64,000 nt of DNA from Candidatus Poribacteria bacterium (GTDB lineage: Bacteria > Poribacteria > WGA-4E > WGA-3G). This document shows, in pieces, positions 1-64,000 of the stretch. The notes beneath the pieces were generated by a model that did no database searches, was not told where the DNA came from, and worked only from the letters and a program-made list of their open reading frames with translations. How positions within the stretch are numbered: the first letter of the stretch is position 1; each line of letters begins with the position of its first letter. The translations under genes and the position numbers were made by a program. The stretch covers positions 43,514-107,513 of the forward strand of contig JAPPDN010000059.1 in assembly GCA_028824575.1 (NCBI GenBank). Direction: 5' to 3'.

Positions 1-300
1 AACATGATACATCGTGTGCTGCCGATGCGGGTCCTGCATCGAGACGCGACCGCCACTCAACGCCCGTGTGTTGCGGTGCTTCGCAATCGCTTTTGGGTCC
101 CTACCGAAAACCCGTTTGCTGTAGTGTTGGAGTGTCCTTTGTAGATTCATGTGTTCTGGGTTGTTGGTTATAAGTTATAAGTTATAAGTTAAGAGGGGTA
201 TAGGGGACATCCATACCACTCCGGAATATTCAATGAAGTCGTGAATTGTTACAGGAAACCCTCTTAACTAAAAACCAAGAACCAACCACCTACAACCCTC

Positions 301-1752
301 TTACCTCATCTTCACACTGCCATGGATAACTCGCCCGCTTCCGATGCCACGGGGGCCTTTTTGCAGGGTCCGCACAAGATAACTTGTGCCATCGATGCCA
401 TGTTTTTCACCGTCTGTCTCGGCATCGTCCTTTTGCGGGTTACCCGTCCGTTTCTCGCTGTAACTCAAACTCAAAAACTCATCAGTGACCTCAACGGGTA
501 GATATTTTTCTTTCAACGTCTCATCTGGCGGATGCACCAACCGATCCCGTAAAAAGAAAATCGCAGGTTGACCGGTCTCGTCAATTTTCAACCGTTTCTG
601 CACTGCTTGAATCTGTGCAACTCTGTCTTTGGGCGGTTCGTTCACCCGAAAGCCAGCGAACTCCAACTGCGCCACGCCGTCCTGGTCGGCAGAGTCTACC
701 GCCGCATACCGAATCTTCTTCTTCTCCTCTCTATCACAGTTGTCTAATATCAATTGTATCAAGTCGGGTTTTATCAGATTCGTTTTGTAGATCTCCTTGT
801 AGGCGTAAAGCCGATCGTCAGGGGCATGTGCCCACCAAATCACGCTCGCCGCATCCCGATACCCCCAGTCGACACTCAGATACCGCGGCCAGTTCGGCAT
901 AATCGCGGTGTTTGTATTGACAATGTGGATTTCAGGGTCAAAGCCTTCAAAGACTAAATCCTCACCGGAACCCCATAGCCCCAGAAAGCCTCGTTTGAAA
1001 CGTAAGCCCTCTAAATTCTTGAGTTTCTCAACACGCCGAAAACCGCTATCCGTGAACAGGTGCTCGATCTTCTTGAGAAGTTTCGGATCCGGGTTGTTTT
1101 CAAACGCCCTTTTGAATTCTGCTAACTTCGGAGAAGTCTGATCGATGATCTCCGGATTATCGAGAAAAGAGAGCGAAAAATACCGAAGTTTCTTCTCTTT
1201 GGCTTGCTGGCGAATCCAGTGATTCGGGACACTTGGGTTGCAATCGCCGAGCAACTGTGCAATCGGCATCACACCCGCACGTTCCGTCACACGACCCGTC
1301 AACTCGTCCCACGCATCAAAAGGGAGCAGCTCACACTGGTTGACGAATGCCGCATCGAAAAAATCAGATAACAGGTTCTGCGGTTTGTCCAGCCCGTTCA
1401 CGTAGATACGCGTGCCGTTCTTATACTCAAAAAACTCCGGCTTCTCGCCACCGAATCGAGTGACATCCGTCGGATTCGAGGCATCCCGACTCGTCGGCGT
1501 ATAGCCGAGGTATTTATAGTAGGTTGGCAGGATATTCCGATAGACACGACTCAGACTTCGATGTACGAACGTCATTCGAGAGCCTTCAAACTCGTTCGCA
1601 AGTGCATCCATATACGCACAAAGACTAAATGTCTTACCCGCGTCATACGTGCCACCGGCAACTTTTACACTCGCATCCGACTCCCATAAGTCCAGCATTT
1701 TGCCGTAAATCGCAAATTTGCCTCGACTGAACCTATACGCGTAATGGGGCAT
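301..1752 (-). CDS. phage terminase large subunit-like (ATPase + nuclease)
   Basis: 483 aa ORF. Walker A-like motif VAGGTYDAGKTFS near the N-terminus and an acidic C-terminal half (AVDSADQDG), typical of TerL. Sits next to a small DNA-binding gene. Confidence 0.55.
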   Translation of the reverse strand: MPHYAYRFSRGKFAIYGKMLDLWESDASVKVAGGTYDAGKTFSLCAYMDALANEFEGSRMTFVHRSLSRVYRNILPTYYKYLGYTPTSRDASNPTDVTRFGGEKPEFFEYKNGTRIYVNGLDKPQNLLSDFFDAAFVNQCELLPFDAWDELTGRVTERAGVMPIAQLLGDCNPSVPNHWIRQQAKEKKLRYFSLSFLDNPEIIDQTSPKLAEFKRAFENNPDPKLLKKIEHLFTDSGFRRVEKLKNLEGLRFKRGFLGLWGSGEDLVFEGFDPEIHIVNTNTAIMPNWPRYLSVDWGYRDAASVIWWAHAPDDRLYAYKEIYKTNLIKPDLIQLILDNCDREEKKKIRYAAVDSADQDGVAQLEFAGFRVNEPPKDRVAQIQAVQKRLKIDETGQPAIFFLRDRLVHPPDETLKEKYLPVEVTDEFLSLSYSEKRTGNPQKDDAETDGEKHGIDGTSYLVRTLQKGPRGIGSGRVIHGSVKMR

Positions 1753-1757
1753 CTAAA

Positions 1758-2480
1758 TCAAACCGTCCGTTTTTTGAGGTCCTTTCCCGGAAGTTTCGCT
1801 AAGACATCTCGCATCGTCTCGTCATATTCGCGAATCACGATCACCTGATCCTCAGGCGGCGCATTCTCAAGTTCCTGTTTTTCGCGTTGCGCGGTGTTCT
1901 TTTTCGCGTCCTCTACGGCTTGACGGGTGTTCGCATCATAGCCACGGTCAACGAGATACCAGCGTTTCAGCGTTCGCTCTACGACCATCGAACATCGATA
2001 TAACGCGTTCATGACCGACGCTAACTCTTCATAATTAATTTGTGGGGTCGACAAAAGCCTCCCCATCTCCCTATCATAAAGATTCAAAAGCATATTGACT
2101 GTCCATGCGTTCTGCGAATCCGTCCGCGTCAGCATCTCCCTGTTCAGCATATACCAACCCGGACGCACTCTTAGAATCTTGCTGGCATCATGGAGCTCTT
2201 TTATCGTTTTTGTGATGTAGCTTTTCGTCTTGGTCGTCACTGCGGCATGTATGTCTTTCGTACGCATTTCTGGCACCGTCGAAAGCACCTGGAGAATTTG
2301 TACCGAACAGGGAACTTTTGTAGCACTTTCTGTAGGCATATTAGTAGTCATATTAGTAGGCATGTTAGTAGGCATGTTAGTAGGCATATCAGTAGGCATG
2401 TTAGTAGGCATGTTAGTAGGCTTTTGAGTGGCACTTTCTGTAGATTCAGGAAGTTGGGAAGTATCCGTATCGGTTTTCAT
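1758..2480 (-). CDS. hypothetical protein with N-terminal (PTNM)n tandem repeat; possible terminase small subunit or DNA-binding partner of TerL
   Basis: 240 aa ORF immediately upstream (in the direction of transcription) of the terminase-like gene. A 12-bp tandem repeat encodes PTNMPTNMPTDM; the C-terminal part is basic and helical. Confidence 0.35.
   Translation of the reverse strand: MKTDTDTSQLPESTESATQKPTNMPTNMPTDMPTNMPTNMPTNMTTNMPTESATKVPCSVQILQVLSTVPEMRTKDIHAAVTTKTKSYITKTIKELHDASKILRVRPGWYMLNREMLTRTDSQNAWTVNMLLNLYDREMGRLLSTPQINYEELASVMNALYRCSMVVERTLKRWYLVDRGYDANTRQAVEDAKKNTAQREKQELENAPPEDQVIVIREYDETMRDVLAKLPGKDLKKRTV
2333..2422. repeat. 12-bp tandem repeat (ttagtaggcatg) x ~7.5 inside CDS 1758-2480
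   Basis: Direct reading: catattagtagg / catgttagtagg units repeated; translates to PTNM repeats on the minus strand. Confidence 0.9.
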
Positions 2481-2740
2481 TGGAACCCTCTCAAATCGGA
2501 CGCGTTTTCTATTATATTATTATAAAGTGCCACGACACACCTGTAGAAGCACATTCAACACACCGTGATGCTGATTTACAATAAAAAAGCCGTCAATTCG
2601 GATTTTTTTTCAAAAAAACCTTTCAGTTATCGGTTCTCGGCTATTAAACACTTGAAAACGTATCTCGCTTATGATAAAATAATCTATTATAACAAAACTA
2701 ATTATTATCACCCGAACCGCCCACGGAGAACACACACTGA

Positions 2741-3019
2741 ATGCCTAAACTCGAACGCACCACCTTTACACTCACCCAACAGCAAATCGAATGGATCGAT
2801 GAACAGAGTAAGAAAACCGGACTCCTCAAAGCTGAAATCATGCGACGCGCAGTCGACCAGTACGCAGAACAGGAAGAAGCGAAAGAGGAACGCCAGTTTT
2901 TTACACCCGAACAGCGGAGAGAGATCAAAGAGATCGCACGGGCGAAAGGTGTTTCAGAACTCTCTGTCATCCGTCGGGCAATCGATAGAGAACTCAACCG
3001 ATTCTTCCGGAGATACTAA
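2741..3019 (+). CDS. tandem ribbon-helix-helix (CopG/Arc/MetJ-like) DNA-binding protein
   Basis: 92 aa; two RHH-like segments (TFTLTQQQIEWIDEQSKKTGLLKAEIMRRAVDQY and IKEIARAKGVSELSVIRRAIDREL). Sits at the divergent promoter region opposite the terminase operon. Confidence 0.55.
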   Translation: MPKLERTTFTLTQQQIEWIDEQSKKTGLLKAEIMRRAVDQYAEQEEAKEERQFFTPEQRREIKEIARAKGVSELSVIRRAIDRELNRFFRRY

Positions 3020-3086
3020 TTCGGAGATACTCACCGGTAGCACAAACTTTTAGTTTGTGCATTTCCAAAAAGGAGATTTTACAGAA

Positions 3087-3434
3087 ATGCGAGAAGAGAT
3101 TTATCACGACGATTACATCACAGTTATCGTAACAGACGAAAAAGGTGCCGGTGGTGCACACCACACATACGAGATTCTCAACAGAGAGACTGGCGACGTG
3201 TTGAATACTGTTTCTTTTCAGAAGGGGCCCATCGCTGACAATGGTGTGAACGGATCCACAAACGAGGCGTATTTGGCAATCGTTGGGCATCGGCTTGAAT
3301 GTTTTCAGTCCGGTCCCTTCCCATCACATTGGAGTGTGAAAGCACAGCACGGTGTGGATTTCGCGCGGTCTGCGTTGGAAATGCGAACAGCAGAACGCAA
3401 AGCACGCGGTGTTGAAGGCAAGGATATTGCCTAA
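3087..3434 (+). CDS. hypothetical protein
   Basis: ORF with AGGAG RBS 11 nt upstream of ATG 3087. Confidence 0.4.
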   Translation: MREEIYHDDYITVIVTDEKGAGGAHHTYEILNRETGDVLNTVSFQKGPIADNGVNGSTNEAYLAIVGHRLECFQSGPFPSHWSVKAQHGVDFARSALEMRTAERKARGVEGKDIA

Positions 3435-3637
3435 AGGAAGGAATCGGAACGAAAGCACCCAGGCCCAGTAAGTGCGGTGTTTTTGCAATGTAATACAAGG
3501 AATGGAAATGTAATACAAGGAACGGATTTAGTCTATTCCCAGACTAAATCCAGTCTCTCCCCAGACTAAATCCGGTATTTCTGCGGATTTCCGTCCTAAC
3601 CGCACCGAGTGGATTACGAAAAAAGGAGAAAGTACGA

Positions 3638-3916
3638 ATGAAAAACCGAATGGATGTCCCTGAAGAATATGAACCCGTGCTACCGGGGAAAGTCAAAGCA
3701 CATCTGGTAAAGAAGCAAGCAAAAACGGATAACTCACTTCTCACACAGACTGTGATCGCAGTCGGGAAAGTCATCGCAATGCTACAGGACTCGCCAAACC
3801 CCAACGGGTTCGTTGTCGATAACCTCACACCCGAGCAACTCCGGCAACTTAAATCCGCATGTGTGAACCACCTTGCACACCTTATTCCCGGCATAGAGGA
3901 AGAGATAATAGAGTGA
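3638..3916 (+). CDS. hypothetical protein
   Basis: 92 aa ORF with an RBS-like aaaggag upstream. Confidence 0.4.
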   Translation: MKNRMDVPEEYEPVLPGKVKAHLVKKQAKTDNSLLTQTVIAVGKVIAMLQDSPNPNGFVVDNLTPEQLRQLKSACVNHLAHLIPGIEEEIIE

Positions 3917-3968
3917 TAGACCCCCGAAAAAGACAGGATGGCACCATGCTACCAAACCGAGGCAACTG

Positions 3969-4181
3969 ATGGACAAAATTACAATTGATAAACACACGTT
4001 CGCCTGTGCTCTCTCTGAACTTGCGCACACGGTGGGGACCCTCAAAGGCATCAACGGTGCATTAGAGACGTTGGGCGAGCGAATAGACCCCAATAAACTT
4101 AAAGAGATTATCGGGGACACAAGTCAACGCTCAGAAAAAGCCCTGGAATCACTGCTTCAACTGCTTTTGGAGAACGGATAG
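3969..4181 (+). CDS. hypothetical small protein
   Basis: 70 aa ORF. Confidence 0.3.
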   Translation: MDKITIDKHTFACALSELAHTVGTLKGINGALETLGERIDPNKLKEIIGDTSQRSEKALESLLQLLLENG

Positions 4182-4230
4182 ACGAAAGGTGTACACACGT
4201 GCAAGCGATCTTCTATAGAGAGGAACTCTG

Positions 4231-4857
4231 ATGATCGACATTTCTAAAGAAATTTGTATGGGCCTCTCCGATAACGAAATTGCACACAGGTATAGTCTCT
4301 CTATAGAATTTGTGCGTAGGCAACGGAAGTTTTTGGAACCGCGAGCACCCGTGCTGCCACAACAACTGAAAAGAGGCATCTTTTGTGAGGAATTTATGAA
4401 AAATGTTAATCATCGAAAATCCGTGAGTAAAGAAAAACTCAAAGCGTGGATCGATGCGAACCCCAATGGCTACATGGAACGATCCATTGCGAAAATTGCT
4501 AAGGAAGCGGATGTGTCCATATCAACAGTTCAGCGAAATCTCACTAAAATGATAGCTGAACGACACGGCATCTCGCAAGATGACGTGTCGGCGCAACGCA
4601 AAGCAGCAGGATTCACGAGAGGCACCCGAAAAAAAAAGAAATCGGAGGGGAAACCGGCGGAGAGCCGGGTTTCCGTCGGTTTCCGCCGCGTCTCTCGCCC
4701 ATCCACAGACGAGAAAAAAGTAATTTCAGGGCACTTTGATAAGGAACTCTATCGACAATTAGCACATTTGGCAATAGACAGAGACAGTAGTATGCAAGCA
4801 TTGTTGGTAGAGGCATTGAATCTGCTGTTTGAGAAGGAAGACTTGCCTCGTTTTTAG
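4231..4857 (+). CDS. hypothetical protein with HTH-like segments
   Basis: 208 aa; basic central region; possible HTH motifs (LSDNEIAHRYSLSIEFV). Confidence 0.4.
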   Translation: MIDISKEICMGLSDNEIAHRYSLSIEFVRRQRKFLEPRAPVLPQQLKRGIFCEEFMKNVNHRKSVSKEKLKAWIDANPNGYMERSIAKIAKEADVSISTVQRNLTKMIAERHGISQDDVSAQRKAAGFTRGTRKKKKSEGKPAESRVSVGFRRVSRPSTDEKKVISGHFDKELYRQLAHLAIDRDSSMQALLVEALNLLFEKEDLPRF

Positions 4858-4891
4858 TGGATTGCGCACCAATTAAGGAACAATTAAAAAT

Positions 4892-5881
4892 ATGAACGAC
4901 ATAAGACACCAACTCCCGGAATGTCCGCTTGAATACCAAGTTCCACACATTCCGGCTTCACACACCGCACTCGTGATTGAGATCAACGCCGCCGACATCG
5001 AGTGGCAAGAGAAGATGCTCCCCTGGACACTCGCCGGGCTTATCAATAACACCGACATCGTGATGAAAGGCGTACATCTCTATATCACTTGCGAGGACGG
5101 TACCCAGGAACGCATCAGAACCGCACTCAAGAGGATCGATCTGCCACCCGGCACCCTCATCACGAAAGACGCGGAAAGCAACCAACCGCTTATCCTTTTT
5201 GGGAATTACGGACACAGGTACGATTCCGTCTGTATCCTTGATGCTAACTACTGGGCGTTCCGCGGTATCGGTAAACGCCAAGATGCCTCCGACATCAAAC
5301 TCCCCTTTGGACACGTCCTACGCCATACCTGGGGCTGGGCTGTCGCTGATGTCAGCTTCCACCACCAAAACGACATGGATGTTAAAGACACTTGGGTTCG
5401 GATGTCTGAACCGTTACACCTCACCGGTGGGGATTCGCCGGAACAGCGCCAAAAACTCGCCAAGCATCTCATCGGCGCAGCAGAACGAGCGAAATGGCTC
5501 CACGCTGCGAACTGTGCTGTCTATGGAGATGACTACGAAAAGAAAAATCAGAATATCGCCGCCTACTTCTTCAATGAAACCGAAGCGAACTGGCATCTCA
5601 ACGCGTCTCTCCTGCACTACAGTGCCGCTGAAGTGAATACCCCCTACTTCGCCGAATGGGCACCCGAATGGCGGCACCTCGGCACCGAGCCACTCATCGC
5701 GCTCTGGCTGCTGAAGACAAAACAACACGCCTATAACCTTCAAGATTCCGTCATGATAGAGTCCAACTACGTCCGAGCCGAATACCCACGACTCTGTCAC
5801 ATGGAGTTTGCTGATCGGAAGCAATTCATCTACGCCATGCAGGAACTCCAGGGATCACAACTGAACATCGCGATGAATTGA
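4892..5881 (+). CDS. hypothetical protein
   Basis: 329 aa ORF, no motif recognised. Confidence 0.45.
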   Translation: MNDIRHQLPECPLEYQVPHIPASHTALVIEINAADIEWQEKMLPWTLAGLINNTDIVMKGVHLYITCEDGTQERIRTALKRIDLPPGTLITKDAESNQPLILFGNYGHRYDSVCILDANYWAFRGIGKRQDASDIKLPFGHVLRHTWGWAVADVSFHHQNDMDVKDTWVRMSEPLHLTGGDSPEQRQKLAKHLIGAAERAKWLHAANCAVYGDDYEKKNQNIAAYFFNETEANWHLNASLLHYSAAEVNTPYFAEWAPEWRHLGTEPLIALWLLKTKQHAYNLQDSVMIESNYVRAEYPRLCHMEFADRKQFIYAMQELQGSQLNIAMN

Positions 5882-6569
5882 ACTGTAGCGCAAACTTTCC
5901 AGTTTGCGTCCTCTGATAAGGGAGGTTCCTTGTAGCGCAAACTTTCCAGTTTGCGTCCTCTAGGTCGCCCAACCTGTTTGCGCATTCATAGAACTCTCAA
6001 TCGTAGTTTAGTGGGTGCTACGGATTGTAGAAGCAGGGGTTAAATTCCCGCCTAAACGAAAGAAGGTTCGGCTCCCCCAGCGGTGCCTTGAGCGCGTATG
6101 CATGTGAGAAATCATAGGTAGTTTAAAGGGTAGGGGCGAGGTCACCTCGCCCGTACACCAACCCCGTCTATTTATGAGGAGAACGCTATAAAACCGCTGG
6201 ACCCACCATCTTATGAAAAGGAAAGCAAAGAAACAAACCCAACATCAATTCCTGTGTCGCACGTGTGGAGAGGTGCATGTTGCGCCGCGACTGGGGACTG
6301 CTGAGGATAGAGCATGGCGACAAGCATGGCAAGATGAAGGGAGAGTCGCCTGTTGCGAGTGCCTTGGCGTTTTTCACCATGAACTGGTGTCGATGGCAGA
6401 TGATCGCCTATAGCCTTTATTTGAATTACGGACGTGTAGCGTAAACTTTCCAGTTTGCGTACCTCTTTCGTAGCATAACCTGTTAGGTTGTGCATCTTGT
6501 AGCGTAGGAAACTGTAAACCTCCTGTTCGTAGTAGTGCGATTCATCGCACGTTAAGGAAAGTTTAAAAA

Positions 6570-6947
6570 ATGAAACACTATAAAGCAGACATCTCCGTCC
6601 GACGCGTCGGCATCACGACCGCACCGAAAATACCGTCCGACCACCCAAACGTCCGATTCTCAACCTGCCTTCACCGTGAAGGGTTTCCAGCAGCCGACAT
6701 CACCGAAGCCCGCCAGCACGCCATCCATCTCGTCGAGAACCCAAGCACCCCCGAATTCACAGAATGCCTCGACTTCTACTTTGTGCCGTTCAAAATCCTG
6801 GAGTGGCACGCCTGGACAGATCCCATTGAACCCGAAGGCGAAACGCAGATCCATTCCTGCAGCAGCCATCCCTTCCTCGTGGGTGTGTTCAAATGGATCG
6901 TCACACTCCTTGTTTACGAAGTTGACGCGCCGGAAACCTACCGCTAA
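6570..6947 (+). CDS. hypothetical protein
   Basis: 125 aa ORF. Confidence 0.35.
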   Translation: MKHYKADISVRRVGITTAPKIPSDHPNVRFSTCLHREGFPAADITEARQHAIHLVENPSTPEFTECLDFYFVPFKILEWHAWTDPIEPEGETQIHSCSSHPFLVGVFKWIVTLLVYEVDAPETYR

Positions 6948-7244
6948 ATCACAGTCTCCCCTCACAGTCTATCATAACTCACCACAGTCAATCACAGTTC
7001 AGACGCTTTCTCTTGAAATATATTGTTTTCTTATTGTAAATCGGCATCATGTCCTGCTGAATCCCCTCCAGCGCGGACGATCGCATCAAGTATACTTATA
7101 TGCATAGACCGTAGCCTGCAACAACGGCGCAGGGTTTTTGCTGGGGGTTTTTGCTTGGGTATTTCTGCGGATTTCCCCTAGACCTACGGAATGGAACGAG
7201 AATATCCCAACCCTCCTGACCGAACCGCAAGGAAAATTAAAAAA

Positions 7245-7547
7245 ATGGCACATACGATCCTACCCAGCACAGAGACGCACACGCCTGATACCCAAATCCT
7301 CGGCAAAGACTGGGCGGGCGAATACCAACTCCTCTGCACAACTTACGACTCGGCTGAAGTCGTCTTGCAAGTGCGACCCCGAGGCACAACAACCTGGAAC
7401 ACCGCCAAATTCAACGGTCAAGACATCAAACTGACCGCAGTGGGGGAGGTCCTCGATGTCCGACTCGTCAGAGACTACGAGTACCGGCTCATGACCGCAA
7501 CCGCTGGGGCTGAAGTCGTCATCGCAAAACATGACGTTCACGGGTAG
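7245..7547 (+). CDS. hypothetical protein
   Basis: ATG preceded by the conserved leader CTGACCGAACCGCAAGGAAAATTAAAAA. Confidence 0.4.
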   Translation: MAHTILPSTETHTPDTQILGKDWAGEYQLLCTTYDSAEVVLQVRPRGTTTWNTAKFNGQDIKLTAVGEVLDVRLVRDYEYRLMTATAGAEVVIAKHDVHG

Positions 7548-7559
7548 AAGGAAAAACAG

Positions 7560-8108
7560 ATGATACAGGGTGGAATTGTCGGCGGAACTTACGGTATAGA
7601 CAGCAGTGGCGGGAAAAATCCAGTCGTCTATTACTACGGGAAAGACCAAACAAAGCGCGTCGGTGAAAATTACACGCCTGCCGGCTCAACAAACAGCAGA
7701 CCCGCTGAATTTAAAACGACTGCGGACGAAACGTATAATGGCGGAAAAAACGATCTCCTGACCATCACAAACGGCAGTGCTGAATCTGATATGGATCCAA
7801 AAAACCCACCCAATAACTCGGTCATCCAATTGCCCGCAGGACGGTATCATCTCACCTTCCAAGGATACTCTGACGATGCGCTTGAAAAATCATTCAGAGT
7901 CGAACTCCGTCAGATTCAATCAGGAAGAGACGACATCATTGTCACAGAAACACCCGGATACTCAACAGGTCCATCACCCTCACGAACCGAATATCTACTC
8001 AGCTGGCCCGACTTTATCGTTGACGGCACGGAAAAACTCTATTTTCTGTTCCCTGCGAGCGGTCGTGATAAAAGAAGCCATTTCCTACGCATCGAGAAAG
8101 TCGCATAA
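7560..8108 (+). CDS. hypothetical protein (possible virion/structural protein)
   Basis: 182 aa, Gly/Thr/Ser-rich; tightly packed after the previous gene. Confidence 0.4.
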   Translation: MIQGGIVGGTYGIDSSGGKNPVVYYYGKDQTKRVGENYTPAGSTNSRPAEFKTTADETYNGGKNDLLTITNGSAESDMDPKNPPNNSVIQLPAGRYHLTFQGYSDDALEKSFRVELRQIQSGRDDIIVTETPGYSTGPSPSRTEYLLSWPDFIVDGTEKLYFLFPASGRDKRSHFLRIEKVA

Positions 8109-8129
8109 CTGATAACTGGAGACATAACA

Positions 8130-8573
8130 ATGGCGAAATTATATCTCAAAGACCTCCGAAAAACCGTTCGGAAGGCAAAACGGACAGTAAGTCACGCAGA
8201 CGTAGTGCAAGTCCATACTGCATCCGGACTCAGCAACCTTCAGTTCGTCCCGCTCGACACCTCTTATGTAGCACTGCCGGCAGAGATATGGGAACTGTTT
8301 TTGGAATACTCCGGCGTAGACCGTATCAAATACAAAAGCGACACGATGGACTGTGACGACTTCGCACAGATTCTCTGTGGTGAGTGTAAGCGAAAGCTAC
8401 ACGTCAACGGTATCGGGTTGGTCGTCGATTTTTCCGGTGGTCACGCCTACAACGCACTCCTCGCCTACGAGGGTTCCGAACTCTCGCTCCTGACCATCGA
8501 ACCCCAGAACGATAAGATCATCATCAACCGAAGCGGTATGTACGCCGCACAACAAGGTTTCCTTTTACTATGA
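8130..8573 (+). CDS. hypothetical protein
   Basis: 147 aa ORF following 7560-8108. Confidence 0.4.
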   Translation: MAKLYLKDLRKTVRKAKRTVSHADVVQVHTASGLSNLQFVPLDTSYVALPAEIWELFLEYSGVDRIKYKSDTMDCDDFAQILCGECKRKLHVNGIGLVVDFSGGHAYNALLAYEGSELSLLTIEPQNDKIIINRSGMYAAQQGFLLL

Positions 8574-9245
8574 AACTTTTCAACAACTGGTGGCAGCTCG
8601 AAAAAGCGAAACTCGCATTCATGGCGGAACACTGGGGCATCTACCTCGTCCTCGGTATCGGTCTTATCTGTTTGTGTATCTACGTCTATTTCTCCAAGGA
8701 TGATAACAATGAACTATAGGTATAGACGCGCACAGCAACGCAATTGGGAGATTGATATCCACCAGTGGTTCCAGCTTTTTATGGAGTTTCTCTATAAGTT
8801 ACAGGATAAAAGATCATAGAGTCTTCTGTTCGTTTGTGCATAGTCATAGAAGGCACGCCGTTCACATAAAGAAAATATACATATCCAGCGCGATATGTAT
8901 AAAAATTCGGAAAAAGTATACAGATGAAAGTCACCGTCCACGACATCCAGATTAATTGTCACAAGCACGGGAAAGTCCCATACACCGCAACCTCCGATCG
9001 CGGCGGTGAGGTGATAACCCTATATTGCCCGCGGTGTGAAGACGAAGCCCGGAAACAATACCTGCATCAAAATTCACCGTATCCCCTCCAGGGGACATCA
9101 CCCTCTCTGATTGAATTCTGCAACCGCGGCGACTGAGGATAACACACATCGACCGTCGGTCGACCATAGCCCATCCTGTTCGTAGGGGCGGGGTCTCCCC
9201 GTCCGTCCGCAAAGGATAAACCCAAAATTATAGAAGGAGCACCCC

Positions 9246-9863
9246 ATGAAGGTAAGAATATCCTGTGATGTGGCTCTGAAAGTGCGTCAACACCTCGACG
9301 CACAAGCCAAGGAAAACGGTATCTCCAGAGCGAAATTCATTGAGACCGCCGTCGAAGACAAAATTGAAGGCTTCAACGTCCACAAAGAGAACAAGCGACT
9401 CACCGAAGCCCACGCCCAAGCAGAACGGGACATCTTAGCCGAAGAACAGCGCGCCGCCAAACTCAAAGAGCAGCGCGACGGCTTGGCATCCGAGAAAGAG
9501 CAACTCACTGTCAAACACACCGATCGCATTAAAGAGATCGCCTCCGCCCTCGGTGTCCCCGACACGATCGGGCACATCAAGCAACGCATCGCTGAACTCA
9601 ACGAGAAATGCGATCAACTACAACGCGAGAAAACCGAACGCACCGAACAGCGTGACGAATTCGAGAGGCTCCTACACGCCGAAACAGATGCATACAATAA
9701 ATGCTATGCGCGCGCGGAATCGCTGAAAAATGAACGCAATCGCTTCAAAGCACAGGCTGAAGAAGTGAAATCCAAATTCGACACCTGTGAAGAGAAACTC
9801 ACGCGCCTCTTGATGCGCAACTGGTGGGACCGTCTCTGGAATAAACTGCCGTGGACAGCATGA
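9246..9863 (+). CDS. coiled-coil protein
   Basis: 205 aa, highly charged with heptad-like repeats (EQRAAKLKEQRDGLASEKEQL...). Confidence 0.4.
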   Translation: MKVRISCDVALKVRQHLDAQAKENGISRAKFIETAVEDKIEGFNVHKENKRLTEAHAQAERDILAEEQRAAKLKEQRDGLASEKEQLTVKHTDRIKEIASALGVPDTIGHIKQRIAELNEKCDQLQREKTERTEQRDEFERLLHAETDAYNKCYARAESLKNERNRFKAQAEEVKSKFDTCEEKLTRLLMRNWWDRLWNKLPWTA

Positions 9864-10708
9864 AAAATCCCCTCCACTTCCGATACACGCACACATGTTA
9901 CAATCGCGAGGGCGACGTCATCACGGACGACACCGGTACCCTTGAGGGGTATACTCTGAAATCCGTCAAGCTCACCCTCGTGAAAAGATTTCGACTCCAG
10001 GGCACCGGTGGTCACTGGACGTGCCTCCCCAACGGCACCTACAAACGCTCGCACAGAAGCACCGCCACCGGAGAACGCAGCACCCTTATTCTCGAACCTA
10101 TACGTGGAACCTAAGTCCCAATCTTTTCTTGGAAGAGCCCACCCACACTCCCTGTTCAGAGACTCAGACGTTTTTTTACGTGTCTCCATAGACGGATTTT
10201 GCAGTCCCCCACCACCATCAGTTAGATTATAGCCATTTGGAGATAGGGAAAAGAAAGGCATTTTCAGCGGCATGCGCCCCTAAAAATGCCATCGTGTTGG
10301 CAGAGCATATCAAAGCATTGTCTCTCCGCACTGTGTCTGTCGCCTGTTGTAGCGGTTTTCAAAAAGCGTTGGTCAAGTAAGTATTGTAGTTTGTGGCGGT
10401 TCTCGGTTCAGTTTGGGCGGGGTCTGGGGCATCTGCGGTGGGTCGCGTTCGCTTGCATGGCCTCTGGGCTGCCCTCCATTACATTACGGGCAGGTTTCCG
10501 GTTCACTCGCGACTGGGTAAGTTGCAGTTCGGACTTTCCTACTAAAACCTACCAAAACCTATAAAAATCAAAAGTTTTTTCTTGACTTTTGATTGTGAAA
10601 AATGCTATAATAAGTACATCAGGTTGGCAAGCATACGACGCGTAGTCTCTCGGCTACGTGCTTGCCTCCCACGTCGTAGGGGATAAATACCTGATACCTG
10701 ATATACCC

Positions 10709-11806
10709 ATGACATTACGTCCGCATAAAATAGAATTGGATCCGAATAACAAGCAATCCACGTTGATGTTTCAACATGCTGGCTATGCCCGCGTCGCTTT
10801 CAACTTTGCCTTATCGTCTTTCAAAGCCGGACGGGATACAGACGAATGGCGTAGCCACGTGGATATAAAGCGTGAGTTTAACGCAGTGAAACGTGATACG
10901 TTCGACTGGTGTGATGCTCTTTCACAGAATGCCTCCAAGAACGCGATCCATAACTTCGGCGATGCGGTGACACGTTGGAAAAAAGGACAAAACCGATTTC
11001 CTACCTATAAGAAACGATCTGATAGAATCTCCTATCAAGCAGACAATGGCGAGGGAACGATTACAGTCTACAAAAAGCGTATCCACCTCCCGAAAATCGG
11101 ATGGGTGCGCATGCGTGAAGAATTGCGGTATACCGGTGAAATTACGAAAGTTGTCGTCTCTAAACGCAACGGTAAGTGGTTCGCATCCATCACCGTTCGC
11201 AACCTTGATAGCAATAACTATAAGCACCAGCCATCTCTCTTTGAAAAAGAGGAAAAAGAACCGATTGGCATTGATGTGGGTATCAACACACTTGCGACCT
11301 GTTCTAACGGTGATACTTACGATAACCCGCGCCCTCTCAAGCGATATGAACGGAAGTTGGCACGTGCACAGCGTGCAGTCTCACGTAAAAAGAAAGGTTC
11401 AAAGAACTACTATAAGGCACAAAGGCATGTCCAATCTATTCATTATCGTATATCCAATATCCGTGAGGACGCTCACCACCAAGCCTCCACCAAGATTGTT
11501 CGTAAAGCCTCTGCTATTGGTGTTGAAACACTCAATATCAGCGGACTGCTCAAGAATCGTAAATTGGCGAAGGCGTTATCCGACTCGGCACTCTCGCGGT
11601 TTCTAACCATGCTGAAATACAAAGCAGAAAGACGCAGGATTCCGATAACCCAAGCGGATAGGTTCTTTGCCAGTTCCAAAACCTGTAGCAGTTGCGGGCA
11701 TAAGAAAAAAGAGTTGAGGCTTTCGGATCGGACCTATCATTGCGATGCCTGTGGTATTGATATTGACCGTGATTTGAACGCTGCAATGAATCTCTGTCCC
11801 GCTTGA
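10709..11806 (+). CDS. tnpB: TnpB (IS200/IS605 family OrfB, RuvC-like RNA-guided nuclease)
   Basis: RuvC-I motif IGIDVGI, C-terminal zinc finger CSSCGH..CDACG, RuvC-III DRDLNAA. About 75% identical to the copy at 49489-50583. Confidence 0.85.
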   Translation: MTLRPHKIELDPNNKQSTLMFQHAGYARVAFNFALSSFKAGRDTDEWRSHVDIKREFNAVKRDTFDWCDALSQNASKNAIHNFGDAVTRWKKGQNRFPTYKKRSDRISYQADNGEGTITVYKKRIHLPKIGWVRMREELRYTGEITKVVVSKRNGKWFASITVRNLDSNNYKHQPSLFEKEEKEPIGIDVGINTLATCSNGDTYDNPRPLKRYERKLARAQRAVSRKKKGSKNYYKAQRHVQSIHYRISNIREDAHHQASTKIVRKASAIGVETLNISGLLKNRKLAKALSDSALSRFLTMLKYKAERRRIPITQADRFFASSKTCSSCGHKKKELRLSDRTYHCDACGIDIDRDLNAAMNLCPA

Positions 11807-11968
11807 CCTTAACCGTCGCGGTGAGTTGCACCGAGACGTAAAACGCCTGTGGAGTCCGTGTAAGACCTCGATTGTGAGGCAGTAGACGTTGAAGCAGGAA
11901 GTAGACATAAAATACAAGTTCCTGTAGGTTTTTATAGGTTTTTGAGATTTTGATAGGTTCTACACAAC
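11650..11968 (+). ncRNA. putative omegaRNA (reRNA) scaffold overlapping the tnpB 3' end and right end
   Basis: A right-end block conserved between copies 1 and 2 while the adjacent sequence diverges, as expected for a scaffold followed by a guide. Confidence 0.4.
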
Positions 11969-12195
11969 GGTTTGGGAATCTGGCACGGAAACAAGAAAAA
12001 ACGTCAGAAATACGTCAACACTTGTAATCCTGCGTTGCTTACCGTGGCGCGCGTTTTCTCGCGATTTTGCCGCTAATTCCTCTCAATTTACATCATATCA
12101 CAGAATAAAAAGAGTCGTTCTTCACGCTTTTTTTGTAAAAAAACATCAAAAATCGGTGAATTTGGCGATTTTTCCTAAAAAATTATGCATTTTAA

Positions 12196-12224
12196 TTTGA
12201 CATTTCCCTAAAAACCTGGTATAA
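12196..12224 (+). promoter_or_regulatory. near-consensus sigma70 promoter (TTGACA-17 bp-TATAAT) followed by a GGGGCG...CGCCCC hairpin
   Basis: Direct reading: tttgacatttccctaaaaacctggtataatatt. Confidence 0.5.
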
Positions 12225-12641
12225 TATTAAGTAACAGTGTGAGGGGCGTTGGAGCGCCCCCCGAACCAAAAACCTAAGAACCAACTTTGGCTTGGCTTTT
12301 TTATTTTATCAGAAGCCTCGCCATAAAATCAAGAGGTTTCTCATGAAAGATCAGAATTCCCTTAATACCCCAACCGCTGAAATGCTCGCAGACGCATGGC
12401 GAAAGCATTACGCCTTCGGCACATGGCATTGGCACGATGGACAGTGGGTATGGCTCTCTCCAAACGGCAACGGCTATTCCCGATGCGGTTCACCGGTCCC
12501 GCCACCAGCACCCGACAAGATAAAGCCGTATCACCAGTTGCGCTGGTCACGGTGCAAAGTGTGTAACGCAATCAAACCCTGGGGCGGATGTGGAAGCAAA
12601 AGCATCAGCACCTACAATAACACGTGGCCAGGGGGAAACCG

Positions 12642-13166
12642 ATGAAAAAACTGACAATCACGCTTTTCGGTTCAACAGGCACCCGCACCCTTGAAATCAC
12701 ACCGCGCGGCGGATTTCCAACTCGGCATGTCAAAGCACCCCGTGAAACCGGGTCTCCGTCCCTCTTTGAACCGGAAACCCCGCAAGAGGTTTCCCCTGCT
12801 GCCGATCGGACACCCAAACCCAATACGCCACCAACGTCCACGACCGAGAAAAGCAGCGCGCCATCTCCTGCGGAAGCACCGCCCACGCTCTTGGAAGTCA
12901 TCCGGTTCATGCACGCCTCGGACAACCACAGCGGTTGGCTGATTATCGACGAAATCCTTTTCGTCGCGACGACCCACTACAAAATGAAATTCAACCACCA
13001 AACCCTGCTCGATGCCCTGCGGGAACTCTACACGCAAGGCGGCTTAGCATACCGGCTGAACGGGTTCGATCAACACACCTTCCAACTGATTGAAACTCAG
13101 GAACCCTCCCTGAAAATGCTACTCGCTGAAGTGGACACGCTGATGGGGAAAGGCGGTGTCGCATGA
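12642..13166 (+). CDS. hypothetical protein (Pro/Thr-rich linker)
   Basis: ORF beginning MKKLTITLF. Confidence 0.35.
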   Translation: MKKLTITLFGSTGTRTLEITPRGGFPTRHVKAPRETGSPSLFEPETPQEVSPAADRTPKPNTPPTSTTEKSSAPSPAEAPPTLLEVIRFMHASDNHSGWLIIDEILFVATTHYKMKFNHQTLLDALRELYTQGGLAYRLNGFDQHTFQLIETQEPSLKMLLAEVDTLMGKGGVA

Positions 13167-13717
13167 GAAGGCAACCGATGTTCATGTGGTACCGGCACAG
13201 ACAGCGTGAACAGGAACATGAAATCCGAACCGCGTTCAACCTCAAATTCAATGACCAGCACTATGCCATCGCCACGCCAGAATTCTGGGACGCGTGGCGC
13301 GCCGATAAGAGCAGGACACTTCGTAAGCAATACGCCCCCGCAAAATACCCCGCTGACCAACTCGGACTGCCCGGTAAAAAACCCGTCTGGGTTGTTTTCG
13401 TCAGCCGTGCCGCGAAACAGGTGTTTGAAGCCAACCACGCTGCACCGGAAGTCCCCGAAAACGTTGATGGTAAGATTCAGGGGTTGGGGTGGCAATCGAC
13501 ACGCGTTAACGCCGGTATGTTCCTCGACGATCGACACAAAACCTATCGCTCCCAACGATCCCCCGTCGTCGCGTGGCTCAACTACAATCAGGGTCGCTAT
13601 TCCGTCAACGTTGTTCACAGTGCTTTCAAACTGACGCGTCCGATCCCCGCCGCTATCACCGACCTCGGTGATGCAGTGGCTTGGGTCTATCAGAATTCGG
13701 TTTGGATCAAATCGTAG
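13163..13717 (+). CDS. hypothetical protein
   Basis: 184 aa ORF, start overlaps the previous stop (ATGA). Confidence 0.4.
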   Translation: MRRQPMFMWYRHRQREQEHEIRTAFNLKFNDQHYAIATPEFWDAWRADKSRTLRKQYAPAKYPADQLGLPGKKPVWVVFVSRAAKQVFEANHAAPEVPENVDGKIQGLGWQSTRVNAGMFLDDRHKTYRSQRSPVVAWLNYNQGRYSVNVVHSAFKLTRPIPAAITDLGDAVAWVYQNSVWIKS

Positions 13718-13776
13718 TCTTGGAAACCCTTCAGGCATCAAACCCAACTGACCGAACCGTAAGGAAAAATTAAAAA

Positions 13777-13983
13777 ATGTCTACAAAACCAAAATGTTCT
13801 GTCCGCGACTGCGATTCCCGCGACACACACGAACACCGAGGAAAAGGAACGGATAACCTCGGTAGACCGATCACCTTTATCGCCTGTGTTTGCGATCCCT
13901 GTAAGGACGCGCTCATGGAGAAAAAGGTCAACTACACCTTCTACAGAGCCGGCACCCTTGTGTTTGTCAATGAAATCTATTGA
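13777..13983 (+). CDS. small Cys-rich (zinc-ribbon-like) protein
   Basis: 68 aa with CSVRDC...CVCDPC; preceded by the conserved leader motif. Confidence 0.35.
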   Translation: MSTKPKCSVRDCDSRDTHEHRGKGTDNLGRPITFIACVCDPCKDALMEKKVNYTFYRAGTLVFVNEIY

Positions 13984-14362
13984 TAAGGAGAGGGACGGCC
14001 ATGGAAAATACGATTCTCAACTTTTATCTGCGCAAATACCCACCGAAAGGGGAAATGCGTAGGGGTTGGGTCTCCCAACCCGTACACAGACACAACCTTG
14101 TGAACGTGCGCGCCTTGCTCAAAAAGCGGGGCGTGCCAAACGCCAACAGATTGGACTACCACGCAGCGATCCAAACGCTTGCGAAACGGGTAGCAAAAGA
14201 ATGTAGTAAGTAGAACCAAACTGAAAGGAAAAACGCATGAAAAGGTTCCTCATTTTCGTTCTCAAGATGGTAGCGGTTATCATTAGCACACTGATCACCA
14301 TCTTCAAAAAGTATCCAAAGAACCACCGATACTAACCCGTAATCTAACCGCCGCGGTCCCCA

Positions 14363-14788
14363 GTGTCCGCGGCACAATCCAAGAAAGGAGACATTTTGAA
14401 ACTCCCAAACCTCATTAGACTTCACGTCGCGGCTTTCCACTTCGCGAGAACACCCGACTGCACGGCACAGGTGTTAGCACAGGTGACGGACGTGAAAATC
14501 AAAACCGTTTATGGATGGGTGCAACGCCCCGAATGGCACGCCGCACTCGATGCCCTTCATTTCAGAGGGACGCGCGCCTTCGCTCGTAAACCGACCCGCG
14601 ATGTTATCCGCGATGCCGGTGGGTTAGTTGAACAGGCGTTCGAGATATACAAGACAGCGCGCACGGACGGACACACCCCGAAAAAAGCCGTCACCGCAGT
14701 TGTCAACAAACTGGAACTCAACCGCCGACGTATCAATACCTGGGCGGAACGCTACGACTGGGAGGCAATTCTGAATAACAAGGATTGA
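14363..14788 (+). CDS. hypothetical protein
   Basis: 141 aa ORF. Confidence 0.35.
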   Translation: MSAAQSKKGDILKLPNLIRLHVAAFHFARTPDCTAQVLAQVTDVKIKTVYGWVQRPEWHAALDALHFRGTRAFARKPTRDVIRDAGGLVEQAFEIYKTARTDGHTPKKAVTAVVNKLELNRRRINTWAERYDWEAILNNKD

Positions 14789-15427
14789 CCCCTCTCTCAG
14801 CTAAAGCCCAGAGTTTTGAAAATGAAGAGGATGATAACGAAACTTTAACGTTAAATCGAAACAGCACTGATCACAACTCGAAAAAAGGAGAAACGATGAC
14901 TCACACCGAAGCCCGTAACCTGAAGGCACAGCAGATTCGGCTCTGCCGGCACTATCTTACTGTCGCGAAAAAGACGCTCGGACTCAGTCCGGAATCAACG
15001 ACTGTCCGCTACTGGACGGATACACTCGAAACTTGGAGAGCAACGCCTATCACAGAAATAGCAGCGCGTTCCCAAAAACAGAGGAAGTAAAGAAAAGAGC
15101 GGTGCGTCAACACCGCCCTGTTTAGCACATAACCCACCCTAACGCTAATTAAGGAGGAGTGCGCCATTTGCAATTATACTGCAAGCGGCGCGTAAAGTCA
15201 AAAATGCGTAAACTTCAAGTCAAACGTAGCAGTTTCTTGATCGAACCTGCCAATCGACCGACCGAAACATTTATAGGAGCGAGGTCCTCTCGCCCGTTCA
15301 CCAAAAACTCTGTGCTTGAAACTCTTGGCGAGATTCTCAGCATCCTCTCGATCTTCATTATCGGCTGGATCGCTTATGTAATCCTATAGAAAAGGAGACG
15401 AGGCAGGCAACTGCCCCCTATAATGCA

Positions 15428-17098
15428 ATGATGAAAACTATGTGGATCGAACCCGATGCGATTGAAGATGTGTGGGTCGTCAATAACCGGAAAGAAAACC
15501 CCGGACACATCGAGAGCCTCGCGGAATCCATGCGCCAAAACGGTTACCTGCGCAAATACCCGGTCATCGTTTTCAAGGCAGCGAACATCCCTGTTGAAAC
15601 CGATAAGCCCTATCTCATGGCATGTGGACACCACCGCAGGAAAGCCGCGATTGCCGCAGGGATAGAGAACATTTTCGCGGAAGTCCACGACGGCACCGAA
15701 GAAGAATGGATCGAAATGATGTCGCTGGACAACTTCCAGTTTGACGTTGCCTCGAACCCCGGCATCGGCTTGGCGTTCACCGAGCAGGAACGCCGCTCCG
15801 CCTGTACCCAACTCCTGCTTCTGCCGAAATACCTGCGGAAAACCAGCGTTTCATTGGCGAATTCATGGAAAGTCTCTGAAGGCACCGTCCGCCGCTGGCG
15901 TAAGGAGGCGGAATCGTTAATTGACGAAGGGATGTCCGCAGTGCAGGCATTAGGTGTTTCACCGGAACGGTTTGAACGATTGAAGGAAGTCATGAGTTCC
16001 GCCCATCGTGAGAACGAGGCGGGCGAAACCGTTGCTGTCCGTCAGAAACCGAAGGAACTGACGAACGAGGAACGATTTGAACTTTGGCAGGAGATCAAAA
16101 CCGCTGCCCTCTTCGACCAACGTTCAGACGGCATCCGTTACCTGGATCGGAACGGTTTCCAGTTTGAAACCTTCAGGGCGTATGTCTGTCAACGATATAA
16201 CATCCAAGACAGCGACATACCCCACCAACTCACCAGAGGGAAACTCCAAAATATCTATAACTGGATAGCAGGCGAGGACCCAGAGGTGATCGCTCGGTGT
16301 AAGGAACTCCAGCACGAAAGGGATGCCCTCAGTCAGGCACGCAAAAACTGCTCCGACTATCACGATAAAGTCATCCGCGCCTTTGATGAGAATTTGAGTC
16401 CTACACCCGGCAACACATTTTCATCGGCGCATATCGCGAGTCTGAAAGCCTTCAAAAAGGTTGTCAAGCAACGGTTTGATGGCTTCGATTTCGATGCCCG
16501 ACATGACGCAACGACTTGCGATCAACTCATGGTGGTGCAGCAAACCTTTTTTGACATCTGTGCGGATATTGAAATGAAAGAAGAGTGGGTGCTGACTTTC
16601 AAAACGAAGTTTTCTGATAAAGCCCGGCAGGACCGCAAGGCACTGGAACAGGCATGGTCAGATGCCCGCAAGGAGATGTTCACTGCGCTTTCGGAATATC
16701 CGCGGGATGTGAGCAAAGTCGCGTTCTATAACGGGTTCGATAAACGGTTCGGTCACCCCAGCGGTAGGACACGGGAGTTCACCGAACCCACGCCGGCGAT
16801 CACCGATGAAACCCTAACGGCAGACATCCGACATTTCAAAGATGCCACCCGGGACATCCGTTCTGACACCGATTGGATGCAAGCCATGCCGGAGCCACTG
16901 CGAATAATTGACGCGCTCAGACTCACGGAACGCATCACGGAACTCCACATCAAAGTGGAAGGTGGCGGTCGAGAAATCCGTATCGCTGAATTCGATGCAG
17001 AGACCGCCGCTGAGTGGATCTCTGCCGAACTCCAAGAGCAACTCATCAAAATAGCGGATCGGTTCATCTATTCGGATAATCGGTTCACCGACTCGTAG
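15428..17098 (+). CDS. ParB/Srx-fold (ParB N-terminal nuclease-like) domain protein
   Basis: 556 aa; N-terminal LMACGHHRRKAAIAAG resembles the ParB box II/DGHHR motif; long C-terminal extension. Confidence 0.55.
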   Translation: MMKTMWIEPDAIEDVWVVNNRKENPGHIESLAESMRQNGYLRKYPVIVFKAANIPVETDKPYLMACGHHRRKAAIAAGIENIFAEVHDGTEEEWIEMMSLDNFQFDVASNPGIGLAFTEQERRSACTQLLLLPKYLRKTSVSLANSWKVSEGTVRRWRKEAESLIDEGMSAVQALGVSPERFERLKEVMSSAHRENEAGETVAVRQKPKELTNEERFELWQEIKTAALFDQRSDGIRYLDRNGFQFETFRAYVCQRYNIQDSDIPHQLTRGKLQNIYNWIAGEDPEVIARCKELQHERDALSQARKNCSDYHDKVIRAFDENLSPTPGNTFSSAHIASLKAFKKVVKQRFDGFDFDARHDATTCDQLMVVQQTFFDICADIEMKEEWVLTFKTKFSDKARQDRKALEQAWSDARKEMFTALSEYPRDVSKVAFYNGFDKRFGHPSGRTREFTEPTPAITDETLTADIRHFKDATRDIRSDTDWMQAMPEPLRIIDALRLTERITELHIKVEGGGREIRIAEFDAETAAEWISAELQEQLIKIADRFIYSDNRFTDS

Positions 17099-17615
17099 GG
17101 GTTGGGAATGTAATACATTGTCCCGCAAGTCCACACGTTGTCCTCGGATGCCACACGCGCATCCGTTCTGGCGCTACGGATTTGCTCTATTTAAAGACCA
17201 AATCCCCCAACCCTTACACAAAAGGAAGGAGACGGGAGCGAGCAATCGCTCCCGAAACATCATGAGAATCAGAAACTTGACTGGCACAGGCATCATCTTG
17301 GCACTGAGCACCGAACGCCTATATCTCGAACCGACGCGTAAGCCTGCGATCGTGCGATGGACGCAAAAGGTGATTGGAAGCCGACACATCGAATTCGGCG
17401 CGCCCTATGAATGCTTGCAGGTCCCTATCCTCGAGGACATTGCCCATGTTGAGGGGATACCCGATCCAGAGCCGTTCACGCTCTTCCTCGTAGATCAGCA
17501 CGTTTTCGATAACAGCGATCGTCCAGACGTTTTCACTTACAACGACGAGAAAGACGATGGCAATGGGAATGTGATGATTGCGTATCTGGTTGGGAAATAA
17601 GAGAGTTAGCAGCCA

Positions 17616-17650
17616 AAAGGGCGGGAGTTCGGTTTCCCGCCCTTTTACTT
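17616..17650 (+). terminator. intrinsic terminator (GGGCGGGA-loop-TCCCGCCC + TTTT)
   Basis: Direct reading: aagggcgggagttcggtttcccgcccttttactt, downstream of the plus-strand gene block. Confidence 0.6.
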
Positions 17651-17783
17651 TGCCGTAGCCTGCTAAAAAACACCGAGCGGAACTACTGTCGATGGTATGA
17701 AGTCAATCGGAGTGTTAGAGTTAAACCGAGGCGCGGTTAGTCAGAAAGACCAGAATTGAAAACTATAATCATATAGAGAACAA

Positions 17784-19196
17784 CTAATTACCAGAAATAC
17801 TTCTCTGTCCCTCATCAACACTTGGTAAAATCTGTTCATCTATACACTTCTTCAACATTTCTCTCAAAATATCAATAGTTTCTTCAACTATTTCATCAGC
17901 TTGTTCGTTGTTCTGGATATGTCTTAATCTACCTTTTCTCTGTGCAATTGCGTGTACAAAAGCATTTCTTATATCATAAAACTCAGTAAGCGGTTTACCA
18001 TTTATCTGAACAGATGATATAAAACTGGTAAGTGTATCAGTTATTCTGTTTGTGCCGACAGATTTTTCAATTGAAGTTTCAAATGAAATTGCTAACATAG
18101 GTACTCTATTGTAATCTAACCTCATAGGCAATGTTTGTATATCCATAAACAATTTTACACAATCCATAAAATCTTTGCTTTCTTCACTGCCAATGCTATC
18201 TATTGCTACAGTTTGTTCATAAATATGCTTTATTGCCGCCATATCATTGTCTGTTATTGAAATCTTATTAGTACGCCCCAAAACATAATCTATACTGCCT
18301 CCTGTTGAGTGGAATTCTGCCTCTGGCAGAAGATAAAGCAAATGATTTTCATCTAACGACAGAAAATGCCATGAGTACGAGATCGGTGTTTTTAGGTACA
18401 GTGAAAATGCGAAACATAAAATATCTATCCTAAGACTCCCCTTTTTTTCTGTATTAAACGATCGCTTATCATAAGTAAAAATTTTCCCAGTTTTTCTGTC
18501 AGATATGTATGGTAATCCAGGATCGTTTTCCAACATTTTTGAATACTCGTCTTCAGTGACAACTTTAGGTTTTTCTATAACTCTCTTAAACTCGTTTTCT
18601 GATACTAAAAGCGTTCTATCGGGCCAAAATGGATAACCGAGTTGTTTCAGTAATGATTCTGGTATAACACCCAGATTTTCGTTGGATGGCATTATTTCAA
18701 AATCTGCGAAATTATAATTTTTTGAAATATTAAGTCCTTCTATTACCATATATTCTTTATATTTCAGCGGATCATTATTTGAAAACGACTCTAACTTATC
18801 AATTGCGCAACTTATATCAGTAGCTATACACCATAGAATTAAACATCTGACTATGTCCTCCATTGAAACACTTATTGGAGAATACAATGGGGTTATAATC
18901 TGATAGCGCTTCTTTGACATTATGGAAGGTACAACATAGTCACCAAAACAATCTAACAAGACATCTACCAGAGATATTTCTAAATTGCGTTCAATCGCCA
19001 CTCGTAATTTGTCTAAATGTTCCAGAAACAGCGCATTATGATTCTTTGTCCGCAATTTGTTATTTACAAATGTCTTAGCTTGCCAATGTTTAAGCTGACA
19101 ACTAGCAAATGCTGCTGAATCATAACGAAAATATACTGTGTCTTCGTTAATTTGCGACAGCAAATCTGAAATTTGATTTATTAAGGATTTATCCAT
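17784..19196 (-). CDS. HEPN-like (Rx4H motif) protein, candidate abortive-infection (Abi_2/AbiD-AbiF-like) protein; markedly AT-rich gene
   Basis: 470 aa; C-terminal YDIRNAFVHAIAQRKGR matches the R-N-x3-H HEPN signature of Abi_2-type proteins. Local GC is clearly lower than the flanks, and the gene is adjacent to an IS3 element. Confidence 0.45.
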   Translation of the reverse strand: MDKSLINQISDLLSQINEDTVYFRYDSAAFASCQLKHWQAKTFVNNKLRTKNHNALFLEHLDKLRVAIERNLEISLVDVLLDCFGDYVVPSIMSKKRYQIITPLYSPISVSMEDIVRCLILWCIATDISCAIDKLESFSNNDPLKYKEYMVIEGLNISKNYNFADFEIMPSNENLGVIPESLLKQLGYPFWPDRTLLVSENEFKRVIEKPKVVTEDEYSKMLENDPGLPYISDRKTGKIFTYDKRSFNTEKKGSLRIDILCFAFSLYLKTPISYSWHFLSLDENHLLYLLPEAEFHSTGGSIDYVLGRTNKISITDNDMAAIKHIYEQTVAIDSIGSEESKDFMDCVKLFMDIQTLPMRLDYNRVPMLAISFETSIEKSVGTNRITDTLTSFISSVQINGKPLTEFYDIRNAFVHAIAQRKGRLRHIQNNEQADEIVEETIDILREMLKKCIDEQILPSVDEGQRSISGN

Positions 19197-19319
19197 TACT
19201 TTTTCCTCTATATGACAATCTTGGTTTAGAGGGTGATCTGTGTACTGCCTACGGTTTTTTGGACCACTCCCTAAAGGAAGATTGTGCTACAATACAATCT
19301 CAATTGAAAGGAGAATCCA

Positions 19320-19604
19320 ATGGCGAAACGAAGAAGATTCACCCCTGAGTTTAAAGCCGAACTTGTTTTTGAAGTCCTCAGCGGTGTCAGTTCCCAAGCA
19401 GAAGTCTGTCGACGACACAACCTCAACGAAAACCAACTCTCACAGTGGAAGCGACATCTGCTTGAAAATGCGTCCTCGTTGTTTGAGTCTTCTGATAAGC
19501 AGTCCAGTGATGCTGAGAAGCGTATCGCCCACCTTGAGCAGCTCGTTGGGAGAATGGCGGTCGCCTTAGACATCCAAAAAAAACTATTGACGGAGTTGGA
19601 CTGA
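19320..19604 (+). CDS. IS3-family transposase OrfA (HTH)
   Basis: MAKRRRFTPEFKAELVFEVL... typical IS3 orfA. Confidence 0.85.
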   Translation: MAKRRRFTPEFKAELVFEVLSGVSSQAEVCRRHNLNENQLSQWKRHLLENASSLFESSDKQSSDAEKRIAHLEQLVGRMAVALDIQKKLLTELD

Positions 19605-19654
19605 CGTTATCTGAAAAGCGATGCCACATTTCGGCACTGCAAAAGGAGCATTGC

Positions 19655-20425
19655 GTGCGAGATATTTGTCAAATCCTCGGTGTCAACCGCAGCAGTTTCT
19701 ATTATCAACCCAAAGCGGATCCGTCCGAAGCGGTGCTGCGGGCTGAAATAGAGAAACTTGCTGGTGCGTATCCGAGATACGGGTATAGACGTATCACCCA
19801 GCTCCTCGTGCGTCAGGGATACAGCGTTGGGACCCGAGGCGTCGCTCGATTGATGAAAGAGAATCATCTCTTGGTCTGCGTCGAACGTGCGTGTCGAACA
19901 ACAAAGTCGCTTCAGGGAGATAAACCGTGGAGCAATCTACTCAAAGACCTTGAGATCTCTCATCAGGATCAGGTCTGGTATGTTCGTCTCAGGGAACGCT
20001 TCATCTATGTCGCTCTGCTCATGGATGTTTTCACCCGAGTGATCAAAGCGTGGCATCTGAGTCCACACTTGAACCAATCTCTGACGCTCAAACCGCTCCA
20101 AGAGGCATTCTGTCACAGCGTCCCGGAGATCCATCATTCCGATCAAGGAGTGCAATATCTTTCAAAGGCGTATCTCTCGGTGCTCAAAGCACACGCTATT
20201 GAGATTTCAATAGCTCGCAGAGGGTGTCCTTGGGAGAACGGATACGCCGAAAGACTCATCCGCACGCTCAAGGAAGAAGAAGTCCACCTCAACGATTACC
20301 AAGATATTACCGAGGCTCGACAAAGCATCGGTCATTTTCTCACACAGGTATATAACCATAAACGTCTCCATTCGGCGTTAGGGTATCTGACTCCCGCCGA
20401 ATTTCAGAGACAAACCTTCTCTTAA
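19655..20425 (+). CDS. IS3-family transposase OrfB (DDE integrase core), probably expressed as an OrfAB fusion by -1 frameshift
   Basis: rve-type motifs: DQGVQY, WENGYAERLIRTLKEE, NHKRLHSALGYLTP. Confidence 0.85.
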   Translation: MRDICQILGVNRSSFYYQPKADPSEAVLRAEIEKLAGAYPRYGYRRITQLLVRQGYSVGTRGVARLMKENHLLVCVERACRTTKSLQGDKPWSNLLKDLEISHQDQVWYVRLRERFIYVALLMDVFTRVIKAWHLSPHLNQSLTLKPLQEAFCHSVPEIHHSDQGVQYLSKAYLSVLKAHAIEISIARRGCPWENGYAERLIRTLKEEEVHLNDYQDITEARQSIGHFLTQVYNHKRLHSALGYLTPAEFQRQTFS

Positions 20426-20524
20426 CTTTGCGAAATTGTGGTCTAAATTAAAGGTGGCACTTCAGTCCTTTATCCCCCTACCACGGTGGGAGGGTGGCAG
20501 AAATAGAGATAGATGTACTTTGCG

Positions 20525-20962
20525 TCAAACTCGCCAAAGCTTTTCAGAATCTATCTGTAATTTAGATTCCCAAGTTTGGGCGTTACGGAAATAAGACGGA
20601 TCTTCCTCCCATGAGAATGTCAACAGCCATTTAACAATACAAGCAATATCCATACGCTTTTTGCGGTTCTGGATATACCACTTTTCCAAGCTTTGATGGA
20701 GGTCGGGGGCAAATTCCCGATTACTACGGTATGCCCGGAGTTCGCGGATGAGTTTTCTGCGGGTTTCTCGTTGCGTCCTCCTAAAACGCCAGCGAGCGGC
20801 ATCACTTTGAAGATGCTGTTGACTATACCGACGTTCTAAATTATAGCGATGATTCCAAATAAACCGTAACTCCTGAACAAGCACATCTTCAAAGGTTATC
20901 TTTTCAGGTATCCATTGACCATCTTCAATACAGTTGAATTCGTATAAGAATTCGTTGTTCAT
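20525..20962 (-). CDS. hypothetical basic protein
   Basis: 145 aa ORF; a copy of the structured element lies upstream. Confidence 0.35.
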   Translation of the reverse strand: MNNEFLYEFNCIEDGQWIPEKITFEDVLVQELRFIWNHRYNLERRYSQQHLQSDAARWRFRRTQRETRRKLIRELRAYRSNREFAPDLHQSLEKWYIQNRKKRMDIACIVKWLLTFSWEEDPSYFRNAQTWESKLQIDSEKLWRV

Positions 20963-21062
20963 TTATCACACTCCTTATAAAAAATGATAGTCTGTGAATA
21001 CTTCCCCTTGCACAAGTGAGCCACCCAAGAATGCCTTATCATCACTCCCAAGTGAAATTCAC

Positions 21063-21245
21063 AGTCAAACTCATAAAAATTCAAGGCTTCCCTTGGCAAC
21101 CCGGCATTCAACCCGTATCACGGGGTTGGATAGGACTCGGCACTGAGGTGCACCGAGGTGATACTCCTATCCACCAAGTTATTAAAAGTCTACCAGAAAA
21201 ACAAACGAATTACAAATTGCTTTGTTCCCTACGCCCTTGCTTCCT
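21063..21245. ncRNA. candidate structured RNA / palindromic element, copy 1 (unnamed family)
   Basis: About 180 bp conserved with 28661-28824. Nested stems show compensatory substitutions: aaccc/gggtt vs aatct/agatt, and gcac/gtgc vs acac/gtgt. Confidence 0.4.
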
Positions 21246-21557
21246 TCCACTGTTAGTACAGTAGGGCGCGGACAAACGATTCCATTTGTCAAGGATGATT
21301 GGATGTCCCAGCCCCAATCTTTTTATCCTCCTACCACGTAAATTCAATCATGTGAAAGTAGCCACTTGGTTATAAAGACTGCAGTTTTGAGTGGATTTCG
21401 TGCATAAAATGAAAAAACATGAAAAAATTAGGAAATCTAAGGTCTGCCTGTCCCTGATAAGGGACATTAGGGCGTATCCTGCTTCAGACAACAGCACCCC
21501 CTGCTAATAAAAAATCCGCGTAATCCGCGACAATCCGCGACAATCCGCGATTCGGAA

Positions 21558-21935
21558 CTACGGCGGTGGATTACACCGACCACACGGTCCATACCGCTGT
21601 TTCGCCTCCGTCAACGAGATCGGAATCTTACTTCGCCGCAAAGAGATACACCCTTCGCGATGATACTTCTTTCCTGTCCGAGTGACGAAGACCTGTTCTT
21701 CCGACGTTTCACCTATTGCTGCTGAGTCAACCGATGGTACTACCTCGCTCATACTCGGTTGGAGAGCTCCGTACAGCTCTTTCCCTGAAGTGCGCGCCCG
21801 ATTCCCATAATACCGGAATAACTCCATGTGTTTAAACGGGAACTGCGTGTAGGCGTGACCATACCCCTGCCGCACAATCTCCAAATTCACAAAAAGCCCA
21901 TCTGGAGCACGATAAAGATACGCCAAGAGGCACAC
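21558..21935 (-). pseudogene. truncated staphylococcal-nuclease (SNase/thermonuclease)-like fragment with C-terminal Cys cluster
   Basis: YLYRAPDGLFVNLEIVRQGYGHAYTQFPF resembles the SNase C-terminal half; the N-terminal part of the fold is missing. Ends with KYHREGC...PCGRC. Confidence 0.35.
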
Positions 21936-22170
21936 AAAACCATTCCTATTCCAATGATTTTTGCATCAAATACCCGACTTCAAGCGAAGACAAATAGATC
22001 ATTTCAATATCATTCTACCCGGTTAATACGCCTCGCCTCCGATTTTACTTTTTGCACAAAAAAACGAATCGCTTCTTTCTCTGCGGCTTTACGGGAGTAG
22101 AATCTTCTACCCTTTTGGTAAACAAAAACCGATCCAAAATTACTTTTCCATTCCGTCTGGTTGATTGCAT

Positions 22171-23121
22171 TTATCCCTTTAGAATTTTAAGTGCTGCCCT
22201 TTTCAGAAATCTGGCTGGAAACTTTACCCTATTCGCCAGTTGTGCTTCATCGTACCCTCTCCGGAGCGATTCAATTTGCAGTTTCGCTAAATCGCTAAAC
22301 TCCAGTTCGGCTTTGAACGGTTCAGGTCTCAACGATGGTAGTTTATGGACTTGCTCAACGAGTCTGTTCGCTCGACCGTATCGCTCGAACCTACGCTGGA
22401 AGTCTTGAAGGTCTTCATCAAATTCATGGGAAACGATAGCACGCGGGGCATATACCAACCTACCGAGCTGCCTAAGTCGAATCCCTAAATCTAAATCCTC
22501 GCCGCCCGCTTCTCCAAAAGCCGTTGAGAACCCACCTAATTGATGGAAGACTGGCGCGTATACTAACGCGTTGGCAGTGATAATCGCCTGCGGGATTTCT
22601 TCACCGCGGGGTCCTAACGCATCTTCAAACGGCGGATTGAGGATGCTCATCTCCGTCATGTACCGATTGATCCTTCCCGATCCTTTCCCCTTCACCGTCC
22701 CGCACACCGCGACGACTGAATCGCCGCTCGCTTCCTGCGCATTTCTGAAATGTGTGATGAGATTCCTGACATGCTCACATCCGCAGTCTGTAAAATAGAT
22801 CCAGTCGCACGCCGTTCCCGGATTTTCAGCCCCCCGATTCCGGGCATACGCGGGTCCCCTATTATTACGATAATTGATGACCTGTATTGGATACGCTTTT
22901 AACCAACTGGGGACGCTCGTATCGGCATTATCATTTGCAACCGTGATCGCTCCTGGACGCGGATTCAGTCTCCCTAAACTCTCCAATGTGATCTTTAGAC
23001 CTTCCCAGTCCTTATAGACCGGAACGACGACGCGAATCCTTCTGGGGTCAATTTTGGGCGACCTGACGGACACCTGACTCGATCGAGGCGGTAACGGTAA
23101 AGTGTGATGCGTTGCTCCCAT
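22171..23121 (-). CDS. family 2 glycosyltransferase
   Basis: VVVPVYKD...ANDNADTS...DCGCE...; GT-A fold signature. Confidence 0.65.
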   Translation of the reverse strand: MGATHHTLPLPPRSSQVSVRSPKIDPRRIRVVVPVYKDWEGLKITLESLGRLNPRPGAITVANDNADTSVPSWLKAYPIQVINYRNNRGPAYARNRGAENPGTACDWIYFTDCGCEHVRNLITHFRNAQEASGDSVVAVCGTVKGKGSGRINRYMTEMSILNPPFEDALGPRGEEIPQAIITANALVYAPVFHQLGGFSTAFGEAGGEDLDLGIRLRQLGRLVYAPRAIVSHEFDEDLQDFQRRFERYGRANRLVEQVHKLPSLRPEPFKAELEFSDLAKLQIESLRRGYDEAQLANRVKFPARFLKRAALKILKG

Positions 23122-23203
23122 ACGACAAACCTTTCCTGTAAAATTTTGAGGGTACTCTCATAAGATTGATGAGGGATAGCCCCCTCGTGCGCAGACACTG
23201 CCA

Positions 23204-23554
23204 TCAATGCCTCACTGGATCGGGCCCAAAACGATTGTGTCCCTTTGTGCCTTTAATAAAGCCTAACTCCACTACTGTCCAAATTTGGCCAATAATCGGG
23301 ATCAGGGTAAACAGGATCCATAATGCCGATTTGTTCCGGTCATGCCAGCGTTTTGCAGCGACTGCTAACTCTATCCACGCCAATACCACTAAGGTGATGA
23401 GATAGTGTGAAACTTTCAGAGAATCCGGATCAAAGAGTTCAGGATCAACAGCTTCGAGAATTACAACGATGATCGCTATGAGCACCTGGATCAGCCACCA
23501 GATGCCTCTCCCAACTCGACCCTTAAATGAAAAGCAAATTTGTGCGAAATTCAA
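23204..23554 (-). CDS. DUF805-family inner-membrane protein
   Basis: FKGRVGR..WW and the KRWHDRNKS motif; two TM segments. Confidence 0.6.
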   Translation of the reverse strand: MNFAQICFSFKGRVGRGIWWLIQVLIAIIVVILEAVDPELFDPDSLKVSHYLITLVVLAWIELAVAAKRWHDRNKSALWILFTLIPIIGQIWTVVELGFIKGTKGHNRFGPDPVRH

Positions 23555-23573
23555 TCAATTCCTCCTCTCAGGT

Positions 23574-24323
23574 TTACTTATTTAGAAGAATAACAATCAA
23601 GACTACAATGCCACTCGTGGCAATACTCCCAACGGCTACGGATATACTGATAAACCACTTTAATCGCGTTTCTGACCTATCCATTCTATCGTTGAGATCC
23701 TCTTTAACATCATCAATCTTTTTGTTGAGATCCTCTTGGACATCCTCAATCTTTTTATTCAGACGTGACTCAAGCTGCTCAAAATCGTTACCAACGAGGG
23801 ATTCTACTACACTTAAAATCTCTTGCGCCCGTTCTGATAAGTCAGAAAGCCTTGCCTCCTGCCACTTATCTGTTCCCTCACCCTCCATATTTTCTATATA
23901 ATCTCTAAGTTTTTGCTTTAACTCATTAGCAATGGGATAACCATCGATTTCCCGTAGGATATCCTCGTTAGTTTTGCCTTGCGCTTTTAGGTTCTCAAGC
24001 ACCCTTTTAAAGATCTCCCAAAAGCCAAATTTGGGGATCGCTGATGCGATGAGTACCAACCCTCCCAACAGTGTGATTCCACCGAGCATCCCCAGAGGTC
24101 CGCCAAGGCCCGCCAATCCAGTCGTTATTGCAGCTGCACCAGACCAACCTGAAACCGACATTGCCACAAGTAACACGATCCCTGGAACTCCCAATCCGGT
24201 AATTATTTCCACCGCCCTGTCTATCGGAATATTATACATTGACCGATCCTTCAAATCAAAATTCCCAATGAAATCTCTAATCAACCCCTTAATCTTATTA
24301 AAATTCATAATTAAATACCTCAC
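23574..24323 (-). CDS. membrane protein with Gly-rich TM hairpin and C-terminal coiled coil
   Basis: 249 aa; TM segments (GIVLLVAMSVSGW, LGGITLLGGLVLIASAI, ISISVAVGSIATSGIVVLIVILL) flank a charged coiled-coil region. Confidence 0.45.
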   Translation of the reverse strand: MRYLIMNFNKIKGLIRDFIGNFDLKDRSMYNIPIDRAVEIITGLGVPGIVLLVAMSVSGWSGAAAITTGLAGLGGPLGMLGGITLLGGLVLIASAIPKFGFWEIFKRVLENLKAQGKTNEDILREIDGYPIANELKQKLRDYIENMEGEGTDKWQEARLSDLSERAQEILSVVESLVGNDFEQLESRLNKKIEDVQEDLNKKIDDVKEDLNDRMDRSETRLKWFISISVAVGSIATSGIVVLIVILLNK

Positions 24324-24346
24324 CCTTCATTCCTACGCAGTGGGAC

Positions 24347-25360
24347 CTACTGCTGCATCACTTGCTCTCGGTGCCATGCCAATGCTTCCTGAGCAGGACA
24401 GTGTCGTTCAACGGGAGGTGTCCATATACGTTTATCACATAACTCACTTAACATCCTCTCCGTCGGTTCATGTTCGTGTGAAATTGGTGGAACAATGACA
24501 TGGTATGTTTCGTTCAAAGAAAATAATCTTGCATCAAAAGCCCAGTGGTGTGATTTACAAAGGGAAATACCGTTTCGAACATCATCATTATAGGAGACAG
24601 AAAACGGGATGATATGAGCAGCATCAGTGATACTCGCACCACTCTCCGTGCGGATGTCTAACTCACAGACGGCACACGTGTAATCATAAATTTCCATGAT
24701 CGCCCGACGGAAACCCGCACTCCGCACCGGTGTCTCTGTTTGCACAGACGCTACGTCTCTCTGCATTAAAAAGGGGTGTTCAACGGCTTGTATCAATTGT
24801 TCACTGTAGCTTTCAATGTCCTCCGCGATGCATTCCAAGCCGAGGGTTCGGTGTTTCTCAATGACCTGTTCAATCTCATACCTGATATTTGAAAAATAGG
24901 TGCTAATCAGCGTCTGACAGAGTATCTCCCGATACTCGGGCATCACGAGTAAAACAAAAAGACGCTCGTCCAACTTGGCAACAGCATCGATGTTGCGAAG
25001 ATACGCCCCGGTGGGGGTTAACCCAGCAGGTCTTGATTGTAGTTCGGCAGGATCCAAATGCCAGAACCCATTGGTTTTCAGATGAAAGAATGAATTGTGG
25101 AGACTTGGTTTCCAGTCCGTTGTGTTTCCTCTATTGAAAGCCGCAATCAGATCTGTAAAGAAAGGCATCTTCTCTTCGATTTCTCTGAAAGGGACACGAT
25201 TTTCGGAGAGTTCGCCGCTCTCAAGCATCTCCATGATGATTAAAAAGAGAAACGGTTTATGAGGAGTTCGCCTTCTGTCCTGTAAGCCTTGCAGCCTTTG
25301 GATATAGTCTTGTAGCGTGTGGATCATCGTTTCTTCTTGAAACTCTCTTTGGATATACAC
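24347..25360 (-). CDS. HNH endonuclease with N-terminal uncharacterised domain
   Basis: C-terminal CAVCEL...DAAHIIPFS...NGISLCKSHHWAFD (HNH/McrA-like Cys/His pattern). Confidence 0.6.
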   Translation of the reverse strand: MYIQREFQEETMIHTLQDYIQRLQGLQDRRRTPHKPFLFLIIMEMLESGELSENRVPFREIEEKMPFFTDLIAAFNRGNTTDWKPSLHNSFFHLKTNGFWHLDPAELQSRPAGLTPTGAYLRNIDAVAKLDERLFVLLVMPEYREILCQTLISTYFSNIRYEIEQVIEKHRTLGLECIAEDIESYSEQLIQAVEHPFLMQRDVASVQTETPVRSAGFRRAIMEIYDYTCAVCELDIRTESGASITDAAHIIPFSVSYNDDVRNGISLCKSHHWAFDARLFSLNETYHVIVPPISHEHEPTERMLSELCDKRIWTPPVERHCPAQEALAWHREQVMQQ

Positions 25361-25383
25361 AATTTTTGTGTCATGCAGTCAAC

Positions 25384-25938
25384 TTAATCCAACTTATCAA
25401 CGCGATCCCGGAACACGAAATCTAACGTTTCCAATGTTTTGCGTAAGAAGTAAAACTGCTCGTTTCGGTCACTAACATCCATCAGATCCGTTCCATACCG
25501 GCTGATTCCAACCCCGTTCTCCCTCCAATCTAATTCTTCGTTAAAATAAGCTTGTATGTCCTCTTTTTGTTTTTCTAATATGTCAATATGTTTCCGCGAT
25601 AGGACGCGAAGTCCGGCAGCAATCATACCAGATCCTACCAGTGCATACAGCCAGATACCTGATTGGTTAGGCTTTCTAATCAGATAGCCAATATAAATTA
25701 TTTCTTTTATAACATTCTGCTGGAAAAACTGAAGATGGCTCTTCTCCATAAACGCCTTAAAGTCTTCAGCATACTGCTCGCGCAAATCGACATTAGATTT
25801 CTCTGTGGTCGCTTCTTTATTCCTTCCAAACAAACTCACAAATTCTCCTTTCGTAACAGCAGGTTGTTTGAACCTACCTTTTTGTAAACTGGCGGTTCCT
25901 ATCGCCATAATAGATTTTTCCACTTCAGTTTGTCTCAC
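25384..25938 (-). CDS. hypothetical protein with one TM segment
   Basis: 184 aa ORF directly upstream of the HNH gene. Confidence 0.4.
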   Translation of the reverse strand: MRQTEVEKSIMAIGTASLQKGRFKQPAVTKGEFVSLFGRNKEATTEKSNVDLREQYAEDFKAFMEKSHLQFFQQNVIKEIIYIGYLIRKPNQSGIWLYALVGSGMIAAGLRVLSRKHIDILEKQKEDIQAYFNEELDWRENGVGISRYGTDLMDVSDRNEQFYFLRKTLETLDFVFRDRVDKLD

Positions 25939-26007
25939 ATTGTGTCAATCTGTTTCAGATTCAAACAACTCTATAATCCACCCTTTCACCTGAAAACTTG
26001 ACACTTT

Positions 26008-26274
26008 TTACTCTTGCTGAGTGGCTCTCCAAATCATTTTTCGTCCCTTTTCATCAACGCGTTCAACGCGTCCGTCACGACGCAGGGCATCAAGAATACC
26101 ACGAATCAGTGTATAGCTGTCAGGGTCTTTAAACGAAGGCTCAATGCCTAAAAGTTCACTAATTTCGCTGTTAGTCAGTTCACCAGTCCCTATATCTGCC
26201 GCCTCTATCAATACCCTGTAGGCAGCTTCTTTGACACAAAACAGCCCTGCGTCAGACAATAGTTTGTTGCTCAA
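26008..26274 (-). CDS. small HTH-like protein
   Basis: 88 aa; LTNSEISELLGI helix-turn-helix-like. Confidence 0.3.
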   Translation of the reverse strand: MSNKLLSDAGLFCVKEAAYRVLIEAADIGTGELTNSEISELLGIEPSFKDPDSYTLIRGILDALRRDGRVERVDEKGRKMIWRATQQE

Positions 26275-26347
26275 CGGTAAATTCTCCTTTAAAAATGTCT
26301 GGCATTAACTTCATCGACCAGATTTCACTCACGACCATGCTACATCC

Positions 26348-27480
26348 TTACTGCGATTCAGCACCATCGGCATCAAGATTAATTTTAAATTCTGCCCAGA
26401 CCGGTATATGGTTACTGATGCGTCTAGGTTTTATGTCGGTGCCTTCAAGCAGATCATGAAAAAAGAATACATCGGAATTCCCGCTGTATTCTTCGAGATA
26501 ATACGGCTGGAGCAAGATGTTGTCGTAAAGCGCAGTCTTCGAGATATTCGTTGTTTTAGGGGGTAAAATCAATGGCTCAACCTCATAGGTAGAAGATATC
26601 TGGATATCCTCAAACGCATCATCATTCGGCTGCAAGTTGAAGTCTCCCACAAGGAGAACATCGTTCTCGAAGTCATCCGTTCCCTGGACCGTATTGTATA
26701 CTATTGCCAAATCCTCAAGTTCTCGTCGTCTCCTCTTATAACTCTCCTTACGTTCTTTTTCAGTCCTTTGTGGTCCAAATAAAAGATGGACAGCAATAAC
26801 GGTAAAATCAAAATTTCCAGCGCGGAACGTAGCCCAACAAGGATCCCGAGTAAATTTGCCTTTTTTACCTTTTGCATCTGGATAAAGCTGCAGACCTTTG
26901 ACGACTTTAAATCTCTGTTTTTTGAACAAAAAAGCATACCTTTCCTTTGTTGGAAACCCCCACCCCGCTATTGGACTAACTCTATGATCATAATCCTTCT
27001 CAAGAATTTTAAGGATTTCTTCAAAATCCGATGACTCGGATTCATCTTTTCGTCCTTCAAATATCCCCTCTTTCGACAGTTTAATATTGTCGTCCATAAA
27101 TTCTGTGATGACGATAAAATCATACTTAGAGATAATCTTTGCAATAATTTTTAACTCCTCAGGAGTTCGGTCCTCTTTTTTTTCTTTCCCTCCTCATTCT
27201 CTGGGTACTTGTACCCAAACGATTCTATGTTCCAAGTCGCAATCTTTATTGTTTCCTCTGCCGGAACGGTAGAAACGTCCTGTCCGTCCGCCCGAATTTC
27301 AAGATCCGACAAGGTAAGTGGAAGCACGAGCACGAATAAACAAAATACCGCTTTGAAATTCAACTTTTCCATCATGATATTGCTCCTTATCCTTGTTAGA
27401 ATTGGAATACAGCAAGCAGATTTCACTAAAGCCCTCTCCCCTCGCCAGAACTGCAGCGTATGGACATCACAAACGCCCAA
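26348..27480 (-). pseudogene. secreted EEP-family (DNase I-like endonuclease/exonuclease/phosphatase) gene split by a frameshift in an A8/T8 homopolymer
   Basis: The upstream part has a signal peptide and IKIATWNIESFG (EEP motif I). The downstream part has GDFN and SNHIPVWAEF motifs. One extra A in the run at 27176-27183 would fuse them in frame. Confidence 0.6.
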
Positions 27481-27602
27481 TTTAATGATTTGCGCGTGAC
27501 AACCTTGTTATAAAGGTAGGTTTGGTTCAGGGATTTGGCAGTTTTCTGAAAATTCGCGTAATCCGTAAAATCCGCGAGAATCCGCGATTCAGAATTTCCC
27601 TG

Positions 27603-28175
27603 TTATGAAGTCAACTGCGCCCACGGATAAAGGTGCGTCCAATCTTTGCTGAAAATAACCCGAACCGGTTGATACTTCTCCGCAGACAACCGCAAGAAAA
27701 CGGCATATACCAACGCCCGATGATTCCCGTCTTCAAGGTAAAACCTGATTTTCGGAGAATGCGCAGGTTTCTCATAAGCCGCCAGCGGTCGAATCAACAA
27801 TTCTCCCATCAAGCGCGGATCAAACCGCGCACTGATAATGAAGCACCCCTCGAACCACGGCTCGTCCTCGGAGAGCTGCTTAAAGACTTGGATGGGACTC
27901 TCATACGGATATACCTTCAGAATCCTGTCTACGACTTCCTTCAGCGTGCGCGACTTGCCTTCAGGCGTTAAGATGTCTACCAGTTTCTGATTGTTTGCCC
28001 ACACGTTGTCATTCGCTTCCATGAAAACGAGGTCGTCAAAGTCTGTCTCACGCAGCGTGAAGGTTTTGTATTCTGCACGCTCTATCTGCTGTCGGGTTGC
28101 TTCGTATTCAGATGGAGATGCCGATAACCGATTGGCATCCGCTAACAGAAGTTCTTTCACGTTTGCAATCTCCAA
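27603..28175 (-). CDS. hypothetical protein with DGNHR motif (possible ParB/Srx- or DGQHR-like fold)
   Basis: 190 aa; YLEDGNHRALVYA near the C-terminus. Confidence 0.35.
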   Translation of the reverse strand: MEIANVKELLLADANRLSASPSEYEATRQQIERAEYKTFTLRETDFDDLVFMEANDNVWANNQKLVDILTPEGKSRTLKEVVDRILKVYPYESPIQVFKQLSEDEPWFEGCFIISARFDPRLMGELLIRPLAAYEKPAHSPKIRFYLEDGNHRALVYAVFLRLSAEKYQPVRVIFSKDWTHLYPWAQLTS

Positions 28176-28528
28176 GGCTTCCGACCCTTGCCAGCCGCGA
28201 TATCGGCATGCGCCTGACGCACCTGCTCAACCATGTCTGGAACGTCTTCCGGGTCAAGCCCCACAATCTTACCAAAGTTCTGCGGCATGTTGGGACCGTG
28301 CTCCTTTACCCACGCCTCAAATTCCTCAGCCGAACGGTTCTCAAACATCAGGTTGAACACGCGCTCCTTATACTCAGGGGTTGACTGAATTTCCTCGAAC
28401 TGCTTTTCGGTCAGATTGCATCTTTCGAGCAATCTTCTCTTTTTGGCACGATACCACCATGAAAACTCAGCAATAGCCTTGATGTGATGCACAGCGAATG
28501 TTGTGCCGGCTTCAACTTTATCGGACAT
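28157..28528 (-). CDS. hypothetical protein
   Basis: 123 aa ORF overlapping the downstream gene start; structured element copy 2 lies upstream. Confidence 0.35.
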   Translation of the reverse strand: MSDKVEAGTTFAVHHIKAIAEFSWWYRAKKRRLLERCNLTEKQFEEIQSTPEYKERVFNLMFENRSAEEFEAWVKEHGPNMPQNFGKIVGLDPEDVPDMVEQVRQAHADIAAGKGRKPWRLQT

Positions 28529-28660
28529 TCTAATCTCCTCACCAAATTTTGATGCACATCGTTATCCCTTCACGATGCAAAATAGCAATCCACTCTGTGC
28601 TTTCGGGACACCTCACAAGCAGAAAGCGATACCCAAACATACAATAAAACTCATGTTCAA

Positions 28661-28824
28661 CAAGGTTTCCCTTGGCAACCCGGCATACAATCTGTTTCAC
28701 GAGATTGGATAGGACTCGACACAAGGGTGTGCCGAGGTGAAACTCCTATCCGCCAAGTTATATAGAGTATATCACGAGAAACAAACGAATTACAAATTAT
28801 CTCGTTCTCTATACCTTTGCTTCC
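28661..28824. ncRNA. candidate structured RNA / palindromic element, copy 2
   Basis: See copy 1; same orientation and same position relative to a downstream minus-strand gene. Confidence 0.4.
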
Positions 28825-29329
28825 TTGTAATGCCGCCCAAAACTGTCGAAAATTCAGTGCCAACAGAGGACCTTGATTTAAAGACTGCAGTTTTGAGAGG
28901 ATTTCGTGCAAAATGTGAAAAAAACAGGAAATTTAAGGGGAAATTGGGAAATTTAAGGAGAAACTCGTGAAAATAAAGGTTGGTTCGGTTCAGGGATTTG
29001 GCAGTTTTCTGAAAATCCGCGAACCACCCTACTCCCGAATAACAGGAACCTCGTCGTCATCCCCATGGCCATACACGACCTCTGACTCCGGTTTCCGCTC
29101 ATACTCCCAGACCTCACTGACAAATTCCCATGCCGGCGGAACAAGCCATCCATGCCGCCGTTCTACCGCCACCGCGGGGTCATCGGAAGGCACTGGGAGA
29201 TCGGGATCCTCAAAGACGAACTCAATCTTCTTGAGACACCACTGCTCTAACTCGGCATCCCATTCTTCATAGATCCGTTTGAGGACCTCCCGGAATAAAT
29301 CGTTTTCGTCGCGATACAGCGACCGGATT

Positions 29330-29728
29330 TCACTTACTACCATTTTCTTGAGGCAACACAAATAGATAATACGCAACAGAACTCGCAACACTTGCTACCG
29401 CACACCCGATAACCGAGGCTTGAATCCGTAACCGTCTGGCGTTCTGCTGGTAGACTTGGGTATACGCATCAACATACGCCGGCGATTTTCCAAGTAACGC
29501 ACCGACTGGCAATTCTGGCAGTGCTAAGTAGGCATAGATAGGTGCGAAAAAACTACATACGATTCCCGCAGAGCCCCAAGCCAAGGGCGAGACGTTTTGT
29601 TCTGCGTCTCTCCGGGCATCTGCGGCGGCTTGTTCGACTTCCGAAGTTTGTTGCGCAACGCCCATTTGCGGCATAACCAGCACAAACACACTCAGAAATA
29701 TAATATAGAAAACTGTGTGGGTTTTCAT
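29330..29728 (-). CDS. exported/membrane protein
   Basis: Signal peptide MKTHTVFYIIFLSVFVLVMPQMGVAQQ and a second hydrophobic segment. Confidence 0.4.
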   Translation of the reverse strand: MKTHTVFYIIFLSVFVLVMPQMGVAQQTSEVEQAAADARRDAEQNVSPLAWGSAGIVCSFFAPIYAYLALPELPVGALLGKSPAYVDAYTQVYQQNARRLRIQASVIGCAVASVASSVAYYLFVLPQENGSK

Positions 29729-29757
29729 TTTTTTTATCTCTCCATTTATTTTTGATG

Positions 29758-30591
29758 TTATTGGGTCTTGAGTTTGCCCCAGGTTGTCGTGAGTCTGTCC
29801 TGTGGGCTTACGGACATTATTTCGAGGAAGTCGGCGAGACCGTCGTTGTAGAGACCTTTGACATCGTAAGGGCTGAACCCAGTTTGAAAGTATCCGAGGT
29901 CGTCAATGAGCACTTTACCATTCAAATCATCTTCGCTGAGATCGCTCACATATAAAACAGCGCGCTCCCCCTCAATTTTGGGGTCCGGTTCACCGAATAC
30001 TTCTGCCACGGGTTCACCATCGAGGTAAAGCGTGTAGATGGTAATCACTTTCGAGAAGACAATATGGTGCCATTCCCCATCAAAGATGTTTTGGTCCTCG
30101 GTCTCGACACCCGTGAAGAGGTCGTCTATAGCATGTCGATAGACAGCCCTGAAATTGCCAGATGACATAATAATAACGCTGATTCCGCTCATTGTTTCGT
30201 TGTCTGCATCGCGTCCAGACAGGGCAAAATAGAGTTCGTTTGCAGGTTCGGTGAACTTTATCCAAACTGTAAAGGAGAATTCTGAGTGTGTTAGGGCTGG
30301 AACGTCTGAAACAATAGCAGCCAACCAGCCTTGCTTTTCTAATTCGAGACAGTTGCCATATTTCCCGTTTTCTACTATTGTTGCTTCGTCAAAAAGAACA
30401 CCGTGAGATGCCCAAAAACCTTCGTCTATGGTGAATGTAAAGCCATCCCCTTCTTCAGCAGATTCAAAGTGATAGAGCACGATTTTAGTAGGGTGCGGTA
30501 TACCAGGTATACCCGCGAAATCCAATCCAGCGTTTGATATACTGGCAAGGATAAGGATTAGGAATAGGACTATGGGTAGAACTCTAAACAT
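29758..30591 (-). CDS. secreted concanavalin-A-like lectin/LamG domain protein
   Basis: Signal peptide MFRVLPIVLFLILILASISNA; central LamG-like region (GEWHHIVFS...LYLDGEPV). The C-terminal tail is LTTTWGKLKTQ. Confidence 0.5.
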   Translation of the reverse strand: MFRVLPIVLFLILILASISNAGLDFAGIPGIPHPTKIVLYHFESAEEGDGFTFTIDEGFWASHGVLFDEATIVENGKYGNCLELEKQGWLAAIVSDVPALTHSEFSFTVWIKFTEPANELYFALSGRDADNETMSGISVIIMSSGNFRAVYRHAIDDLFTGVETEDQNIFDGEWHHIVFSKVITIYTLYLDGEPVAEVFGEPDPKIEGERAVLYVSDLSEDDLNGKVLIDDLGYFQTGFSPYDVKGLYNDGLADFLEIMSVSPQDRLTTTWGKLKTQ

Positions 30592-30826
30592 CGTATTTTC
30601 TCCATGAGCGTGTTTGGTTAGATTTGTGGTGACCAAGTCCCACTCGCTTAAAGTTCGCATTTTCTCGGAAATGCCAAGGACGCTTCCGCCCTAACCGGCG
30701 ACCTCTCCCATCACTTCTTCGGGCAGGGGACTCCATGCTTTAGCGTGGAGGGGAATGCCCTGGTGTTGTTATTGAAAATGCGTGGTCTGAATCTGGCTCC
30801 ATGCTTTAGCGTGGAGGGGAATGCCC

Positions 30827-32145
30827 GCCTCTTTTTCTTGACATAAATAGTCAAAAATGTTATACTATTTTCATAGCGTTGGACCGACATGTAAAGCATT
30901 ACCGCTTGGTAATGTGTCGGTCCCACCCACTTTACAGGGGTTAAAGACGCTATACGCTATAATCAAATGAGAACCTATAAATATCAGATACGCGAACATC
31001 CGCAGAATATGCGTTTGGGTAATCTGCTCGACGAACTTTGCGATGTCCATAACCACTTTCTGAAGTTGGAGAAGCGGTATTACCGCATCTATGGCAAATA
31101 TGCCGGTAGGTATCGTCTGCAACCGCACTTGACGAAGCTGCTCCAACGCACCCATAAACATTGGGCATGGATACCGCGTGACACGCTTGACGCTGTGATT
31201 ATCCGCTTGCACCTTGCGTGGGAAAAGTTTTTTGATTTTCTCAAAAAGGGAAAGCGCGGCAGACGTGTCGGTCCCCCGAAGTTCAAAAAGCGTGAGAAAT
31301 ACCGCTCTGCGAAGTTTTCTTATGCCTACCAACTTGAGCAAGGGCGTGTTCGTATCTCTTTTAGAGTATGGAACCCAAAATCCCAAAAGTTCAATAAGTA
31401 TCAGAAAATCTATTTCTCTTTCCATCCGCATCGCCCGTGGAAAGGCGATGTCCGCTATATTCAAATCGGTCGGGATGCCGTTGGCACATTGTGGCTCTAT
31501 GTCGTGACAGATAACACCGTCAGAAAAATGCTGTCCGCTACAGGTGAAAGCGTAGGGATAGACTTTGGTATCGACACCTATCTGACACTCAGCACCGGTG
31601 AAAAGATTCACCATCCGCAACCCTTGAAACAATCCTTGAAAGAACTTCGCAGACTCAACAAAGCGATCAGTCGAAAGGTGAAAGGTTCTAACAATTGGTG
31701 GCGTGCTGTCCGTGATCTCGCACGGCTTCACCGCAAGATCGGCAACCAACGCAGAGATTGGCACTACAAACGCGCCACTGACCTCTGCCGTCGGTTTGAT
31801 CACATTGTCACCGAGACGCTGAACCTTGACGGAATGAAACGGCTTTGGGGACGCAAAGTCTCCGATCTTGCTTTTTACCAGTTCGTTGAGATATTGAAGT
31901 TCAAGTGCTTTAAACATAATCGTGAGTTCTCTCAAGTCGGGCAATGGACTCCTACTACAAAACCTTGCTCAGATTGTGGGCATCACAACGAAAATCTTTC
32001 GCTTTCGGATAGGCAGTGGACATGCCCTGAATGTGGCTCACACCACGATCGGGATGTCAATGCTGCTATCAACATTCTTCGGGGCTGCTTAGATCCCCTT
32101 GTGGAGTAGATGTAAGACCTTCCTCGGAAGGCGAACTACGATGAA
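30827..32145 (+). mobile_element. IS200/IS605-family TnpB-only element, copy 3 (distinct subfamily); boundaries approximate
   Basis: The left end has a TTGACA-17-TATACT promoter plus a hairpin (ggaccgacat...atgtcggtcc). The right end ends gtaagacct..acgatgaagca. Hairpin repeats CCAYGCTTTAGCGTG flank it on both sides. Confidence 0.6.
30967..32109 (+). CDS. tnpB: TnpB (IS200/IS605 OrfB family)
   Basis: VGIDFGI RuvC-I motif, CSDCGH...CPECG zinc finger, DRDVNAAINI RuvC-III. Confidence 0.85.
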   Translation: MRTYKYQIREHPQNMRLGNLLDELCDVHNHFLKLEKRYYRIYGKYAGRYRLQPHLTKLLQRTHKHWAWIPRDTLDAVIIRLHLAWEKFFDFLKKGKRGRRVGPPKFKKREKYRSAKFSYAYQLEQGRVRISFRVWNPKSQKFNKYQKIYFSFHPHRPWKGDVRYIQIGRDAVGTLWLYVVTDNTVRKMLSATGESVGIDFGIDTYLTLSTGEKIHHPQPLKQSLKELRRLNKAISRKVKGSNNWWRAVRDLARLHRKIGNQRRDWHYKRATDLCRRFDHIVTETLNLDGMKRLWGRKVSDLAFYQFVEILKFKCFKHNREFSQVGQWTPTTKPCSDCGHHNENLSLSDRQWTCPECGSHHDRDVNAAINILRGCLDPLVE

Positions 32146-33470
32146 GCACAAGCCCCACGCTTTAGCGTGTGGGTGCTATTGACAATCCTCGCCTTCTCAT
32201 CTTCATACGCTGCAACAACCGGTGCCAGCAACTCCTGACAGTACTCCTCTTCAAGGATGGCGTTGATCTCCGCCGTCACCATGCCCCCTTTCTGATATGC
32301 CGCCATCGCAGACGGCTGTGCCTCAAGCCGTTGACGGACGATATGAGATTGGACACGCGTCGCGGCGGCTTCAACGAGTTCCGGATCGGTATGGATGGCT
32401 TGACGGATGATGGTATTTCGCTTGGTTTTGTACTCTGCCGTCAAGTCCTCAAGCTCCTTTTCCTGAACTTTCTCGGCTCGCAGCTGACGCTCTTTCTGCA
32501 CCTGTTCGTCCTCATAGTTCTCGCGGATCGCCTTAATGATATACCCCGCACGATTCCGCACACCCACCGCATCAATCGACATCTCAATCTTCTCAGCGAC
32601 ATACCCCATGAAATCCGGATACGTATCGAGCAGCGGCAACTTTTCAGGGTTCACAAAATCCCACTCCTGGGCAGCGATCTTCAAGGCAATGTTCCGCTCA
32701 ATCCGCGCTTGGACAAGCTCAATCGCAATAGGCGGGAGGTTCTCTATATCTGGGAACAACGACTCCTGGACCGGTACCTGCTTGACCCGTGTGATACGGA
32801 ACTTCAATTCACCGACCCGCCGACCGATGCGTTTTTGCTCAACCTCTACATGATAGTCCGTCTCTTTATTGATCTCCTTGACAGCCGGTTTGATAACCGC
32901 ACGGTTGAATATACTATACGCCGGATACTCACCGCTTTCGATCCCAAGCAGCTCCCTAAACGTATCCAACGCAATGAAGGGCGTTTCTCCCTGGTCTCGT
33001 TCGGTATCAAAGTAATCGAAACACAGTTCCCACAAAACTAAGGCATACTGGCTCTTGAACCGGTTTTGGAGACGGAGGTTCAACTTGGCGTAGACGCGCG
33101 GGTTATACAACTTCAGACGCAGATGCGGCGCAAAAGCATACGTACAGATGCCATCCTCGATTTCAACGGAAGCCAATAGACCTGCTACACCCCAGACCTG
33201 CTTGTTGTCTTTGTTCAGTAGATTCCATTCAACATCGCAAGAACGCAGCTTCCTTAACATCTCTTTCAAATAGTCCTCGTTCTTGCTATCGAAACCGAGT
33301 TTCGCCGCTAATTCCACCATGCTGACACGATGAATCTCCTGATTCGGGAGCTCATTGTAGGCATTGGCGAGGAGCACGTTCCACGCACGCCGCTGCAGCA
33401 ACGAAATTTTACTCTGAATCTGTATCGCCGGACTCGCTTTGACGAATTCGTTGATTTTCGCTAAGTTCAT
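32136..33470 (-). CDS. plasmid/phage replication initiator (Rep_3/RepA-like winged-helix)
   Basis: 444 aa; N-terminal region typical of iteron-binding Rep proteins (LLQRRAWNVLLANAYN...VSMVELAAKLGFDS...). An iteron array lies immediately upstream. Confidence 0.5.
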   Translation of the reverse strand: MNLAKINEFVKASPAIQIQSKISLLQRRAWNVLLANAYNELPNQEIHRVSMVELAAKLGFDSKNEDYLKEMLRKLRSCDVEWNLLNKDNKQVWGVAGLLASVEIEDGICTYAFAPHLRLKLYNPRVYAKLNLRLQNRFKSQYALVLWELCFDYFDTERDQGETPFIALDTFRELLGIESGEYPAYSIFNRAVIKPAVKEINKETDYHVEVEQKRIGRRVGELKFRITRVKQVPVQESLFPDIENLPPIAIELVQARIERNIALKIAAQEWDFVNPEKLPLLDTYPDFMGYVAEKIEMSIDAVGVRNRAGYIIKAIRENYEDEQVQKERQLRAEKVQEKELEDLTAEYKTKRNTIIRQAIHTDPELVEAAATRVQSHIVRQRLEAQPSAMAAYQKGGMVTAEINAILEEEYCQELLAPVVAAYEDEKARIVNSTHTLKRGACASS

Positions 33471-33793
33471 GAGATATTCCTTGTAATAGAGTTTGCAGTT
33501 AATCAGAAAGTTTGTAAGTGTGCTAAAGTTCGGAAGTCTGTAAAGTTGAAAGAGTCGGGAGAAGTTTGAAAATGTGCTAAAGTTGAGAAGTTCAGAAGTT
33601 GTAAGAGATGCTTTGACCTTCCCAACCGCTCTTGCAACTTTAGAACACTTTAGGCACTTTAGGAGACTTTGAAACTTTCTTTCTCTCTTGCAACTTTGAA
33701 ACTTTAGAACACTTTACTGACTTATTTATTGAAGACTGACAACTATTTTACAATTAATTATGAAAATTTATCAATATAATTTTTCATAGTTAA

Positions 33794-34158
33794 CCCCATA
33801 AACGTTCATATTAAAGTCGAAACTTCTATAATATCTTCCGAGCACAAGCAGGTATCTATGGACATCCTATCCGTTCTCACACGCCTCCCCATAAACGTTC
33901 ATAGTTAGCCGTTTGTAGACTTTTCACCCTTCGTCAATTAACGAATCATCGTCCATCAGAGTCCATTTCCCCATAAACGTTCATGTTAACAGGCATCGCC
34001 GCTGGCGAGGTTTCCTCACCTCGACTTCCCATCCCAAACCCCAACAATCCGCGATTCCCCATAGACGTTCATGTTTTCCCCATAGACGTTCACCTTTAAC
34101 CCCATAAACGTTCACTTTACTCCCCATAAACGTTCACCTTTAACCCCATAAACGTTCA
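33794..34158. repeat. iteron array: 8 copies of CCCCATA[AG]ACGTTCA (4 dispersed, 4 tandem at ~22-bp spacing), bracketed by identical 28-bp taaccccataaacgttcatattaaagtc
   Basis: Direct reading; starts at 33794, 33887, 33969, 34057, 34078, 34100, 34122, 34144. Confidence 0.85.
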
Positions 34159-35043
34159 TATTAAAGTCTGGGAAGTCAGGTGTGGCATGGGCTTGGCGCA
34201 CCCTTAAACATTTTAAAAGAATATATATTAAAATTGTTAAACAACATACATCCAAACGGAAATCTTCTCACATAGAAGCCTCCGGTTTTCTGTTGTTTAA
34301 CGATAAAAAATTGATTTAAGGCAGGAATTGGGAGTCAACACACCCAAAAAATGGGCAGGAATTGCGAAAAAGTAAGAAAAGACTTGCGCAAATACTTATT
34401 ATACTATACTATTAATTTGTTTTTATCTTATTATTGTTATACTATATTATTATACCACTATCACATAATCACCCTAAAGTTTGGAGGTTTTGATTAAAAC
34501 ACAACTGCACTGCGCCATCCAAAAAAAAACGTGTATGAACGCAAAAAAACGCATAGAAAGATTTTACTTGCAATGAATTTCGGTTTTTTGCTAAAATACT
34601 CTTTGGTTCAATTTTAAATAGCAGTGTGAGCCGGCAAGAGGGCAATCTTCCGGCCCATCGACACTGCCAACTCTAGGATTGTCAGTGTGGGTTTAGTATA
34701 ACATAAACCCTATAGTAATTGGACTTGATTTTCTCTCTAAAATCAGGTACAATTACTGATGAGAGTTAGAAGGCGGAGAACCGGGGTAGCCCCACTACCC
34801 CCCGTCTTCTTCCACTGACAATTGGGTGGACTCTCTCAGTCGTCTCAGCACGGCTGTAAACTCTCAATCCACGTTTTTTTATTTATTGGCAGTGCTCATG
34901 TTGGTTACTGGAGATCGTGCTATGCACGCCCTTTGTATCTGTATGGCACTGTGTCTCCATATCACTTTTGATATGAATATCACATATATCAGCATTTTCT
35001 GGTTCGCTCTGCAATGCCTTTTTTTCTGCGGAAAGGGGACACC

Positions 35044-36009
35044 ATGAGCGTCCAACAAATCTATATTCCTCTTGAGGGTCGATACCCAATCCCGCATGAG
35101 TTTGAGGCGGATACCCTGCCCGTGCCTCGCGGTCAATATAGTGTTCTTTGGACACTCCGAGATGGAGACCTTACGGCAGCCGAGGCGATGGTCTATCTCT
35201 GTTTGAATCATGGGAGTTCATGGAGTTCCGGGACAACCTGGAGCATGTCGGGTCCCCACCTATCGAAAATACTCGGGGTAGGGATGTCGCGACGGTACGT
35301 CAGAAAAACATTAGCGAATCTCTCTGACAAGGGATGGATCAAGACGGTAGACAAAACTAATCCTGAGGGAAAAGTTTACCGGATTCGACACCATCTCTGT
35401 AAATATCAGGATGTCCCTGTCAATAAAAACGGCAAGCCACTGACGTTCGCAGTGCCACGCGGGCCCGGAGGTCCCTTGGAACGATGTTTCGAGGGCGACA
35501 TCTCATGGAAAGCCGCACTCGTCTGGATCGTGTTGAAACTGCGATCAAACTGGAAGGCACACGAGGATACCGCAGGACAGACAGAAATGGCAACACTCCT
35601 CGAACTGTCGAAAAGATGTCGAATCACACTCAGAACTTTTAACACGGTCATCATCGAACTCATGAAAGCCGGCATGCTGGAACGGATGAGCTCCAAATCG
35701 AAACTCGCGATCTTTCAGTTGTATCCCAAGCCCTTCCCAGGACAGACGCAAACTGAACCGATCCGAGAAGAATGGGTCAACGGGAAACTCCAGAAGACCG
35801 ATGACGAGCACTGGTATAGCAACAATCTCCAGTATCGATGCCCGCTCGAAGATTACATGAAGATCGAAAGGCGGCAACGCGACGGAACGTGGAAGCGGGT
35901 GAGTGATTATCATAGGGCCCAGGTGATGCCGAAGTCAATCTGCAGCGATTTTGAACGCTTTGTTGTGTTACATTGCCAAATTCAGCGGTCGTTGCAAAGG
36001 AAGGACTGA
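35044..36009 (+). CDS. winged-helix DNA-binding protein (possible second replication/regulatory protein)
   Basis: Two WH-like segments; located on the other side of the iteron/AT-rich region from rep. Confidence 0.4.
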   Translation: MSVQQIYIPLEGRYPIPHEFEADTLPVPRGQYSVLWTLRDGDLTAAEAMVYLCLNHGSSWSSGTTWSMSGPHLSKILGVGMSRRYVRKTLANLSDKGWIKTVDKTNPEGKVYRIRHHLCKYQDVPVNKNGKPLTFAVPRGPGGPLERCFEGDISWKAALVWIVLKLRSNWKAHEDTAGQTEMATLLELSKRCRITLRTFNTVIIELMKAGMLERMSSKSKLAIFQLYPKPFPGQTQTEPIREEWVNGKLQKTDDEHWYSNNLQYRCPLEDYMKIERRQRDGTWKRVSDYHRAQVMPKSICSDFERFVVLHCQIQRSLQRKD

Positions 36010-36209
36010 TGGTGCGAAATCTTCTCTTTCTTGTGTTGAAAATTAAAAATTTATGGGCCCCTCCGCCAAAACACCTTTATTCTGCACGGGGGGTAGGGGG
36101 GCCGAATTACATAATTCTTCTCTTATATAAGAGTACTTATATAGCGCGAAACGCGCTTTCAACGAACATAGTAAAATCAAGGGTTCACATACTTATTAAG
36201 AATAAGGGG

Positions 36210-36272
36210 ATGGCACTATGGGAATTTTGCATGGCACTATGGGAATTTTGCATGGCACTATGGGAATTTTAC
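36210..36272. repeat. 3 x 21-bp tandem repeat atggcactatgggaattttgc
   Basis: Direct reading. Confidence 0.9.
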
Positions 36273-36291
36273 TTTTGCTTCAAAAATCGAG

Positions 36292-36358
36292 TTATCCACA
36301 GGTTATCCACAATTGCGAAATTGACCAGAAATTATCACAATTCAGACAGGTATCCACA
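36292..36358. promoter_or_regulatory. DnaA box cluster (2 x TTATCCACA, TTATCACAA, GTATCCACA)
   Basis: Perfect consensus DnaA boxes at 36292-36300 and 36303-36311; variants at 36331 and 36350. Confidence 0.6.
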
Positions 36359-36390
36359 GTCTTGAAAAGGGAATAAAAGGAGGGGCTCCC

Positions 36391-37191
36391 TTGAGAATCA
36401 ATACACCGCAACCCAAGTCCAAAGGCATCTTTATCGTTACGAATAGAGTCAACGGCAAGCAGTACGTCGGTATGGATAACAACATGCCTTTGCAGTTTCA
36501 TCAACACGTCAAAGGGACCGCAAAGTGCCCAGTGCTACACGAAGCCTTATCCGATACCGGACTCGAAAACTGGTCAGTCCAATTCGTGCCGTATCCAAGG
36601 CTTTCGCTCAAAGACCTGCAAGCCATAAAACGATGGTACATCGGGGAGCTAAAGACGGAACACCCGAACGGCTATAACACGCCTCTGGGGTCAAACGGGA
36701 ACCCAGAACAGTCGGAGAACCTCTTGAAGTTCTTGAATAACGCTGACCTGAAAGCACAAGTCCGAGAACGACGGAGGAAATCGGGGGCATTGCTGGAAAC
36801 CATCGCGACGGAATTCGGACTCTCGAGTGCCACGGTAGGCAGGTGGTGTCGGGACATCCAGGATGTCAAAGCCGTGAGAGACTATCCCGTGAAAACACAG
36901 GTCCGGGAACGGCGGAAAGCTGGCGCAACCCTACAAGTCATCGCGGCGGAATTCGATATCTCAATCAGTAAGGCATCTCGGTGGTGTGAGGACATCAAGG
37001 TCCTCTCGGCTACAGAAACGGAAATCATCGGTTTGTTGGCGGATGGGCAGCTATGGACACCCTCTGACATCCAGCAGCATTCCAAAGTTACGAGGCAAGC
37101 CGTTATGTTCGCACTCAAGAATCTTTTGGAAAATGGGCTAATTACGAAGATCAAAAAAGGATGTTATCAGAAAGCTGGTGAAGGAGCATAA
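36391..37191 (+). CDS. GIY-YIG nuclease domain protein with tandem HTH repeats
   Basis: N-terminal GIFIVTNRVNGKQYVGMDNN (GIY-YIG); two ~45-aa repeats KAQVRERRRKSGALLETIATEFGLS.. and KTQVRERRKAGATLQVIAAEFDIS..; TTG start per ORF track. Confidence 0.5.
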   Translation: MRINTPQPKSKGIFIVTNRVNGKQYVGMDNNMPLQFHQHVKGTAKCPVLHEALSDTGLENWSVQFVPYPRLSLKDLQAIKRWYIGELKTEHPNGYNTPLGSNGNPEQSENLLKFLNNADLKAQVRERRRKSGALLETIATEFGLSSATVGRWCRDIQDVKAVRDYPVKTQVRERRKAGATLQVIAAEFDISISKASRWCEDIKVLSATETEIIGLLADGQLWTPSDIQQHSKVTRQAVMFALKNLLENGLITKIKKGCYQKAGEGA

Positions 37192-37581
37192 TGCGGGGGA
37201 CGACCTCACGCTTGACGACATCGCAGCTGTGTGCTCCCTTTCAACGGTGGATGTCTACAATATTTTAATAGAAAACGGGAGTCTTTGATATGCACACTGA
37301 ATCTCTCACAACGCACAACACCAGTCCGCAGCTCCAAGTGCTACCCAACGCCGATTGGTTTACCGAGGGCGGGGTCACCCCGGACGGGGAATGGTGGATC
37401 GCACCGACACTTCTCTTTATTCAAGAGGTATGGCACGGTTGTGTCGGCAACGACCTGAAAAGACGCGGGTTCCGATTAGGGCAGGACGGGAAACGTTTCG
37501 GTGCCTCGCAACACACTATCATCTATCTGCCGGAAGCCGGAGACTTGTAGTTGCCTTCCCCCCTGATAAGAAGGAAACATC

Positions 37582-37911
37582 ATGAACATAGCAGCGCAAC
37601 TCACATGCGAAATCTGCGGTGATACGTGGTTCCGTGACATGACTGAACAACAACTCGCTGATTTCATGGCGGAAAACAGAGAAGCTAACTTCCGCAGGAT
37701 TACAGAGCCTAACAATGGAACGTTAGTCGATATAGACGGCATCATCTGTGACGGCTGTGAAGACTTCTACGCCGATGAATGTGAACTCGCAGAAAATGAA
37801 GAAATCGAAGCGCAATACCTGGATGAACGCAAGGAGGATGCCTGTGCCGCGGCAGGCACCGGTGAATTCGCTCTTTGGCATTTTGATCCTGAACTCGGAG
37901 ACAACGAATAA
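37582..37911 (+). CDS. small Cys-rich acidic protein
   Basis: CEICGD...CDGCEDFYADEC. Confidence 0.35.
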   Translation: MNIAAQLTCEICGDTWFRDMTEQQLADFMAENREANFRRITEPNNGTLVDIDGIICDGCEDFYADECELAENEEIEAQYLDERKEDACAAAGTGEFALWHFDPELGDNE

Positions 37912-38234
37912 TGCAAATCAGAGAAACAGACTTTGATGAACGCTTAGATCTACTGGAAAACATAGAGGACGGCAAGGGTGAGGTGTTCCTCTGCGATAAG
38001 AAGACCAATCGGAACGCCTTTCACAACAAAACCGTCGCGAAACTCATGAAAAATACAGAAGCCACACACGCCATGCTTATTTTTGAAGAGAGCGTCCCGC
38101 ATCACCGAGCCGAACGCACGGCTAAAAAAATAGGGCGCACCATTGAAGGGCTCCACCGCGCCATTCAGATGGATGTCTTTTTTGACGTGCCGCGTGACCT
38201 GTTCGCCATGATTCGGAAGGAATGTACTTCATAA
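37911..38234 (+). CDS. hypothetical protein
   Basis: 107 aa ORF, overlapping start/stop ATGA. Confidence 0.35.
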   Translation: MQIRETDFDERLDLLENIEDGKGEVFLCDKKTNRNAFHNKTVAKLMKNTEATHAMLIFEESVPHHRAERTAKKIGRTIEGLHRAIQMDVFFDVPRDLFAMIRKECTS

Positions 38235-38451
38235 CGTAGCACAAACTTTCCAGTTTGTGCCTACCCCCTTGATAAGGGGGGATACAGGGGGGTTAAAGGA
38301 GAACCCAATTGAAAGTAGCACAAATACTCGGTATCCTCATTGGTGAGAGCGTAACGTGTAAATTGATCCACAGAATTGTTGTAAGAATGAACGACCCCGA
38401 ATAACAGAAAAAGGAGCGGACGGACCGCTCCTTTACAAAACCGGAGAAACC

Positions 38452-41001
38452 ATGTTCGGCTTTGTGTTTTCTATTCTAACACGAAGCCGAGCCGAAAGTC
38501 AAGAGGAGACTTTTACAATGGCAGCCAACCGATACGGCCAGATATGGCACGGCGACCACCATCACATTAATATCCGTTTCCCCTCAAATGAGGCGAGACT
38601 GAAATTCCAAAGCGAGTTTGAGGCATACCACGCTTCACACGACCACGACGGCGACATCCCAATCTTCAAGTGCGTCACCACGAAAGACCTCAAACTCAGC
38701 ACCGGCGATCGGAGTCCACAGGACCTCGTCAAAGCGGAATCCGACAAGGACTACCGCATCACCATAGACGGTTATAGTTGGAACGAGATCCACGATTATC
38801 ATAACCCATCGGGTTATAGAGATTATTCTTGGTATCGTGTCCCAACGTGCTGCGTGCCGCCGACTATCGTCATAGATCGGGAATTTGTCGATTCTGGTAC
38901 ACTCCAGCGGCACCCGCTTTCTGCGATTTTCGGAGATATGCCGGCAGACGACTTCCAGTCCCTGATACATAGCGTCCAGCGCGACGGTTTTATAGAACCT
39001 GTCATCCGCATCTATGAAGGGAAAATCCTTGACGGCTGGCACCGATACCGCGCGGCGAAGGAATTGAACCTCATCCGCAAGTTGAAGTTCCAGGAATGGG
39101 ATGAGAGAAAACACGAGGATGGCGACCCGAAAGCCTTCGTTCTCGCTCGGAATATCGAACGCCGGCATCTCAACCCTTCCCAACGCGCCCAAATTGCTGT
39201 CGCTTTCAATGAGCGATTTGGACATGGCACAAATCGTTTTACTGTAGAGTCACCAAATGGTGACTCTAAAACACGAACCGAACTCGCGAAACAGGCAGGC
39301 GTTGGCACAAGCACGATTGACCGTGCTGTACAGGTTGAAAAAGCAGGGCAAAGCGCGGAGGTTATTTCCGGTGAGAAAACTGCGGGGGAAGTACTTGGAG
39401 AGCAGCAAGCGAAATCGGACAACGAATGGGAAGCATCTATCGCTGTCGTGAAGCCTCGTTTTCTACAAGCCGTCGAAAAATGGCGGTCTTCGCACGTCGA
39501 ACGCCTTCAGAAATTTGAGAGGCTCCCTGTCGGTCGAACGCCGCTTCTCGAATCCGAATACATCAAGACATATTTTGAACTCGCGGACCCCCGAATCCCA
39601 CAGAACACGAAACCGACCGCAGCGCATTATGAGGGTGCGATTGAATGTATGCGGGATCGTCCCGTCGCTTTCGCTGAACAACTCGAAGGACGGCACTACC
39701 GGAGAATCATCAAGGACTGGGATGAATCTGTGCTACCGCAACTCATCAAACGGTTTCAGGGGCCGCTTCTCGGGTATTCGACAAGTCAGCTGAAGGCAGA
39801 AGCGTTTGAGGTCCGTATCAAGCGAGCGATTCGGAGGCAATACGAGTTTCAAGGCAGGATCCCCTCGCAACCCTTTGAAGTCCTATTTGAGATTACCGAG
39901 GATGCCCATGCGGTCCTTATTCAGTTGAACCCGAAAGAGTGGGTTCGGGATGGACGCGAAATTTCATGGGCGGTGTCAGTCTTACCAGAACCTATAGATA
40001 CCCCGGCAGAAGCAGAGGAAATTGCTGGTGAGAAAACTGCGGGCGAAGCTGTTTCTGAAGAAACCGTCAAAGGGTTGTGGGGACTCGTCACGGCAGAGAT
40101 GAAGGCGTGGAAGGCACGGGACAAGGAGAAATGTAGGTTTTCGTCTGATCACATCGGTAAAGCCTCAAAATCTATGCTGATTACGGCACTCCGAAAATAT
40201 GAGGAGAGTGATGAGGAAGGGGCAGCAACGGCAAAAGAACTCAGGGACCTGTTGAGATTGATGAAGACAGATTCCTTTGCTTTCATCCTGACTGTCCGCA
40301 CAATTCTTAAGGATAGTAGCGACGAGGTACCCTTGGGGAAACACCCAAGTAGGGGCGAGGTCCTCTCGCCCGTACAGGAAGCTCGGAAAGTGACGACTTC
40401 TGCGGAAAGTGGAGAGGTAACAGATAAGGAGAAGGCGAAAAAAGCTGCGTCGGCGGAACAGGCACCTGCTGAGGAGGTTTCCCCGATGGACCCCGTTTGG
40501 GATGCGTTCAACAAACGCTATCCGAAATGGAAAGCCTGGTATGCTGAATCCGGCTACGAGGAAAACGAGTTTATCCAAGCGTCTACCGAGTCAGAACTGT
40601 TAGATGCTCTGCGCGTCTACCGAGAAAGCGATCGGGAAGGGATGCCAACCGCGGATGAAGTCAAAGATATGACCAACCTCATGAAACAGCAGTCATATCC
40701 GTTGGCAGTATATCTGCGGAATCTATTGAGAGAAAGGGGCGTCTCCGATACCCTCGCGCCGTCTGCTGATGAGGACGAGGCAGAACAGGATCCTTTCCAT
40801 GATGTGGACCTCGAGGCTGTGAAAGCCGATCTTGAAACACTCCTCAAAAAGGTCATGCCCGTGGAGAAACACCCGCTCTGGCACCAAATCTGTGAGAATA
40901 TTAACGATGCCTACTTGGACTATGAAAATCTCCCGAATGATCGTGAGATTTTCGCAATCCTGTTAGACTGCGCACTCACAGCGATTGACGAACTCACTTA
41001 A
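38452..41001 (+). CDS. large ParB/Srx-fold nuclease-domain protein with internal repeats
   Basis: ILDGWHRYRAAKEL (ParB-like motif) near residue 190; duplicated GEKTAGE(V/A) segments and duplicated LRDLLRLMKTDSF / VKDMTNLMKQQSY modules. Confidence 0.55.
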   Translation: MFGFVFSILTRSRAESQEETFTMAANRYGQIWHGDHHHINIRFPSNEARLKFQSEFEAYHASHDHDGDIPIFKCVTTKDLKLSTGDRSPQDLVKAESDKDYRITIDGYSWNEIHDYHNPSGYRDYSWYRVPTCCVPPTIVIDREFVDSGTLQRHPLSAIFGDMPADDFQSLIHSVQRDGFIEPVIRIYEGKILDGWHRYRAAKELNLIRKLKFQEWDERKHEDGDPKAFVLARNIERRHLNPSQRAQIAVAFNERFGHGTNRFTVESPNGDSKTRTELAKQAGVGTSTIDRAVQVEKAGQSAEVISGEKTAGEVLGEQQAKSDNEWEASIAVVKPRFLQAVEKWRSSHVERLQKFERLPVGRTPLLESEYIKTYFELADPRIPQNTKPTAAHYEGAIECMRDRPVAFAEQLEGRHYRRIIKDWDESVLPQLIKRFQGPLLGYSTSQLKAEAFEVRIKRAIRRQYEFQGRIPSQPFEVLFEITEDAHAVLIQLNPKEWVRDGREISWAVSVLPEPIDTPAEAEEIAGEKTAGEAVSEETVKGLWGLVTAEMKAWKARDKEKCRFSSDHIGKASKSMLITALRKYEESDEEGAATAKELRDLLRLMKTDSFAFILTVRTILKDSSDEVPLGKHPSRGEVLSPVQEARKVTTSAESGEVTDKEKAKKAASAEQAPAEEVSPMDPVWDAFNKRYPKWKAWYAESGYEENEFIQASTESELLDALRVYRESDREGMPTADEVKDMTNLMKQQSYPLAVYLRNLLRERGVSDTLAPSADEDEAEQDPFHDVDLEAVKADLETLLKKVMPVEKHPLWHQICENINDAYLDYENLPNDREIFAILLDCALTAIDELT

Positions 41002-41104
41002 GGAAGAAGGTAGGCAGACATATCCAGCGTCACCGCCCCCTTCCCAGTAACGGGTGGGGACCCCGGTGGCGTGTCTGCCTACCCACTGAATAGGGATTAT
41101 TAGA

Positions 41105-41479
41105 ATGAGCGAAAAACCTACAGAACGCAGGACATCGGCCCTTGAAACGCTGAAACAGGAGCTACTTGACGACCACTGGCGACATTGCTACAGTTGGAAA
41201 GGGCTATCCCCTGTTAAAATCGCAAAACAGCAGGGATGTTCCCCAGACGACGTGCGTTCCCTGATGTTTGAGATCCAGAAGGAAAACCCACCCAAACCGA
41301 AGGCAAACCACAGAAAGAGCACCTGTAAGTATTGCGGTGCTGAAATCGTTTGGATCGGGAAGCATCCCTGCGATCCGCCAGTGCTCAAAGGCGTTACCGC
41401 GGATGAGAAAGTTCACGCCTTCCGGCAGAGTCATTTTGCGACCTGCCCGCGGGCAAATCAAGCGAGGAAATCGTCATGA
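41105..41479 (+). CDS. hypothetical protein
   Basis: 124 aa ORF. Confidence 0.35.
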   Translation: MSEKPTERRTSALETLKQELLDDHWRHCYSWKGLSPVKIAKQQGCSPDDVRSLMFEIQKENPPKPKANHRKSTCKYCGAEIVWIGKHPCDPPVLKGVTADEKVHAFRQSHFATCPRANQARKSS

Positions 41480-41784
41480 TAGGTCTTTTTGATTTTATGT
41501 TGATACTCGGAACCGTTTTTATTGGATTTCTGCCCTCACGGAGCGATAGACCCCGATGGAAACTCTAAAATACGTGCAACCCCGCACCCGTGCAGATGTG
41601 AAATTGTGCAAGTGTGCACACCTGCAAGCGATCTTCTGTAGGAGGGAACTCCGATTCCCGACTTAACCGAGATTATAGCCTGCAACAACGGCGCAGGCGA
41701 ATATACGGAATGGAACCGGAAGGCCCTAACCTTCCTGACCGAACCGCAAGGAAAATTAAAAATACCGCAAGGAAAGTTAAAAAT

Positions 41785-42201
41785 ATGTTTAGAAAACGGA
41801 AACCTGAACACCAGAACAGCGATTTTATGCCCGATTGTAACCATAAGGCACTCTACACTGAACTCGTCGAGCGTGAGGTAGAAGACTGCAAAGTCATGAC
41901 CTTCCAGTGCCAAATGTGTGATACCTTCGGGCGACGACCTGTAGCCTTTATTTTTAGTGAGGACGGTGTCCCTACCCCAGATTTCGACACACTCAAAAGG
42001 GATACCGAGACCGAACTCTACTATAAACTCAACTATCTCTCGCAGATATTCCCGAACCGTAAAGTGCGCATACTCATTGCGAAAACCAAGCATGAACTCA
42101 AGACGCGCTATAATGCCCTGAAATACGATAACCCGAAGGAAGGCACTCGCAAACATTGGAAACGCTGCGAAGATATTAGACGGAAACTCTCGGAGCAATA
42201 G
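41785..42201 (+). CDS. hypothetical protein
   Basis: ATG preceded by a duplicated conserved leader motif; flanked by TGCAGGTGTGCACA palindromes. Confidence 0.35.
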   Translation: MFRKRKPEHQNSDFMPDCNHKALYTELVEREVEDCKVMTFQCQMCDTFGRRPVAFIFSEDGVPTPDFDTLKRDTETELYYKLNYLSQIFPNRKVRILIAKTKHELKTRYNALKYDNPKEGTRKHWKRCEDIRRKLSEQ

Positions 42202-42306
42202 ATGTCTGCACGTGTGCACACCTGCAGACCCTGATAACTTTTTACCAAGCGCGTAGCTCGTAATGAAATTATGCCTTAAATGGCATAATTTGTCTTTGCT
42301 TTACAT

Positions 42307-42966
42307 TTGGAGAGCGGATATACGAAGATGCATATGAAATCACCAACCCTCCTAAACGAACCGCAAGGAAAATTAAGAAAACGAAAACGCTATAAAAACG
42401 GATGGACACCCGCGGAGAACGCCTTAATCCGAAAGTTGGTGAAAAAGGGGTTCACCACCGAGAAGATGGCACCCTATTTCCCAAATCGGACGCTCTGGGC
42501 ACTCAAACATCAACGGTTCTCCCTCAAGATCAAGAGGGAGCCGCCATGGTTCTCGCCGCAGAACAAGCAATGCGTTGCGGAACTCGTGAAGTTCAAAATG
42601 GCGGGCTATTCCCATAAACAGATCGCAGCACGCTACGCGGTATCGATCCAGAAAATCTCGTGGGTTTTGTGTAAGGCGGGCTTCCCCCAGTTCCGAAGGG
42701 TCGTCAAGATGCCGGCGAAGAAGAAGAAACGCTGGTCAGACGTGGAAATCGAATTGCTACGCAAAGACCTCAAGCGTGGGATACGGGGTGGACAGCTTCA
42801 CGAGCGGCACTCACAGCGGACCCCGAGAGCGGTAGATAAGAAGGTATATCAAATCACGCGATTCTGGCCAACACCCCAAGAAACGGCAAGACGCGAAACG
42901 TTGGCGCGACACAACGCAGCGAAAGCACTCAAGGTTGATTGGGACACACCGTCCCACTGGCAATAG
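42307..42966 (+). CDS. hypothetical DNA-binding protein with two Myb/SANT-like repeats
   Basis: Repeats WTPAENALIRKLVKKG... and WSDVEIELLRKDLKRG...; the true start may lie downstream of the leader motif at 42345. Confidence 0.3.
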   Translation: MESGYTKMHMKSPTLLNEPQGKLRKRKRYKNGWTPAENALIRKLVKKGFTTEKMAPYFPNRTLWALKHQRFSLKIKREPPWFSPQNKQCVAELVKFKMAGYSHKQIAARYAVSIQKISWVLCKAGFPQFRRVVKMPAKKKKRWSDVEIELLRKDLKRGIRGGQLHERHSQRTPRAVDKKVYQITRFWPTPQETARRETLARHNAAKALKVDWDTPSHWQ

Positions 42967-42975
42967 GAGACTCTA

Positions 42976-43296
42976 ATGAATCACAGTCAATCTATGTATA
43001 CCTACGAAGAAATCGAATTCCAAATCCCCGTTCGTGAAAGATTTTACCATTACAAACAAAAGGTGTCGCCGGCGTATCTCGTCATCGACATCGGTATCGA
43101 CTGGGCATCCATCGTCGTCCATCGCAAACCCGGAAAACCTGACGATCGCTGGTTCGTCTCCGAGTTCACCACCGGTGGTGCCATCGACATCCCCGAGACC
43201 ACATCCCGCGATGAAGCCGTTGCGTCCGCCATTGCGAAAATCAAAGCACTCGGTCGCGACACCTACAGAAAACGTATAGGAGGCAAACCTGAATGA
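42976..43296 (+). CDS. hypothetical protein
   Basis: 106 aa ORF. Confidence 0.35.
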   Translation: MNHSQSMYTYEEIEFQIPVRERFYHYKQKVSPAYLVIDIGIDWASIVVHRKPGKPDDRWFVSEFTTGGAIDIPETTSRDEAVASAIAKIKALGRDTYRKRIGGKPE

Positions 43297-43991
43297 AGAC
43301 ACGTTCTTTGGAATTATTTTTGAAAAAGCAAAAAAAGGATAATAGCACGCTCGGTTTTATATGCTATGGAGGCGTGCGAAAGGAGCCCGCCCGGAAAGTC
43401 AACGTGAGGCGATACTTCTTCTTTTTCGGTCAGAACAGCGTCCCCAAAATAGATATGATGTTCATCTATCGCGTACAAGATATCGAGGCACTCAAACCTC
43501 ACATCAAGGTCCGAAAGGCGATAAAGGAACAGGCACTGACAGCGATCAAAGCGCGCAAGGATCGTCCAGAGGTATTTACAAAAGCTATTGGGGACCAGAT
43601 AGTAGAACACAAGCCTGCGGATGTGACACTCATATTCAGAACAGGGCACGTCCTCCGCGGAAAGGTTTTGGGACAGACCCGGTACGAACTCTTGTTAGAA
43701 GTTGCCAACTGCCAGATTTTTGTGTTTAAACACGGTTTGCTTGAAATCCAGATGCATGGCAAGTGTCAGGGCTCCCAGAAGAAACTGTCTGAGAGACTCA
43801 CTGATATTTTCGCAGGGGGCCCCAAATCCCGCGCAGAGGTAGAGACGATCACCGGTCTGGATGAGGACGCTATCAAAAAGTGTGTCGGTTGGATGCGATT
43901 GCAGAATATTATCACAAAGGACGCTTCGGACAAAGATCCAGATGGGAACTCACGGTGGTGTCTTTTAAAAGAGGGCGACGATCAATCGTAG
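43293..43991 (+). CDS. hypothetical protein
   Basis: 232 aa ORF; stop codon embedded in a GTAGC-hairpin. Confidence 0.35.
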   Translation: MKTRSLELFLKKQKKDNSTLGFICYGGVRKEPARKVNVRRYFFFFGQNSVPKIDMMFIYRVQDIEALKPHIKVRKAIKEQALTAIKARKDRPEVFTKAIGDQIVEHKPADVTLIFRTGHVLRGKVLGQTRYELLLEVANCQIFVFKHGLLEIQMHGKCQGSQKKLSERLTDIFAGGPKSRAEVETITGLDEDAIKKCVGWMRLQNIITKDASDKDPDGNSRWCLLKEGDDQS

Positions 43992-44044
43992 CACAAACTT
44001 TCCAGTTTGTGCATAGCATCGCCAATTAACGAAAGGATGTCAAA

Positions 44045-44296
44045 ATGGAAGGAAACCCTGTATATGACGAGCGAACACTACACGAGATAGCAAGAATGCC
44101 GTTTATCCGCACGCCGTCCATTTCATTGGAGATTGGAAAAATGGAACGGGTTGTGGACATAGCCCGAAAAAACGACATACAGTGGCGAAAATGCCTTCAG
44201 ATTCTATACATACTTGACCGGGACCCGAACTTCAAATTGACGTGGTTAGATGCTCTCGATGGGAACACGCACGTGTGTGTGGATTTAAACATCTAA
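44045..44296 (+). CDS. hypothetical small protein
   Basis: 83 aa ORF. Confidence 0.3.
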   Translation: MEGNPVYDERTLHEIARMPFIRTPSISLEIGKMERVVDIARKNDIQWRKCLQILYILDRDPNFKLTWLDALDGNTHVCVDLNI

Positions 44297-44306
44297 GGAG
44301 GGTTTT

Positions 44307-44654
44307 ATGCATAACGTATCGTTTGAAGAATCAAGAAAGCACGTGCCGGCGGATGCCCTCGGTGCTATCCATGTCTATCGACCGCACACCGACTTCAGTG
44401 AATTTATTATGGATGTCGTCGAGAATATCCGAGAGATGGACTTGCAAAGAATCGTGATCCTCGTCCAAAAAGGGGTTTCAAAGTCCGTTATCGATGACGC
44501 AACGCAACGGATTGCCGAGCTCCTTGAAGGCGAAAAACTCGATGAAAATAAGAAGATCGCTTTGGAATGTTTCCACGGCTTAACACGAGTAGAACTCCGT
44601 AGACTCAAGCGTCAATGGGAACGCTCACGAACAAAAAGGAGAAAACGTAAGTGA
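44307..44654 (+). CDS. hypothetical protein
   Basis: 115 aa ORF. Confidence 0.35.
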   Translation: MHNVSFEESRKHVPADALGAIHVYRPHTDFSEFIMDVVENIREMDLQRIVILVQKGVSKSVIDDATQRIAELLEGEKLDENKKIALECFHGLTRVELRRLKRQWERSRTKRRKRK

Positions 44655-45193
44655 AAGTTGAAACCGTATTGATAGACTTGGAGCCTGCTGAGGCACCCAA
44701 AAAGCGCGTCCGGTCCCCATCAAAGCCTAAGAAACCCGCGCGTATCTTAACAAAGTCTGAAGAATATCTCATCGACTATTGGATAGAAATGGGAATGGTT
44801 CGCAGAGACGGTCGCTTTCCTGGGGATACTTCCCAGGACGTTTACCTGTTCCAGCATGAATTGGTAGAGGATGTTGAACTTCCTGTGCCATGGTCAGAAT
44901 TTTTCCAGATGTTCAATAACGTGAATCACGATTGTTTCCTCAAAGAACTCGAAGGCGAAATCGTAGAAAATCCGTTTGACCCCTGGCGGAGCCCAAAAAT
45001 GGTCGGCATCAGTTTCCGGATTCGACCGCACAACCGACAGGACTATCAGCTCGTCAAGGTGATCACCCGTGGAGATGCGATGAATAAGGAGGTAAGCGAT
45101 GTGGAGCCCGTTAACCTTCATAAGGATGTACTTATCGTTCCATTCACCCTTGGAGATCAGGTGAATAATAGCGACACAAAAGGAGATATATAA
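44651..45193 (+). CDS. hypothetical protein
   Basis: 180 aa ORF. Confidence 0.35.
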   Translation: MKVETVLIDLEPAEAPKKRVRSPSKPKKPARILTKSEEYLIDYWIEMGMVRRDGRFPGDTSQDVYLFQHELVEDVELPVPWSEFFQMFNNVNHDCFLKELEGEIVENPFDPWRSPKMVGISFRIRPHNRQDYQLVKVITRGDAMNKEVSDVEPVNLHKDVLIVPFTLGDQVNNSDTKGDI

Positions 45194-45194
45194 C

Positions 45195-45410
45195 ATGGAC
45201 GCACAACTCAAGAAAATCACAGTAACACCCGCGAAGTTCGATGAGGACGGAGCCATCAAGTCATCAGAATTTGCGACCCTGACACTCGATGTTCCGTTGG
45301 ATTCCACAGCACAGCGCGAGGCGATTGTGGAACTCATGACGTTGCTCGACAACGAATGGGTGGAAACCGAGATTCAAAGTCGCCAGCAACGGATGAAGAT
45401 GGCGGGGTAA
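45195..45410 (+). CDS. hypothetical small protein
   Basis: 71 aa ORF. Confidence 0.3.
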   Translation: MDAQLKKITVTPAKFDEDGAIKSSEFATLTLDVPLDSTAQREAIVELMTLLDNEWVETEIQSRQQRMKMAG

Positions 45411-45418
45411 TCCGAAAC

Positions 45419-45679
45419 ATGAAATATGTCATTGGTAAAACCAATATGCCTGGCTCAGCGGGAGTCATAGCGAAATACCTCAACCGCGATGGACATGGCG
45501 AAATCTATTTCTTGGACGATGTGCCTATGCACAAGGTCAACACGTTTCTGCGACACCTCTTAAAGCAGGTGAAAGACAAAACCTACCTGCTTATTGTGGT
45601 TGGTGTCGCTTCCGATAAACTTGTGGAAGTCGCTGGCATCGAGGAGGATCATCAGATATATCAATGGAGTGGAAACTGA
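45419..45679 (+). CDS. hypothetical small protein
   Basis: ORF starting MKYVIGKT. Confidence 0.3.
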   Translation: MKYVIGKTNMPGSAGVIAKYLNRDGHGEIYFLDDVPMHKVNTFLRHLLKQVKDKTYLLIVVGVASDKLVEVAGIEEDHQIYQWSGN

Positions 45680-46083
45680 TGCGAAGATTCCACGGCAAGA
45701 TAGAAGTCTTTCGGCATGCTGAGGATGACTGGCACCCTGAAAAAAGGGATATCTATGCAGAATACTTTGAAGCGAAAACCATCCAGTCGGCGAAGTCGAA
45801 ACTCACAAAGATCGCAAACGAGACAGAACTTTTCTCGTGGGTGCAGTCTTGGGATAACGCAACCCGCACCTACACCGGTAAAGACCTGCGCTGGAAACCC
45901 TGGGGGTCCGTGTGCGGATACAAACAGAAGGATGGTACCGAAGTCGCCTACAGTACCCGGAAGGCGGAACGCGTCTCCGGTGAACAGATATACCCAGAAG
46001 GTTACGGGAAATACGGAAAAAGCGTCGGATATTCTGTCCAGATAACGGTTTATTGGAAATATCAGGAGGGAGACGGCGAATGA
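45664..46083 (+). CDS. hypothetical protein
   Basis: 139 aa ORF. Confidence 0.35.
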   Translation: MEWKLMRRFHGKIEVFRHAEDDWHPEKRDIYAEYFEAKTIQSAKSKLTKIANETELFSWVQSWDNATRTYTGKDLRWKPWGSVCGYKQKDGTEVAYSTRKAERVSGEQIYPEGYGKYGKSVGYSVQITVYWKYQEGDGE

Positions 46084-46339
46084 AGCAGAAACGCCCTATA
46101 GATAGCGTTGCCTCGTTTGAAGCAGAACGATCGGGGATATTCGTGTTGTTTGGCGCACAACTCAACTTTGATCGCTACTACACCGCCTACCAAAACCACT
46201 GCAAGAAGAAACAACTCCGGTCTCCTGTTTCTGAAGCCGAATTCATGCCTGTTTCCAACAGGATGATTTCAGGACTACGCGAATGGTGGTACACGAAAGA
46301 GACTGGGATCTACGTCGTAGATGCCGAGGAGGAAACCAA

Positions 46340-46657
46340 ATGATTATCGGACGGTTGGAAGACTACATCGAGAGAATCAAGCGAGACTTGCGCATCTGGC
46401 AGCGGCAGGATGCAACCCTGCAGCTGTCTACAGGGGGCGCGTCGCTATTTGTCACTGCGCTCTATGAAAGTATAGCGTTATCAGGCGCGGATATACCCAC
46501 CGAACAAGATTATCAGGAATATCCCGATGAGGTGTTCGTTGAACTGCAAAAACGCGTGAGCGTCCGCGACCCGCAGCTGAAGCAGCGAATGCTCGCATAC
46601 TACGAAAAACACGACCCCCGCGCAAAAGCAGCGGCGGCACAACTCACGCTCTTTTAA
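46340..46657 (+). CDS. hypothetical protein
   Basis: ORF starting MIIGRLEDY. Confidence 0.35.
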   Translation: MIIGRLEDYIERIKRDLRIWQRQDATLQLSTGGASLFVTALYESIALSGADIPTEQDYQEYPDEVFVELQKRVSVRDPQLKQRMLAYYEKHDPRAKAAAAQLTLF

Positions 46658-47169
46658 TTGGGAGGCTGCGTCGTGACAGACATAACCTTGCTAATAGACG
46701 ATATCCACAAACTCATAGAGCTGATAAACGCAGATATCCCTCTTTCAGAGATACGCCCGCTCGCCAAACGCATCTATTTGTCATTAGGGGCTTATATCCA
46801 GCGTGAAGGTGCCACAGCAACAACACAATCGGCGTTGGCAGACCTCGATACGTTTTGCCAGACACATGTGCGCCTCAGACAGATATTCAGACTCGGAGAC
46901 ACCAATGGTCAAAACCACCCACATCCCATTCCTTGAAAATTTGTGTGTCTTGTTAATCTGCCACGACGCACAGATGGATGACTTCACGGAGCAGCTGACC
47001 ACGCTCTATGACCCCTGTGTGGATACCGTTCATGTCTGTGTGTCCAAAAAACTGAACCTCTTTAAGCGTGCAAAGTTCATGCGGCAGATCCGAGAGATGT
47101 TTACCGATGCCGACATCCACATCCGAAACGTGACCGAAGCCCAAATCAAACGCTTGGCATTCTATATCT

Positions 47170-47418
47170 ATGTCTATGCCACCCCGGAGGAAAACAATGA
47201 GACTCTACCAACGCGCCATCGTCACCCAAGTCCTCAAGGGCGGGACGCTCCGATGCTACCTACAAGACAACGAGAACCACGAAGTCAACGCCTATCCCTG
47301 CGGGAACATGCGCAGACACCGGATTTTCCTCTGCGCGGGTGATGAAGTCACCCTCGAACTCAGCCCCTACGATCTTCAACGCGGTCGCGTAATATGGAGG
47401 CAATCGGTAACGGAATGA
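47170..47418 (+). CDS. infA-like: translation initiation factor IF-1 (infA)-like S1/OB-fold protein
   Basis: Aligns by eye with IF-1: GTLRCYLQDNENHEVNAYPCGNMRRHRIFLCAGDEVTLELSPYDLQRGRVIWRQ versus the canonical [47 protein letters not shown]. Confidence 0.55.
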   Translation: MSMPPRRKTMRLYQRAIVTQVLKGGTLRCYLQDNENHEVNAYPCGNMRRHRIFLCAGDEVTLELSPYDLQRGRVIWRQSVTE

Positions 47419-47600
47419 TTTCTGAATTACACTTCAAAAACTTAGAGAACGCCAATCGTGAGTTAGCGATGCGTTTTGAGAAACTCCGCAACGCCCGCGC
47501 CAGTCGCGATACGCAGAGCATCAAGCATGCCGCAATGGAATACTTCCAGGCAGTCCAACGCCTCAACGCAGCGATTGAAGACGCACTCAGCAAGGGGTAA
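47394..47600 (+). CDS. small helical protein, paralog of 50957-51157
   Basis: ELHFKNLENANRELAMRFEKLRNARASRDTQSIKHAAMEYFQAVQRLNAAIEDA versus ELHYRILENANRELTKQFRKLRNARASRDAHTIKRAEMEYFQSLQHLYAAVQDA. Confidence 0.4.
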   Translation: MEAIGNGMISELHFKNLENANRELAMRFEKLRNARASRDTQSIKHAAMEYFQAVQRLNAAIEDALSKG

Positions 47601-47762
47601 CCCCCAATTGTGGTGGTTTCCGCTCACACCTGCACACGTAACCCTGTGCAGACGTGCAAGTGTGCACACCTGCAGAATATCAACCCGCTCTTTGTAGCAT
47701 AACCTGTTAGGGTGTGCCTGCTCCCTGCTTGCGTCCCCCCTTACCGTTAAAAATCATCAAAA

Positions 47763-48296
47763 ATGAGAAATATGAAACAACCCACACGCCAACAACGCCG
47801 AAAACAGACACGACAGTTCAATAAAAAAATCAAGAAAGAGGGCAATTCGTTGCTCGGACGAAAGCTTCTTGATGACAAATCCGATTTCGAGGCGTACACC
47901 CCCTCAAGTCAACATCCAGCCGTAATGCCTTTTTGCATGATCTTCAAAGAGCAGTCCGATCTCAATGACTTTACCTTCAGTTGCCGAGAGGGTGCTGAAA
48001 GCTTTCAGGATAATGAACAACCGAAAATGATTGTCCTGATCCGAGAACCGCATATCGAATTACCTGCACCGAAACAGGAGATGATGAAGATCGCAACCCG
48101 TATCTTCAAAAAAGTTGCACCGAGTCGAACCTACATCTTCGTAGAAGCAGAAGGCACTCAAGAAACTGCAGATATTTCCGGTGCGATACACGGGTTTCTC
48201 AGGAGACTTGGACGCGTCCCGGAAGACACACCGCCCCCAGCATGGCTATCGGAATATATCTATCAAGCGGAAAATCCCAACGATTTAAACACGTAA
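47763..48296 (+). CDS. hypothetical protein
   Basis: 177 aa ORF between two TGCAGGTGTGCACA repeat clusters. Confidence 0.35.
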   Translation: MRNMKQPTRQQRRKQTRQFNKKIKKEGNSLLGRKLLDDKSDFEAYTPSSQHPAVMPFCMIFKEQSDLNDFTFSCREGAESFQDNEQPKMIVLIREPHIELPAPKQEMMKIATRIFKKVAPSRTYIFVEAEGTQETADISGAIHGFLRRLGRVPEDTPPPAWLSEYIYQAENPNDLNT

Positions 48297-48328
48297 CCCC
48301 TTCCAAAATCTAACGTTTTTATCTCTAT

Positions 48329-48410
48329 GTGCAGAATATCACACCTGCACAGTATCACATCTGCACACTTGAAAACGTGCATATTTGCAGGTGTGCACAC
48401 GTGCAACCTT
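48329..48410. promoter_or_regulatory. iteron-like repeats (CACCTGCACA / TGCAGGTGTGCACACGTGCA) upstream of parA - candidate parC centromere/operator
   Basis: Direct reading; same core motif at 41590-41629, 42204-42229 and 47623-47676. Confidence 0.45.
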
Positions 48411-48428
48411 GCACAGATGGAGGTGAAA

Positions 48429-49049
48429 ATGAAGACACTCGCAATCTTAAGCAGAAAAGGCGGAACCGGCAAAACAACCCTCGCAACGCATCTGTCCGTT
48501 GCCGCGGAACGTGCCGGACACACGACCGCCCTCATAGACTTAGACCCACAGTCTTCCGCGGCGAAATGGCGCGACAACCGTGAGGACGACACACCCGCAG
48601 TCATTTCCACACACTCGGAACGCTTACAACACATCCTGAAACTCGCCGAGGATAACGGCGCAACCTTCGCTATTCTGGATACCGCACCGCATACCGAAGT
48701 CGCAGCCCTCGAAGCGGCGCGGGCTTCCGATATGGCGTTAATGCCCTGTAGACCCTCACTCCTTGATCTACAGGCGATCGGCTCCACCATCGATGTCGCC
48801 CAACTCGCCAGAGTGCCGGCACACATCGTTTTCAACGCCGTGCCACCCCGTGGCGATCTCACTGAACAAGCGCGGCAAGCCGTAGAGATATATGATGTCC
48901 CGTGCGCACCCTGCGAGATCGGAAACCGAATCGGGTTCGTCCATGCCTATAACGCGGGGCTGACTGTCCAAGAGTTTGAACCGAAGAGTAAAGCCAGCGA
49001 TGAAATCAGCGCACTTTACACATACATCGCCAAAGAGATGGGAGTCTAA
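48429..49049 (+). CDS. parA: ParA/Soj-family partition ATPase
   Basis: Deviant Walker A KGGTGKTT, GGAGG RBS, about 206 aa (short type Ib-like ParA). Confidence 0.8.
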   Translation: MKTLAILSRKGGTGKTTLATHLSVAAERAGHTTALIDLDPQSSAAKWRDNREDDTPAVISTHSERLQHILKLAEDNGATFAILDTAPHTEVAALEAARASDMALMPCRPSLLDLQAIGSTIDVAQLARVPAHIVFNAVPPRGDLTEQARQAVEIYDVPCAPCEIGNRIGFVHAYNAGLTVQEFEPKSKASDEISALYTYIAKEMGV

Positions 49050-49050
49050 T

Positions 49051-49323
49051 ATGGCAGCAAAGAAAGTGAATCTCGCAAAAGTTTTCCAAGAGAACGAGCA
49101 GCCCCAGAAACCTGAACTGGAAGTCGTTGAATCTGCGCCGACCCACAAAAAGAAAATCGCACCGTCACGCGAAAACAAAAAACACATCGGAGGCTATTTC
49201 GACGAAGCCGTTTACCGGCAGATGAAATATATCGGTATCGAGAAGGGAATGACAACACAGGAAATATTGGCATCAGCCCTCAACGCATGGTTTCAAATGC
49301 ACGATAAGCCACCTATTGCGTAA
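49051..49323 (+). CDS. ParG-like ribbon-helix-helix partition protein
   Basis: Immediately after parA; basic N-terminal tail and C-terminal RHH (KHIGGYFDEAVYRQMKYIGIEKGMTTQEILASALNAWF). Confidence 0.55.
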   Translation: MAAKKVNLAKVFQENEQPQKPELEVVESAPTHKKKIAPSRENKKHIGGYFDEAVYRQMKYIGIEKGMTTQEILASALNAWFQMHDKPPIA

Positions 49324-49488
49324 GGGGAAATGGACATTCAGACTGTAGAATTATCAAGATTTTCCTTGACTTTTTTTCTGAAAAATGCTATGATGATTGC
49401 ATCACGTAGGCAGACATGACAAGCGTTGTTGCAAGGCAGCGTGTCTGCCTCCCACTTGTCAGGGGATAAAAACGTGATACGTGATAGC

Positions 49489-50583
49489 ACCATGCATTTA
49501 CGTTCACAGAAAATAGAACTTAACCCGAATAATAAGCAATCCACGCTTATGGCACAACACTGCGGATATAGGCGTGTTGCGTTTAACTTTGCGTTATCGT
49601 CTTTCAAAACAGGATTAGACGCAGATAATTGGCAGTCTGAACAGGACTTGTGTAAGGAATTCAATGGCGTTAAACGCGATAAGTTTCCTTGGTCTACAGA
49701 TCTATCTCAAAACGCCTCTAAAAACGCAATACGCGCCCTCGGTGATGCTATCACGCGTTGGAAGAAAGGACAAAACCGTTTTCCTGTCTATAAGAAACGA
49801 TCTGGTAAATGTTCTTACCAAGCCGACAATGGTGCAGGAACGGTAAAAATCCATAAGAAACGGATTGGCTTACCGAAAATAGGGTGGGTTCGCATGCGTG
49901 AGGAACTGCGGTATTCTGGTGAAATCACCAAAGTCGTCGTATCTCGTAAAAACGATAAGTGGTTTGCCTCTATCACCGTGAGACGCCTCGATAGTAGTAA
50001 CTACAAACACCAACCGCCTCTATTTAACGATAAAGAACCCATCGGAATTGACGTAGGTATCAATACACTTGCCACCTGTTCTAATGGCGATACATACGAT
50101 AACCCACGTCCACTCAAGCGGTATGAGCGGAAGTTAGCACGTACCAATCGTGCGTTAGCACGTAAAGTTTTTCAGTCAAAAAACTGGCATAAAGCAAAGA
50201 AACAACTGAGTGGTGTGCATTATCGGATAAGCAATATCCGTGAAGACGCTCACCACCAAGCGACGACAAAGATTGTCCGCAAAGCCTCTGCTATTGGTAT
50301 AGAGACTCTGAACATCAGCGGGCTGTTAAAGAACAGAAAACTTGCCAAGGCGTTATCCGACTCGGCATTATCGCGGTTTCTCACAATGCTCAAATACAAG
50401 GCAGAACGCCGTGGGATACCGATAACAGAGGCAGATAGGTTCTTTGCCAGTTCCAAGATGTGTAGCAACTGCGGACACAAGAAAAAGCACCTAATGCTAT
50501 CCGATAGAGTTTATAACTGCCTACAATGTGGTACGTCTATAGACCGAGACCTCAACGCTGCGATTAATCTGTGTCCGTCTTGA
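49489..50583 (+). CDS. tnpB: TnpB (IS200/IS605 OrfB family)
   Basis: IGIDVGI, CSNCGH...CLQCG, DRDLNAAINL. Confidence 0.85.
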   Translation, partial: TMHLRSQKIELNPNNKQSTLMAQHCGYRRVAFNFALSSFKTGLDADNWQSEQDLCKEFNGVKRDKFPWSTDLSQNASKNAIRALGDAITRWKKGQNRFPVYKKRSGKCSYQADNGAGTVKIHKKRIGLPKIGWVRMREELRYSGEITKVVVSRKNDKWFASITVRRLDSSNYKHQPPLFNDKEPIGIDVGINTLATCSNGDTYDNPRPLKRYERKLARTNRALARKVFQSKNWHKAKKQLSGVHYRISNIREDAHHQATTKIVRKASAIGIETLNISGLLKNRKLAKALSDSALSRFLTMLKYKAERRGIPITEADRFFASSKMCSNCGHKKKHLMLSDRVYNCLQCGTSIDRDLNAAINLCPS

Positions 50584-50716
50584 TCTTAACACCGTCGCCA
50601 CGAGTTGCGAGGAGACGATAAACGCCTGTAGAGTTTCCGTAAGACCTTGCTTGAAGGCACGAAACGATGAAGCAGGAAGTATGGCAGAAACCAAGTTTCG
50701 CTAAGTCCTACACAAC
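50430..50716 (+). ncRNA. putative omegaRNA scaffold of TnpB copy 2
   Basis: Conserved right-end block shared with copy 1. Confidence 0.4.
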
Positions 50717-50792
50717 GAATGACAACCCAAGAGATATTAGAGGACGCATTGAACGGTTTCTTTCAGCGTAACGATAAACCGCCGATAGCATG
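50716..50792 (+). pseudogene. 3' remnant of a parG-like gene (...MTTQEILEDALNGFFQRNDKPPIA*)
   Basis: Translates to a C-terminus closely matching ParG 49051-49323 (MTTQEILASALNAWFQMHDKPPIA*) but lacks a 5' part. Confidence 0.5.
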
Positions 50793-50956
50793 AGGGTTAC
50801 CACACACGGTATCCCTCAGAAACGCGTTACAAAGCATCCTCGTAAGTTTTTTTAACGTGTCCCATGGTTTTCTATTCGGTTGTGCCTGTCTTTGTCGCAT
50901 AATTTGTTAGGTTGGGCATGGCATCGTTAATTGACGAAGGTATTTAACTGTAAAAT

Positions 50957-51157
50957 ATGCTTTCCGAATTACACTATAGAATCTTGGAGAATGCCAATCG
51001 CGAACTGACGAAACAGTTTCGGAAACTCCGCAACGCCCGCGCCAGTCGCGACGCACACACTATCAAACGCGCTGAAATGGAATACTTTCAGTCGTTGCAG
51101 CACCTTTACGCCGCGGTGCAAGATGCCGTTGCTGATGGAAACCCCCAATACCGGTAG
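50957..51157 (+). CDS. small helical protein, paralog of 47394-47600
   Basis: See 47394-47600. Confidence 0.4.
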   Translation: MLSELHYRILENANRELTKQFRKLRNARASRDAHTIKRAEMEYFQSLQHLYAAVQDAVADGNPQYR

Positions 51158-51502
51158 GAGAAACCCGTCTTGTGCCGGTTTCCCATGCATTACCGACAAC
51201 CCATTCAAATTAACTATTTGTTAATTTTCTCAATCTTAAAGTTTTTCAAACTGCCTGCGAACATAGTGGACATAGGGGTTCGTGTTCTGAACCTAACGTT
51301 TTCACAGTTACGTTAGGTTGTCTTACCGTCATAGGTGTTTTCTGATTTCCGTGGGCTATATTTTCTCAATTCTATGTTATTTTCAAGAAGAACCCTTCAA
51401 ATTGCTATCGGATTTGTGCTAAACCGAGATGCTATTTTTGTCAGAGACAAGAATTCTTTAATGAATTGCTGAATTAACTTCACTTCCCCTGACTAAAATC
51501 AA

Positions 51503-51949
51503 CTAACGCAAAGTCATATAACCGATGAAAATTAGAAGGATCGCTCCATAAATGCAAAACAACAGAATCGTAACAGTTTGGAAGGTCCGAAACGATTCGA
51601 TGCGTTTATCCAGATTTTGACACCAGCGATAAAGGTGCTGGATGTCAGCTCTCAGTTCAACAAGGGTCTTATCTATATTCCAAACACGCCTAAATTTGAT
51701 GGTCACGAAAATACTTGCTGCAGTCGCTATCAACCCCGAAATCCCGAGGATCCAACCGAACACCTTATCCCTTCGATCAAGTTCTTCAAACTTTTGGTTA
51801 ATCAAATTTTCGACTTGAGTTTCATCGACCTGAGCAAACACTTCAAGTATTTCCACTGAAACAGCGATGAACACCATACCAAGAATGAGGGTCATCACCA
51901 CTTTGACAGGCATCATAAACTCCTGTTTTCTTCTGTGTTTCAATTCCAA
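51503..51949 (-). CDS. membrane protein (3-4 TM segments)
   Basis: Hydrophobic segments VVMTLILGMVFIAVSV, GWILGISGLIATAASIFV, VTILLFCIYGAILLIFIGY. Confidence 0.4.
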   Translation of the reverse strand: MELKHRRKQEFMMPVKVVMTLILGMVFIAVSVEILEVFAQVDETQVENLINQKFEELDRRDKVFGWILGISGLIATAASIFVTIKFRRVWNIDKTLVELRADIQHLYRWCQNLDKRIESFRTFQTVTILLFCIYGAILLIFIGYMTLR

Positions 51950-51958
51950 AACGACTTA

Positions 51959-52828
51959 TTACATTAAGTTTTTTACCTTCTGTCCGACAGGATGTCCGAC
52001 CTTCCCAAAATCAGTGGACTTTATCTTCATTGCTTTTAACCAGACTTCCCAATAAAAGGTGATGATTTGAAAGTCTTTTTGATAAGGAACATTATTTTCA
52101 TCTGTTTGAAGGCGTATCTCGCTCATCAGGAAATCAATATCATAGCGACTGAAATCGTGTCCGGTGGTTAACAGACCGCTACCGCCTTGGATTTTCTGCT
52201 CCCATTGCGGATCGTCAGGCAATTTACTCACCTGCATGTACGTACGCGGAATCCGCATCGCTTCTATGATATTGTCGAAATTAAGGTAACCATCGGAAAT
52301 GCAGATAACGATATTCTGATGGTCTTCTGAGAAGTAACTCTCCGCTTCATATTTAAACCATTCCCAGATGTCAGAGCCGGTGTGCCTGTGTTGCCGAACA
52401 AATTCATATAAAGTATCAAGCGTATTAAGGAATACTTGTTTACGGTTTTCTACATCAGCATTGATCCCCGCAAGGCTTCTGTGACCAGCTCCGTCTTTAT
52501 CTGCAATGGCGAGATCTTTCATAATCTGTCGGGGTACTGGTGGAACACTGGGTTGGTTTGGAATGGCAATAGTGAGGCGATCATGATACTGAAGTTTCTC
52601 AGATGCAAGGATGTGCCGCTTGGTTACCCTTTCAAACTCAGTAACGATCTCTTTTATAATCTCCTTGTCCCTTTCGATTTGACCAGGATGCTTTTCGTCA
52701 GAAATGCGATCGGATGTATCAAGAATGATAACGATATTAATAGGTTTCGTTGCTGCCAATGTCCCTATATTCAAAACCATCAAAAAGGTTAGGTATAATA
52801 ACGTTCGCACAACATTGGAGGTTTTCAT
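51959..52828 (-). CDS. secreted protein with vWA-like N-terminal region
   Basis: Signal peptide; NIVIILDTSDRIS resembles the start of a vWA/MIDAS strand. Confidence 0.35.
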   Translation of the reverse strand: MKTSNVVRTLLYLTFLMVLNIGTLAATKPINIVIILDTSDRISDEKHPGQIERDKEIIKEIVTEFERVTKRHILASEKLQYHDRLTIAIPNQPSVPPVPRQIMKDLAIADKDGAGHRSLAGINADVENRKQVFLNTLDTLYEFVRQHRHTGSDIWEWFKYEAESYFSEDHQNIVICISDGYLNFDNIIEAMRIPRTYMQVSKLPDDPQWEQKIQGGSGLLTTGHDFSRYDIDFLMSEIRLQTDENNVPYQKDFQIITFYWEVWLKAMKIKSTDFGKVGHPVGQKVKNLM

Positions 52829-52838
52829 AAAGGGTCCT

Positions 52839-53183
52839 TTAGGAATTCTGAAGTGATGCTACATAGTCTTGAAGCGTTCTTTCTGCTAATTGCTGGATAT
52901 CCAAGACTTGTGCAGAAATTGTCTCTGGTAATTCCGTTTTACGTTGGGCTACATACCGGCACCAACCTGTTACGAATTCATTTGCTTGTCGTTCCAGCTT
53001 CTTTGTATCCACAAATTTTTTGCGTTTACGGTTCACTAAATCCTCAATCTCTGATTCACACCGGTTAATCTCCTCTTGTAACCCCTGAATCTGTTCACCG
53101 AAACCACTCATCTGATTTTGTATATGCGTCTGATCCGCCTGTATCCCCGCAATTTCTATCTCGATCGGTTTTTTGAAAGCCAA
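52839..53183 (-). CDS. coiled-coil protein
   Basis: 114 aa helical ORF. Confidence 0.35.
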   Translation of the reverse strand: MAFKKPIEIEIAGIQADQTHIQNQMSGFGEQIQGLQEEINRCESEIEDLVNRKRKKFVDTKKLERQANEFVTGWCRYVAQRKTELPETISAQVLDIQQLAERTLQDYVASLQNS

Positions 53184-53255
53184 TTCAAAAGGACTGCAAT
53201 TTTGAGGGGATTTCGTGCAAAATGTGAAAAACTTTTCTCAGCAAAGAAAGTCCTC

Positions 53256-56228
53256 CTATTTACGAGACACGGCATCCCCTTCCTCAAGCGAGATATGGAA
53301 CATCCCGCGCCGTTCGGTCGCAACATAAAGCCTGTCACGGTCAACAACAAGCGCGAGAACTTTGCCGGGAACATTCGGAGAAATCTGATTCCATTCGTCG
53401 TGAGCCTCCAAACGGTAGACTCCCTCATCACCCGCACCGTAAATCGTAGGACCATCCACAGCCAATCTTTCAATAACACCTTCAGCGGTGATCACGCGCC
53501 AATGCATCCCGGTTTGTGATGCTAAGACACCTCTGTCTGTCGCGACGTAAACCGTCGATCCGGCAAAGAGAATCTCCGTGAAATCGGTGAACGGGAGCGG
53601 CAGCGTTGACGTAATGTCTTTCCAACTGTCCCCGCCATCCAGCGATTGAAACAACTTGCCATCGCGTTTCCCGACGTAGACGGTTTTTCCTGAAACCGCT
53701 AACTTGAACCCATATTCCGTATCCGCAGCGGACGGCTCGCCAGTATCTACCAATCCGGTGTCCTTCCATTCTGGATCGCCGGGATTCCATTTGAAAAGTT
53801 TCCGTTTATATTCGGCATACAATGTCTCGCTACTGACCGCAAATGCACCAATTGCTTCATGTTCTTTCCGACGCAAAGTCTTTACCGAATTATCATCTCC
53901 ATGACCGTGGACTGAATGTGCCTGTCCTACTCCCTTGCTATTTGCTGACACCTTGATGGATGGAGCATCCACTTCAAACGTGGGGATCCCTTGAAACCGG
54001 ACGAGGCTATTGCCATCAGCAGATAAACGGAAAATGCCCAAATTGTCTCCTTCAGGTAAAAATACATAGAGCCTATTGTTAGCAACAGTTAACCAAGAAT
54101 CAGAAGAAATAGTGATGTAGGACTGTCTGGCTTCGATCGCGCTGTGTCTGCCATTGCTAAGGTCAATCCGAACGGTTTTCCATGACTCACCCCGGTCCAC
54201 CGATTGGACAAGTGCATCACCGGTATGTGCGTAGAGCTTGTTGTTGAGTGTGACCAAATCCAATATCCCAGTTCCGATCATGCCATCCATGAACAGATGC
54301 CACGACTCACCGCCATCGGTTGTCCGGTAAACACCCGATCTTCCTGCTTTGTAAAATGTATTCTCATTTCCTGCCACAGCTGCCAAACCACTCAGGACAA
54401 ACGAATCCCTGTCAAATCCAAGGTCTACCCACGTCTGTCCACCGTCTCTTGATCGAAAACGAGTGGTCGTCTCTGCGAAGATCGTCTTACCGGTGACCAA
54501 CAAACTCATACCCGACCGTGCCCTTATAGAACGTGATCGACCTATCGGCGTTATTTCAGTCCATGAGGTGCCCAAGTCCCTTGAATGGAAAGCCCTGCTC
54601 AAACTTGAATTGTCGTCATACATCATCTGCATGACTTCCTTCGATTCCGATTCAATCTGTTCTAAGCGAAGAAAATCAGGACCCGTTCCAACATAGAGAT
54701 GACCTTCAGCCACTGCTAAGGAATAGATGGATCCGGATATATCTTCAAGTAATCGTTTCCACGTCCCTGAATCAAGTCGATAGAGGCCTTTGTCTGTGCC
54801 GACAAATACCGTGTTTCCAACCGCAGTCACTGCGGAAATCCTTCTGCCCATCAATCCATCATCAAAAAGTGTCCACTGGGCACCTACATCTGTAGAGCGG
54901 AACATACCCTTCTCATAGAGGGCAAGATACATCGTCCGATGCAGATGGGAACCGTTTCCTTGTGCTTCATCTACGACTACCAATCCAATGGCATCTCCTT
55001 CTGGACGGGGACCGAGGGATTTCCAGGTCTCACCGGCATCGGTTGAGGCAAATACCTCATCATTAGAGACGACGTAGAGTGTTCCTTCATGCTCTGCCAT
55101 AGGCACCCGCAATCCTTCAAGAGGGAAGTTACTGTTTATGAGCGTCCATGCCGGTGCATCTGGTGTCAACCTATAGATACCTGTCGGTGAAAAAGCGTAA
55201 ATCGTCCCTTCAGCTGTTGCGGATATATCAGCAACAGAACCGCCTTGCGGTCCAGCTGTCTGTGCCCATTGGGATGCGGAAAGTTGAATTGCCCCATCCT
55301 GTGTAAGGGATGCTAAATCCGATTCAGAGACTTGCACGCCCGTCCCTGTGTTTCTATCGGTGTTCACAGCGCGCCCTGCTTGACTTCGGACATCGGGTTT
55401 CGTATCAATATTGAGAACGATAGGCGTGTCTATAATTTCAATCGTCGGTTCTGACTGTGCCTCGAAACTATACGGTTTCTGAAATCGGACGAGGTATTGA
55501 TTGCTCACACCCAACAGCAGTAGCGTCACCAGGACCGCAGATGCCCCAAAAGCCGCCCATGGCAGTAATGGTTTTCCTGTTGAAGGCGGTGCTAATTTCG
55601 TATCAGCGACTTTCTGGAGGATGTTCTGTGTTAGATTTTCAGACAGTCGGACACTTCCGAGCATCTCTTGAACCAGGAGTTCCTCGTCCTGTTTCAAACG
55701 CTTTCGCGCCCGCTGCAGCCGACTCGTAATCGTGTTCACCGATACACCTAAAAACTTGCTAATCTCCTTCGCCGTCATTTCACCGAGATAGTAAAGCGTC
55801 ATGACGGTGCGTTCACTCTCGGGTAGTTTTTCCAGAAGTTTCTTGACGAGTTCCTGGTGATGTGAGCGGGCCTCTTCTTCGTGTTGTGTCGACACATACT
55901 GTTCGTAAAAGGTTTTCTCCATCTCTGCCATGGTGACATCCTCCAACGACTTTACTTCCGGTTTGTTCTTTCGGAGATAGGTATTACACAACTGATTTGT
56001 AATGACATAAAGCCACCCAGAAAACTGTTTAGGATCCTTTAACTTTGCGAGATGCTTGTAGGCGCGAAGGAAAGCGTCCTGCGTAATCTCCTCGGCGAAA
56101 TGGAAATCACCAATCCGCCGCCAAGCAAGCGCGTGAACACTTTTCTGATGCTTGCGGACTAACGCCGTGAACGCTTCATCGTCTCCCGACAAAACCTTGT
56201 AAATGAGTTGAACATCATCTTCTACCAT
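53256..56228 (-). CDS. ECF sigma factor fused via a TM segment to an extracytoplasmic BNR/sialidase-like beta-propeller domain (sigma/anti-sigma-like fusion)
   Basis: N-terminal sigma-70 regions 2 and 4 (ITQDAFLRAY..., LYYLGEMTAKEISKFLGVSVNTITSRLQRARKRL); TM segment LLPWAAFGASAVLVTLLLLGV; at least 7 BNR motifs (STDAGETW, STDVGAQW, SRDLGTSW, SRDGGQTW, TTDGGESW, SVDRGESW, SLDGGDSW). Confidence 0.7.
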   Translation of the reverse strand: MVEDDVQLIYKVLSGDDEAFTALVRKHQKSVHALAWRRIGDFHFAEEITQDAFLRAYKHLAKLKDPKQFSGWLYVITNQLCNTYLRKNKPEVKSLEDVTMAEMEKTFYEQYVSTQHEEEARSHHQELVKKLLEKLPESERTVMTLYYLGEMTAKEISKFLGVSVNTITSRLQRARKRLKQDEELLVQEMLGSVRLSENLTQNILQKVADTKLAPPSTGKPLLPWAAFGASAVLVTLLLLGVSNQYLVRFQKPYSFEAQSEPTIEIIDTPIVLNIDTKPDVRSQAGRAVNTDRNTGTGVQVSESDLASLTQDGAIQLSASQWAQTAGPQGGSVADISATAEGTIYAFSPTGIYRLTPDAPAWTLINSNFPLEGLRVPMAEHEGTLYVVSNDEVFASTDAGETWKSLGPRPEGDAIGLVVVDEAQGNGSHLHRTMYLALYEKGMFRSTDVGAQWTLFDDGLMGRRISAVTAVGNTVFVGTDKGLYRLDSGTWKRLLEDISGSIYSLAVAEGHLYVGTGPDFLRLEQIESESKEVMQMMYDDNSSLSRAFHSRDLGTSWTEITPIGRSRSIRARSGMSLLVTGKTIFAETTTRFRSRDGGQTWVDLGFDRDSFVLSGLAAVAGNENTFYKAGRSGVYRTTDGGESWHLFMDGMIGTGILDLVTLNNKLYAHTGDALVQSVDRGESWKTVRIDLSNGRHSAIEARQSYITISSDSWLTVANNRLYVFLPEGDNLGIFRLSADGNSLVRFQGIPTFEVDAPSIKVSANSKGVGQAHSVHGHGDDNSVKTLRRKEHEAIGAFAVSSETLYAEYKRKLFKWNPGDPEWKDTGLVDTGEPSAADTEYGFKLAVSGKTVYVGKRDGKLFQSLDGGDSWKDITSTLPLPFTDFTEILFAGSTVYVATDRGVLASQTGMHWRVITAEGVIERLAVDGPTIYGAGDEGVYRLEAHDEWNQISPNVPGKVLALVVDRDRLYVATERRGMFHISLEEGDAVSRK

Positions 56229-56421
56229 CAGGATTCTCTATCATGAATGAGCAGAACTGATTGTGTTGACCTGTTTTTCAATGTAATTACGATTATTTTT
56301 ATTAAAGACTCCACTTTTCGGCAAAAAACGTGCATAATCTGAAAAAAAGTTACGAAAGTGGCGGTTTCACTGTCTCTGATAGGAAACCGCCGAAAATAGA
56401 TTGTCAATACATTCCTTAGCG

Positions 56422-56682
56422 TTATTCACATTGACTGTGCCAGACCCCTACACAGGTCCCTGCATGCCATTGGTCACACCAAACGGCGCAATACTCGCCG
56501 TCTGCACAGTCATCACCGTCAGGGTCACACGTTAAATGTGCCTGAACGGGAGGCGTAACGATTGCTTGGGCGAGCAATACACTTGCGCTTGCGACACCCA
56601 GAGCCAATGGTGACTTAACGCCAACACGACCCTCTTCGGATTTGAGGAAGTCACTAATTTTACTGCGAATGTTGTTTTTCAT
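56422..56682 (-). CDS. small secreted Cys-rich peptide precursor (paralog of 62282-62497)
   Basis: The conserved 45-aa N-terminus MKNNIRSKISDFLKSEEGRVGVKSPLALGVASASVLLAQAIV ends in an AQA cleavage-like site, followed by a 6-Cys tail. Strong AAAGGAGA RBS. Confidence 0.45.
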   Translation of the reverse strand: MKNNIRSKISDFLKSEEGRVGVKSPLALGVASASVLLAQAIVTPPVQAHLTCDPDGDDCADGEYCAVWCDQWHAGTCVGVWHSQCE

Positions 56683-56896
56683 CTATGGGTTTTCTCCTTT
56701 CTGCCGGTGCTCCCGTCCAGCGGGATCAGTCCCTAACGGTTGTCAGGAGACCCATTTTCAGCACGAGAAGAAAAAGATGAAAATCTCGGATTTTCATTGC
56801 TTTTCCTCTTATCGCTTATGGGGTGGAGCCAGCCCGCTGAAAATGTTTAAAAACCGGTTCAATTTGGACATAGAATTCCAGTTCATAAACATGTTG

Positions 56897-58753
56897 CTAC
56901 TGGCATGGCGTTCCACTCGCCCGCAAGAGTTGATTCGCTTGGAATTTGTGATTATCGACGAAAATCGTTGGAGAAGCCCGAACACCGAGTTCCGCGGCAC
57001 GCTTGATGTTTTCTCGGAAAAGCTGTTCTGCTTCCGGACTGTCAAATAATGCCTGAATCTTCGCGACATCAATGCCGAGTTTCTCTGCACAGTCTTCCCA
57101 GCTCTTGTCCAATTTCTTGCCGCGGCACAAAATATAGTCGAGATACCGATCGGGGTATTCCCGTGCGATGAGCAACTGTCGGATGTTTTCTGCGACTTCA
57201 GGGTAACCGTGAAGGCTCGTAAACGGCGTTATGTCTTGTGCAGAAGGCGCTTCTTTTTCCTGCGCAACAAATTGAAGTTTGAAGTCGATTTTATCGCCAA
57301 ACTCCTTCACGATCGGAATAATCTTTTCTTCCGCTTGAACTCCGTATGGACAATAGCTCATGACAAAGAGTTCCAGCGTCGGTTTCCCCATCCGTGCGAT
57401 ACGGGATGCTAAGAGTTCCTCCAAGTTCATCGAGGCGCGGCTATGATCCACATCCTTCGTATGCAGTTCTACAACCTCAGCGAACCCTGGCGAATGTTCC
57501 GGGTCGTGGCATTGTAAACAGAGCGATGTATCCGCACCGCTACGGATATTGCTTTTTTTCGGGTTGCCGACGTGCTGCTTGCCGGGACCGTGGCACGTCT
57601 CACACTGCACACCTTTGAGCGTTGTGTTCTGGTCCCCTATTTGAAATCCCGTTGAATACCCGAACCCAGTTGTATGGCAGGAGACACACCCGGCATCAAA
57701 GTATCGCTCTTTTTTCAGAAGGGTTTCAAAGGCAAAAGCGTGACGCGTCGCCGACCACTGGAGGTATTCCTGCTCATGGCATTGCTGACACGCCGTCGCT
57801 GAGACATACCCATTTTGTGGATCTCGTTCCAAGTGCTGGTTGGCAAAGAGCGGGGTCAGATCAGCGGAGGGTGAGGCTTCCCGATAAAAGTCAGTTAGCA
57901 ATTGGCGGACAGGTTTGGATTCCGCGACGTCACCTGTCAACGCCAGTTCTGTTGCGTAGTGGTGTGATAGTTTCCCATGGGCATCCAGCCAAAGTGCCAA
58001 TACCCCCAAGGTTTTGCCATGCGGTTCAGATGCGACATAAAGTGTTTCTCGGTCTGCCGTGACGGTTTCAACGCCACCAGATTGGATTACAACGTCAACA
58101 TGCTCCGTGGTATCAAGATGTCCCAATCCCACAACAAGATTCACTTCTGATACGGCTCGCGTCTGAGGTGTCCCCGCAACGAAAGCGATCCGATGTTGTC
58201 CGACTTCCTTGATAATAAAGGGTTGTGTGAAGTCGGTTTCTATAGCATCAGGTGCTAAGAACGGGAACGTGGCAACGGCAGAGAGTCGACCGAGATAAGT
58301 GTTCCCATAGGAAAGATCTGACGCACTGAGGGCGACGACATCGTATCCCATTGTGGACATCGCCTTGAGATTGACCTCACACCGCTTTGTGTCTATCTCC
58401 TCTGTCCCATCAAAAATATTTCCAGCATCGACCAAGAGTGTTGGGAATCCATATTCCCGAATCTGTTCCACAACGTAAGCACGCCTCGGGAGCCCACCCG
58501 ATTGTTCTTGATAGCATCCACACGGCTCCAGATGGCTCTCTGTGCTACTGGTATACAGAACAATTAGAGAAGGCGGCTCACCGCTTTCCAGTTTTGACAG
58601 CACGGTTTCCAAGCGGTCTCCGGAAACTGTTCGTGCTTGCTGTTTCACCACCTGTATCTGTTTGAGTCTTTGAGATTCTGCCCATTGTGCGTAAAAGGGG
58701 GGTAACGTCACCCCGACCGTTAGAAGTATTAAAATAAAAATCGCGCGTTTCAT
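56897..58753 (-). CDS. exported tetraheme c-type cytochrome fused to a C-terminal DsbA-like thioredoxin-fold domain
   Basis: Signal peptide MKRAIFILILLTVGV; four CxxCH motifs (CQQCH, CVSCH, CETCH, CLQCH); C-terminal FVMSYCPYGVQAEEKIIPIVKEF... DsbA-like. Confidence 0.6.
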   Translation of the reverse strand: MKRAIFILILLTVGVTLPPFYAQWAESQRLKQIQVVKQQARTVSGDRLETVLSKLESGEPPSLIVLYTSSTESHLEPCGCYQEQSGGLPRRAYVVEQIREYGFPTLLVDAGNIFDGTEEIDTKRCEVNLKAMSTMGYDVVALSASDLSYGNTYLGRLSAVATFPFLAPDAIETDFTQPFIIKEVGQHRIAFVAGTPQTRAVSEVNLVVGLGHLDTTEHVDVVIQSGGVETVTADRETLYVASEPHGKTLGVLALWLDAHGKLSHHYATELALTGDVAESKPVRQLLTDFYREASPSADLTPLFANQHLERDPQNGYVSATACQQCHEQEYLQWSATRHAFAFETLLKKERYFDAGCVSCHTTGFGYSTGFQIGDQNTTLKGVQCETCHGPGKQHVGNPKKSNIRSGADTSLCLQCHDPEHSPGFAEVVELHTKDVDHSRASMNLEELLASRIARMGKPTLELFVMSYCPYGVQAEEKIIPIVKEFGDKIDFKLQFVAQEKEAPSAQDITPFTSLHGYPEVAENIRQLLIAREYPDRYLDYILCRGKKLDKSWEDCAEKLGIDVAKIQALFDSPEAEQLFRENIKRAAELGVRASPTIFVDNHKFQANQLLRASGTPCQ

Positions 58754-58930
58754 AAAACATATTAAATCAATATTTGTTGATTTGCATTCCTTTCCTATAT
58801 AAATAGGACTTACGCATACTGCTCTTTTGTAGCATAAACTTTTAGTTTGTGCCACCAGAACGCTGTGTTTTCCGAAAAATCTCATCTCACAGAACGGGCT
58901 ACAGTCAAAATTGCGTAAGTCCTGATAAAG

Positions 58931-60067
58931 TTAGAATAATTGGATCATCTTAGAATAAAAAGGGCCCTGACAAAGAATTGTAAGAAGGGCACCGACAGAG
59001 ATCACAGGTGCGAAACGAATTGAAGGTTGGACATTTATCCGATTGCCGAATTCGGCAAATGCCCCTGCCGCGGCAAGGCTTTGTAATTGATCAATCTCCT
59101 CTGTAGTGAGACCTGCGGGATCCGGCGAAATAACGATGTTGTCGTCCTGACCGCTTGAAAATCCAACTTGCTTCTTTTTGTAGTGGGTAGTGCCGTCTGG
59201 CTCTTCAACCCGAACAATTTGTTCAGCAGGGATCATACCCACTTGGAGACCATTCACATCAACAGCACTGTCTAAGGTCACACTCGCCAAACTCAGAACC
59301 AACTGTTTGGCAATAACGAAAACCACGAGATATAATCCTAAGAAAAAGGCGAAGCCAGTGAGAAAGACCGACACAGACGGCGTTGCTTGCACCGCTAACC
59401 AGACGCACACAAAACTAATGACAGCATAATAGACCGGCGTTTTCGGCAGGGGGGACAGGAGTTTCTGTATTAACGTGAATGCCACCAAAACGAAAACAAG
59501 ATGCAGAAACCGGTCAGGTTCCCATCCAACGCGCTGCAACAGATAGGTAAGCGCAGATCCGATCCCGATAAACAGCAATAGACCGAAAAATTTTTCGAGA
59601 AGTGCTGCTTTCTGAAAGTTTGACTTAAAGAAATACCGAAAAAGGTCCAACTTATTCCGCATCAACACGAACTTGTAAAGTAGGTAACCCAAGAGTCCTA
59701 TTGAGTACGGAACAATGATATTGAGTGCGAGTATTAACGGCGGAAAACTCAAAGCACCGCTCAGATTTCTGAACAGTGATAGCGGAAAGATTAAAGAGAG
59801 TCCCCAAAAGAGCTTGGAGTCTCCGGGTGAGAAAATACCAAACCAATAGAAAGCGAAGGCGATAAGCCCGCTCCCGCAGAAGAGTCCTAAGATATAGAGC
59901 GGCGTTGTTGTGCCGAGATACCATGCCATTAACTGACTCAGTGTCCCCACATATAAAAGTCCGAGCGAACAGAAGTTGCGAATCTTTTGTGTCTTCAGGT
60001 CAGTATAACTCGCATATCCACAGAAAACGAGTGCCAAGAAAATCAGAAAGTATTCGTAGTGCGACAT
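58931..60067 (-). CDS. prepilin peptidase (A24)-like polytopic membrane protein with C-terminal soluble extension
   Basis: YTDLKTQKIRN and FSPGDSKLF resemble the two catalytic-Asp motifs of A24 peptidases; about 8 TM segments. Confidence 0.5.
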   Translation of the reverse strand: MSHYEYFLIFLALVFCGYASYTDLKTQKIRNFCSLGLLYVGTLSQLMAWYLGTTTPLYILGLFCGSGLIAFAFYWFGIFSPGDSKLFWGLSLIFPLSLFRNLSGALSFPPLILALNIIVPYSIGLLGYLLYKFVLMRNKLDLFRYFFKSNFQKAALLEKFFGLLLFIGIGSALTYLLQRVGWEPDRFLHLVFVLVAFTLIQKLLSPLPKTPVYYAVISFVCVWLAVQATPSVSVFLTGFAFFLGLYLVVFVIAKQLVLSLASVTLDSAVDVNGLQVGMIPAEQIVRVEEPDGTTHYKKKQVGFSSGQDDNIVISPDPAGLTTEEIDQLQSLAAAGAFAEFGNRINVQPSIRFAPVISVGALLTILCQGPFYSKMIQLF

Positions 60068-60091
60068 AATATGAACAAAAAGAGCCTTTCT

Positions 60092-60988
60092 TTAAGGTTT
60101 TACGCTTAACGCGAATGTATCAATGAAGGAACCCGATTGACGTTGGAACTTCTTCGTCTCAAAGTCAATAATCTTGAGTCCAACTTTTTCGTAGAGTGCT
60201 AAGACTTCATCAGGAGAATCAAAATCGTAGAGGTGCATCAACAGGGGCAGCTGCACTGGGAGTGCTGTGATGAGGTATCCGCCCGGTTTCAGTACACGCA
60301 TCGCTTCTAACAAGCCAGTTTCTGGATCTGGGATATGCTCAAGCACTTCAACAGCGATAACCCCATCGAAGGTATCGTCAGGATAGTGTAGACTGCGAAT
60401 GTCTCCGATTGACAAGGCACTCCTTTCACTTACCTCTTTTTTTCTCAAAAGCCTTTGAGCGTGCTGAAGGCAGTACTGGCTAATATCAACACCCTTAGTT
60501 TGCCATGAGGAATCCTGTTGTAGAATGAACGCTGTCAAAACGCCCGGACCGAAACCGAGATCACAGAAATGCGATTTCTCTTTGAAACAGTTCAAATGCT
60601 TACCGATGAATGCCTTTCGCTCCAAAGCAGGTGGAAAAGAGATATAGTTCAGGTGTTCACTGATTGGGTAATATTTTGTTTCATAGAGTTTCGTTTTTAC
60701 CGTTTCAAAGTCCCTATCTGCTGTGAGTTGAGTAGGAAGCTCAAGCGCGAAAAGTTGTTCAACAGTTATCTCGCCGCTGTAGAGAATGTCGCCAACAATT
60801 TCTTCAGTGTGTGCCCACTTCGTTTCCGATTGTTGAATCAGGGTGTCTGTCTGCTCCAAGATCGAGGACAATAGATACTGGATGGTCTGATTAAAACGGG
60901 CACGATGGTATTCCACGGCGTGTGGATATGAAGCTGTATGTTTTTGAAATTGTGCCTCAAACGCGGATTCAAATTCAGGATAGTACAT
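60092..60988 (-). CDS. class I SAM-dependent methyltransferase
   Basis: Motif I DLGFGPGV, post-I and VLKPGGYL motifs. Confidence 0.6.
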   Translation of the reverse strand: MYYPEFESAFEAQFQKHTASYPHAVEYHRARFNQTIQYLLSSILEQTDTLIQQSETKWAHTEEIVGDILYSGEITVEQLFALELPTQLTADRDFETVKTKLYETKYYPISEHLNYISFPPALERKAFIGKHLNCFKEKSHFCDLGFGPGVLTAFILQQDSSWQTKGVDISQYCLQHAQRLLRKKEVSERSALSIGDIRSLHYPDDTFDGVIAVEVLEHIPDPETGLLEAMRVLKPGGYLITALPVQLPLLMHLYDFDSPDEVLALYEKVGLKIIDFETKKFQRQSGSFIDTFALSVKP

Positions 60989-61187
60989 TAAGGGTTTCCT
61001 CGGTTTATCGGAATACAGTCGATTAGTGTTGTTTGAGCTTATCCTATAAAGTTGTTATTTTTTCTCTACTCGGCGAGATAGCAAAGAAAAGTTCTGACAC
61101 CCACGTCGGAGATATATTCGCTGACAAATCTGTGGTGAGTCGAATAGATTCTGCTCAAAGCGTTCCAAGTCGGTTATGCCACAAAAC

Positions 61188-62165
61188 CTATTTCCTTTTC
61201 AGTTCTCCCCATACTGTTGTGAGCAACTGCGGTTGAGGTAAAACCGGTAATGCGAATGCTGGATCAAACCAATCCCCCAGATAATTCTGTCCAATATGAG
61301 TTAGTTGCTCGGATTGCTCACCTTCCAACCCTCTCTTGAATATTTGTGAATTCTTATTTCTATCCGCCTGTCTATAGACAATTGAATCACCATGCGGAGA
61401 CCACACGACCCCTCTTGCCCAGGGTCCAGCTTCATCAACAATTTGGGTCAGTCCCATCCCATCGCGATTTATTGTATAAATCGTTTCCGTCTCAGCGAAA
61501 TCTTCAAGAGGCACCCGATGCTGCCACGAAAAAGCAAACTTGTCTCCTGTCGGAGACCACGCCAGAGCTCCACTCATATATGACGGTATTGCCTTGCGTG
61601 GGAAAATAATTCTCCGTTTGAGTGTGTCGAGGTTGAATATACTTATTTGCATGCTTCTCGGCCAACCGACGAGAAAAGCTATCTCGGTGCCATCTGGGGA
61701 CCAGTCAGGAGAACTCCCAACAGCTATTCGATCCTCATTTTCACCCTTGATTGTGGCAGTATAGATGACCCATTGAGCACGCACCGTGCGGACGTACGCA
61801 ATCTGTTTCCCATCTGGCGACCACGTCGGACCTGCTCTATCTGCCTCCTTTCCAAAGACCCGCCGCACATTAGATCCGTTTGGATCCATGAGATATAAGT
61901 CCCAAACACCATCTCGGTCTGAGACGAAAAGTATTTGTTCACCCGTTGGCGACCAGATGGGTGTAATGTCCTGTGCGCGATGATGTGTTATTCGGATCTG
62001 CTCACTTCCGTCTGGGTTCATCAGGTAAATATCCCGATTGCCTTCACGCGTTGCCCAAAATGCGATTTTAGGAGTTGTGGGGATTTCTGCGAAAACCGGA
62101 CGAATTTTCACGAGCAAGGCCCCCAGGCTAAGGAGCAGAAAAAGAAGTAGAGGATACCGTCGCAT
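61188..62165 (-). CDS. secreted TolB-like (PD40/WD40-like beta-propeller) protein
   Basis: Signal peptide MRRYPLLLFLLLSLGALL; repeats WSPTGEQILFVSDRDGVWDLY, WSPDGKQIAY, WSPDGTEIAF; C-terminal tail LTTVWGELKRK. Confidence 0.55.
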   Translation of the reverse strand: MRRYPLLLFLLLSLGALLVKIRPVFAEIPTTPKIAFWATREGNRDIYLMNPDGSEQIRITHHRAQDITPIWSPTGEQILFVSDRDGVWDLYLMDPNGSNVRRVFGKEADRAGPTWSPDGKQIAYVRTVRAQWVIYTATIKGENEDRIAVGSSPDWSPDGTEIAFLVGWPRSMQISIFNLDTLKRRIIFPRKAIPSYMSGALAWSPTGDKFAFSWQHRVPLEDFAETETIYTINRDGMGLTQIVDEAGPWARGVVWSPHGDSIVYRQADRNKNSQIFKRGLEGEQSEQLTHIGQNYLGDWFDPAFALPVLPQPQLLTTVWGELKRK

Positions 62166-62281
62166 AAGAACTCTCCCGATATTCTTTGTTTTTTCAACAA
62201 AATGCGTCATGAAAATTAGGAATAAAACTACAGAGGGAGGCGACAAAAGTCGCCATACCCTCTGTAAGCAAGAAAATCGCC

Positions 62282-62497
62282 TTAAGGCATACAAGTGCCA
62301 TGACTGCATACTTTATTTCCAGGGCAAGGACGTCTCTCATCGCACTCCCATGCTTCAGCCCGTGGTGCACCAACGATAGCCTGTGCCAGTAGCACGCTAC
62401 CAACCGCCGCACCGAGCGTCAGTGGAGATTTGACTCCCACCTTGCCTTCCTCGGATTGGACAAACTCGCGGATTTTACCGCGGAGATTCTTTTTCAT
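62282..62497 (-). CDS. small secreted Cys-rich peptide precursor (paralog of 56422-56682)
   Basis: MKKNLRGKIREFVQSEEGKVGVKSPLTLGAAVGSVLLAQAIV + Cys-rich tail; identical 5'UTR GCACCGGCAGAAAGGAGAAAA. Confidence 0.45.
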   Translation of the reverse strand: MKKNLRGKIREFVQSEEGKVGVKSPLTLGAAVGSVLLAQAIVGAPRAEAWECDERRPCPGNKVCSHGTCMP

Positions 62498-62590
62498 ATC
62501 GGTTTTTCTCCTTTCTGCCGGTGCTTCCACTCCGGCGAGATTGACTTCCCAACTCCGGTCAGGAACCCATTTCCAAGACGAATTCATTCG

Positions 62591-63958
62591 CTACGGAAGT
62601 GAAGCCTTCCCTTGGAAATGCTTGAAAACTGCCTCGATTTCAGCAGGTGTATGCTGTTCCACTAATATCTCTGCTAAGGCGGTTTTAAGGCAGTCATATC
62701 TATTGCTCCCCGCTCGGTACACACTGGACTCGGTGGTTCCAGACCCCGGATCATACCGACGGCAGAAGACCGGCGGAGACACATTTCTTTCTCTTCTAAA
62801 GGCATTCACGCTTTGCTGATGCCCCTCTTCAAAGCACTGAACGATTTTTTGTGCTACTTTTTCCCAAGTGAATTTTTGAGCCAAACCCTTTGCAACGTTT
62901 TCGCATTCGGTGCGTGTATGAGAGGGTTTTAACCACTGATTTATTGTGTTCGACAACTCGGATATTGAAATACGGAAATTACTGGCATGATCCCAGTCCG
63001 ACTTCACGACAACGCCAGCACCCGAAACTTCCGCAGGCATCCCATACTTCGTCATCGCAACACAGGGTGCACCATACGCCATCGCCTCTAAGACAATCGA
63101 CAATGGGGTGCCCGGCATCGCGGGGAAACAGACGAGATCCAATGCTTGAAAGAATATCGGTAAAACTGACAGCGTCTCCTCATCATCGGCACTGAAAATG
63201 ACGACATTCTCCGGCGGATACCGATACTGCTGTTCTAACAGTGTGTCATACACAAAGATCGCGAGATGTGGATTGGCGCGTGCGAATTCAGAAATCCACG
63301 CTGCCCCACGCCTCGGTTCAAATCCAGAGATGAGTCCGACAACCGGTTGCTTCGCAAACATCGGGTTCTCAAAGAGAGCGGCGGTGTGCTGTTTTGCCAA
63401 CGCCTTGTCACCGATTGGCGCAACGACATCTATCCCATCAGGGATCACCCGCACGTTGTCTGCTAACACCCCTAATTCAGTGATCCATTCCTTCATCCAC
63501 GAGGCTTTAACCACCAGTGTATCTTTTGGACTTTGGAACGCACGGAGCATCAAAAGCACTTTCAGCAGAACGTGTTGTAGCCGCTGGCTTCCCTCTATGC
63601 AGTGGACAATCGGGACATCGGGAATCCGATAGTATAACAGATCGTCCGTCAAGAATTGTGAGAGCAGCAGGATACCGTTATAGCCATCCATCGCATACCA
63701 CGGCGGCATCAAGGCATTCCCCGCTGCTACGTCTATGTTCCGAACCTCGACCGCATCGAGGTCCTGAACAGCTGTTTTCTTCTCTTCAGGAAACGACAAA
63801 GTTTCCAACTCAGCGAACGCCGCGAGGTGGGTCAAAAACTGATAACGGTTCAGATTCGTGATGTAATCCAACGACGACTTCTCCACCGTAAAATGGAACG
63901 GGACCAATACCTTCGGTTTCTGATCGCGCTGCTGCCAATGCGCAACTGTTGGTTCCAC
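62591..63958 (-). CDS. GT-B fold glycosyltransferase (GT1/GT4-like); ORF may extend beyond the window edge
   Basis: C-terminal donor-binding region (...LDLVCFPAMPGTPLSIVLEAMAYGAPCVAM...); the reading frame remains open upstream of the annotated Met to the window end. Confidence 0.5.
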   Translation of the reverse strand: MEPTVAHWQQRDQKPKVLVPFHFTVEKSSLDYITNLNRYQFLTHLAAFAELETLSFPEEKKTAVQDLDAVEVRNIDVAAGNALMPPWYAMDGYNGILLLSQFLTDDLLYYRIPDVPIVHCIEGSQRLQHVLLKVLLMLRAFQSPKDTLVVKASWMKEWITELGVLADNVRVIPDGIDVVAPIGDKALAKQHTAALFENPMFAKQPVVGLISGFEPRRGAAWISEFARANPHLAIFVYDTLLEQQYRYPPENVVIFSADDEETLSVLPIFFQALDLVCFPAMPGTPLSIVLEAMAYGAPCVAMTKYGMPAEVSGAGVVVKSDWDHASNFRISISELSNTINQWLKPSHTRTECENVAKGLAQKFTWEKVAQKIVQCFEEGHQQSVNAFRRERNVSPPVFCRRYDPGSGTTESSVYRAGSNRYDCLKTALAEILVEQHTPAEIEAVFKHFQGKASLP

Positions 63959-64000
63959 TGCCTCAACGACTGGATGCAGAAGGGTTCCTTCTCTGCCGAG

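Follow-up and report, generated by a model that had tools for sequence, protein, structure and literature searches.

The 64,000-nt window analyzed here, a stretch of a Candidatus Poribacteria contig, contains two copies of an element of about 170 bp, and the locus raises the question of whether these are structured RNAs and, if so, what they do for the genes that follow them. We find that the element encodes, on the minus strand, a structured RNA that lies in cis to the downstream genes. Copies A (21082-21246) and B (28661-28826) are 82% identical by MAFFT and repeat search (repeat families D13 and D16), which bears out the positions and the identity of about 80% given in the first-pass annotation. 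A third close copy is absent from the window: a degenerate 45-nt core pattern, with 0 matches expected from 100 shuffles, matches just the two known sites. The compensatory changes described earlier were recovered as well: helix P3 is AACCC/GGGUU in one copy and AAUCU/AGAUU in the other, three positions of the inner helix differ between the copies with pairing kept, and the outer stem, GGAUAGGA/UCCUAUCC, is the same in both. As also stated there, both copies lie ahead of minus-strand genes, with start codons at 20962 and 28528, located 136 nt (copy A) and 149 nt (copy B) from the end of the core fold. A MITE-like origin is not supported: neither terminal inverted repeats nor target-site duplications were seen at the copies, which have the P1-P4 core in common and differ in both flanks.

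The conserved structured core consists of 83 nt (21098-21180 in copy A, 28677-28759 in copy B) and a 14-nt hairpin, P4, all on the minus strand, the strand that is sense to the downstream genes. An identical minus-strand MFE fold was obtained from both copies, and both were detected by CM R1 (124 bits for copy A) and by a descriptor scan. The fold is a three-way junction built of P1, P2/P2b, and P3. P1, a helix of 8-9 bp, closes the junction (21173-21180 with 21098-21105 in copy A; 28752-28759 with 28677-28684 in copy B); P2 (21165-21172 with 21128-21135; 28744-28751 with 28707-28714) and P2b (21150-21157 with 21136-21143; 28729-28736 with 28715-28722) form a long arm that carries a 7-nt bulge; and P3 (21123-21127 with 21110-21114; 28702-28706 with 28689-28693) is a short hairpin. 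An additional 7-bp pseudoknot, in which the P2 bulge pairs with the P3 loop, makes the fold compact. In copy A, the bulge GUAUCAC (21158-21164) is the exact reverse complement of the loop GUGAUAC (21115-21121), and in copy B, the changed bulge GUUUCAC (28737-28743) is compensated in the loop GUGAAAC (28694-28700). P4 is CAAGG-GAAG-CCUUG (21082-21095) in copy A and CAAGG-GAAA-CCUUG (28661-28674) in copy B; in copy A alone, it is followed by AAUUUUUAU, which gives it a terminator-like look. The rest of the copy B leader (28529-28660), up to the Shine-Dalgarno GAGGAG and AUG, is kept in sequence in most copies of this subfamily (SF1; alignment A6), and RNAalifold found no covarying structure in this remainder. 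The earlier annotation had neither assigned the strand nor recognized the pseudoknot or the broader tnpB-linked fold class described below.

The 14 distinct close homologs all belong to Candidatus Poribacteria MAGs, circular Rep3 plasmids of about 120-142 kb, or sponge metagenomes. In alignment A3, 95.9% of the cells are paired, and 23 of the 40 pairs are changed on both sides, compared with 6.3±1.6 in shuffles (0 of 500 reach 23) and 4-9 in slid controls. RNAalifold recovered the same helices from 16 sequences, and the pseudoknot covaries although it lies outside the search model: at pair 29-75, 10 sequences have AU and 5 have UA. G-U pairs occupy 85 of the 858 pair cells, and because these would become A-C mismatches on the opposite strand, the folded strand is the minus strand. 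An Rfam 15 cmscan, suggested in the first-pass annotation, which had itself matched the element to no known family, returned no match at gathering thresholds or at E ≤ 10; the fit is also poor to attC sites, to the hairpin at the IS end, to terminators, and to the cores of riboswitches or ribozymes. Together with the strong covariation in the homolog alignments, pseudoknot included, this null result supports the previous reading of a structured RNA rather than a protein-binding repeat.

The position of the fold relative to promoters is nearly invariant. The -10 hexamer is separated from the first base of P1 by exactly 6 nt in 24 of the 25 copies with a recognizable -10, and that base is A in 23 of those 24. 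In copy A, the sigma70-like minus-strand promoter (21187-21215) consists of a -35 TTGTAA (21210-21215), a 17-nt spacer, and a -10 TAGACT (21187-21192), followed after six nt by A at 21180; in copy B (28766-28795, same strand), TTGTAA, an 18-nt spacer, and TG-n-TATACT score 9/12 in the promoter scan with the upstream TG, with A at 28759 again six nt onward. We infer that transcription from the conserved promoter begins with the first base of P1, and with this spacing fixed, the 5' end of the RNA would be base-paired. The promoter is not recognizable in four or five copies (L034:6602, L046:9388, L041, L049:14218, and, weakly, L043:9767), which would sit within longer transcripts.

In all 29 copies, a same-strand ORF lies 3' of the element. 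The first gene after copy A (20525-20962, minus strand) encodes 145 aa without a Pfam match; the one after copy B (28157-28528, minus strand; 123 aa) heads an operon of about nine genes extending to 21558, with products that include EEP-type nuclease, wHTH, DUF4268, HNH, and GT2 proteins, and its family also follows the element in L034, L036, L043, L044, and L046. A cis-acting leader is favored over a small RNA because of this constant placement (29/29), the predicted promoter-set start at P1, and the restriction of the terminator-like hairpin to copy A. The first-pass annotation had further noted auxiliary motifs shared by both copies, which we recovered as motif D7 (TGCACG-N19-GTCTTTA; 21364-21432 and 28870-28938, minus strand) and as CGCGGATT repeats (21513-21552, and one copy at 29013-29021). 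D7 occurs four times in the window, each time ahead of a minus-strand operon, and in L022, L034, and L036 it likewise precedes the element.

Two more subfamilies have the same architecture in sequence that cannot be aligned, so that the element belongs to a Poribacteria-specific fold class of three subfamilies with mutually unalignable sequences. The subfamily consensuses are 33-41% identical in register, and each pairs at 33/33 positions compared with just 12-19/33 when strands are cross-combined between subfamilies, in an alignment curated by maximizing pairing, such that the counts lean towards structure. A descriptor scan over 455 kb matched only these elements, with 5 matches in the real window versus 1 in twelve dinucleotide shuffles of it. 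One subfamily, SF3, is located 5' of tnpB in all eight Poribacteria tnpB genes examined, three of them in the window; this tnpB belongs to a very abundant IS200/IS605-type element. The three SF3 members of the window, all on the plus strand, are unrelated in sequence to copies A and B: 30873-30953, 13 nt before the tnpB ATG at 30967 (bulge UGUAAAG, loop CUUUACA; promoter TTGACA-17-TATACT, 30838-30866); 10618-10695, 13 nt before the tnpB ATG (UACGACG, CGUCGUA; TTGACT-18-TATAAT, 10582-10611); and 49401-49478, ahead of the third tnpB (UGACAAG, CUUGUCA; TTGACT-17-TATGAT, 49366-49394). The eight tnpB-linked copies have eight different bulges, each the exact complement of its own loop, and the start codon, as read per copy, follows P1 by 11-14 nt.

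The IS605-orfB-I and -II motifs described by Weinberg et al. in 2017 reportedly adjoin orfB; they are likewise orphan structured motifs tied to orfB (tnpB) in elements of the IS605 type, and they may act either as RNA or as ssDNA. Of the two families, RF03065 and its sister, RF03065 is present in Rfam 15 (PMC11701678). Unlike these motifs, the fold described here is also found ahead of many genes other than tnpB, and covariance-model searches of three tnpB 5' regions, extended to E ≤ 10, gave no match in any of them. Just simple hairpins lie upstream of the nearest non-poribacterial TnpB homologs (Rhodothermus, Nostocales, Geoalkalibacter).

A duplicate of the P1 3' strand, Y2, invariably comes after it; in copy A, this duplicate comprises the 5' half of P4 and the preceding GC and offers the 5' strand of P1 another complementary partner. 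The three segments X, Y1, and Y2 covary across four sequence variants. P1 and the alternative pairing P1' are isoenergetic in SF3, whereas the P1' state is less favorable by 3-7 kcal/mol in SF1 and SF2. In SF3, Y2 sits 5-6 nt before the start codon, the usual position of a ribosome-binding site.

The reading that we put first, tentatively, is that the element represents a hitherto undescribed 5'-leader RNA module that acts in cis and most likely serves to protect or gate the mRNA behind it. Transcripts from a sigma70-type promoter would begin with the first P1 base, and their 5' triphosphate end would be buried in a blunt, coaxially stacked helix that would shield it from 5'-end-dependent decay; in the promoter-less copies, the shielded end would arise after upstream cleavage. 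Y2 would permit the alternative P1' pairing, in the tnpB subfamily covering the ribosome-binding-site position, and translation gating by the fold is also probable in that subfamily. Direct gating would not be general, because the SF1 start codon is 86-158 nt away (the exception being L045:6859, with an uncertain start). Known 5' stabilizers, such as the ompA 5' UTR and those of phages, place a structure at or within a few nt of the 5' end and act independently of the gene. However, these are simple hairpins, in contrast to the present three-way junction of 83 nt, which contains a pseudoknot and has its closing strand in duplicate; a simple hairpin suffices for known 5' protection, which leaves the conserved pseudoknot and Y2 under-explained, and a pure 5'-end cap does not account for the promoter-less copies without an added processing step. 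Flaviviral xrRNAs are compact three-way junctions locked by a pseudoknot, in which shape matters more than conserved unpaired bases. They are elements of eukaryotic viruses, and the likeness is in predicted shape; their pseudoknot joins the 5' end to a downstream strand, whereas the present one joins a bulge and a loop.

A regulatory switch is possible but unlikely. In this scenario, a factor acting in trans, either a protein or a small RNA and with lower probability a small ligand, would tip the equilibrium of P1 plus P4 versus P1' and thereby turn downstream expression on or off. The covarying second complement after P1 in all three subfamilies, the isoenergetic states and Shine-Dalgarno position of Y2 in SF3, and the GGA/GAAA-type purine loops on P4 of SF1 and SF2 would all suit such a device. 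The energy penalty in SF1 and SF2 speaks against it, as do the functional heterogeneity of the downstream genes and the failure to identify a candidate binding protein. Furthermore, unpaired nucleotides are hardly conserved across subfamilies, the A-rich J3/1 alone being common to them, which makes a ligand pocket unlikely.

Processive antitermination by an RNA that modifies its own RNA polymerase in cis appears improbable. The HK022 put and EAR elements are structured RNAs in promoter-proximal or intra-operon positions that act in cis on the downstream operon and occur in more than one diverged copy per replicon; a phage genome has two put copies that differ from each other, and both follow a promoter. 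The present fold, too, occurs immediately downstream of promoters or within operons and invariably on the sense strand, with several copies per replicon ahead of multi-gene, foreign-looking operons, and its variable position relative to start codons suits action on transcription. It could serve full transcription of long acquired operons and of the untranslated omega-RNA region of tnpB. Nevertheless, it resembles neither put, which consists of two simple stem-loops, nor EAR in sequence or structure, and it has no Rfam match; terminators needing override were not identified, terminator-like sites in the region being no more common than in shuffles, and this reading gives no reason for the set distance between the fold and the start codon of tnpB.

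We consider it very improbable that the structure acts as ssDNA, whether as an attC-like site at the borders of gene cassettes, as a structure of IS200/IS605 ends, or as a signal for priming. Like integron attC, the element is repeated, structured, in one orientation, and separates variable gene cassettes, the copies lying 2-7.5 kb apart; one subfamily resides inside an IS that transposes as ssDNA, and G-T wobbles are tolerated in ssDNA, which makes the strand evidence compatible. However, attC sites are imperfect hairpins with R/L boxes, 3' of promoter-less ORFs, that fold and recombine through the bottom strand, and none of this holds here: the fold is on the sense strand and RYYYAAC/GTTRRRY cores are absent. 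Among the scanned ORFs of at least 280 aa, a set that left out the three tnpB genes and rep (identified by homology), there was no Pfam match to tyrosine recombinases. The tnpB IS has its own canonical TTTA-loop hairpin upstream of the promoter, like the right-end hairpin, and its right end has no structure matching the fold. The invariant spacing from -10 to P1 in the three subfamilies is sensible only for a transcript. The arrangement also resembles the DUF1874 motif, a multistem structure in potential 5' UTRs of consecutive intergenic regions (motif, ORF, motif, ORF), for which Weinberg et al. (2017) raised a possible attC-like ssDNA role (PMC5737381). Unlike that motif, the present element has no Rfam match and heads units of 1-9-gene operons with their own promoters; its pseudoknot covaries, and few nucleotides of its loops are conserved, where DUF1874 has a highly conserved internal loop.

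Behind this we rank, as also very unlikely, cleavage to a defined 5' end, either by the fold itself as a ribozyme or by an RNase for which it is a dedicated processing site, with start-site placement providing that end in promoter-linked copies. The resemblance of promoter-less copies to the others begins exactly where P1 begins on its 5' side, a compact three-way junction with a pseudoknot looks ribozyme-like, and small ribozymes are common near mobile elements, but there are no conserved catalytic-core nucleotides across subfamilies and no Rfam ribozyme family matched, even at E ≤ 10. Least credible, and already strongly disfavored, is a dsDNA operator or palindrome bound by a plasmid regulator with incidental structure: the embedding of the element in a longer stretch of conserved upstream sequence that contains motif repeats (D7, CGCGGATT, and TAAATTTCC) and the HTH, RHH, and ParB-like proteins and ECF sigma factor encoded by the plasmid would fit, but such a site needs neither a G-U-specific strand asymmetry nor a covarying bulge-loop pseudoknot and leaves the same architecture across unalignable sequences unexplained.

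The element is a previously uncatalogued, tightly folded RNA, probably a leader, on a plasmid of sponge-associated Poribacteria, and, being seen in unrelated sequences, the fold looks like a portable "start-of-message" module. Under the protective reading, it would most likely constitute a portable promoter-plus-leader cassette, the shielding of which would set the stability and expression of whichever gene follows.

The two repeats, described in the first-pass annotation as about 80% identical, align at 82% identity (21082-21246 against 28661-28826), and the compensatory stem differences quoted for them are present in both copies. Each is followed by the minus-strand gene assigned to it (20525-20962 and 28157-28528; the two genes are mutually unrelated), and upstream motifs are indeed common to both, namely D7, a motif shared by the two copies (at 21364 and 28870), and CGCGGATT repeats. 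A degenerate 45-nt pattern of the core occurred at just two sites in the window, those of copy A (core fold 21098-21180, minus strand) and copy B (core fold 28677-28759, minus strand), and in none of 100 shuffles. Folding of the minus strand yielded one multibranch structure common to both copies; on the plus strand, the two copies gave differing structures.

In the RNA of this subfamily (SF1), read on the minus strand, the fold is a three-way junction consisting of P1 (AACUUGGC/GCCGGGUU), P2 (GGAUAGGA/UCCUAUCC), a 7-nt bulge (GUAUCAC), P2b (CUCGGYRC/GYGYCGAG), P3 (AAYCY/RGRUU) with the loop C-GUGAUAC, and J3/1, the junction strand between P3 and P1 (GAAU). The P3 loop is the exact reverse complement of the bulge and forms with it a 7-bp pseudoknot that had been overlooked in the first-pass annotation; in copy B, both sides of this pseudoknot are altered together (GUUUCAC/GUGAAAC). 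G-U pairs are found on the sense (minus) strand only, with one P1 position, for example, being U-G in 15 of 16 sequences. Because these pairs would be A-C mismatches on the plus strand, the minus strand is the folded one. The SF1 leader of about 130 nt after the core is conserved in sequence, and RNAalifold detected no covarying helices in it. The SF1 bulge and the 5' strand of P2b read AUCACCUC (minus strand, 21157-21163 in copy A and 28736-28742 in copy B), which we take to match the 3' end of 16S rRNA (anti-Shine-Dalgarno); a possible pairing partner, by complementarity, is GAGGAGAU, the ribosome-binding site of the 123-aa gene, which lies some 130 nt downstream. This sequence is absent from the two other subfamilies described below, SF2 and SF3.

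An 18-mer scan of one genome per species yielded three true homologs, all in Candidatus Poribacteria MAGs, one of them on a 4.8-Mb chromosome, and a metagenome scan with a different block of the element added two further distinct copies. A covariance model built from seven sequences identified more copies in the homolog loci and in contigs fetched via the protein family of the 123-aa downstream gene, several of which are 120-142 kb long, circular by assembler name, and encode a Rep3 initiator. In the resulting 16-sequence SF1 alignment, 95.9% of the pair cells are canonical. The covariation proposed as a check on homologs is evident: 23 of the 40 pairs changed on both sides, compared with 6.3±1.6 in column shuffles (0 of 500 reached 23) and 4-9 in slid controls. 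One pseudoknot position is AU in 10 sequences and UA in 5; as the pseudoknot pairs lie outside the covariance model, covariation there provides independent support. The same helices were recovered by RNAalifold unaided.

In line with the initial failure to place the element in a known RNA family, Rfam 15 (4227 models) gave no match at gathering thresholds in the window or in 145 kb of related loci, and at E<=10, in four sub-regions around the elements, only spurious snoRNA, miRNA and lncRNA matches. A blastn search of PLSDB with the element returned no match, a 16-mer scan of IMG/VR returned 20, all by chance, and ARAGORN found nothing resembling a tRNA or tmRNA. Literature searches on Poribacteria plasmids and on TnpB in connection with pseudoknots and three-way junctions turned up no account of the element.

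With its filters off, the covariance model produced weak matches; in these, compensatory changes are wholesale, and all helices and the pseudoknot of bulge and loop are intact. A scan of both strands of 455 kb of sequence, 12 loci of unrelated taxa among them, with a descriptor of the architecture (P1, P2, 7-nt bulge, P2b, and P3 with a loop that complements the bulge) matched these elements only; there were five matches in the real window and one over twelve dinucleotide shuffles. Three subfamilies of one fold were delineated: SF1, the element of copies A and B (14 distinct copies); SF2, ahead of diverse genes (7 copies); and SF3, always directly 5' of tnpB (8 copies, those in the window at 10618-10695, 30873-30953 and 49401-49478). 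MAFFT cannot align the three subfamilies and misaligned them jointly, so the cross-subfamily counts were taken with our own script from the descriptor-parsed alignment. This alignment maximises pairing, so its pair counts, which lean towards structure, are 33/33 positions within each subfamily and only 12-19 of 33 for mixed strands (5' of one subfamily, 3' of another), at a consensus identity of 33-41% in structural register. The eight SF3 copies have eight different bulges, each exactly complementary to its own loop. The five central pseudoknot bases differ in all eight (10618, 30873 and 49401 in the window, and related loci L043, L045, L057, L058 and L059), and P2 of SF3 is mostly conserved (GGCAGACA). 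Such variation may reflect selection against cross-pairing of paralogous IS transcripts, or merely a relaxed sequence constraint.

Most copies have a sigma70-like promoter upstream of P1, with a 17-18 nt spacer between TTGTAA and TG-n-TAKACT in SF1 and SF2 and between TTGACA and TATAMT in SF3; a generic promoter scan recovered those of copy B and of the tnpB at 30.9 kb. The distance from the -10 hexamer to the first base of P1 is exactly 6 nt in 24 of the 25 copies in which the hexamer is recognisable, and this base is A in 23 of those 24. Established promoter geometry would place the transcription start on this first base of P1, so that the RNA would begin inside a blunt helix, its 5' end base-paired. 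That helix would stack directly on P2, there being no unpaired base between P1 and P2. In four or five copies the promoter is not recognisable, and these would lie within longer transcripts; two of them, the SF1 copies L034:6602 and L046:9388, have a 58-aa ORF whose stop codon marks the start of the fold. The UAA of this conserved, membrane-like ORF (L034:6427-6603; L046:9213-9389) overlaps the first P1 bases, and in L046 an SF2 fold precedes the ORF, placing two folds in tandem on one transcript. The D7 motif (sense TGCACG-N19-GTCTTTA; 21364-21432, 28870-28938, 53179-53247 and 56294-56362) precedes four minus-strand operons, including those of both SF1 elements and the gene for a 990-aa ECF-sigma fusion protein (53256-56228). 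D7 may be a promoter for the plasmid-encoded ECF sigma factor, or an operator; transcripts beginning at D7 would carry the fold internally.

In all three subfamilies, a second complement of the P1 5' strand (Y2) comes immediately after the 3' strand of P1 (Y1), with Y1 and Y2 reading CCGGGUU and GCCAAG in SF1, ACUGG and GACUGG in SF2, and, in one example, ACCUGAU for both in SF3. The P1 5' strand, Y1 and Y2 of SF3 covary through four sequence variants, and the registers P1 and P1', the alternative pairing with Y2, are isoenergetic. The SF3 start codon, as read for each copy, lies 11-14 nt (mostly 12-13 nt) after Y1, so that Y2 sits at the usual Shine-Dalgarno position; no Shine-Dalgarno sequence is present before the SF3 start codons. 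The Y2 of SF1 and SF2 supplies the 5' half of P4, a hairpin after the core with a purine-rich loop; in these two subfamilies P1 is favoured by 3-7 kcal/mol.

A same-strand ORF lies downstream of the fold in 29 of 29 copies. The window encodes a Rep3/RepB-type initiator with 22-bp iterons, ParA and a ParB-like protein, the ECF sigma fusion protein, an IS3 element and three tnpB genes; a tnpB product from the window is 100% identical to an annotated Candidatus Poribacteria MAG protein (129-kb contig). In related plasmids, a defence island is located downstream of rep (Mrr, HNH/ScoMcrA, GmrSD, AAA_15 ATPase, UvrD-PDDEXK, SNF2-PLD, methyltransferases and SNase), with its operons headed by SF1 and SF2 elements. 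Poribacteria chromosomes carry a much enlarged tnpB family (3648 relatives at E<1e-40). Three additional members that were fetched all have the promoter and the SF3 fold, unlike the closest TnpB homologs from outside the phylum.

Several other repeats were noted in the window. Five iterons of 21-22 bp (CCCCATAAACGTTCA...; 34056-34163 and 33771-33813) adjoin the initiator gene (32136-33470), and this region is likely the plasmid origin; the same iterons abut a tnpB element in L043. Clusters of GTGCA/TGCAC repeats with 8-bp spacing (GTGCAAGTGTGCACACCTGCA; 41573-41626, 42181-42226, 47621-47682 and 48360-48421), near parA (48327-49049) and elsewhere, may be centromere-like or regulator-binding arrays. 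The CGCGGATT repeats have a 10-bp period at 21513-21552, just past the stop codon of the gene at 21558-21935, and recur at 29013-29021 and 27510-27558; one repeat pair forms a terminator-like hairpin, TCGCGGATTACGCGG, followed by ATTTTTT (21516-21530), and TAAATTTCC repeats lie nearby (28915-28960). Two families of short, GC-rich, intergenic hairpin repeats, TGTAGCGCAAACTTTCCAGTTTGCG and GTAGGGGCGAGGTCACCTCGCCCGTAC (5884-5961, 6435, 38235, 43987 and 45768; and 6130, 9182, 14059, 15273 and 40349), could be REP-like or terminator-like elements. The IS3-type element (19240-20425, plus strand; orfA 19320-19604, orfB 19655-20425) separates the first gene after copy A from a 470-aa gene (17784-19196) and probably split a former single operon. 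The 12-nt tandem repeats (TTAGTAGGCATG; 2305-2436) within the ORF at 1758-2480 correspond to a disordered PT-type repeat (Pfam PT).

The element is a selected, strand-specific, pseudoknotted fold, always in cis before genes and at a fixed geometry to the promoter. Judging from sequence, it most probably folds at the very 5' terminus of the message, whose fate it would control. The reading that we prefer, tentatively and just short of even confidence, is that the fold, as part of a portable cassette of promoter and leader, would protect the 5' end from 5'-end-dependent decay, and that in SF3 a P1/P1' register shift would let it gate translation as well.

That the leader is instead a switch responding to a factor appears unlikely. 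P1 competes with P1' and P4 for alternative pairings; no general terminator or Shine-Dalgarno-sequestering helix was found in the leaders as an expression platform. The A-rich J3/1 is the only unpaired sequence shared across the subfamilies, which makes a riboswitch ligand pocket unlikely, and the downstream genes are too heterogeneous for a riboswitch gene set (tnpB, nucleases, methyltransferases, helicases and small unknown proteins). Antitermination of the put/EAR kind, by which the fold would act on the operons it heads, we regard as improbable. In copy A alone, P4 is followed by AAUUUUUAU, which is weakly terminator-like, and the other copies run on into the conserved leader. An intrinsic terminator, or a small RNA gene with its own terminator, was rejected because a GC-rich hairpin with a U-tract occurs in copy A only. 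A leader peptide was rejected as well, since AUGAGUUU, common to copies A and B, opens ORFs of 10 and 13 codons only and is not kept in other copies.

A structure acting in single-stranded DNA during recombination or transposition, which the association of SF3 with tnpB might bring to mind, is more improbable still. The attC R''/R' cores (RYYYAAC ... GTTRRRY) are absent from both strands of the element, and a Pfam scan of the ORFs of at least 280 aa, which covered all but the three tnpB genes and rep (identified by homology), gave no match to a tyrosine-recombinase family. Furthermore, attC sites lie 3' of promoter-less cassettes, whereas these elements carry their own promoters and sit 5' of the units they head, and the folded strand here is the sense strand. 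Hairpins with a TTTA loop (CTCCATGC-TTTA-GCGTGGAG), followed by GGGAGGAAA..CCGCCCTC, are located upstream of the tnpB promoter (30731-30775 and 30797-30841, and in L045, L057, L058 and L059). They resemble the right-end hairpin CCCACGC-TTTA-GCGTGTGGG at ~32150 and look like canonical IS200/IS605 end hairpins. Given this separate hairpin upstream of the promoter, the fold was rejected as the left-end transposase hairpin; no copy of the three-way junction is found at the IS right end. Nor is the fold a general hallmark of TnpB elements, as five of the closest non-Poribacteria TnpB homologs have simple hairpins only upstream.

Slightly less credible again is a ribozyme or processing site: hammerhead, twister, pistol, hatchet and HDV-like ribozymes have no Rfam match at E<=10, the CUGAUGA/GAAA hammerhead core is absent from the junctions, and J3/1, as the sole shared unpaired stretch, argues against a catalytic core as against a ligand pocket. 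A double-stranded DNA operator is very hard to credit, the earlier preference for a structured RNA over a protein-binding repeat being upheld by the covariation, that of the pseudoknot included, the strand asymmetry of the G-U pairs and the architecture common to the unalignable subfamilies.

It is conceivable, if doubtful, that the element represents a new RNA class, a portable promoter-coupled module traded between the IS/TnpB family and plasmid defence islands, with a mechanism undescribed for such a fold. Examples of such a mechanism would be a bacterial exoribonuclease-resistant 5' cap structure, a protein-free antiterminator, a structure that stands in for the ribosome-binding site and sets the timing of TnpB translation by the P1/P1' shift, or a new self-cleaving ribozyme. 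That the element is a new structured-RNA motif, of the kind "orphan cis-leader motif near mobile elements", is well supported. The nearest known counterparts are the motifs of IS605-orfB and that of DUF1874, which recurs in consecutive intergenic regions (PMC5737381); the element matches neither.

Unusual features are the single architecture of three unalignable subfamilies, the unvarying link between promoter, start site and P1, the second copy of the closing strand, and the service of the same module to an abundant TnpB element and to plasmid defence operons. The promoter-start-P1 coupling and the duplicated closing strand provide hypotheses testable in vitro, with no need for host culture, and a compact, gene-independent 5' module is a possible expression insulator or stabiliser part. 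If confirmed, this would be a well-supported new structured RNA class from an uncultivated phylum, composed of three subfamilies of unrelated sequence and marked by a covarying pseudoknot. It would tie the control of TnpB expression, TnpB being the protein from which Cas12 descends, to the organisation of plasmid-borne defence islands.

Follow-up and report, generated by a model that had tools for sequence, protein, structure and literature searches.

Glycocin loci combine a glycosyltransferase with thiol-disulfide oxidoreductases, and the peptide cluster described here is loosely similar to them. Another likeness is to Flp-like pilins, in that the segment DFLKSEEG resembles the Flp leader of Caulobacter, which we take to be RFLKDESG. 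We analyzed a 64-kb stretch of DNA (64,000 nt, the window) from a Candidatus Poribacteria bacterium, in which an earlier note had pointed out two minus-strand ORFs for Cys-rich peptides. Both were found, and we designated them pepA and pepB (Table 1). They are members of a large, undescribed family of Cys-rich peptides, predicted to be secreted, that has been found only in Poribacteria.

Table 1. Coordinates of the peptide cassettes and the surrounding genes in the window
Feature	Position	Strand	Remarks
GT1/GT4-type glycosyltransferase (GT1)	62591-63958	-	opens cluster; Glycos_transf_1 3.3e-5, below gathering score
pepB RNA leader	62498-62630	-	covariance-model match 139 bits, E 1.5e-30
pepB RNA P0	62611-62619 / 62569-62577	-	
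pepB RNA P0a	62595-62610	-	
pepB RNA P0b	62578-62591	-	
pepB RNA P1	62544-62566	-	
pepB RNA junction	62539-62543	-	CAATC
pepB RNA P2	62517-62536	-	
pepB Shine-Dalgarno (SD)	62508-62516	-	AGAAAGGAG
pepB	62282-62497	-	71-aa precursor; 18-aa N-extension MKKNLRGKIREFVQSEEG; signal peptide KVGVKSPLTLGAAVGSVLLAQAIVGAPRAEA; predicted 22-aa mature peptide WECDERRPCPGNKVCSHGTCMP, 4 Cys
pepB 3' stem-loop	62230-62265	-	ACAGAGGG..CCCTCTGT then GUUUUAUU; terminator- or stabiliser-like
TolB-like PD40 beta-propeller	61188-62165	-	own signal peptide MRRYPLLLFLLLSLGALLV...; pepB partner gene
Class I SAM methyltransferase	60092-60988	-	Methyltransf_11 9.5e-20; uncharacterised N-terminal region of ~130 aa
A24-like (prepilin-peptidase/GxGD type) polytopic membrane aspartyl protease	58931-60067	-	Arc_PepC-like C-terminal domain
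Exported fusion	56897-58885	-	UshA-like phosphoesterase (PCGC motif), cytochrome c554-type multihaem and DsbA-like thioredoxin domains
pepA RNA leader	56683-56855	-	covariance-model match 101 bits, E 1.4e-21
pepA RNA P0	56836-56845 / 56753-56762	-	
pepA RNA P0a	56821-56835	-	
pepA RNA P0b	56761-56815	-	longer via nested 42-nt stem insertion
pepA RNA P1	56728-56752	-	
pepA RNA P2	56703-56721	-	
pepA SD	56694-56702	-	
pepA	56422-56682	-	86-aa precursor; N-extension MKNNIRSKISDFLKSEEG; signal peptide ends ...TPPVQA; predicted 38-aa mature peptide HLTCDPDGDDCADGEYCAVWCDQWHAGTCVGVWHSQCE, 6 Cys
pepA 3' stem-loop	56360-56391	-	GGCGGTTTCC...GAAACCGCC; from folding; U-tract not immediately adjacent
Membrane-tethered ECF sigma factor	53256-56228	-	sigma2/sigma4 at residues 1-185, best match SigW-type

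BLASTP aligned the two precursors over 66 aa at 53% identity (2e-21), with similarity restricted to the N-terminal ~45-50 residues, as the earlier note had claimed for a leader of about 45 aa. The Cys-rich tails were unrelated, also as claimed, with six Cys in pepA, but with four in pepB and not five. The upstream regions could be aligned over about 90 nt, and the 21-mer GCACCGGCAGAAAGGAGAAAA had exactly two copies in the window (56690-56710 and 62504-62524), where 100 shuffles of the sequence gave an expectation of none; the claimed common upstream block and identical 5'UTR were thus borne out. Homology searches revealed at least 128 leader-bearing ORFs across 45 genome loci, all of them Candidatus Poribacteria, with up to eight genes per 20 kb and every ORF on the strand of the cluster. 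The 575 matches at E<=1 were, wherever named, from Candidatus Poribacteria, and the family forms just 98 clusters at 50% identity among 1.84 billion representative proteins. No match to the peptides was found in Pfam, NCBIfam or the literature; in one Candidatus Poribacteria MAG, a protein identical to pepB (P0049) carries the annotation "hypothetical". The system is also present, with the same cluster gene order, in a deep-branching Poribacteria MAG. Paralogues of the same locus share 73% identity in the leader versus 31% in the tail. The proposed organization of a conserved leader and a variable Cys-rich core is therefore general in the family, but the pepA-type core is not hypervariable, because its orthologues are 64-94% identical over their full length. 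The cassettes have spread by tandem duplication, carrying along ~100 nt of the GT1 3' end, and such GT1-3'-like sequence lies upstream of the intergenic copies. Pseudogenised copies are common.

The leader consists of three parts, i.e., an 18-aa amphipathic, charged N-extension closed by an invariant S-E-[ED]-G, a canonical Sec signal peptide with the family consensus [RK]-V-G-x-K, a 19-residue hydrophobic core and T-P-S-A-Q-A, and a predicted A-x-A signal-peptidase site. Among 260 members, S-E-[ED]-G, K+5 (Lys in 97%), P+7 and L+8 are conserved, position -1 is A in 89% and G or S in 10%, A or V occupies position -3 in 91%, and the first Cys follows 1-5 aa after the predicted cleavage site in 96%. 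The mature peptides of these members have a median length of 40 aa and carry four or six Cys in 88%; the fast-evolving tails are 22-45 aa long. Cleavage is predicted between VQA and H after residue 48 of pepA, and between AEA and W after residue 49 of pepB. The AQA that had been proposed as a cleavage-like site lies inside the hydrophobic core, and the family-wide A-x-A sits 5-7 residues later. At 19 aa, the hydrophobic core exceeds what is usual in a signal peptide that is cleaved off, and it could be a membrane anchor. The identity per codon position in the leader was 0.72, 0.87 and 0.44, indicating selection at the protein and not at the nucleic-acid level, and the N-terminal ~48 residues of the precursor are under strong protein-level purifying selection. 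Because every homologue retains the charged n-region and the leader/core organization is general, the leader similarity is not that of a generic Sec signal, nor is the organization limited to this genome, the two outcomes by which the earlier note would have been contradicted. In the AlphaFold2 model of pepA, the Cys-rich core had a pLDDT of 83-88 over residues 50-86, and the leader was below 50. We infer export, cleavage sites, disulfides and peptide-propeller binding in this family from sequence.

Both peptide genes belong to a conserved, one-directional cluster of GT1, methyltransferase, A24-like protease and UshA/cytochrome c/DsbA fusion genes. Among 34 loci of at least 15 kb, 33 contained the A24-like, the UshA/cytochrome or the ECF gene, and 390 of 391 cluster-gene matches lay on the peptide strand. 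GT1 was syntenic in 26 of these loci, the fusion in 28 and the methyltransferase in 19, as well as in the deep-branching locus L047. The A24-like protease, present in 27 and 84-94% conserved, scored 24.8 bits with PF01478, slightly short of the gathering score (26.5), and 3e-4 with PF06819; many orthologues have precomputed PF01478 matches, and the Asp motifs YTDLKTQKIRN and FSPGDSKL were both invariant in 120 orthologues. The exported fusion matched Cytochrome_C554 (4.9e-15), DSBA (4.3e-9) and, below the cut-off, the NCBIfam model UshA_like_PCGU (2e-63), and its start is likely the internal MKRAIFILILL at ~58753.

Downstream of both pepA and pepB lies a propeller gene, as the earlier note had described, and this pairing recurs in the loci. 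The description as the first gene of an operon is only partly accurate, because each peptide gene has a strong stem-loop of its own at the 3' side. The 90 nt downstream of pepB, including the hairpin, had an MFE of -30.2 kcal/mol (z = -6.1), and in the family such 90-nt stretches fell below -25 in 70%, versus 16% of control windows. The pepB partner matched PD40 (2.3e-23) and, below the equivalog cut-off, the TolB propeller TIGR02800 (1e-44). Its start is most likely at 62165 (MRRYPLLL..., with an RBS present), so that it does not overlap pepB. For genes other than the pepA type, a TolB-like propeller gene was next in 63 of 72 cases, with a median gap of 160 nt. The pepA-type genes lead to an ECF-BNR gene in 25 of 34 loci, either directly or past NTP-transferase/PMM genes; in distant relatives, the next genes encode PD40, Ycf48-type BNR, Kelch or LamG proteins. 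The ECF protein of the window has sigma domains (Sigma70_r2 1e-14, Sigma70_r4_2 2.8e-16, TIGR02937 3e-29), a ~35-aa linker, one TM helix and a ~730-aa extracytoplasmic BNR/Sortilin-Vps10-like beta-propeller (Sortilin-Vps10 1e-11, BNR, PSII_BNR). No anti-sigma domain was detected in it, as the TM helix comes only ~35 aa after sigma region 4, and it is a membrane-tethered sigma factor rather than a demonstrable sigma/anti-sigma fusion as proposed before. Tail identity correlated with propeller identity (rho 0.43) no better than leader identity did (rho 0.49), and therefore there is no specific signal of tail-propeller co-evolution.

The block upstream of the peptide genes appears from its covariation to be a novel structured RNA leader of ~125 nt, folded from the transcribed sense strand, and not a promoter. 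In this fold, P0 encloses the hairpins P0a and P0b and is followed by P1, P2 and, directly after, a free Shine-Dalgarno sequence. Using 95 homologous leaders and 28 pairs, 87.7% of the cells were paired, versus 33-55% with slid partners. Double-sided changes numbered 191 versus 72±10 in shuffles, a value reached in none of 500, although the leaders compared come from paralogues and orthologues that are related to one another, and these shuffle controls are therefore not true probabilities. P0 was also recovered independently by RNAalifold, with GC/AU/CG alternation. The MFE fold of the pepB leader reproduced the consensus, and that of pepA (-61.9 kcal/mol, z = -3.2) reproduced P0, P0a, P0b and P1; the covariance model put the 42-nt insertion of pepA in the P0b loop. 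The model matched twice in the window and 126 times in the loci, each match reaching up to the ATG of a peptide ORF or of its pseudogene. In 533 kb of unrelated background DNA, preselected for a 17-mer, the matches were in a single contig (L059, nominally unrelated), i.e., one full-length match of 148.7 bits and a shortened one of 28 bits at the contig end. Rfam gave no match even at E<=10. At its 5' side, the pepB RNA extends into the final codons and the stop (62591-62593) of GT1, whose 3' end reads ...VFKHFQGKASLP. GT1-adjacent copies share this overlap with GT1 codons, and therefore their fold may need internally initiated or processed transcripts. The GRAAATGGGT..CCTGAC block, previously suggested as an ECF-type promoter, corresponds to the P0 3' strand and the P1 5' strand, where compensatory changes occur, and the part that would serve as a -10 region has no fixed sequence and covaries with the strand it pairs with.

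Conservation of this block at the DNA level, as a regulator-bound operator or promoter with inverted repeats or as a mere remnant of recent duplication and gene conversion, seems very improbable to us. Tandem duplication did bring the GT1 flank along, P1 is an inverted repeat in DNA as well, and a search for cassette promoters located none elsewhere. However, the helices contain 244 G·U versus 57 A·C combinations, a strand-specific bias that is meaningless for duplex DNA, and the five nested helices include the long-range P0 with its GC/AU/CG exchanges. In addition, the pepA insertion is a perfectly nested stem extension, and the co-duplicated GT1-derived flank is, by eye, more variable between copies than the motif. 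The same compensatory changes and unconserved "-10" sequence argue against the proposal of RiPP or bacteriocin precursors, in which cytoplasmic maturases and a dedicated exporter would be guided by the leader and the genes would be driven by an ECF-type promoter. Multi-copy arrays with a conserved leader and variable core, a glycosyltransferase, a methyltransferase and a DsbA-like domain in the cluster, and an invariant N-extension that exceeds the needs of Sec and could be a recognition sequence all fit this proposal. Nevertheless, Pfam and NCBIfam scans of the cluster detected no known RiPP maturase family, RRE, C39 peptidase/ABC exporter or GG site, the leader contains an entire Sec signal, whose A-x-A site immediately precedes the core, and pepA cores are conserved orthologues; we consider the proposal improbable.

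Two further explanations concern the fate of the peptide. It could be a pilin-like protein with a class III, Flp-like signal peptide, cut by the A24-like peptidase after the invariant Gly of S-E-E-G, with the hydrophobic helix retained in the membrane or for polymerization and bearing a small Cys-rich head. The Gly closes a short charged segment just before the hydrophobic helix, the acidic-acidic-Gly-basic-V/I-G motif is kept even in the most distant relatives, and essentially every cluster has an A24-family protease with both catalytic Asp motifs, one orthologue being named "Flp pilus assembly protein protease CpaA" by JGI. Despite these points, we judge it unlikely: none of 122 members matched Pfam Flp_Fap even at E<=10, position +5 is Lys and not Glu, with basic residues after the Gly, conserved Pro and Gly residues occur within the helix, the conserved A-x-A site comes after it, and the clusters showed no genes for a pilus ATPase, platform or secretin. 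Alternatively, the cassettes could be polymorphic toxin- or bacteriocin-immunity modules, the peptide being an antimicrobial or host-directed effector and the periplasmic propeller its cognate immunity or sequestering protein. Such modules would explain tandem arrays with a conserved export region, a fast-diverging C-terminal domain and a paralogous partner gene each, tails that diverge much faster than propellers (34% identity where propellers have 55-70%), the frequent pseudogenes and a weak, non-significant likeness to defensin, knottin or toxin families. To our knowledge, however, a 325-aa secreted beta-propeller has no precedent as an immunity protein; pepA-type peptides are kept from species to species and are linked to a sigma factor instead of an immunity gene, the system extends to the deep-branching MAG, and an export apparatus to the outside is not evident. 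We give this explanation little credence.

We favor, as reasonably probable on the sequence evidence, that the two genes represent copies of a cassette specific to the Poribacteria and composed of an RNA leader, an ORF for a Cys-rich peptide predicted to be exported, a 3' stem-loop and usually a propeller. The peptide would be exported via Sec, cut by signal peptidase I after A-x-A, and oxidized to two or three disulfides in the periplasm, for which the DsbA-like/cytochrome fusion of the cluster is a plausible oxidant. The mature peptide would then bind the propeller encoded beside its gene, which for the pepA type would be the BNR/Vps10-like sensor propeller of the membrane-tethered ECF sigma factor. 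This factor may then signal, as in the peptide-sensing circuit suggested by the earlier note. The invariant N-extension may be a recognition element for a dedicated factor of the cluster, with the A24-like GxGD protease as the best candidate. The common RNA leader would place all cassettes under one post-transcriptional control, by stability, processing, or ligand- or protein-responsive translation.

The two small minus-strand ORFs that the earlier note had reported as paralogous genes for Cys-rich peptides, pepA and pepB, are present, and their positions are listed in the table with those of the other features. The predicted proteins show 53% identity (E 2e-21), which is limited to the N-terminal leader of about 45–50 residues, and their tails are unrelated. 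The common sequence ahead of the genes was also found; the two upstream regions align over about 90 nt, and the window contains exactly two copies of the 21-mer GCACCGGCAGAAAGGAGAAAA, one just 5' of each start, with none expected by chance. The reported count of six Cys was correct for pepA, but pepB has four, not five. A longer form of pepB, starting from an upstream in-frame ATG, was rejected because the short start has a strong Shine-Dalgarno (SD) sequence and pepA has no such extension. The longer form would also cross the structured leader RNA, which counts against that ATG. The longer pepB-type start is used in some public gene calls (e.g., the database proteins P0139 and P0154), and is probably a mis-annotation.

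Positions of the features in the window and in other loci (L numbers)
Feature	Sequence	Position	Strand
pepA, 86 aa	window	56682..56422	-
pepB, 71 aa	window	62497..62282	-
pepB, rejected 101-aa form from ATG at 62587	window	62282-62587	-
UshA-like/cytochrome c554/DsbA fusion	window	56897-58885	-
GCACGTTTTT..GTCTTTAAT motif between pepA hairpin and ECF gene	window	56301-56333	-
TnpB/IS605 OrfB-type gene	window	49426-50583	+
ParA/MinD-like ATPase gene	window	48327-49049	
NTP-transferase/phosphomannomutase genes	L017 (equivalent in L002, L004, L005, L008, L010, others)	10375-12497	
Divergent peptide branch	L017	16751-17071, with 17312-18214 and 19245-20072	
Divergent peptide branch	L050	152-1407	
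Leader RNA copy directly preceding methyltransferase gene; decayed/rearranged cassette	L014	5632-5751	
Decayed/rearranged cassette	L021	1-1221	
Decayed/rearranged cassette	L031	4751	
Decayed/rearranged cassette	L024	11532	
Decayed/rearranged cassette	L033	19713	
Decayed/rearranged cassette	L045	691	

A profile made from pepA and pepB matched 575 proteins at E<=1, and all of the named ones were 'hypothetical protein' of Candidatus Poribacteria. When 1.84 billion representative proteins were searched exhaustively with HMMER, only 98 clusters matched. The 45 loci obtained by scanning one genome per GTDB species all belong to Poribacteria, and the leader HMM, applied to their six-frame ORFs, detected 128 leader-bearing small ORFs, up to eight per 20 kb, every one of which shares the strand of the surrounding genes. 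These searches place the two genes in a phylum-specific multigene family. The leaders of same-locus paralogues are 73% identical, versus 31% for the tails. The pepA-type peptides, with six Cys (...WCDxW..GTCxGxWHSxC), are conserved orthologues with 64–94% identity over the full length, and the tails of the other types are very diverse. Neither pepA nor pepB has a Pfam or NCBIfam match, and 122 family members searched against Pfam gave weak Cys-rich noise matches only (Lustrin, Dickkopf, defensin-like and late nodulin), with no Flp_Fap. AlphaFold2 predicted the Cys-rich domain of pepA with a pLDDT of 83–88 and its leader as disordered. No significant structural neighbour of the predicted fold was found by Foldseek against the PDB, where the sole match, a spider toxin with E=9.7, is not meaningful. 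In the literature, we found no paper that connects Poribacteria with these peptides or with the RNA motif.

The anatomy of the leader was determined by comparison of 260 distinct members. It begins with an 18-residue extension, M-K-N-N-[IL]-R-x-K-I-x-x-F-[LV]-x-S-E-[ED]-G, of which the final four positions are invariant. This is followed by [RK]-V-G-x-K (K in 97%) and P-L-x-L-G-V-A-S-x-S-[LV]-L-L-A-Q-A-[MI]-V, with a 19-residue hydrophobic stretch, and by a c-region whose last three residues are A-x-A (A 89%, G 7% and S 3% at position -1; A 73% and V 18% at position -3). The A-x-A site lies 1–5 aa ahead of the first Cys in 96% of the members, and the predicted cuts are between VQA and H in pepA and between AEA and W in pepB. 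The AQA that had been taken for a cleavage-like site is located within the hydrophobic core. The predicted mature peptides have a median length of 40 aa, and 88% of them contain four or six Cys. A basic n-region, a hydrophobic h-region and the small residues of positions -1 and -3 make the leader a predicted Sec (type I) signal peptide. A Tat signal was rejected, because there is no conserved RR and the F-L-K-like stretch is parted from the h-region by S-E-E-G-R-V-G-V-K. Sec-secreted disulfide-rich mini-proteins of the knottin/defensin-like kind have in common with the family the charged n-region, the hydrophobic core, the A-x-A site and a small domain with an even number of Cys; the Cys-rich mature domain is predicted to be compact and beta-rich, as in those peptides.

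The identity of the leader by codon position is 0.72, 0.87 and 0.44, and therefore its conservation has been selected at the protein level. This conservation is far above the needs of Sec targeting and would imply recognition by a dedicated factor. Distant family members retain the junction [DE]-[DE]-G-[RKHQ]-[VI]-[GS]. ESPR-type autotransporters likewise carry additional N-terminal residues before the signal itself; unlike theirs, the poribacterial 18-aa extension and S-E-E-G-[RK]-V-G-x-K are near-invariant in about 260 paralogues, and no described motif was matched.

The conserved block upstream of the peptide genes is predicted, from an alignment of 95 distinct upstream regions, to be a previously undescribed structured RNA of about 125 nt with five helices. 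P0 (ATTTCCAAG / CTTGGAAAT) encloses two short hairpins, P0a and P0b. P1 has 11 bp (TTTCCCAAC / GTTGGGAA), a conserved CAATC junction lies between P1 and P2 (GCCGG / CCGGC), and the unpaired SD sequence AGAAAGGAG is directly 3' of P2. In this 28-pair model, 87.7% of the cells were paired, versus 33–55% when the partners were slid, and the double-sided changes numbered 191, versus 72±10 in shuffles, none of which (0/500) attained 191. P0 was also recovered by RNAalifold in an independent prediction, and two of its pairs alternate between GC, AU and CG. G·U pairs in the helices greatly exceed A·C mismatches (244 vs 57), which is expected only for an RNA that is a sense-strand transcript. The single-sequence MFE folds of the pepA and pepB leaders match the consensus, and a 42-nt insertion in the pepA leader RNA is a perfectly nested extension of P0b.

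A covariance model of the RNA gave just two matches in the window, of 139 and 101 bits, which are the pepA and pepB copies, and 126 copies in the 45 loci, all on the cluster strand. The copies end at the ATG of a leader-peptide ORF, bar a few at pseudogenised or fused remnants, and one copy directly precedes a methyltransferase gene. Viral and metagenome collections were scanned for the exact 17-mer, as a specificity control only. Nearly all of the matches were by chance, and the full RNA model was found in one of 83 loci, the contig L059; from 533 kb of unrelated metagenomic/viral DNA preselected for the 17-mer, RNA-model matches came from this contig only. Rfam gave no match at the gathering score in the whole window and none at E<=10 in 56300-62900. 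Like the orphan 5'-leader motifs of Rfam, the RNA is a multi-helix element of about 125 nt with covariation and conserved junction nucleotides, adjoining the SD of one gene family. Unlike them, it is limited to a single phylum and a single gene family, reaches eight copies per 20 kb, leaves the SD unsequestered in the predicted fold and, in some copies, overlaps with its 5' part the last codons of the upstream gene. Decayed or rearranged cassettes were seen in six loci (Table). In L021, a TolB-like propeller is joined directly to the start of the leader (six codons, MKKNLR), and several peptide ORFs have frameshifts or stops below an intact leader RNA. Some of the decayed cassettes may be long-read assembly errors.

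The earlier note had read GRAAATGGGT..CCTGAC in this block as a possible ECF-type promoter. This motif consists of the 3' strand of P0 and the 5' strand of P1. For an ECF promoter, we required conserved -35 (GGAAC/TGAAAC-like) and -10 (CGT-like) elements that are fixed in spacing and lie 5' of the transcript. The sequence of the candidate -10 is variable (CCGTTAGG, GCAATAAGG, CGATGCGG and others) and covaries with the P1 5' strand, and both candidate boxes are inside helices with strand-specific G·U pairing, so the promoter was rejected. No conserved -35/-10 boxes were detected by eye outside the helices, and a sigma-70 consensus scan found no site 5' of pepA or pepB (in total 12 vs 8.5±3 expected, which makes the scan uninformative), so that no promoter was assigned. 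TTGAAA-N15-TGT-TATTCA, about 50 nt upstream of P0 in the intergenic copies, is a possible candidate promoter. The reported feature is real and interesting, but its upstream half had been misread.

Another motif, GCACGTTTTT..AAAAGT(G/T)G.GTCTTTAAT, recurs upstream of ECF sigma genes, in the window and in L013, L026, L030, L034, L037, L038 and L039, and in L038 it directly adjoins a truncated leader RNA. Many other loci have a clear extended -10 sigma-70-type promoter (TTGCTA..TGGTATACT) about 110 nt 5' of the ECF start.

A unidirectional gene cluster is conserved across Poribacteria, and the window region represents one copy of it. The order begins with a glycosyltransferase (GT1), one or more units of a peptide and a TolB-like propeller, a methyltransferase, an A24-like protease, and a UshA-like/cytochrome c554/DsbA fusion. 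After the fusion there follow a pepA-type peptide, often an NTP-transferase with a phosphomannomutase, and lastly an ECF sigma-TM-BNR gene. The A24-like, UshA/cytochrome or ECF gene was present in 33 of the 34 loci of at least 15 kb, and the complete genome OX639992.1 has three clusters. A deep-branching Poribacteria MAG (L047) has the order GT1, peptide, Kelch, methyltransferase, PMT_2, A24 and cytochrome c554; its PMT_2 protein is a GT-C glycosyltransferase. Two to three diverged whole-cluster copies per Poribacteria genome were observed (L004, L032 and L033/L037, all on OX639992.1; contigs of 6.0–6.3 Mb), and the L032 copy is 50% identical to the window in the A24-like protein and 36% in the BNR domain. 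NTP-transferase and phosphomannomutase/phosphoglucomutase genes lie between the pepA-type and ECF-BNR genes in many genomes. Together with PMT_2 in L047, these genes hint at a role of the cluster in the synthesis or transfer of an activated hexose in the envelope. The fusion protein matched the NCBIfam family 'UshA-like (seleno)protein, PCGU' at 2e-63, below the cut-off, and has PCGC in place of the selenocysteine motif of that family; it looks like a Cys version of the selenoprotein family. The window also contains a TnpB/IS605 OrfB-type gene (OrfB_IS605 7e-28, Cas12f1-like TNB domain 7e-23) and a ParA/MinD-like ATPase gene, both unrelated to the cluster.

A stable stem-loop lies 3' of most peptide genes; the MFE of the first 90 nt is below -25 kcal/mol in 70% of them versus 16% of control windows, and for pepB it is -30.2 kcal/mol (z = -6.1). 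In the copies adjacent to GT1, the final GT1 codons (..VFKHFQGKASLP*, stop at -96) extend into the 5' part of the RNA. In the copies after a TolB-like or UshA-like gene, the RNA block is intergenic and remnants of the GT1 3' end are recognisable further upstream, and therefore the arrays grew by tandem duplication. Each duplication carried the 3' end of GT1 together with the RNA, the peptide gene with its hairpin, and the propeller gene. The TolB-like propeller is the next gene after 63 of the 72 non-pepA peptides, with a median gap of 160 nt. An identity with TolB of Tol-Pal was rejected (TIGR02800 153 bits vs a cut-off of 343, with the match limited to the propeller, profile positions 244-360), and the protein is predicted to be a stand-alone PD40 propeller. 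The partner proteins in distant relatives are PD40, Ycf48-type BNR, Kelch or LamG; adjacency to a secreted beta-rich binding module has thus been kept despite the change of fold. Co-evolution of peptide and propeller gave no specific signal. Propeller identity correlated with tail identity at rho 0.43 and with leader identity at rho 0.49, which indicates co-inheritance and is not evidence of binding. A second, more divergent peptide branch (…DFF.[KQ]EDG.VG.KNAL…, Cys-rich tail) is encoded on the 3' side of the ECF-BNR gene, and the genes after it encode LamG/ConA-like proteins with a lectin fold in place of propellers. At its positions, the covariance model gave no match at E<=0.001 in L017 and a weak one (17.9 bits) in L050.

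The reported neighbours were confirmed as an ECF sigma, TM and BNR/Sortilin-like propeller gene after pepA and a PD40/TolB-like propeller gene after pepB. The former encodes a predicted ECF sigma factor with regions 2 and 4 only (PF04542 1e-14, PF08281 2.8e-16, TIGR02937 101.6 bits vs a cut-off of 42.9). No fused class I anti-sigma domain (zf-HC2/RskA-like) was matched in Pfam or NCBIfam, and the gap between region 4 and the TM helix is only about 35 residues. The TM helix was rejected as a leader-like shared substrate motif (leader HMM score -0.6 bits). The A24-like protein in the window scored 24.8 bits with PF01478, just under the gathering score of 26.5, and its orthologues, which are 84–94% identical, carry precomputed PF01478 matches. 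The catalytic Asp motifs YTD23LK and SPGD83SKL are invariant in 120 orthologues, and no match was found among PDB sequences. The protein is thus a putative member of Peptidase A24 (GxGD aspartyl intramembrane proteases).

Several known systems resemble the cluster in part. A RiPP precursor, as the earlier note suggested, would fit the conserved leader, the variable core, the several precursors per locus and the nearby GT- and Dsb-like genes, which are also found in class II bacteriocin arrays and glycocin loci. In contrast to these, the leader has a Sec-type signal and not a GG leader, the partners are beta-propellers, and no maturase of a known class (radical SAM, LanB/C/M, YcaO or similar), RRE, leader peptidase or C39-ABC exporter was found with Pfam/NCBIfam in the clusters of the window, L017 and L047; the RiPP reading was therefore abandoned. 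The GT, MT and A24-like protease genes are neighbours of the peptide genes, and any action of their products on the peptides is hypothetical. A toxin-immunity function is a minority possibility, and so is a pilin-like one. The poribacterial peptides share a short charged leader, which ends in an invariant Gly before a hydrophobic helix, with Flp/type IVb prepilins (A24 prepilin peptidase TadV/CpaA) and with the class III signal peptides of archaea (FlaK/PibD), and here too a GxGD-type A24 protease is encoded alongside. However, none of 122 members matches Flp/Fap (PF04964, G/xxxxEY) at E<=10, position +5 is Lys (97%) and not Glu, +6 is Ser or Ala, an A-x-A site follows the helix, and there are no pilus assembly genes; the type IVb pilin assignment was rejected. 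The A24-like protein is also a divergent form, with 378 aa and an Arc_PepC-like C-terminal domain.

Methylamine dehydrogenase and quinohaemoprotein amine dehydrogenase have a small Cys-rich subunit, a beta-propeller subunit and c-type cytochrome or thioredoxin helpers. The co-encoded Cys-rich leader-bearing peptide, propeller, haem c and thioredoxin-like proteins recall these enzymes, as an analogy only. At 22–45 aa, the mature peptides are far smaller, and they are hypervariable; their partners have one of several folds (PD40, BNR, Kelch, LamG), and no radical SAM or MauG-type genes were seen in the cluster. The small-subunit analogy was set aside because of the hypervariable tails and the differing partner folds.

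ECF sigma factors fused to a TM helix and an extracytoplasmic domain (ECF52/53, SCO4117; IutY of ECF243) are activated by regulated proteolysis (PMC8999054). The poribacterial sigma2/sigma4 protein is likewise membrane-tethered with a large extracytoplasmic sensor domain, and by analogy a protease-release model is plausible for it. It differs from those ECFs in that no zinc-finger anti-sigma domain was detected, in the linker of only about 35 aa, and in the BNR/Vps10-like propeller sensor of about 730 aa. Furthermore, a gene for a small secreted peptide with a structured RNA leader lies directly upstream, and the nearby intramembrane protease is aspartyl (A24-like), not RseP-type.

Beyond the demonstrated gene family, leader anatomy, RNA structure, 3' hairpins and synteny, a mechanism can be proposed. 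The peptides would be exported by Sec and cleaved by SPase I at A-x-A, as the sequences suggest, and their disulfides would form in the periplasm, with the DsbA-like/cytochrome fusion as a plausible oxidant. Each peptide would act by binding the adjacent propeller, and pepA would bind the propeller that forms the sensor of the membrane-tethered ECF sigma. All cassettes would share one post-transcriptional control, exerted by the RNA leader. A factor encoded in the cluster, with the GxGD protease as the best candidate, would recognise or cut the precursors at the invariant N-extension and junction. In its complete form, this would be a Poribacteria-specific periplasmic peptide signalling system, in which the disulfide-rich peptides are ligands of the adjacent propellers, pepA binds the ECF Vps10/BNR propeller, the A24-like protease frees sigma and/or cuts S-E-E-G, and a riboswitch-like RNA imposes one ligand- or protein-responsive control on the repertoire; we consider this full scheme improbable.

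We would class the genes as a new family of cassettes for Cys-rich peptides with an extended signal, each with a dedicated, undescribed leader RNA, in a putative envelope or signalling cluster that is conserved across Poribacteria. The Poribacteria, known above all as dominant symbionts of sponges, are a phylum without cultivated members, and to our knowledge a function has been assigned to almost none of their lineage-specific genes. The cluster, found in nearly every genome examined and with up to eight cassettes for secreted disulfide-rich peptides per 20 kb, is a conserved, undescribed system of this phylum. The structured RNA, a new class whose 126 copies in these loci all belong with a single gene family, is a candidate for riboswitch or protein-binding studies. 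The new extended signal-peptide architecture, with its invariant junction, points to dedicated processing or recognition, possibly by the divergent GxGD protease. The adjacency of the peptides to propellers and other non-homologous folds, with one pair tied to a tethered sigma factor, offers a test of envelope or host sensing or shaping.
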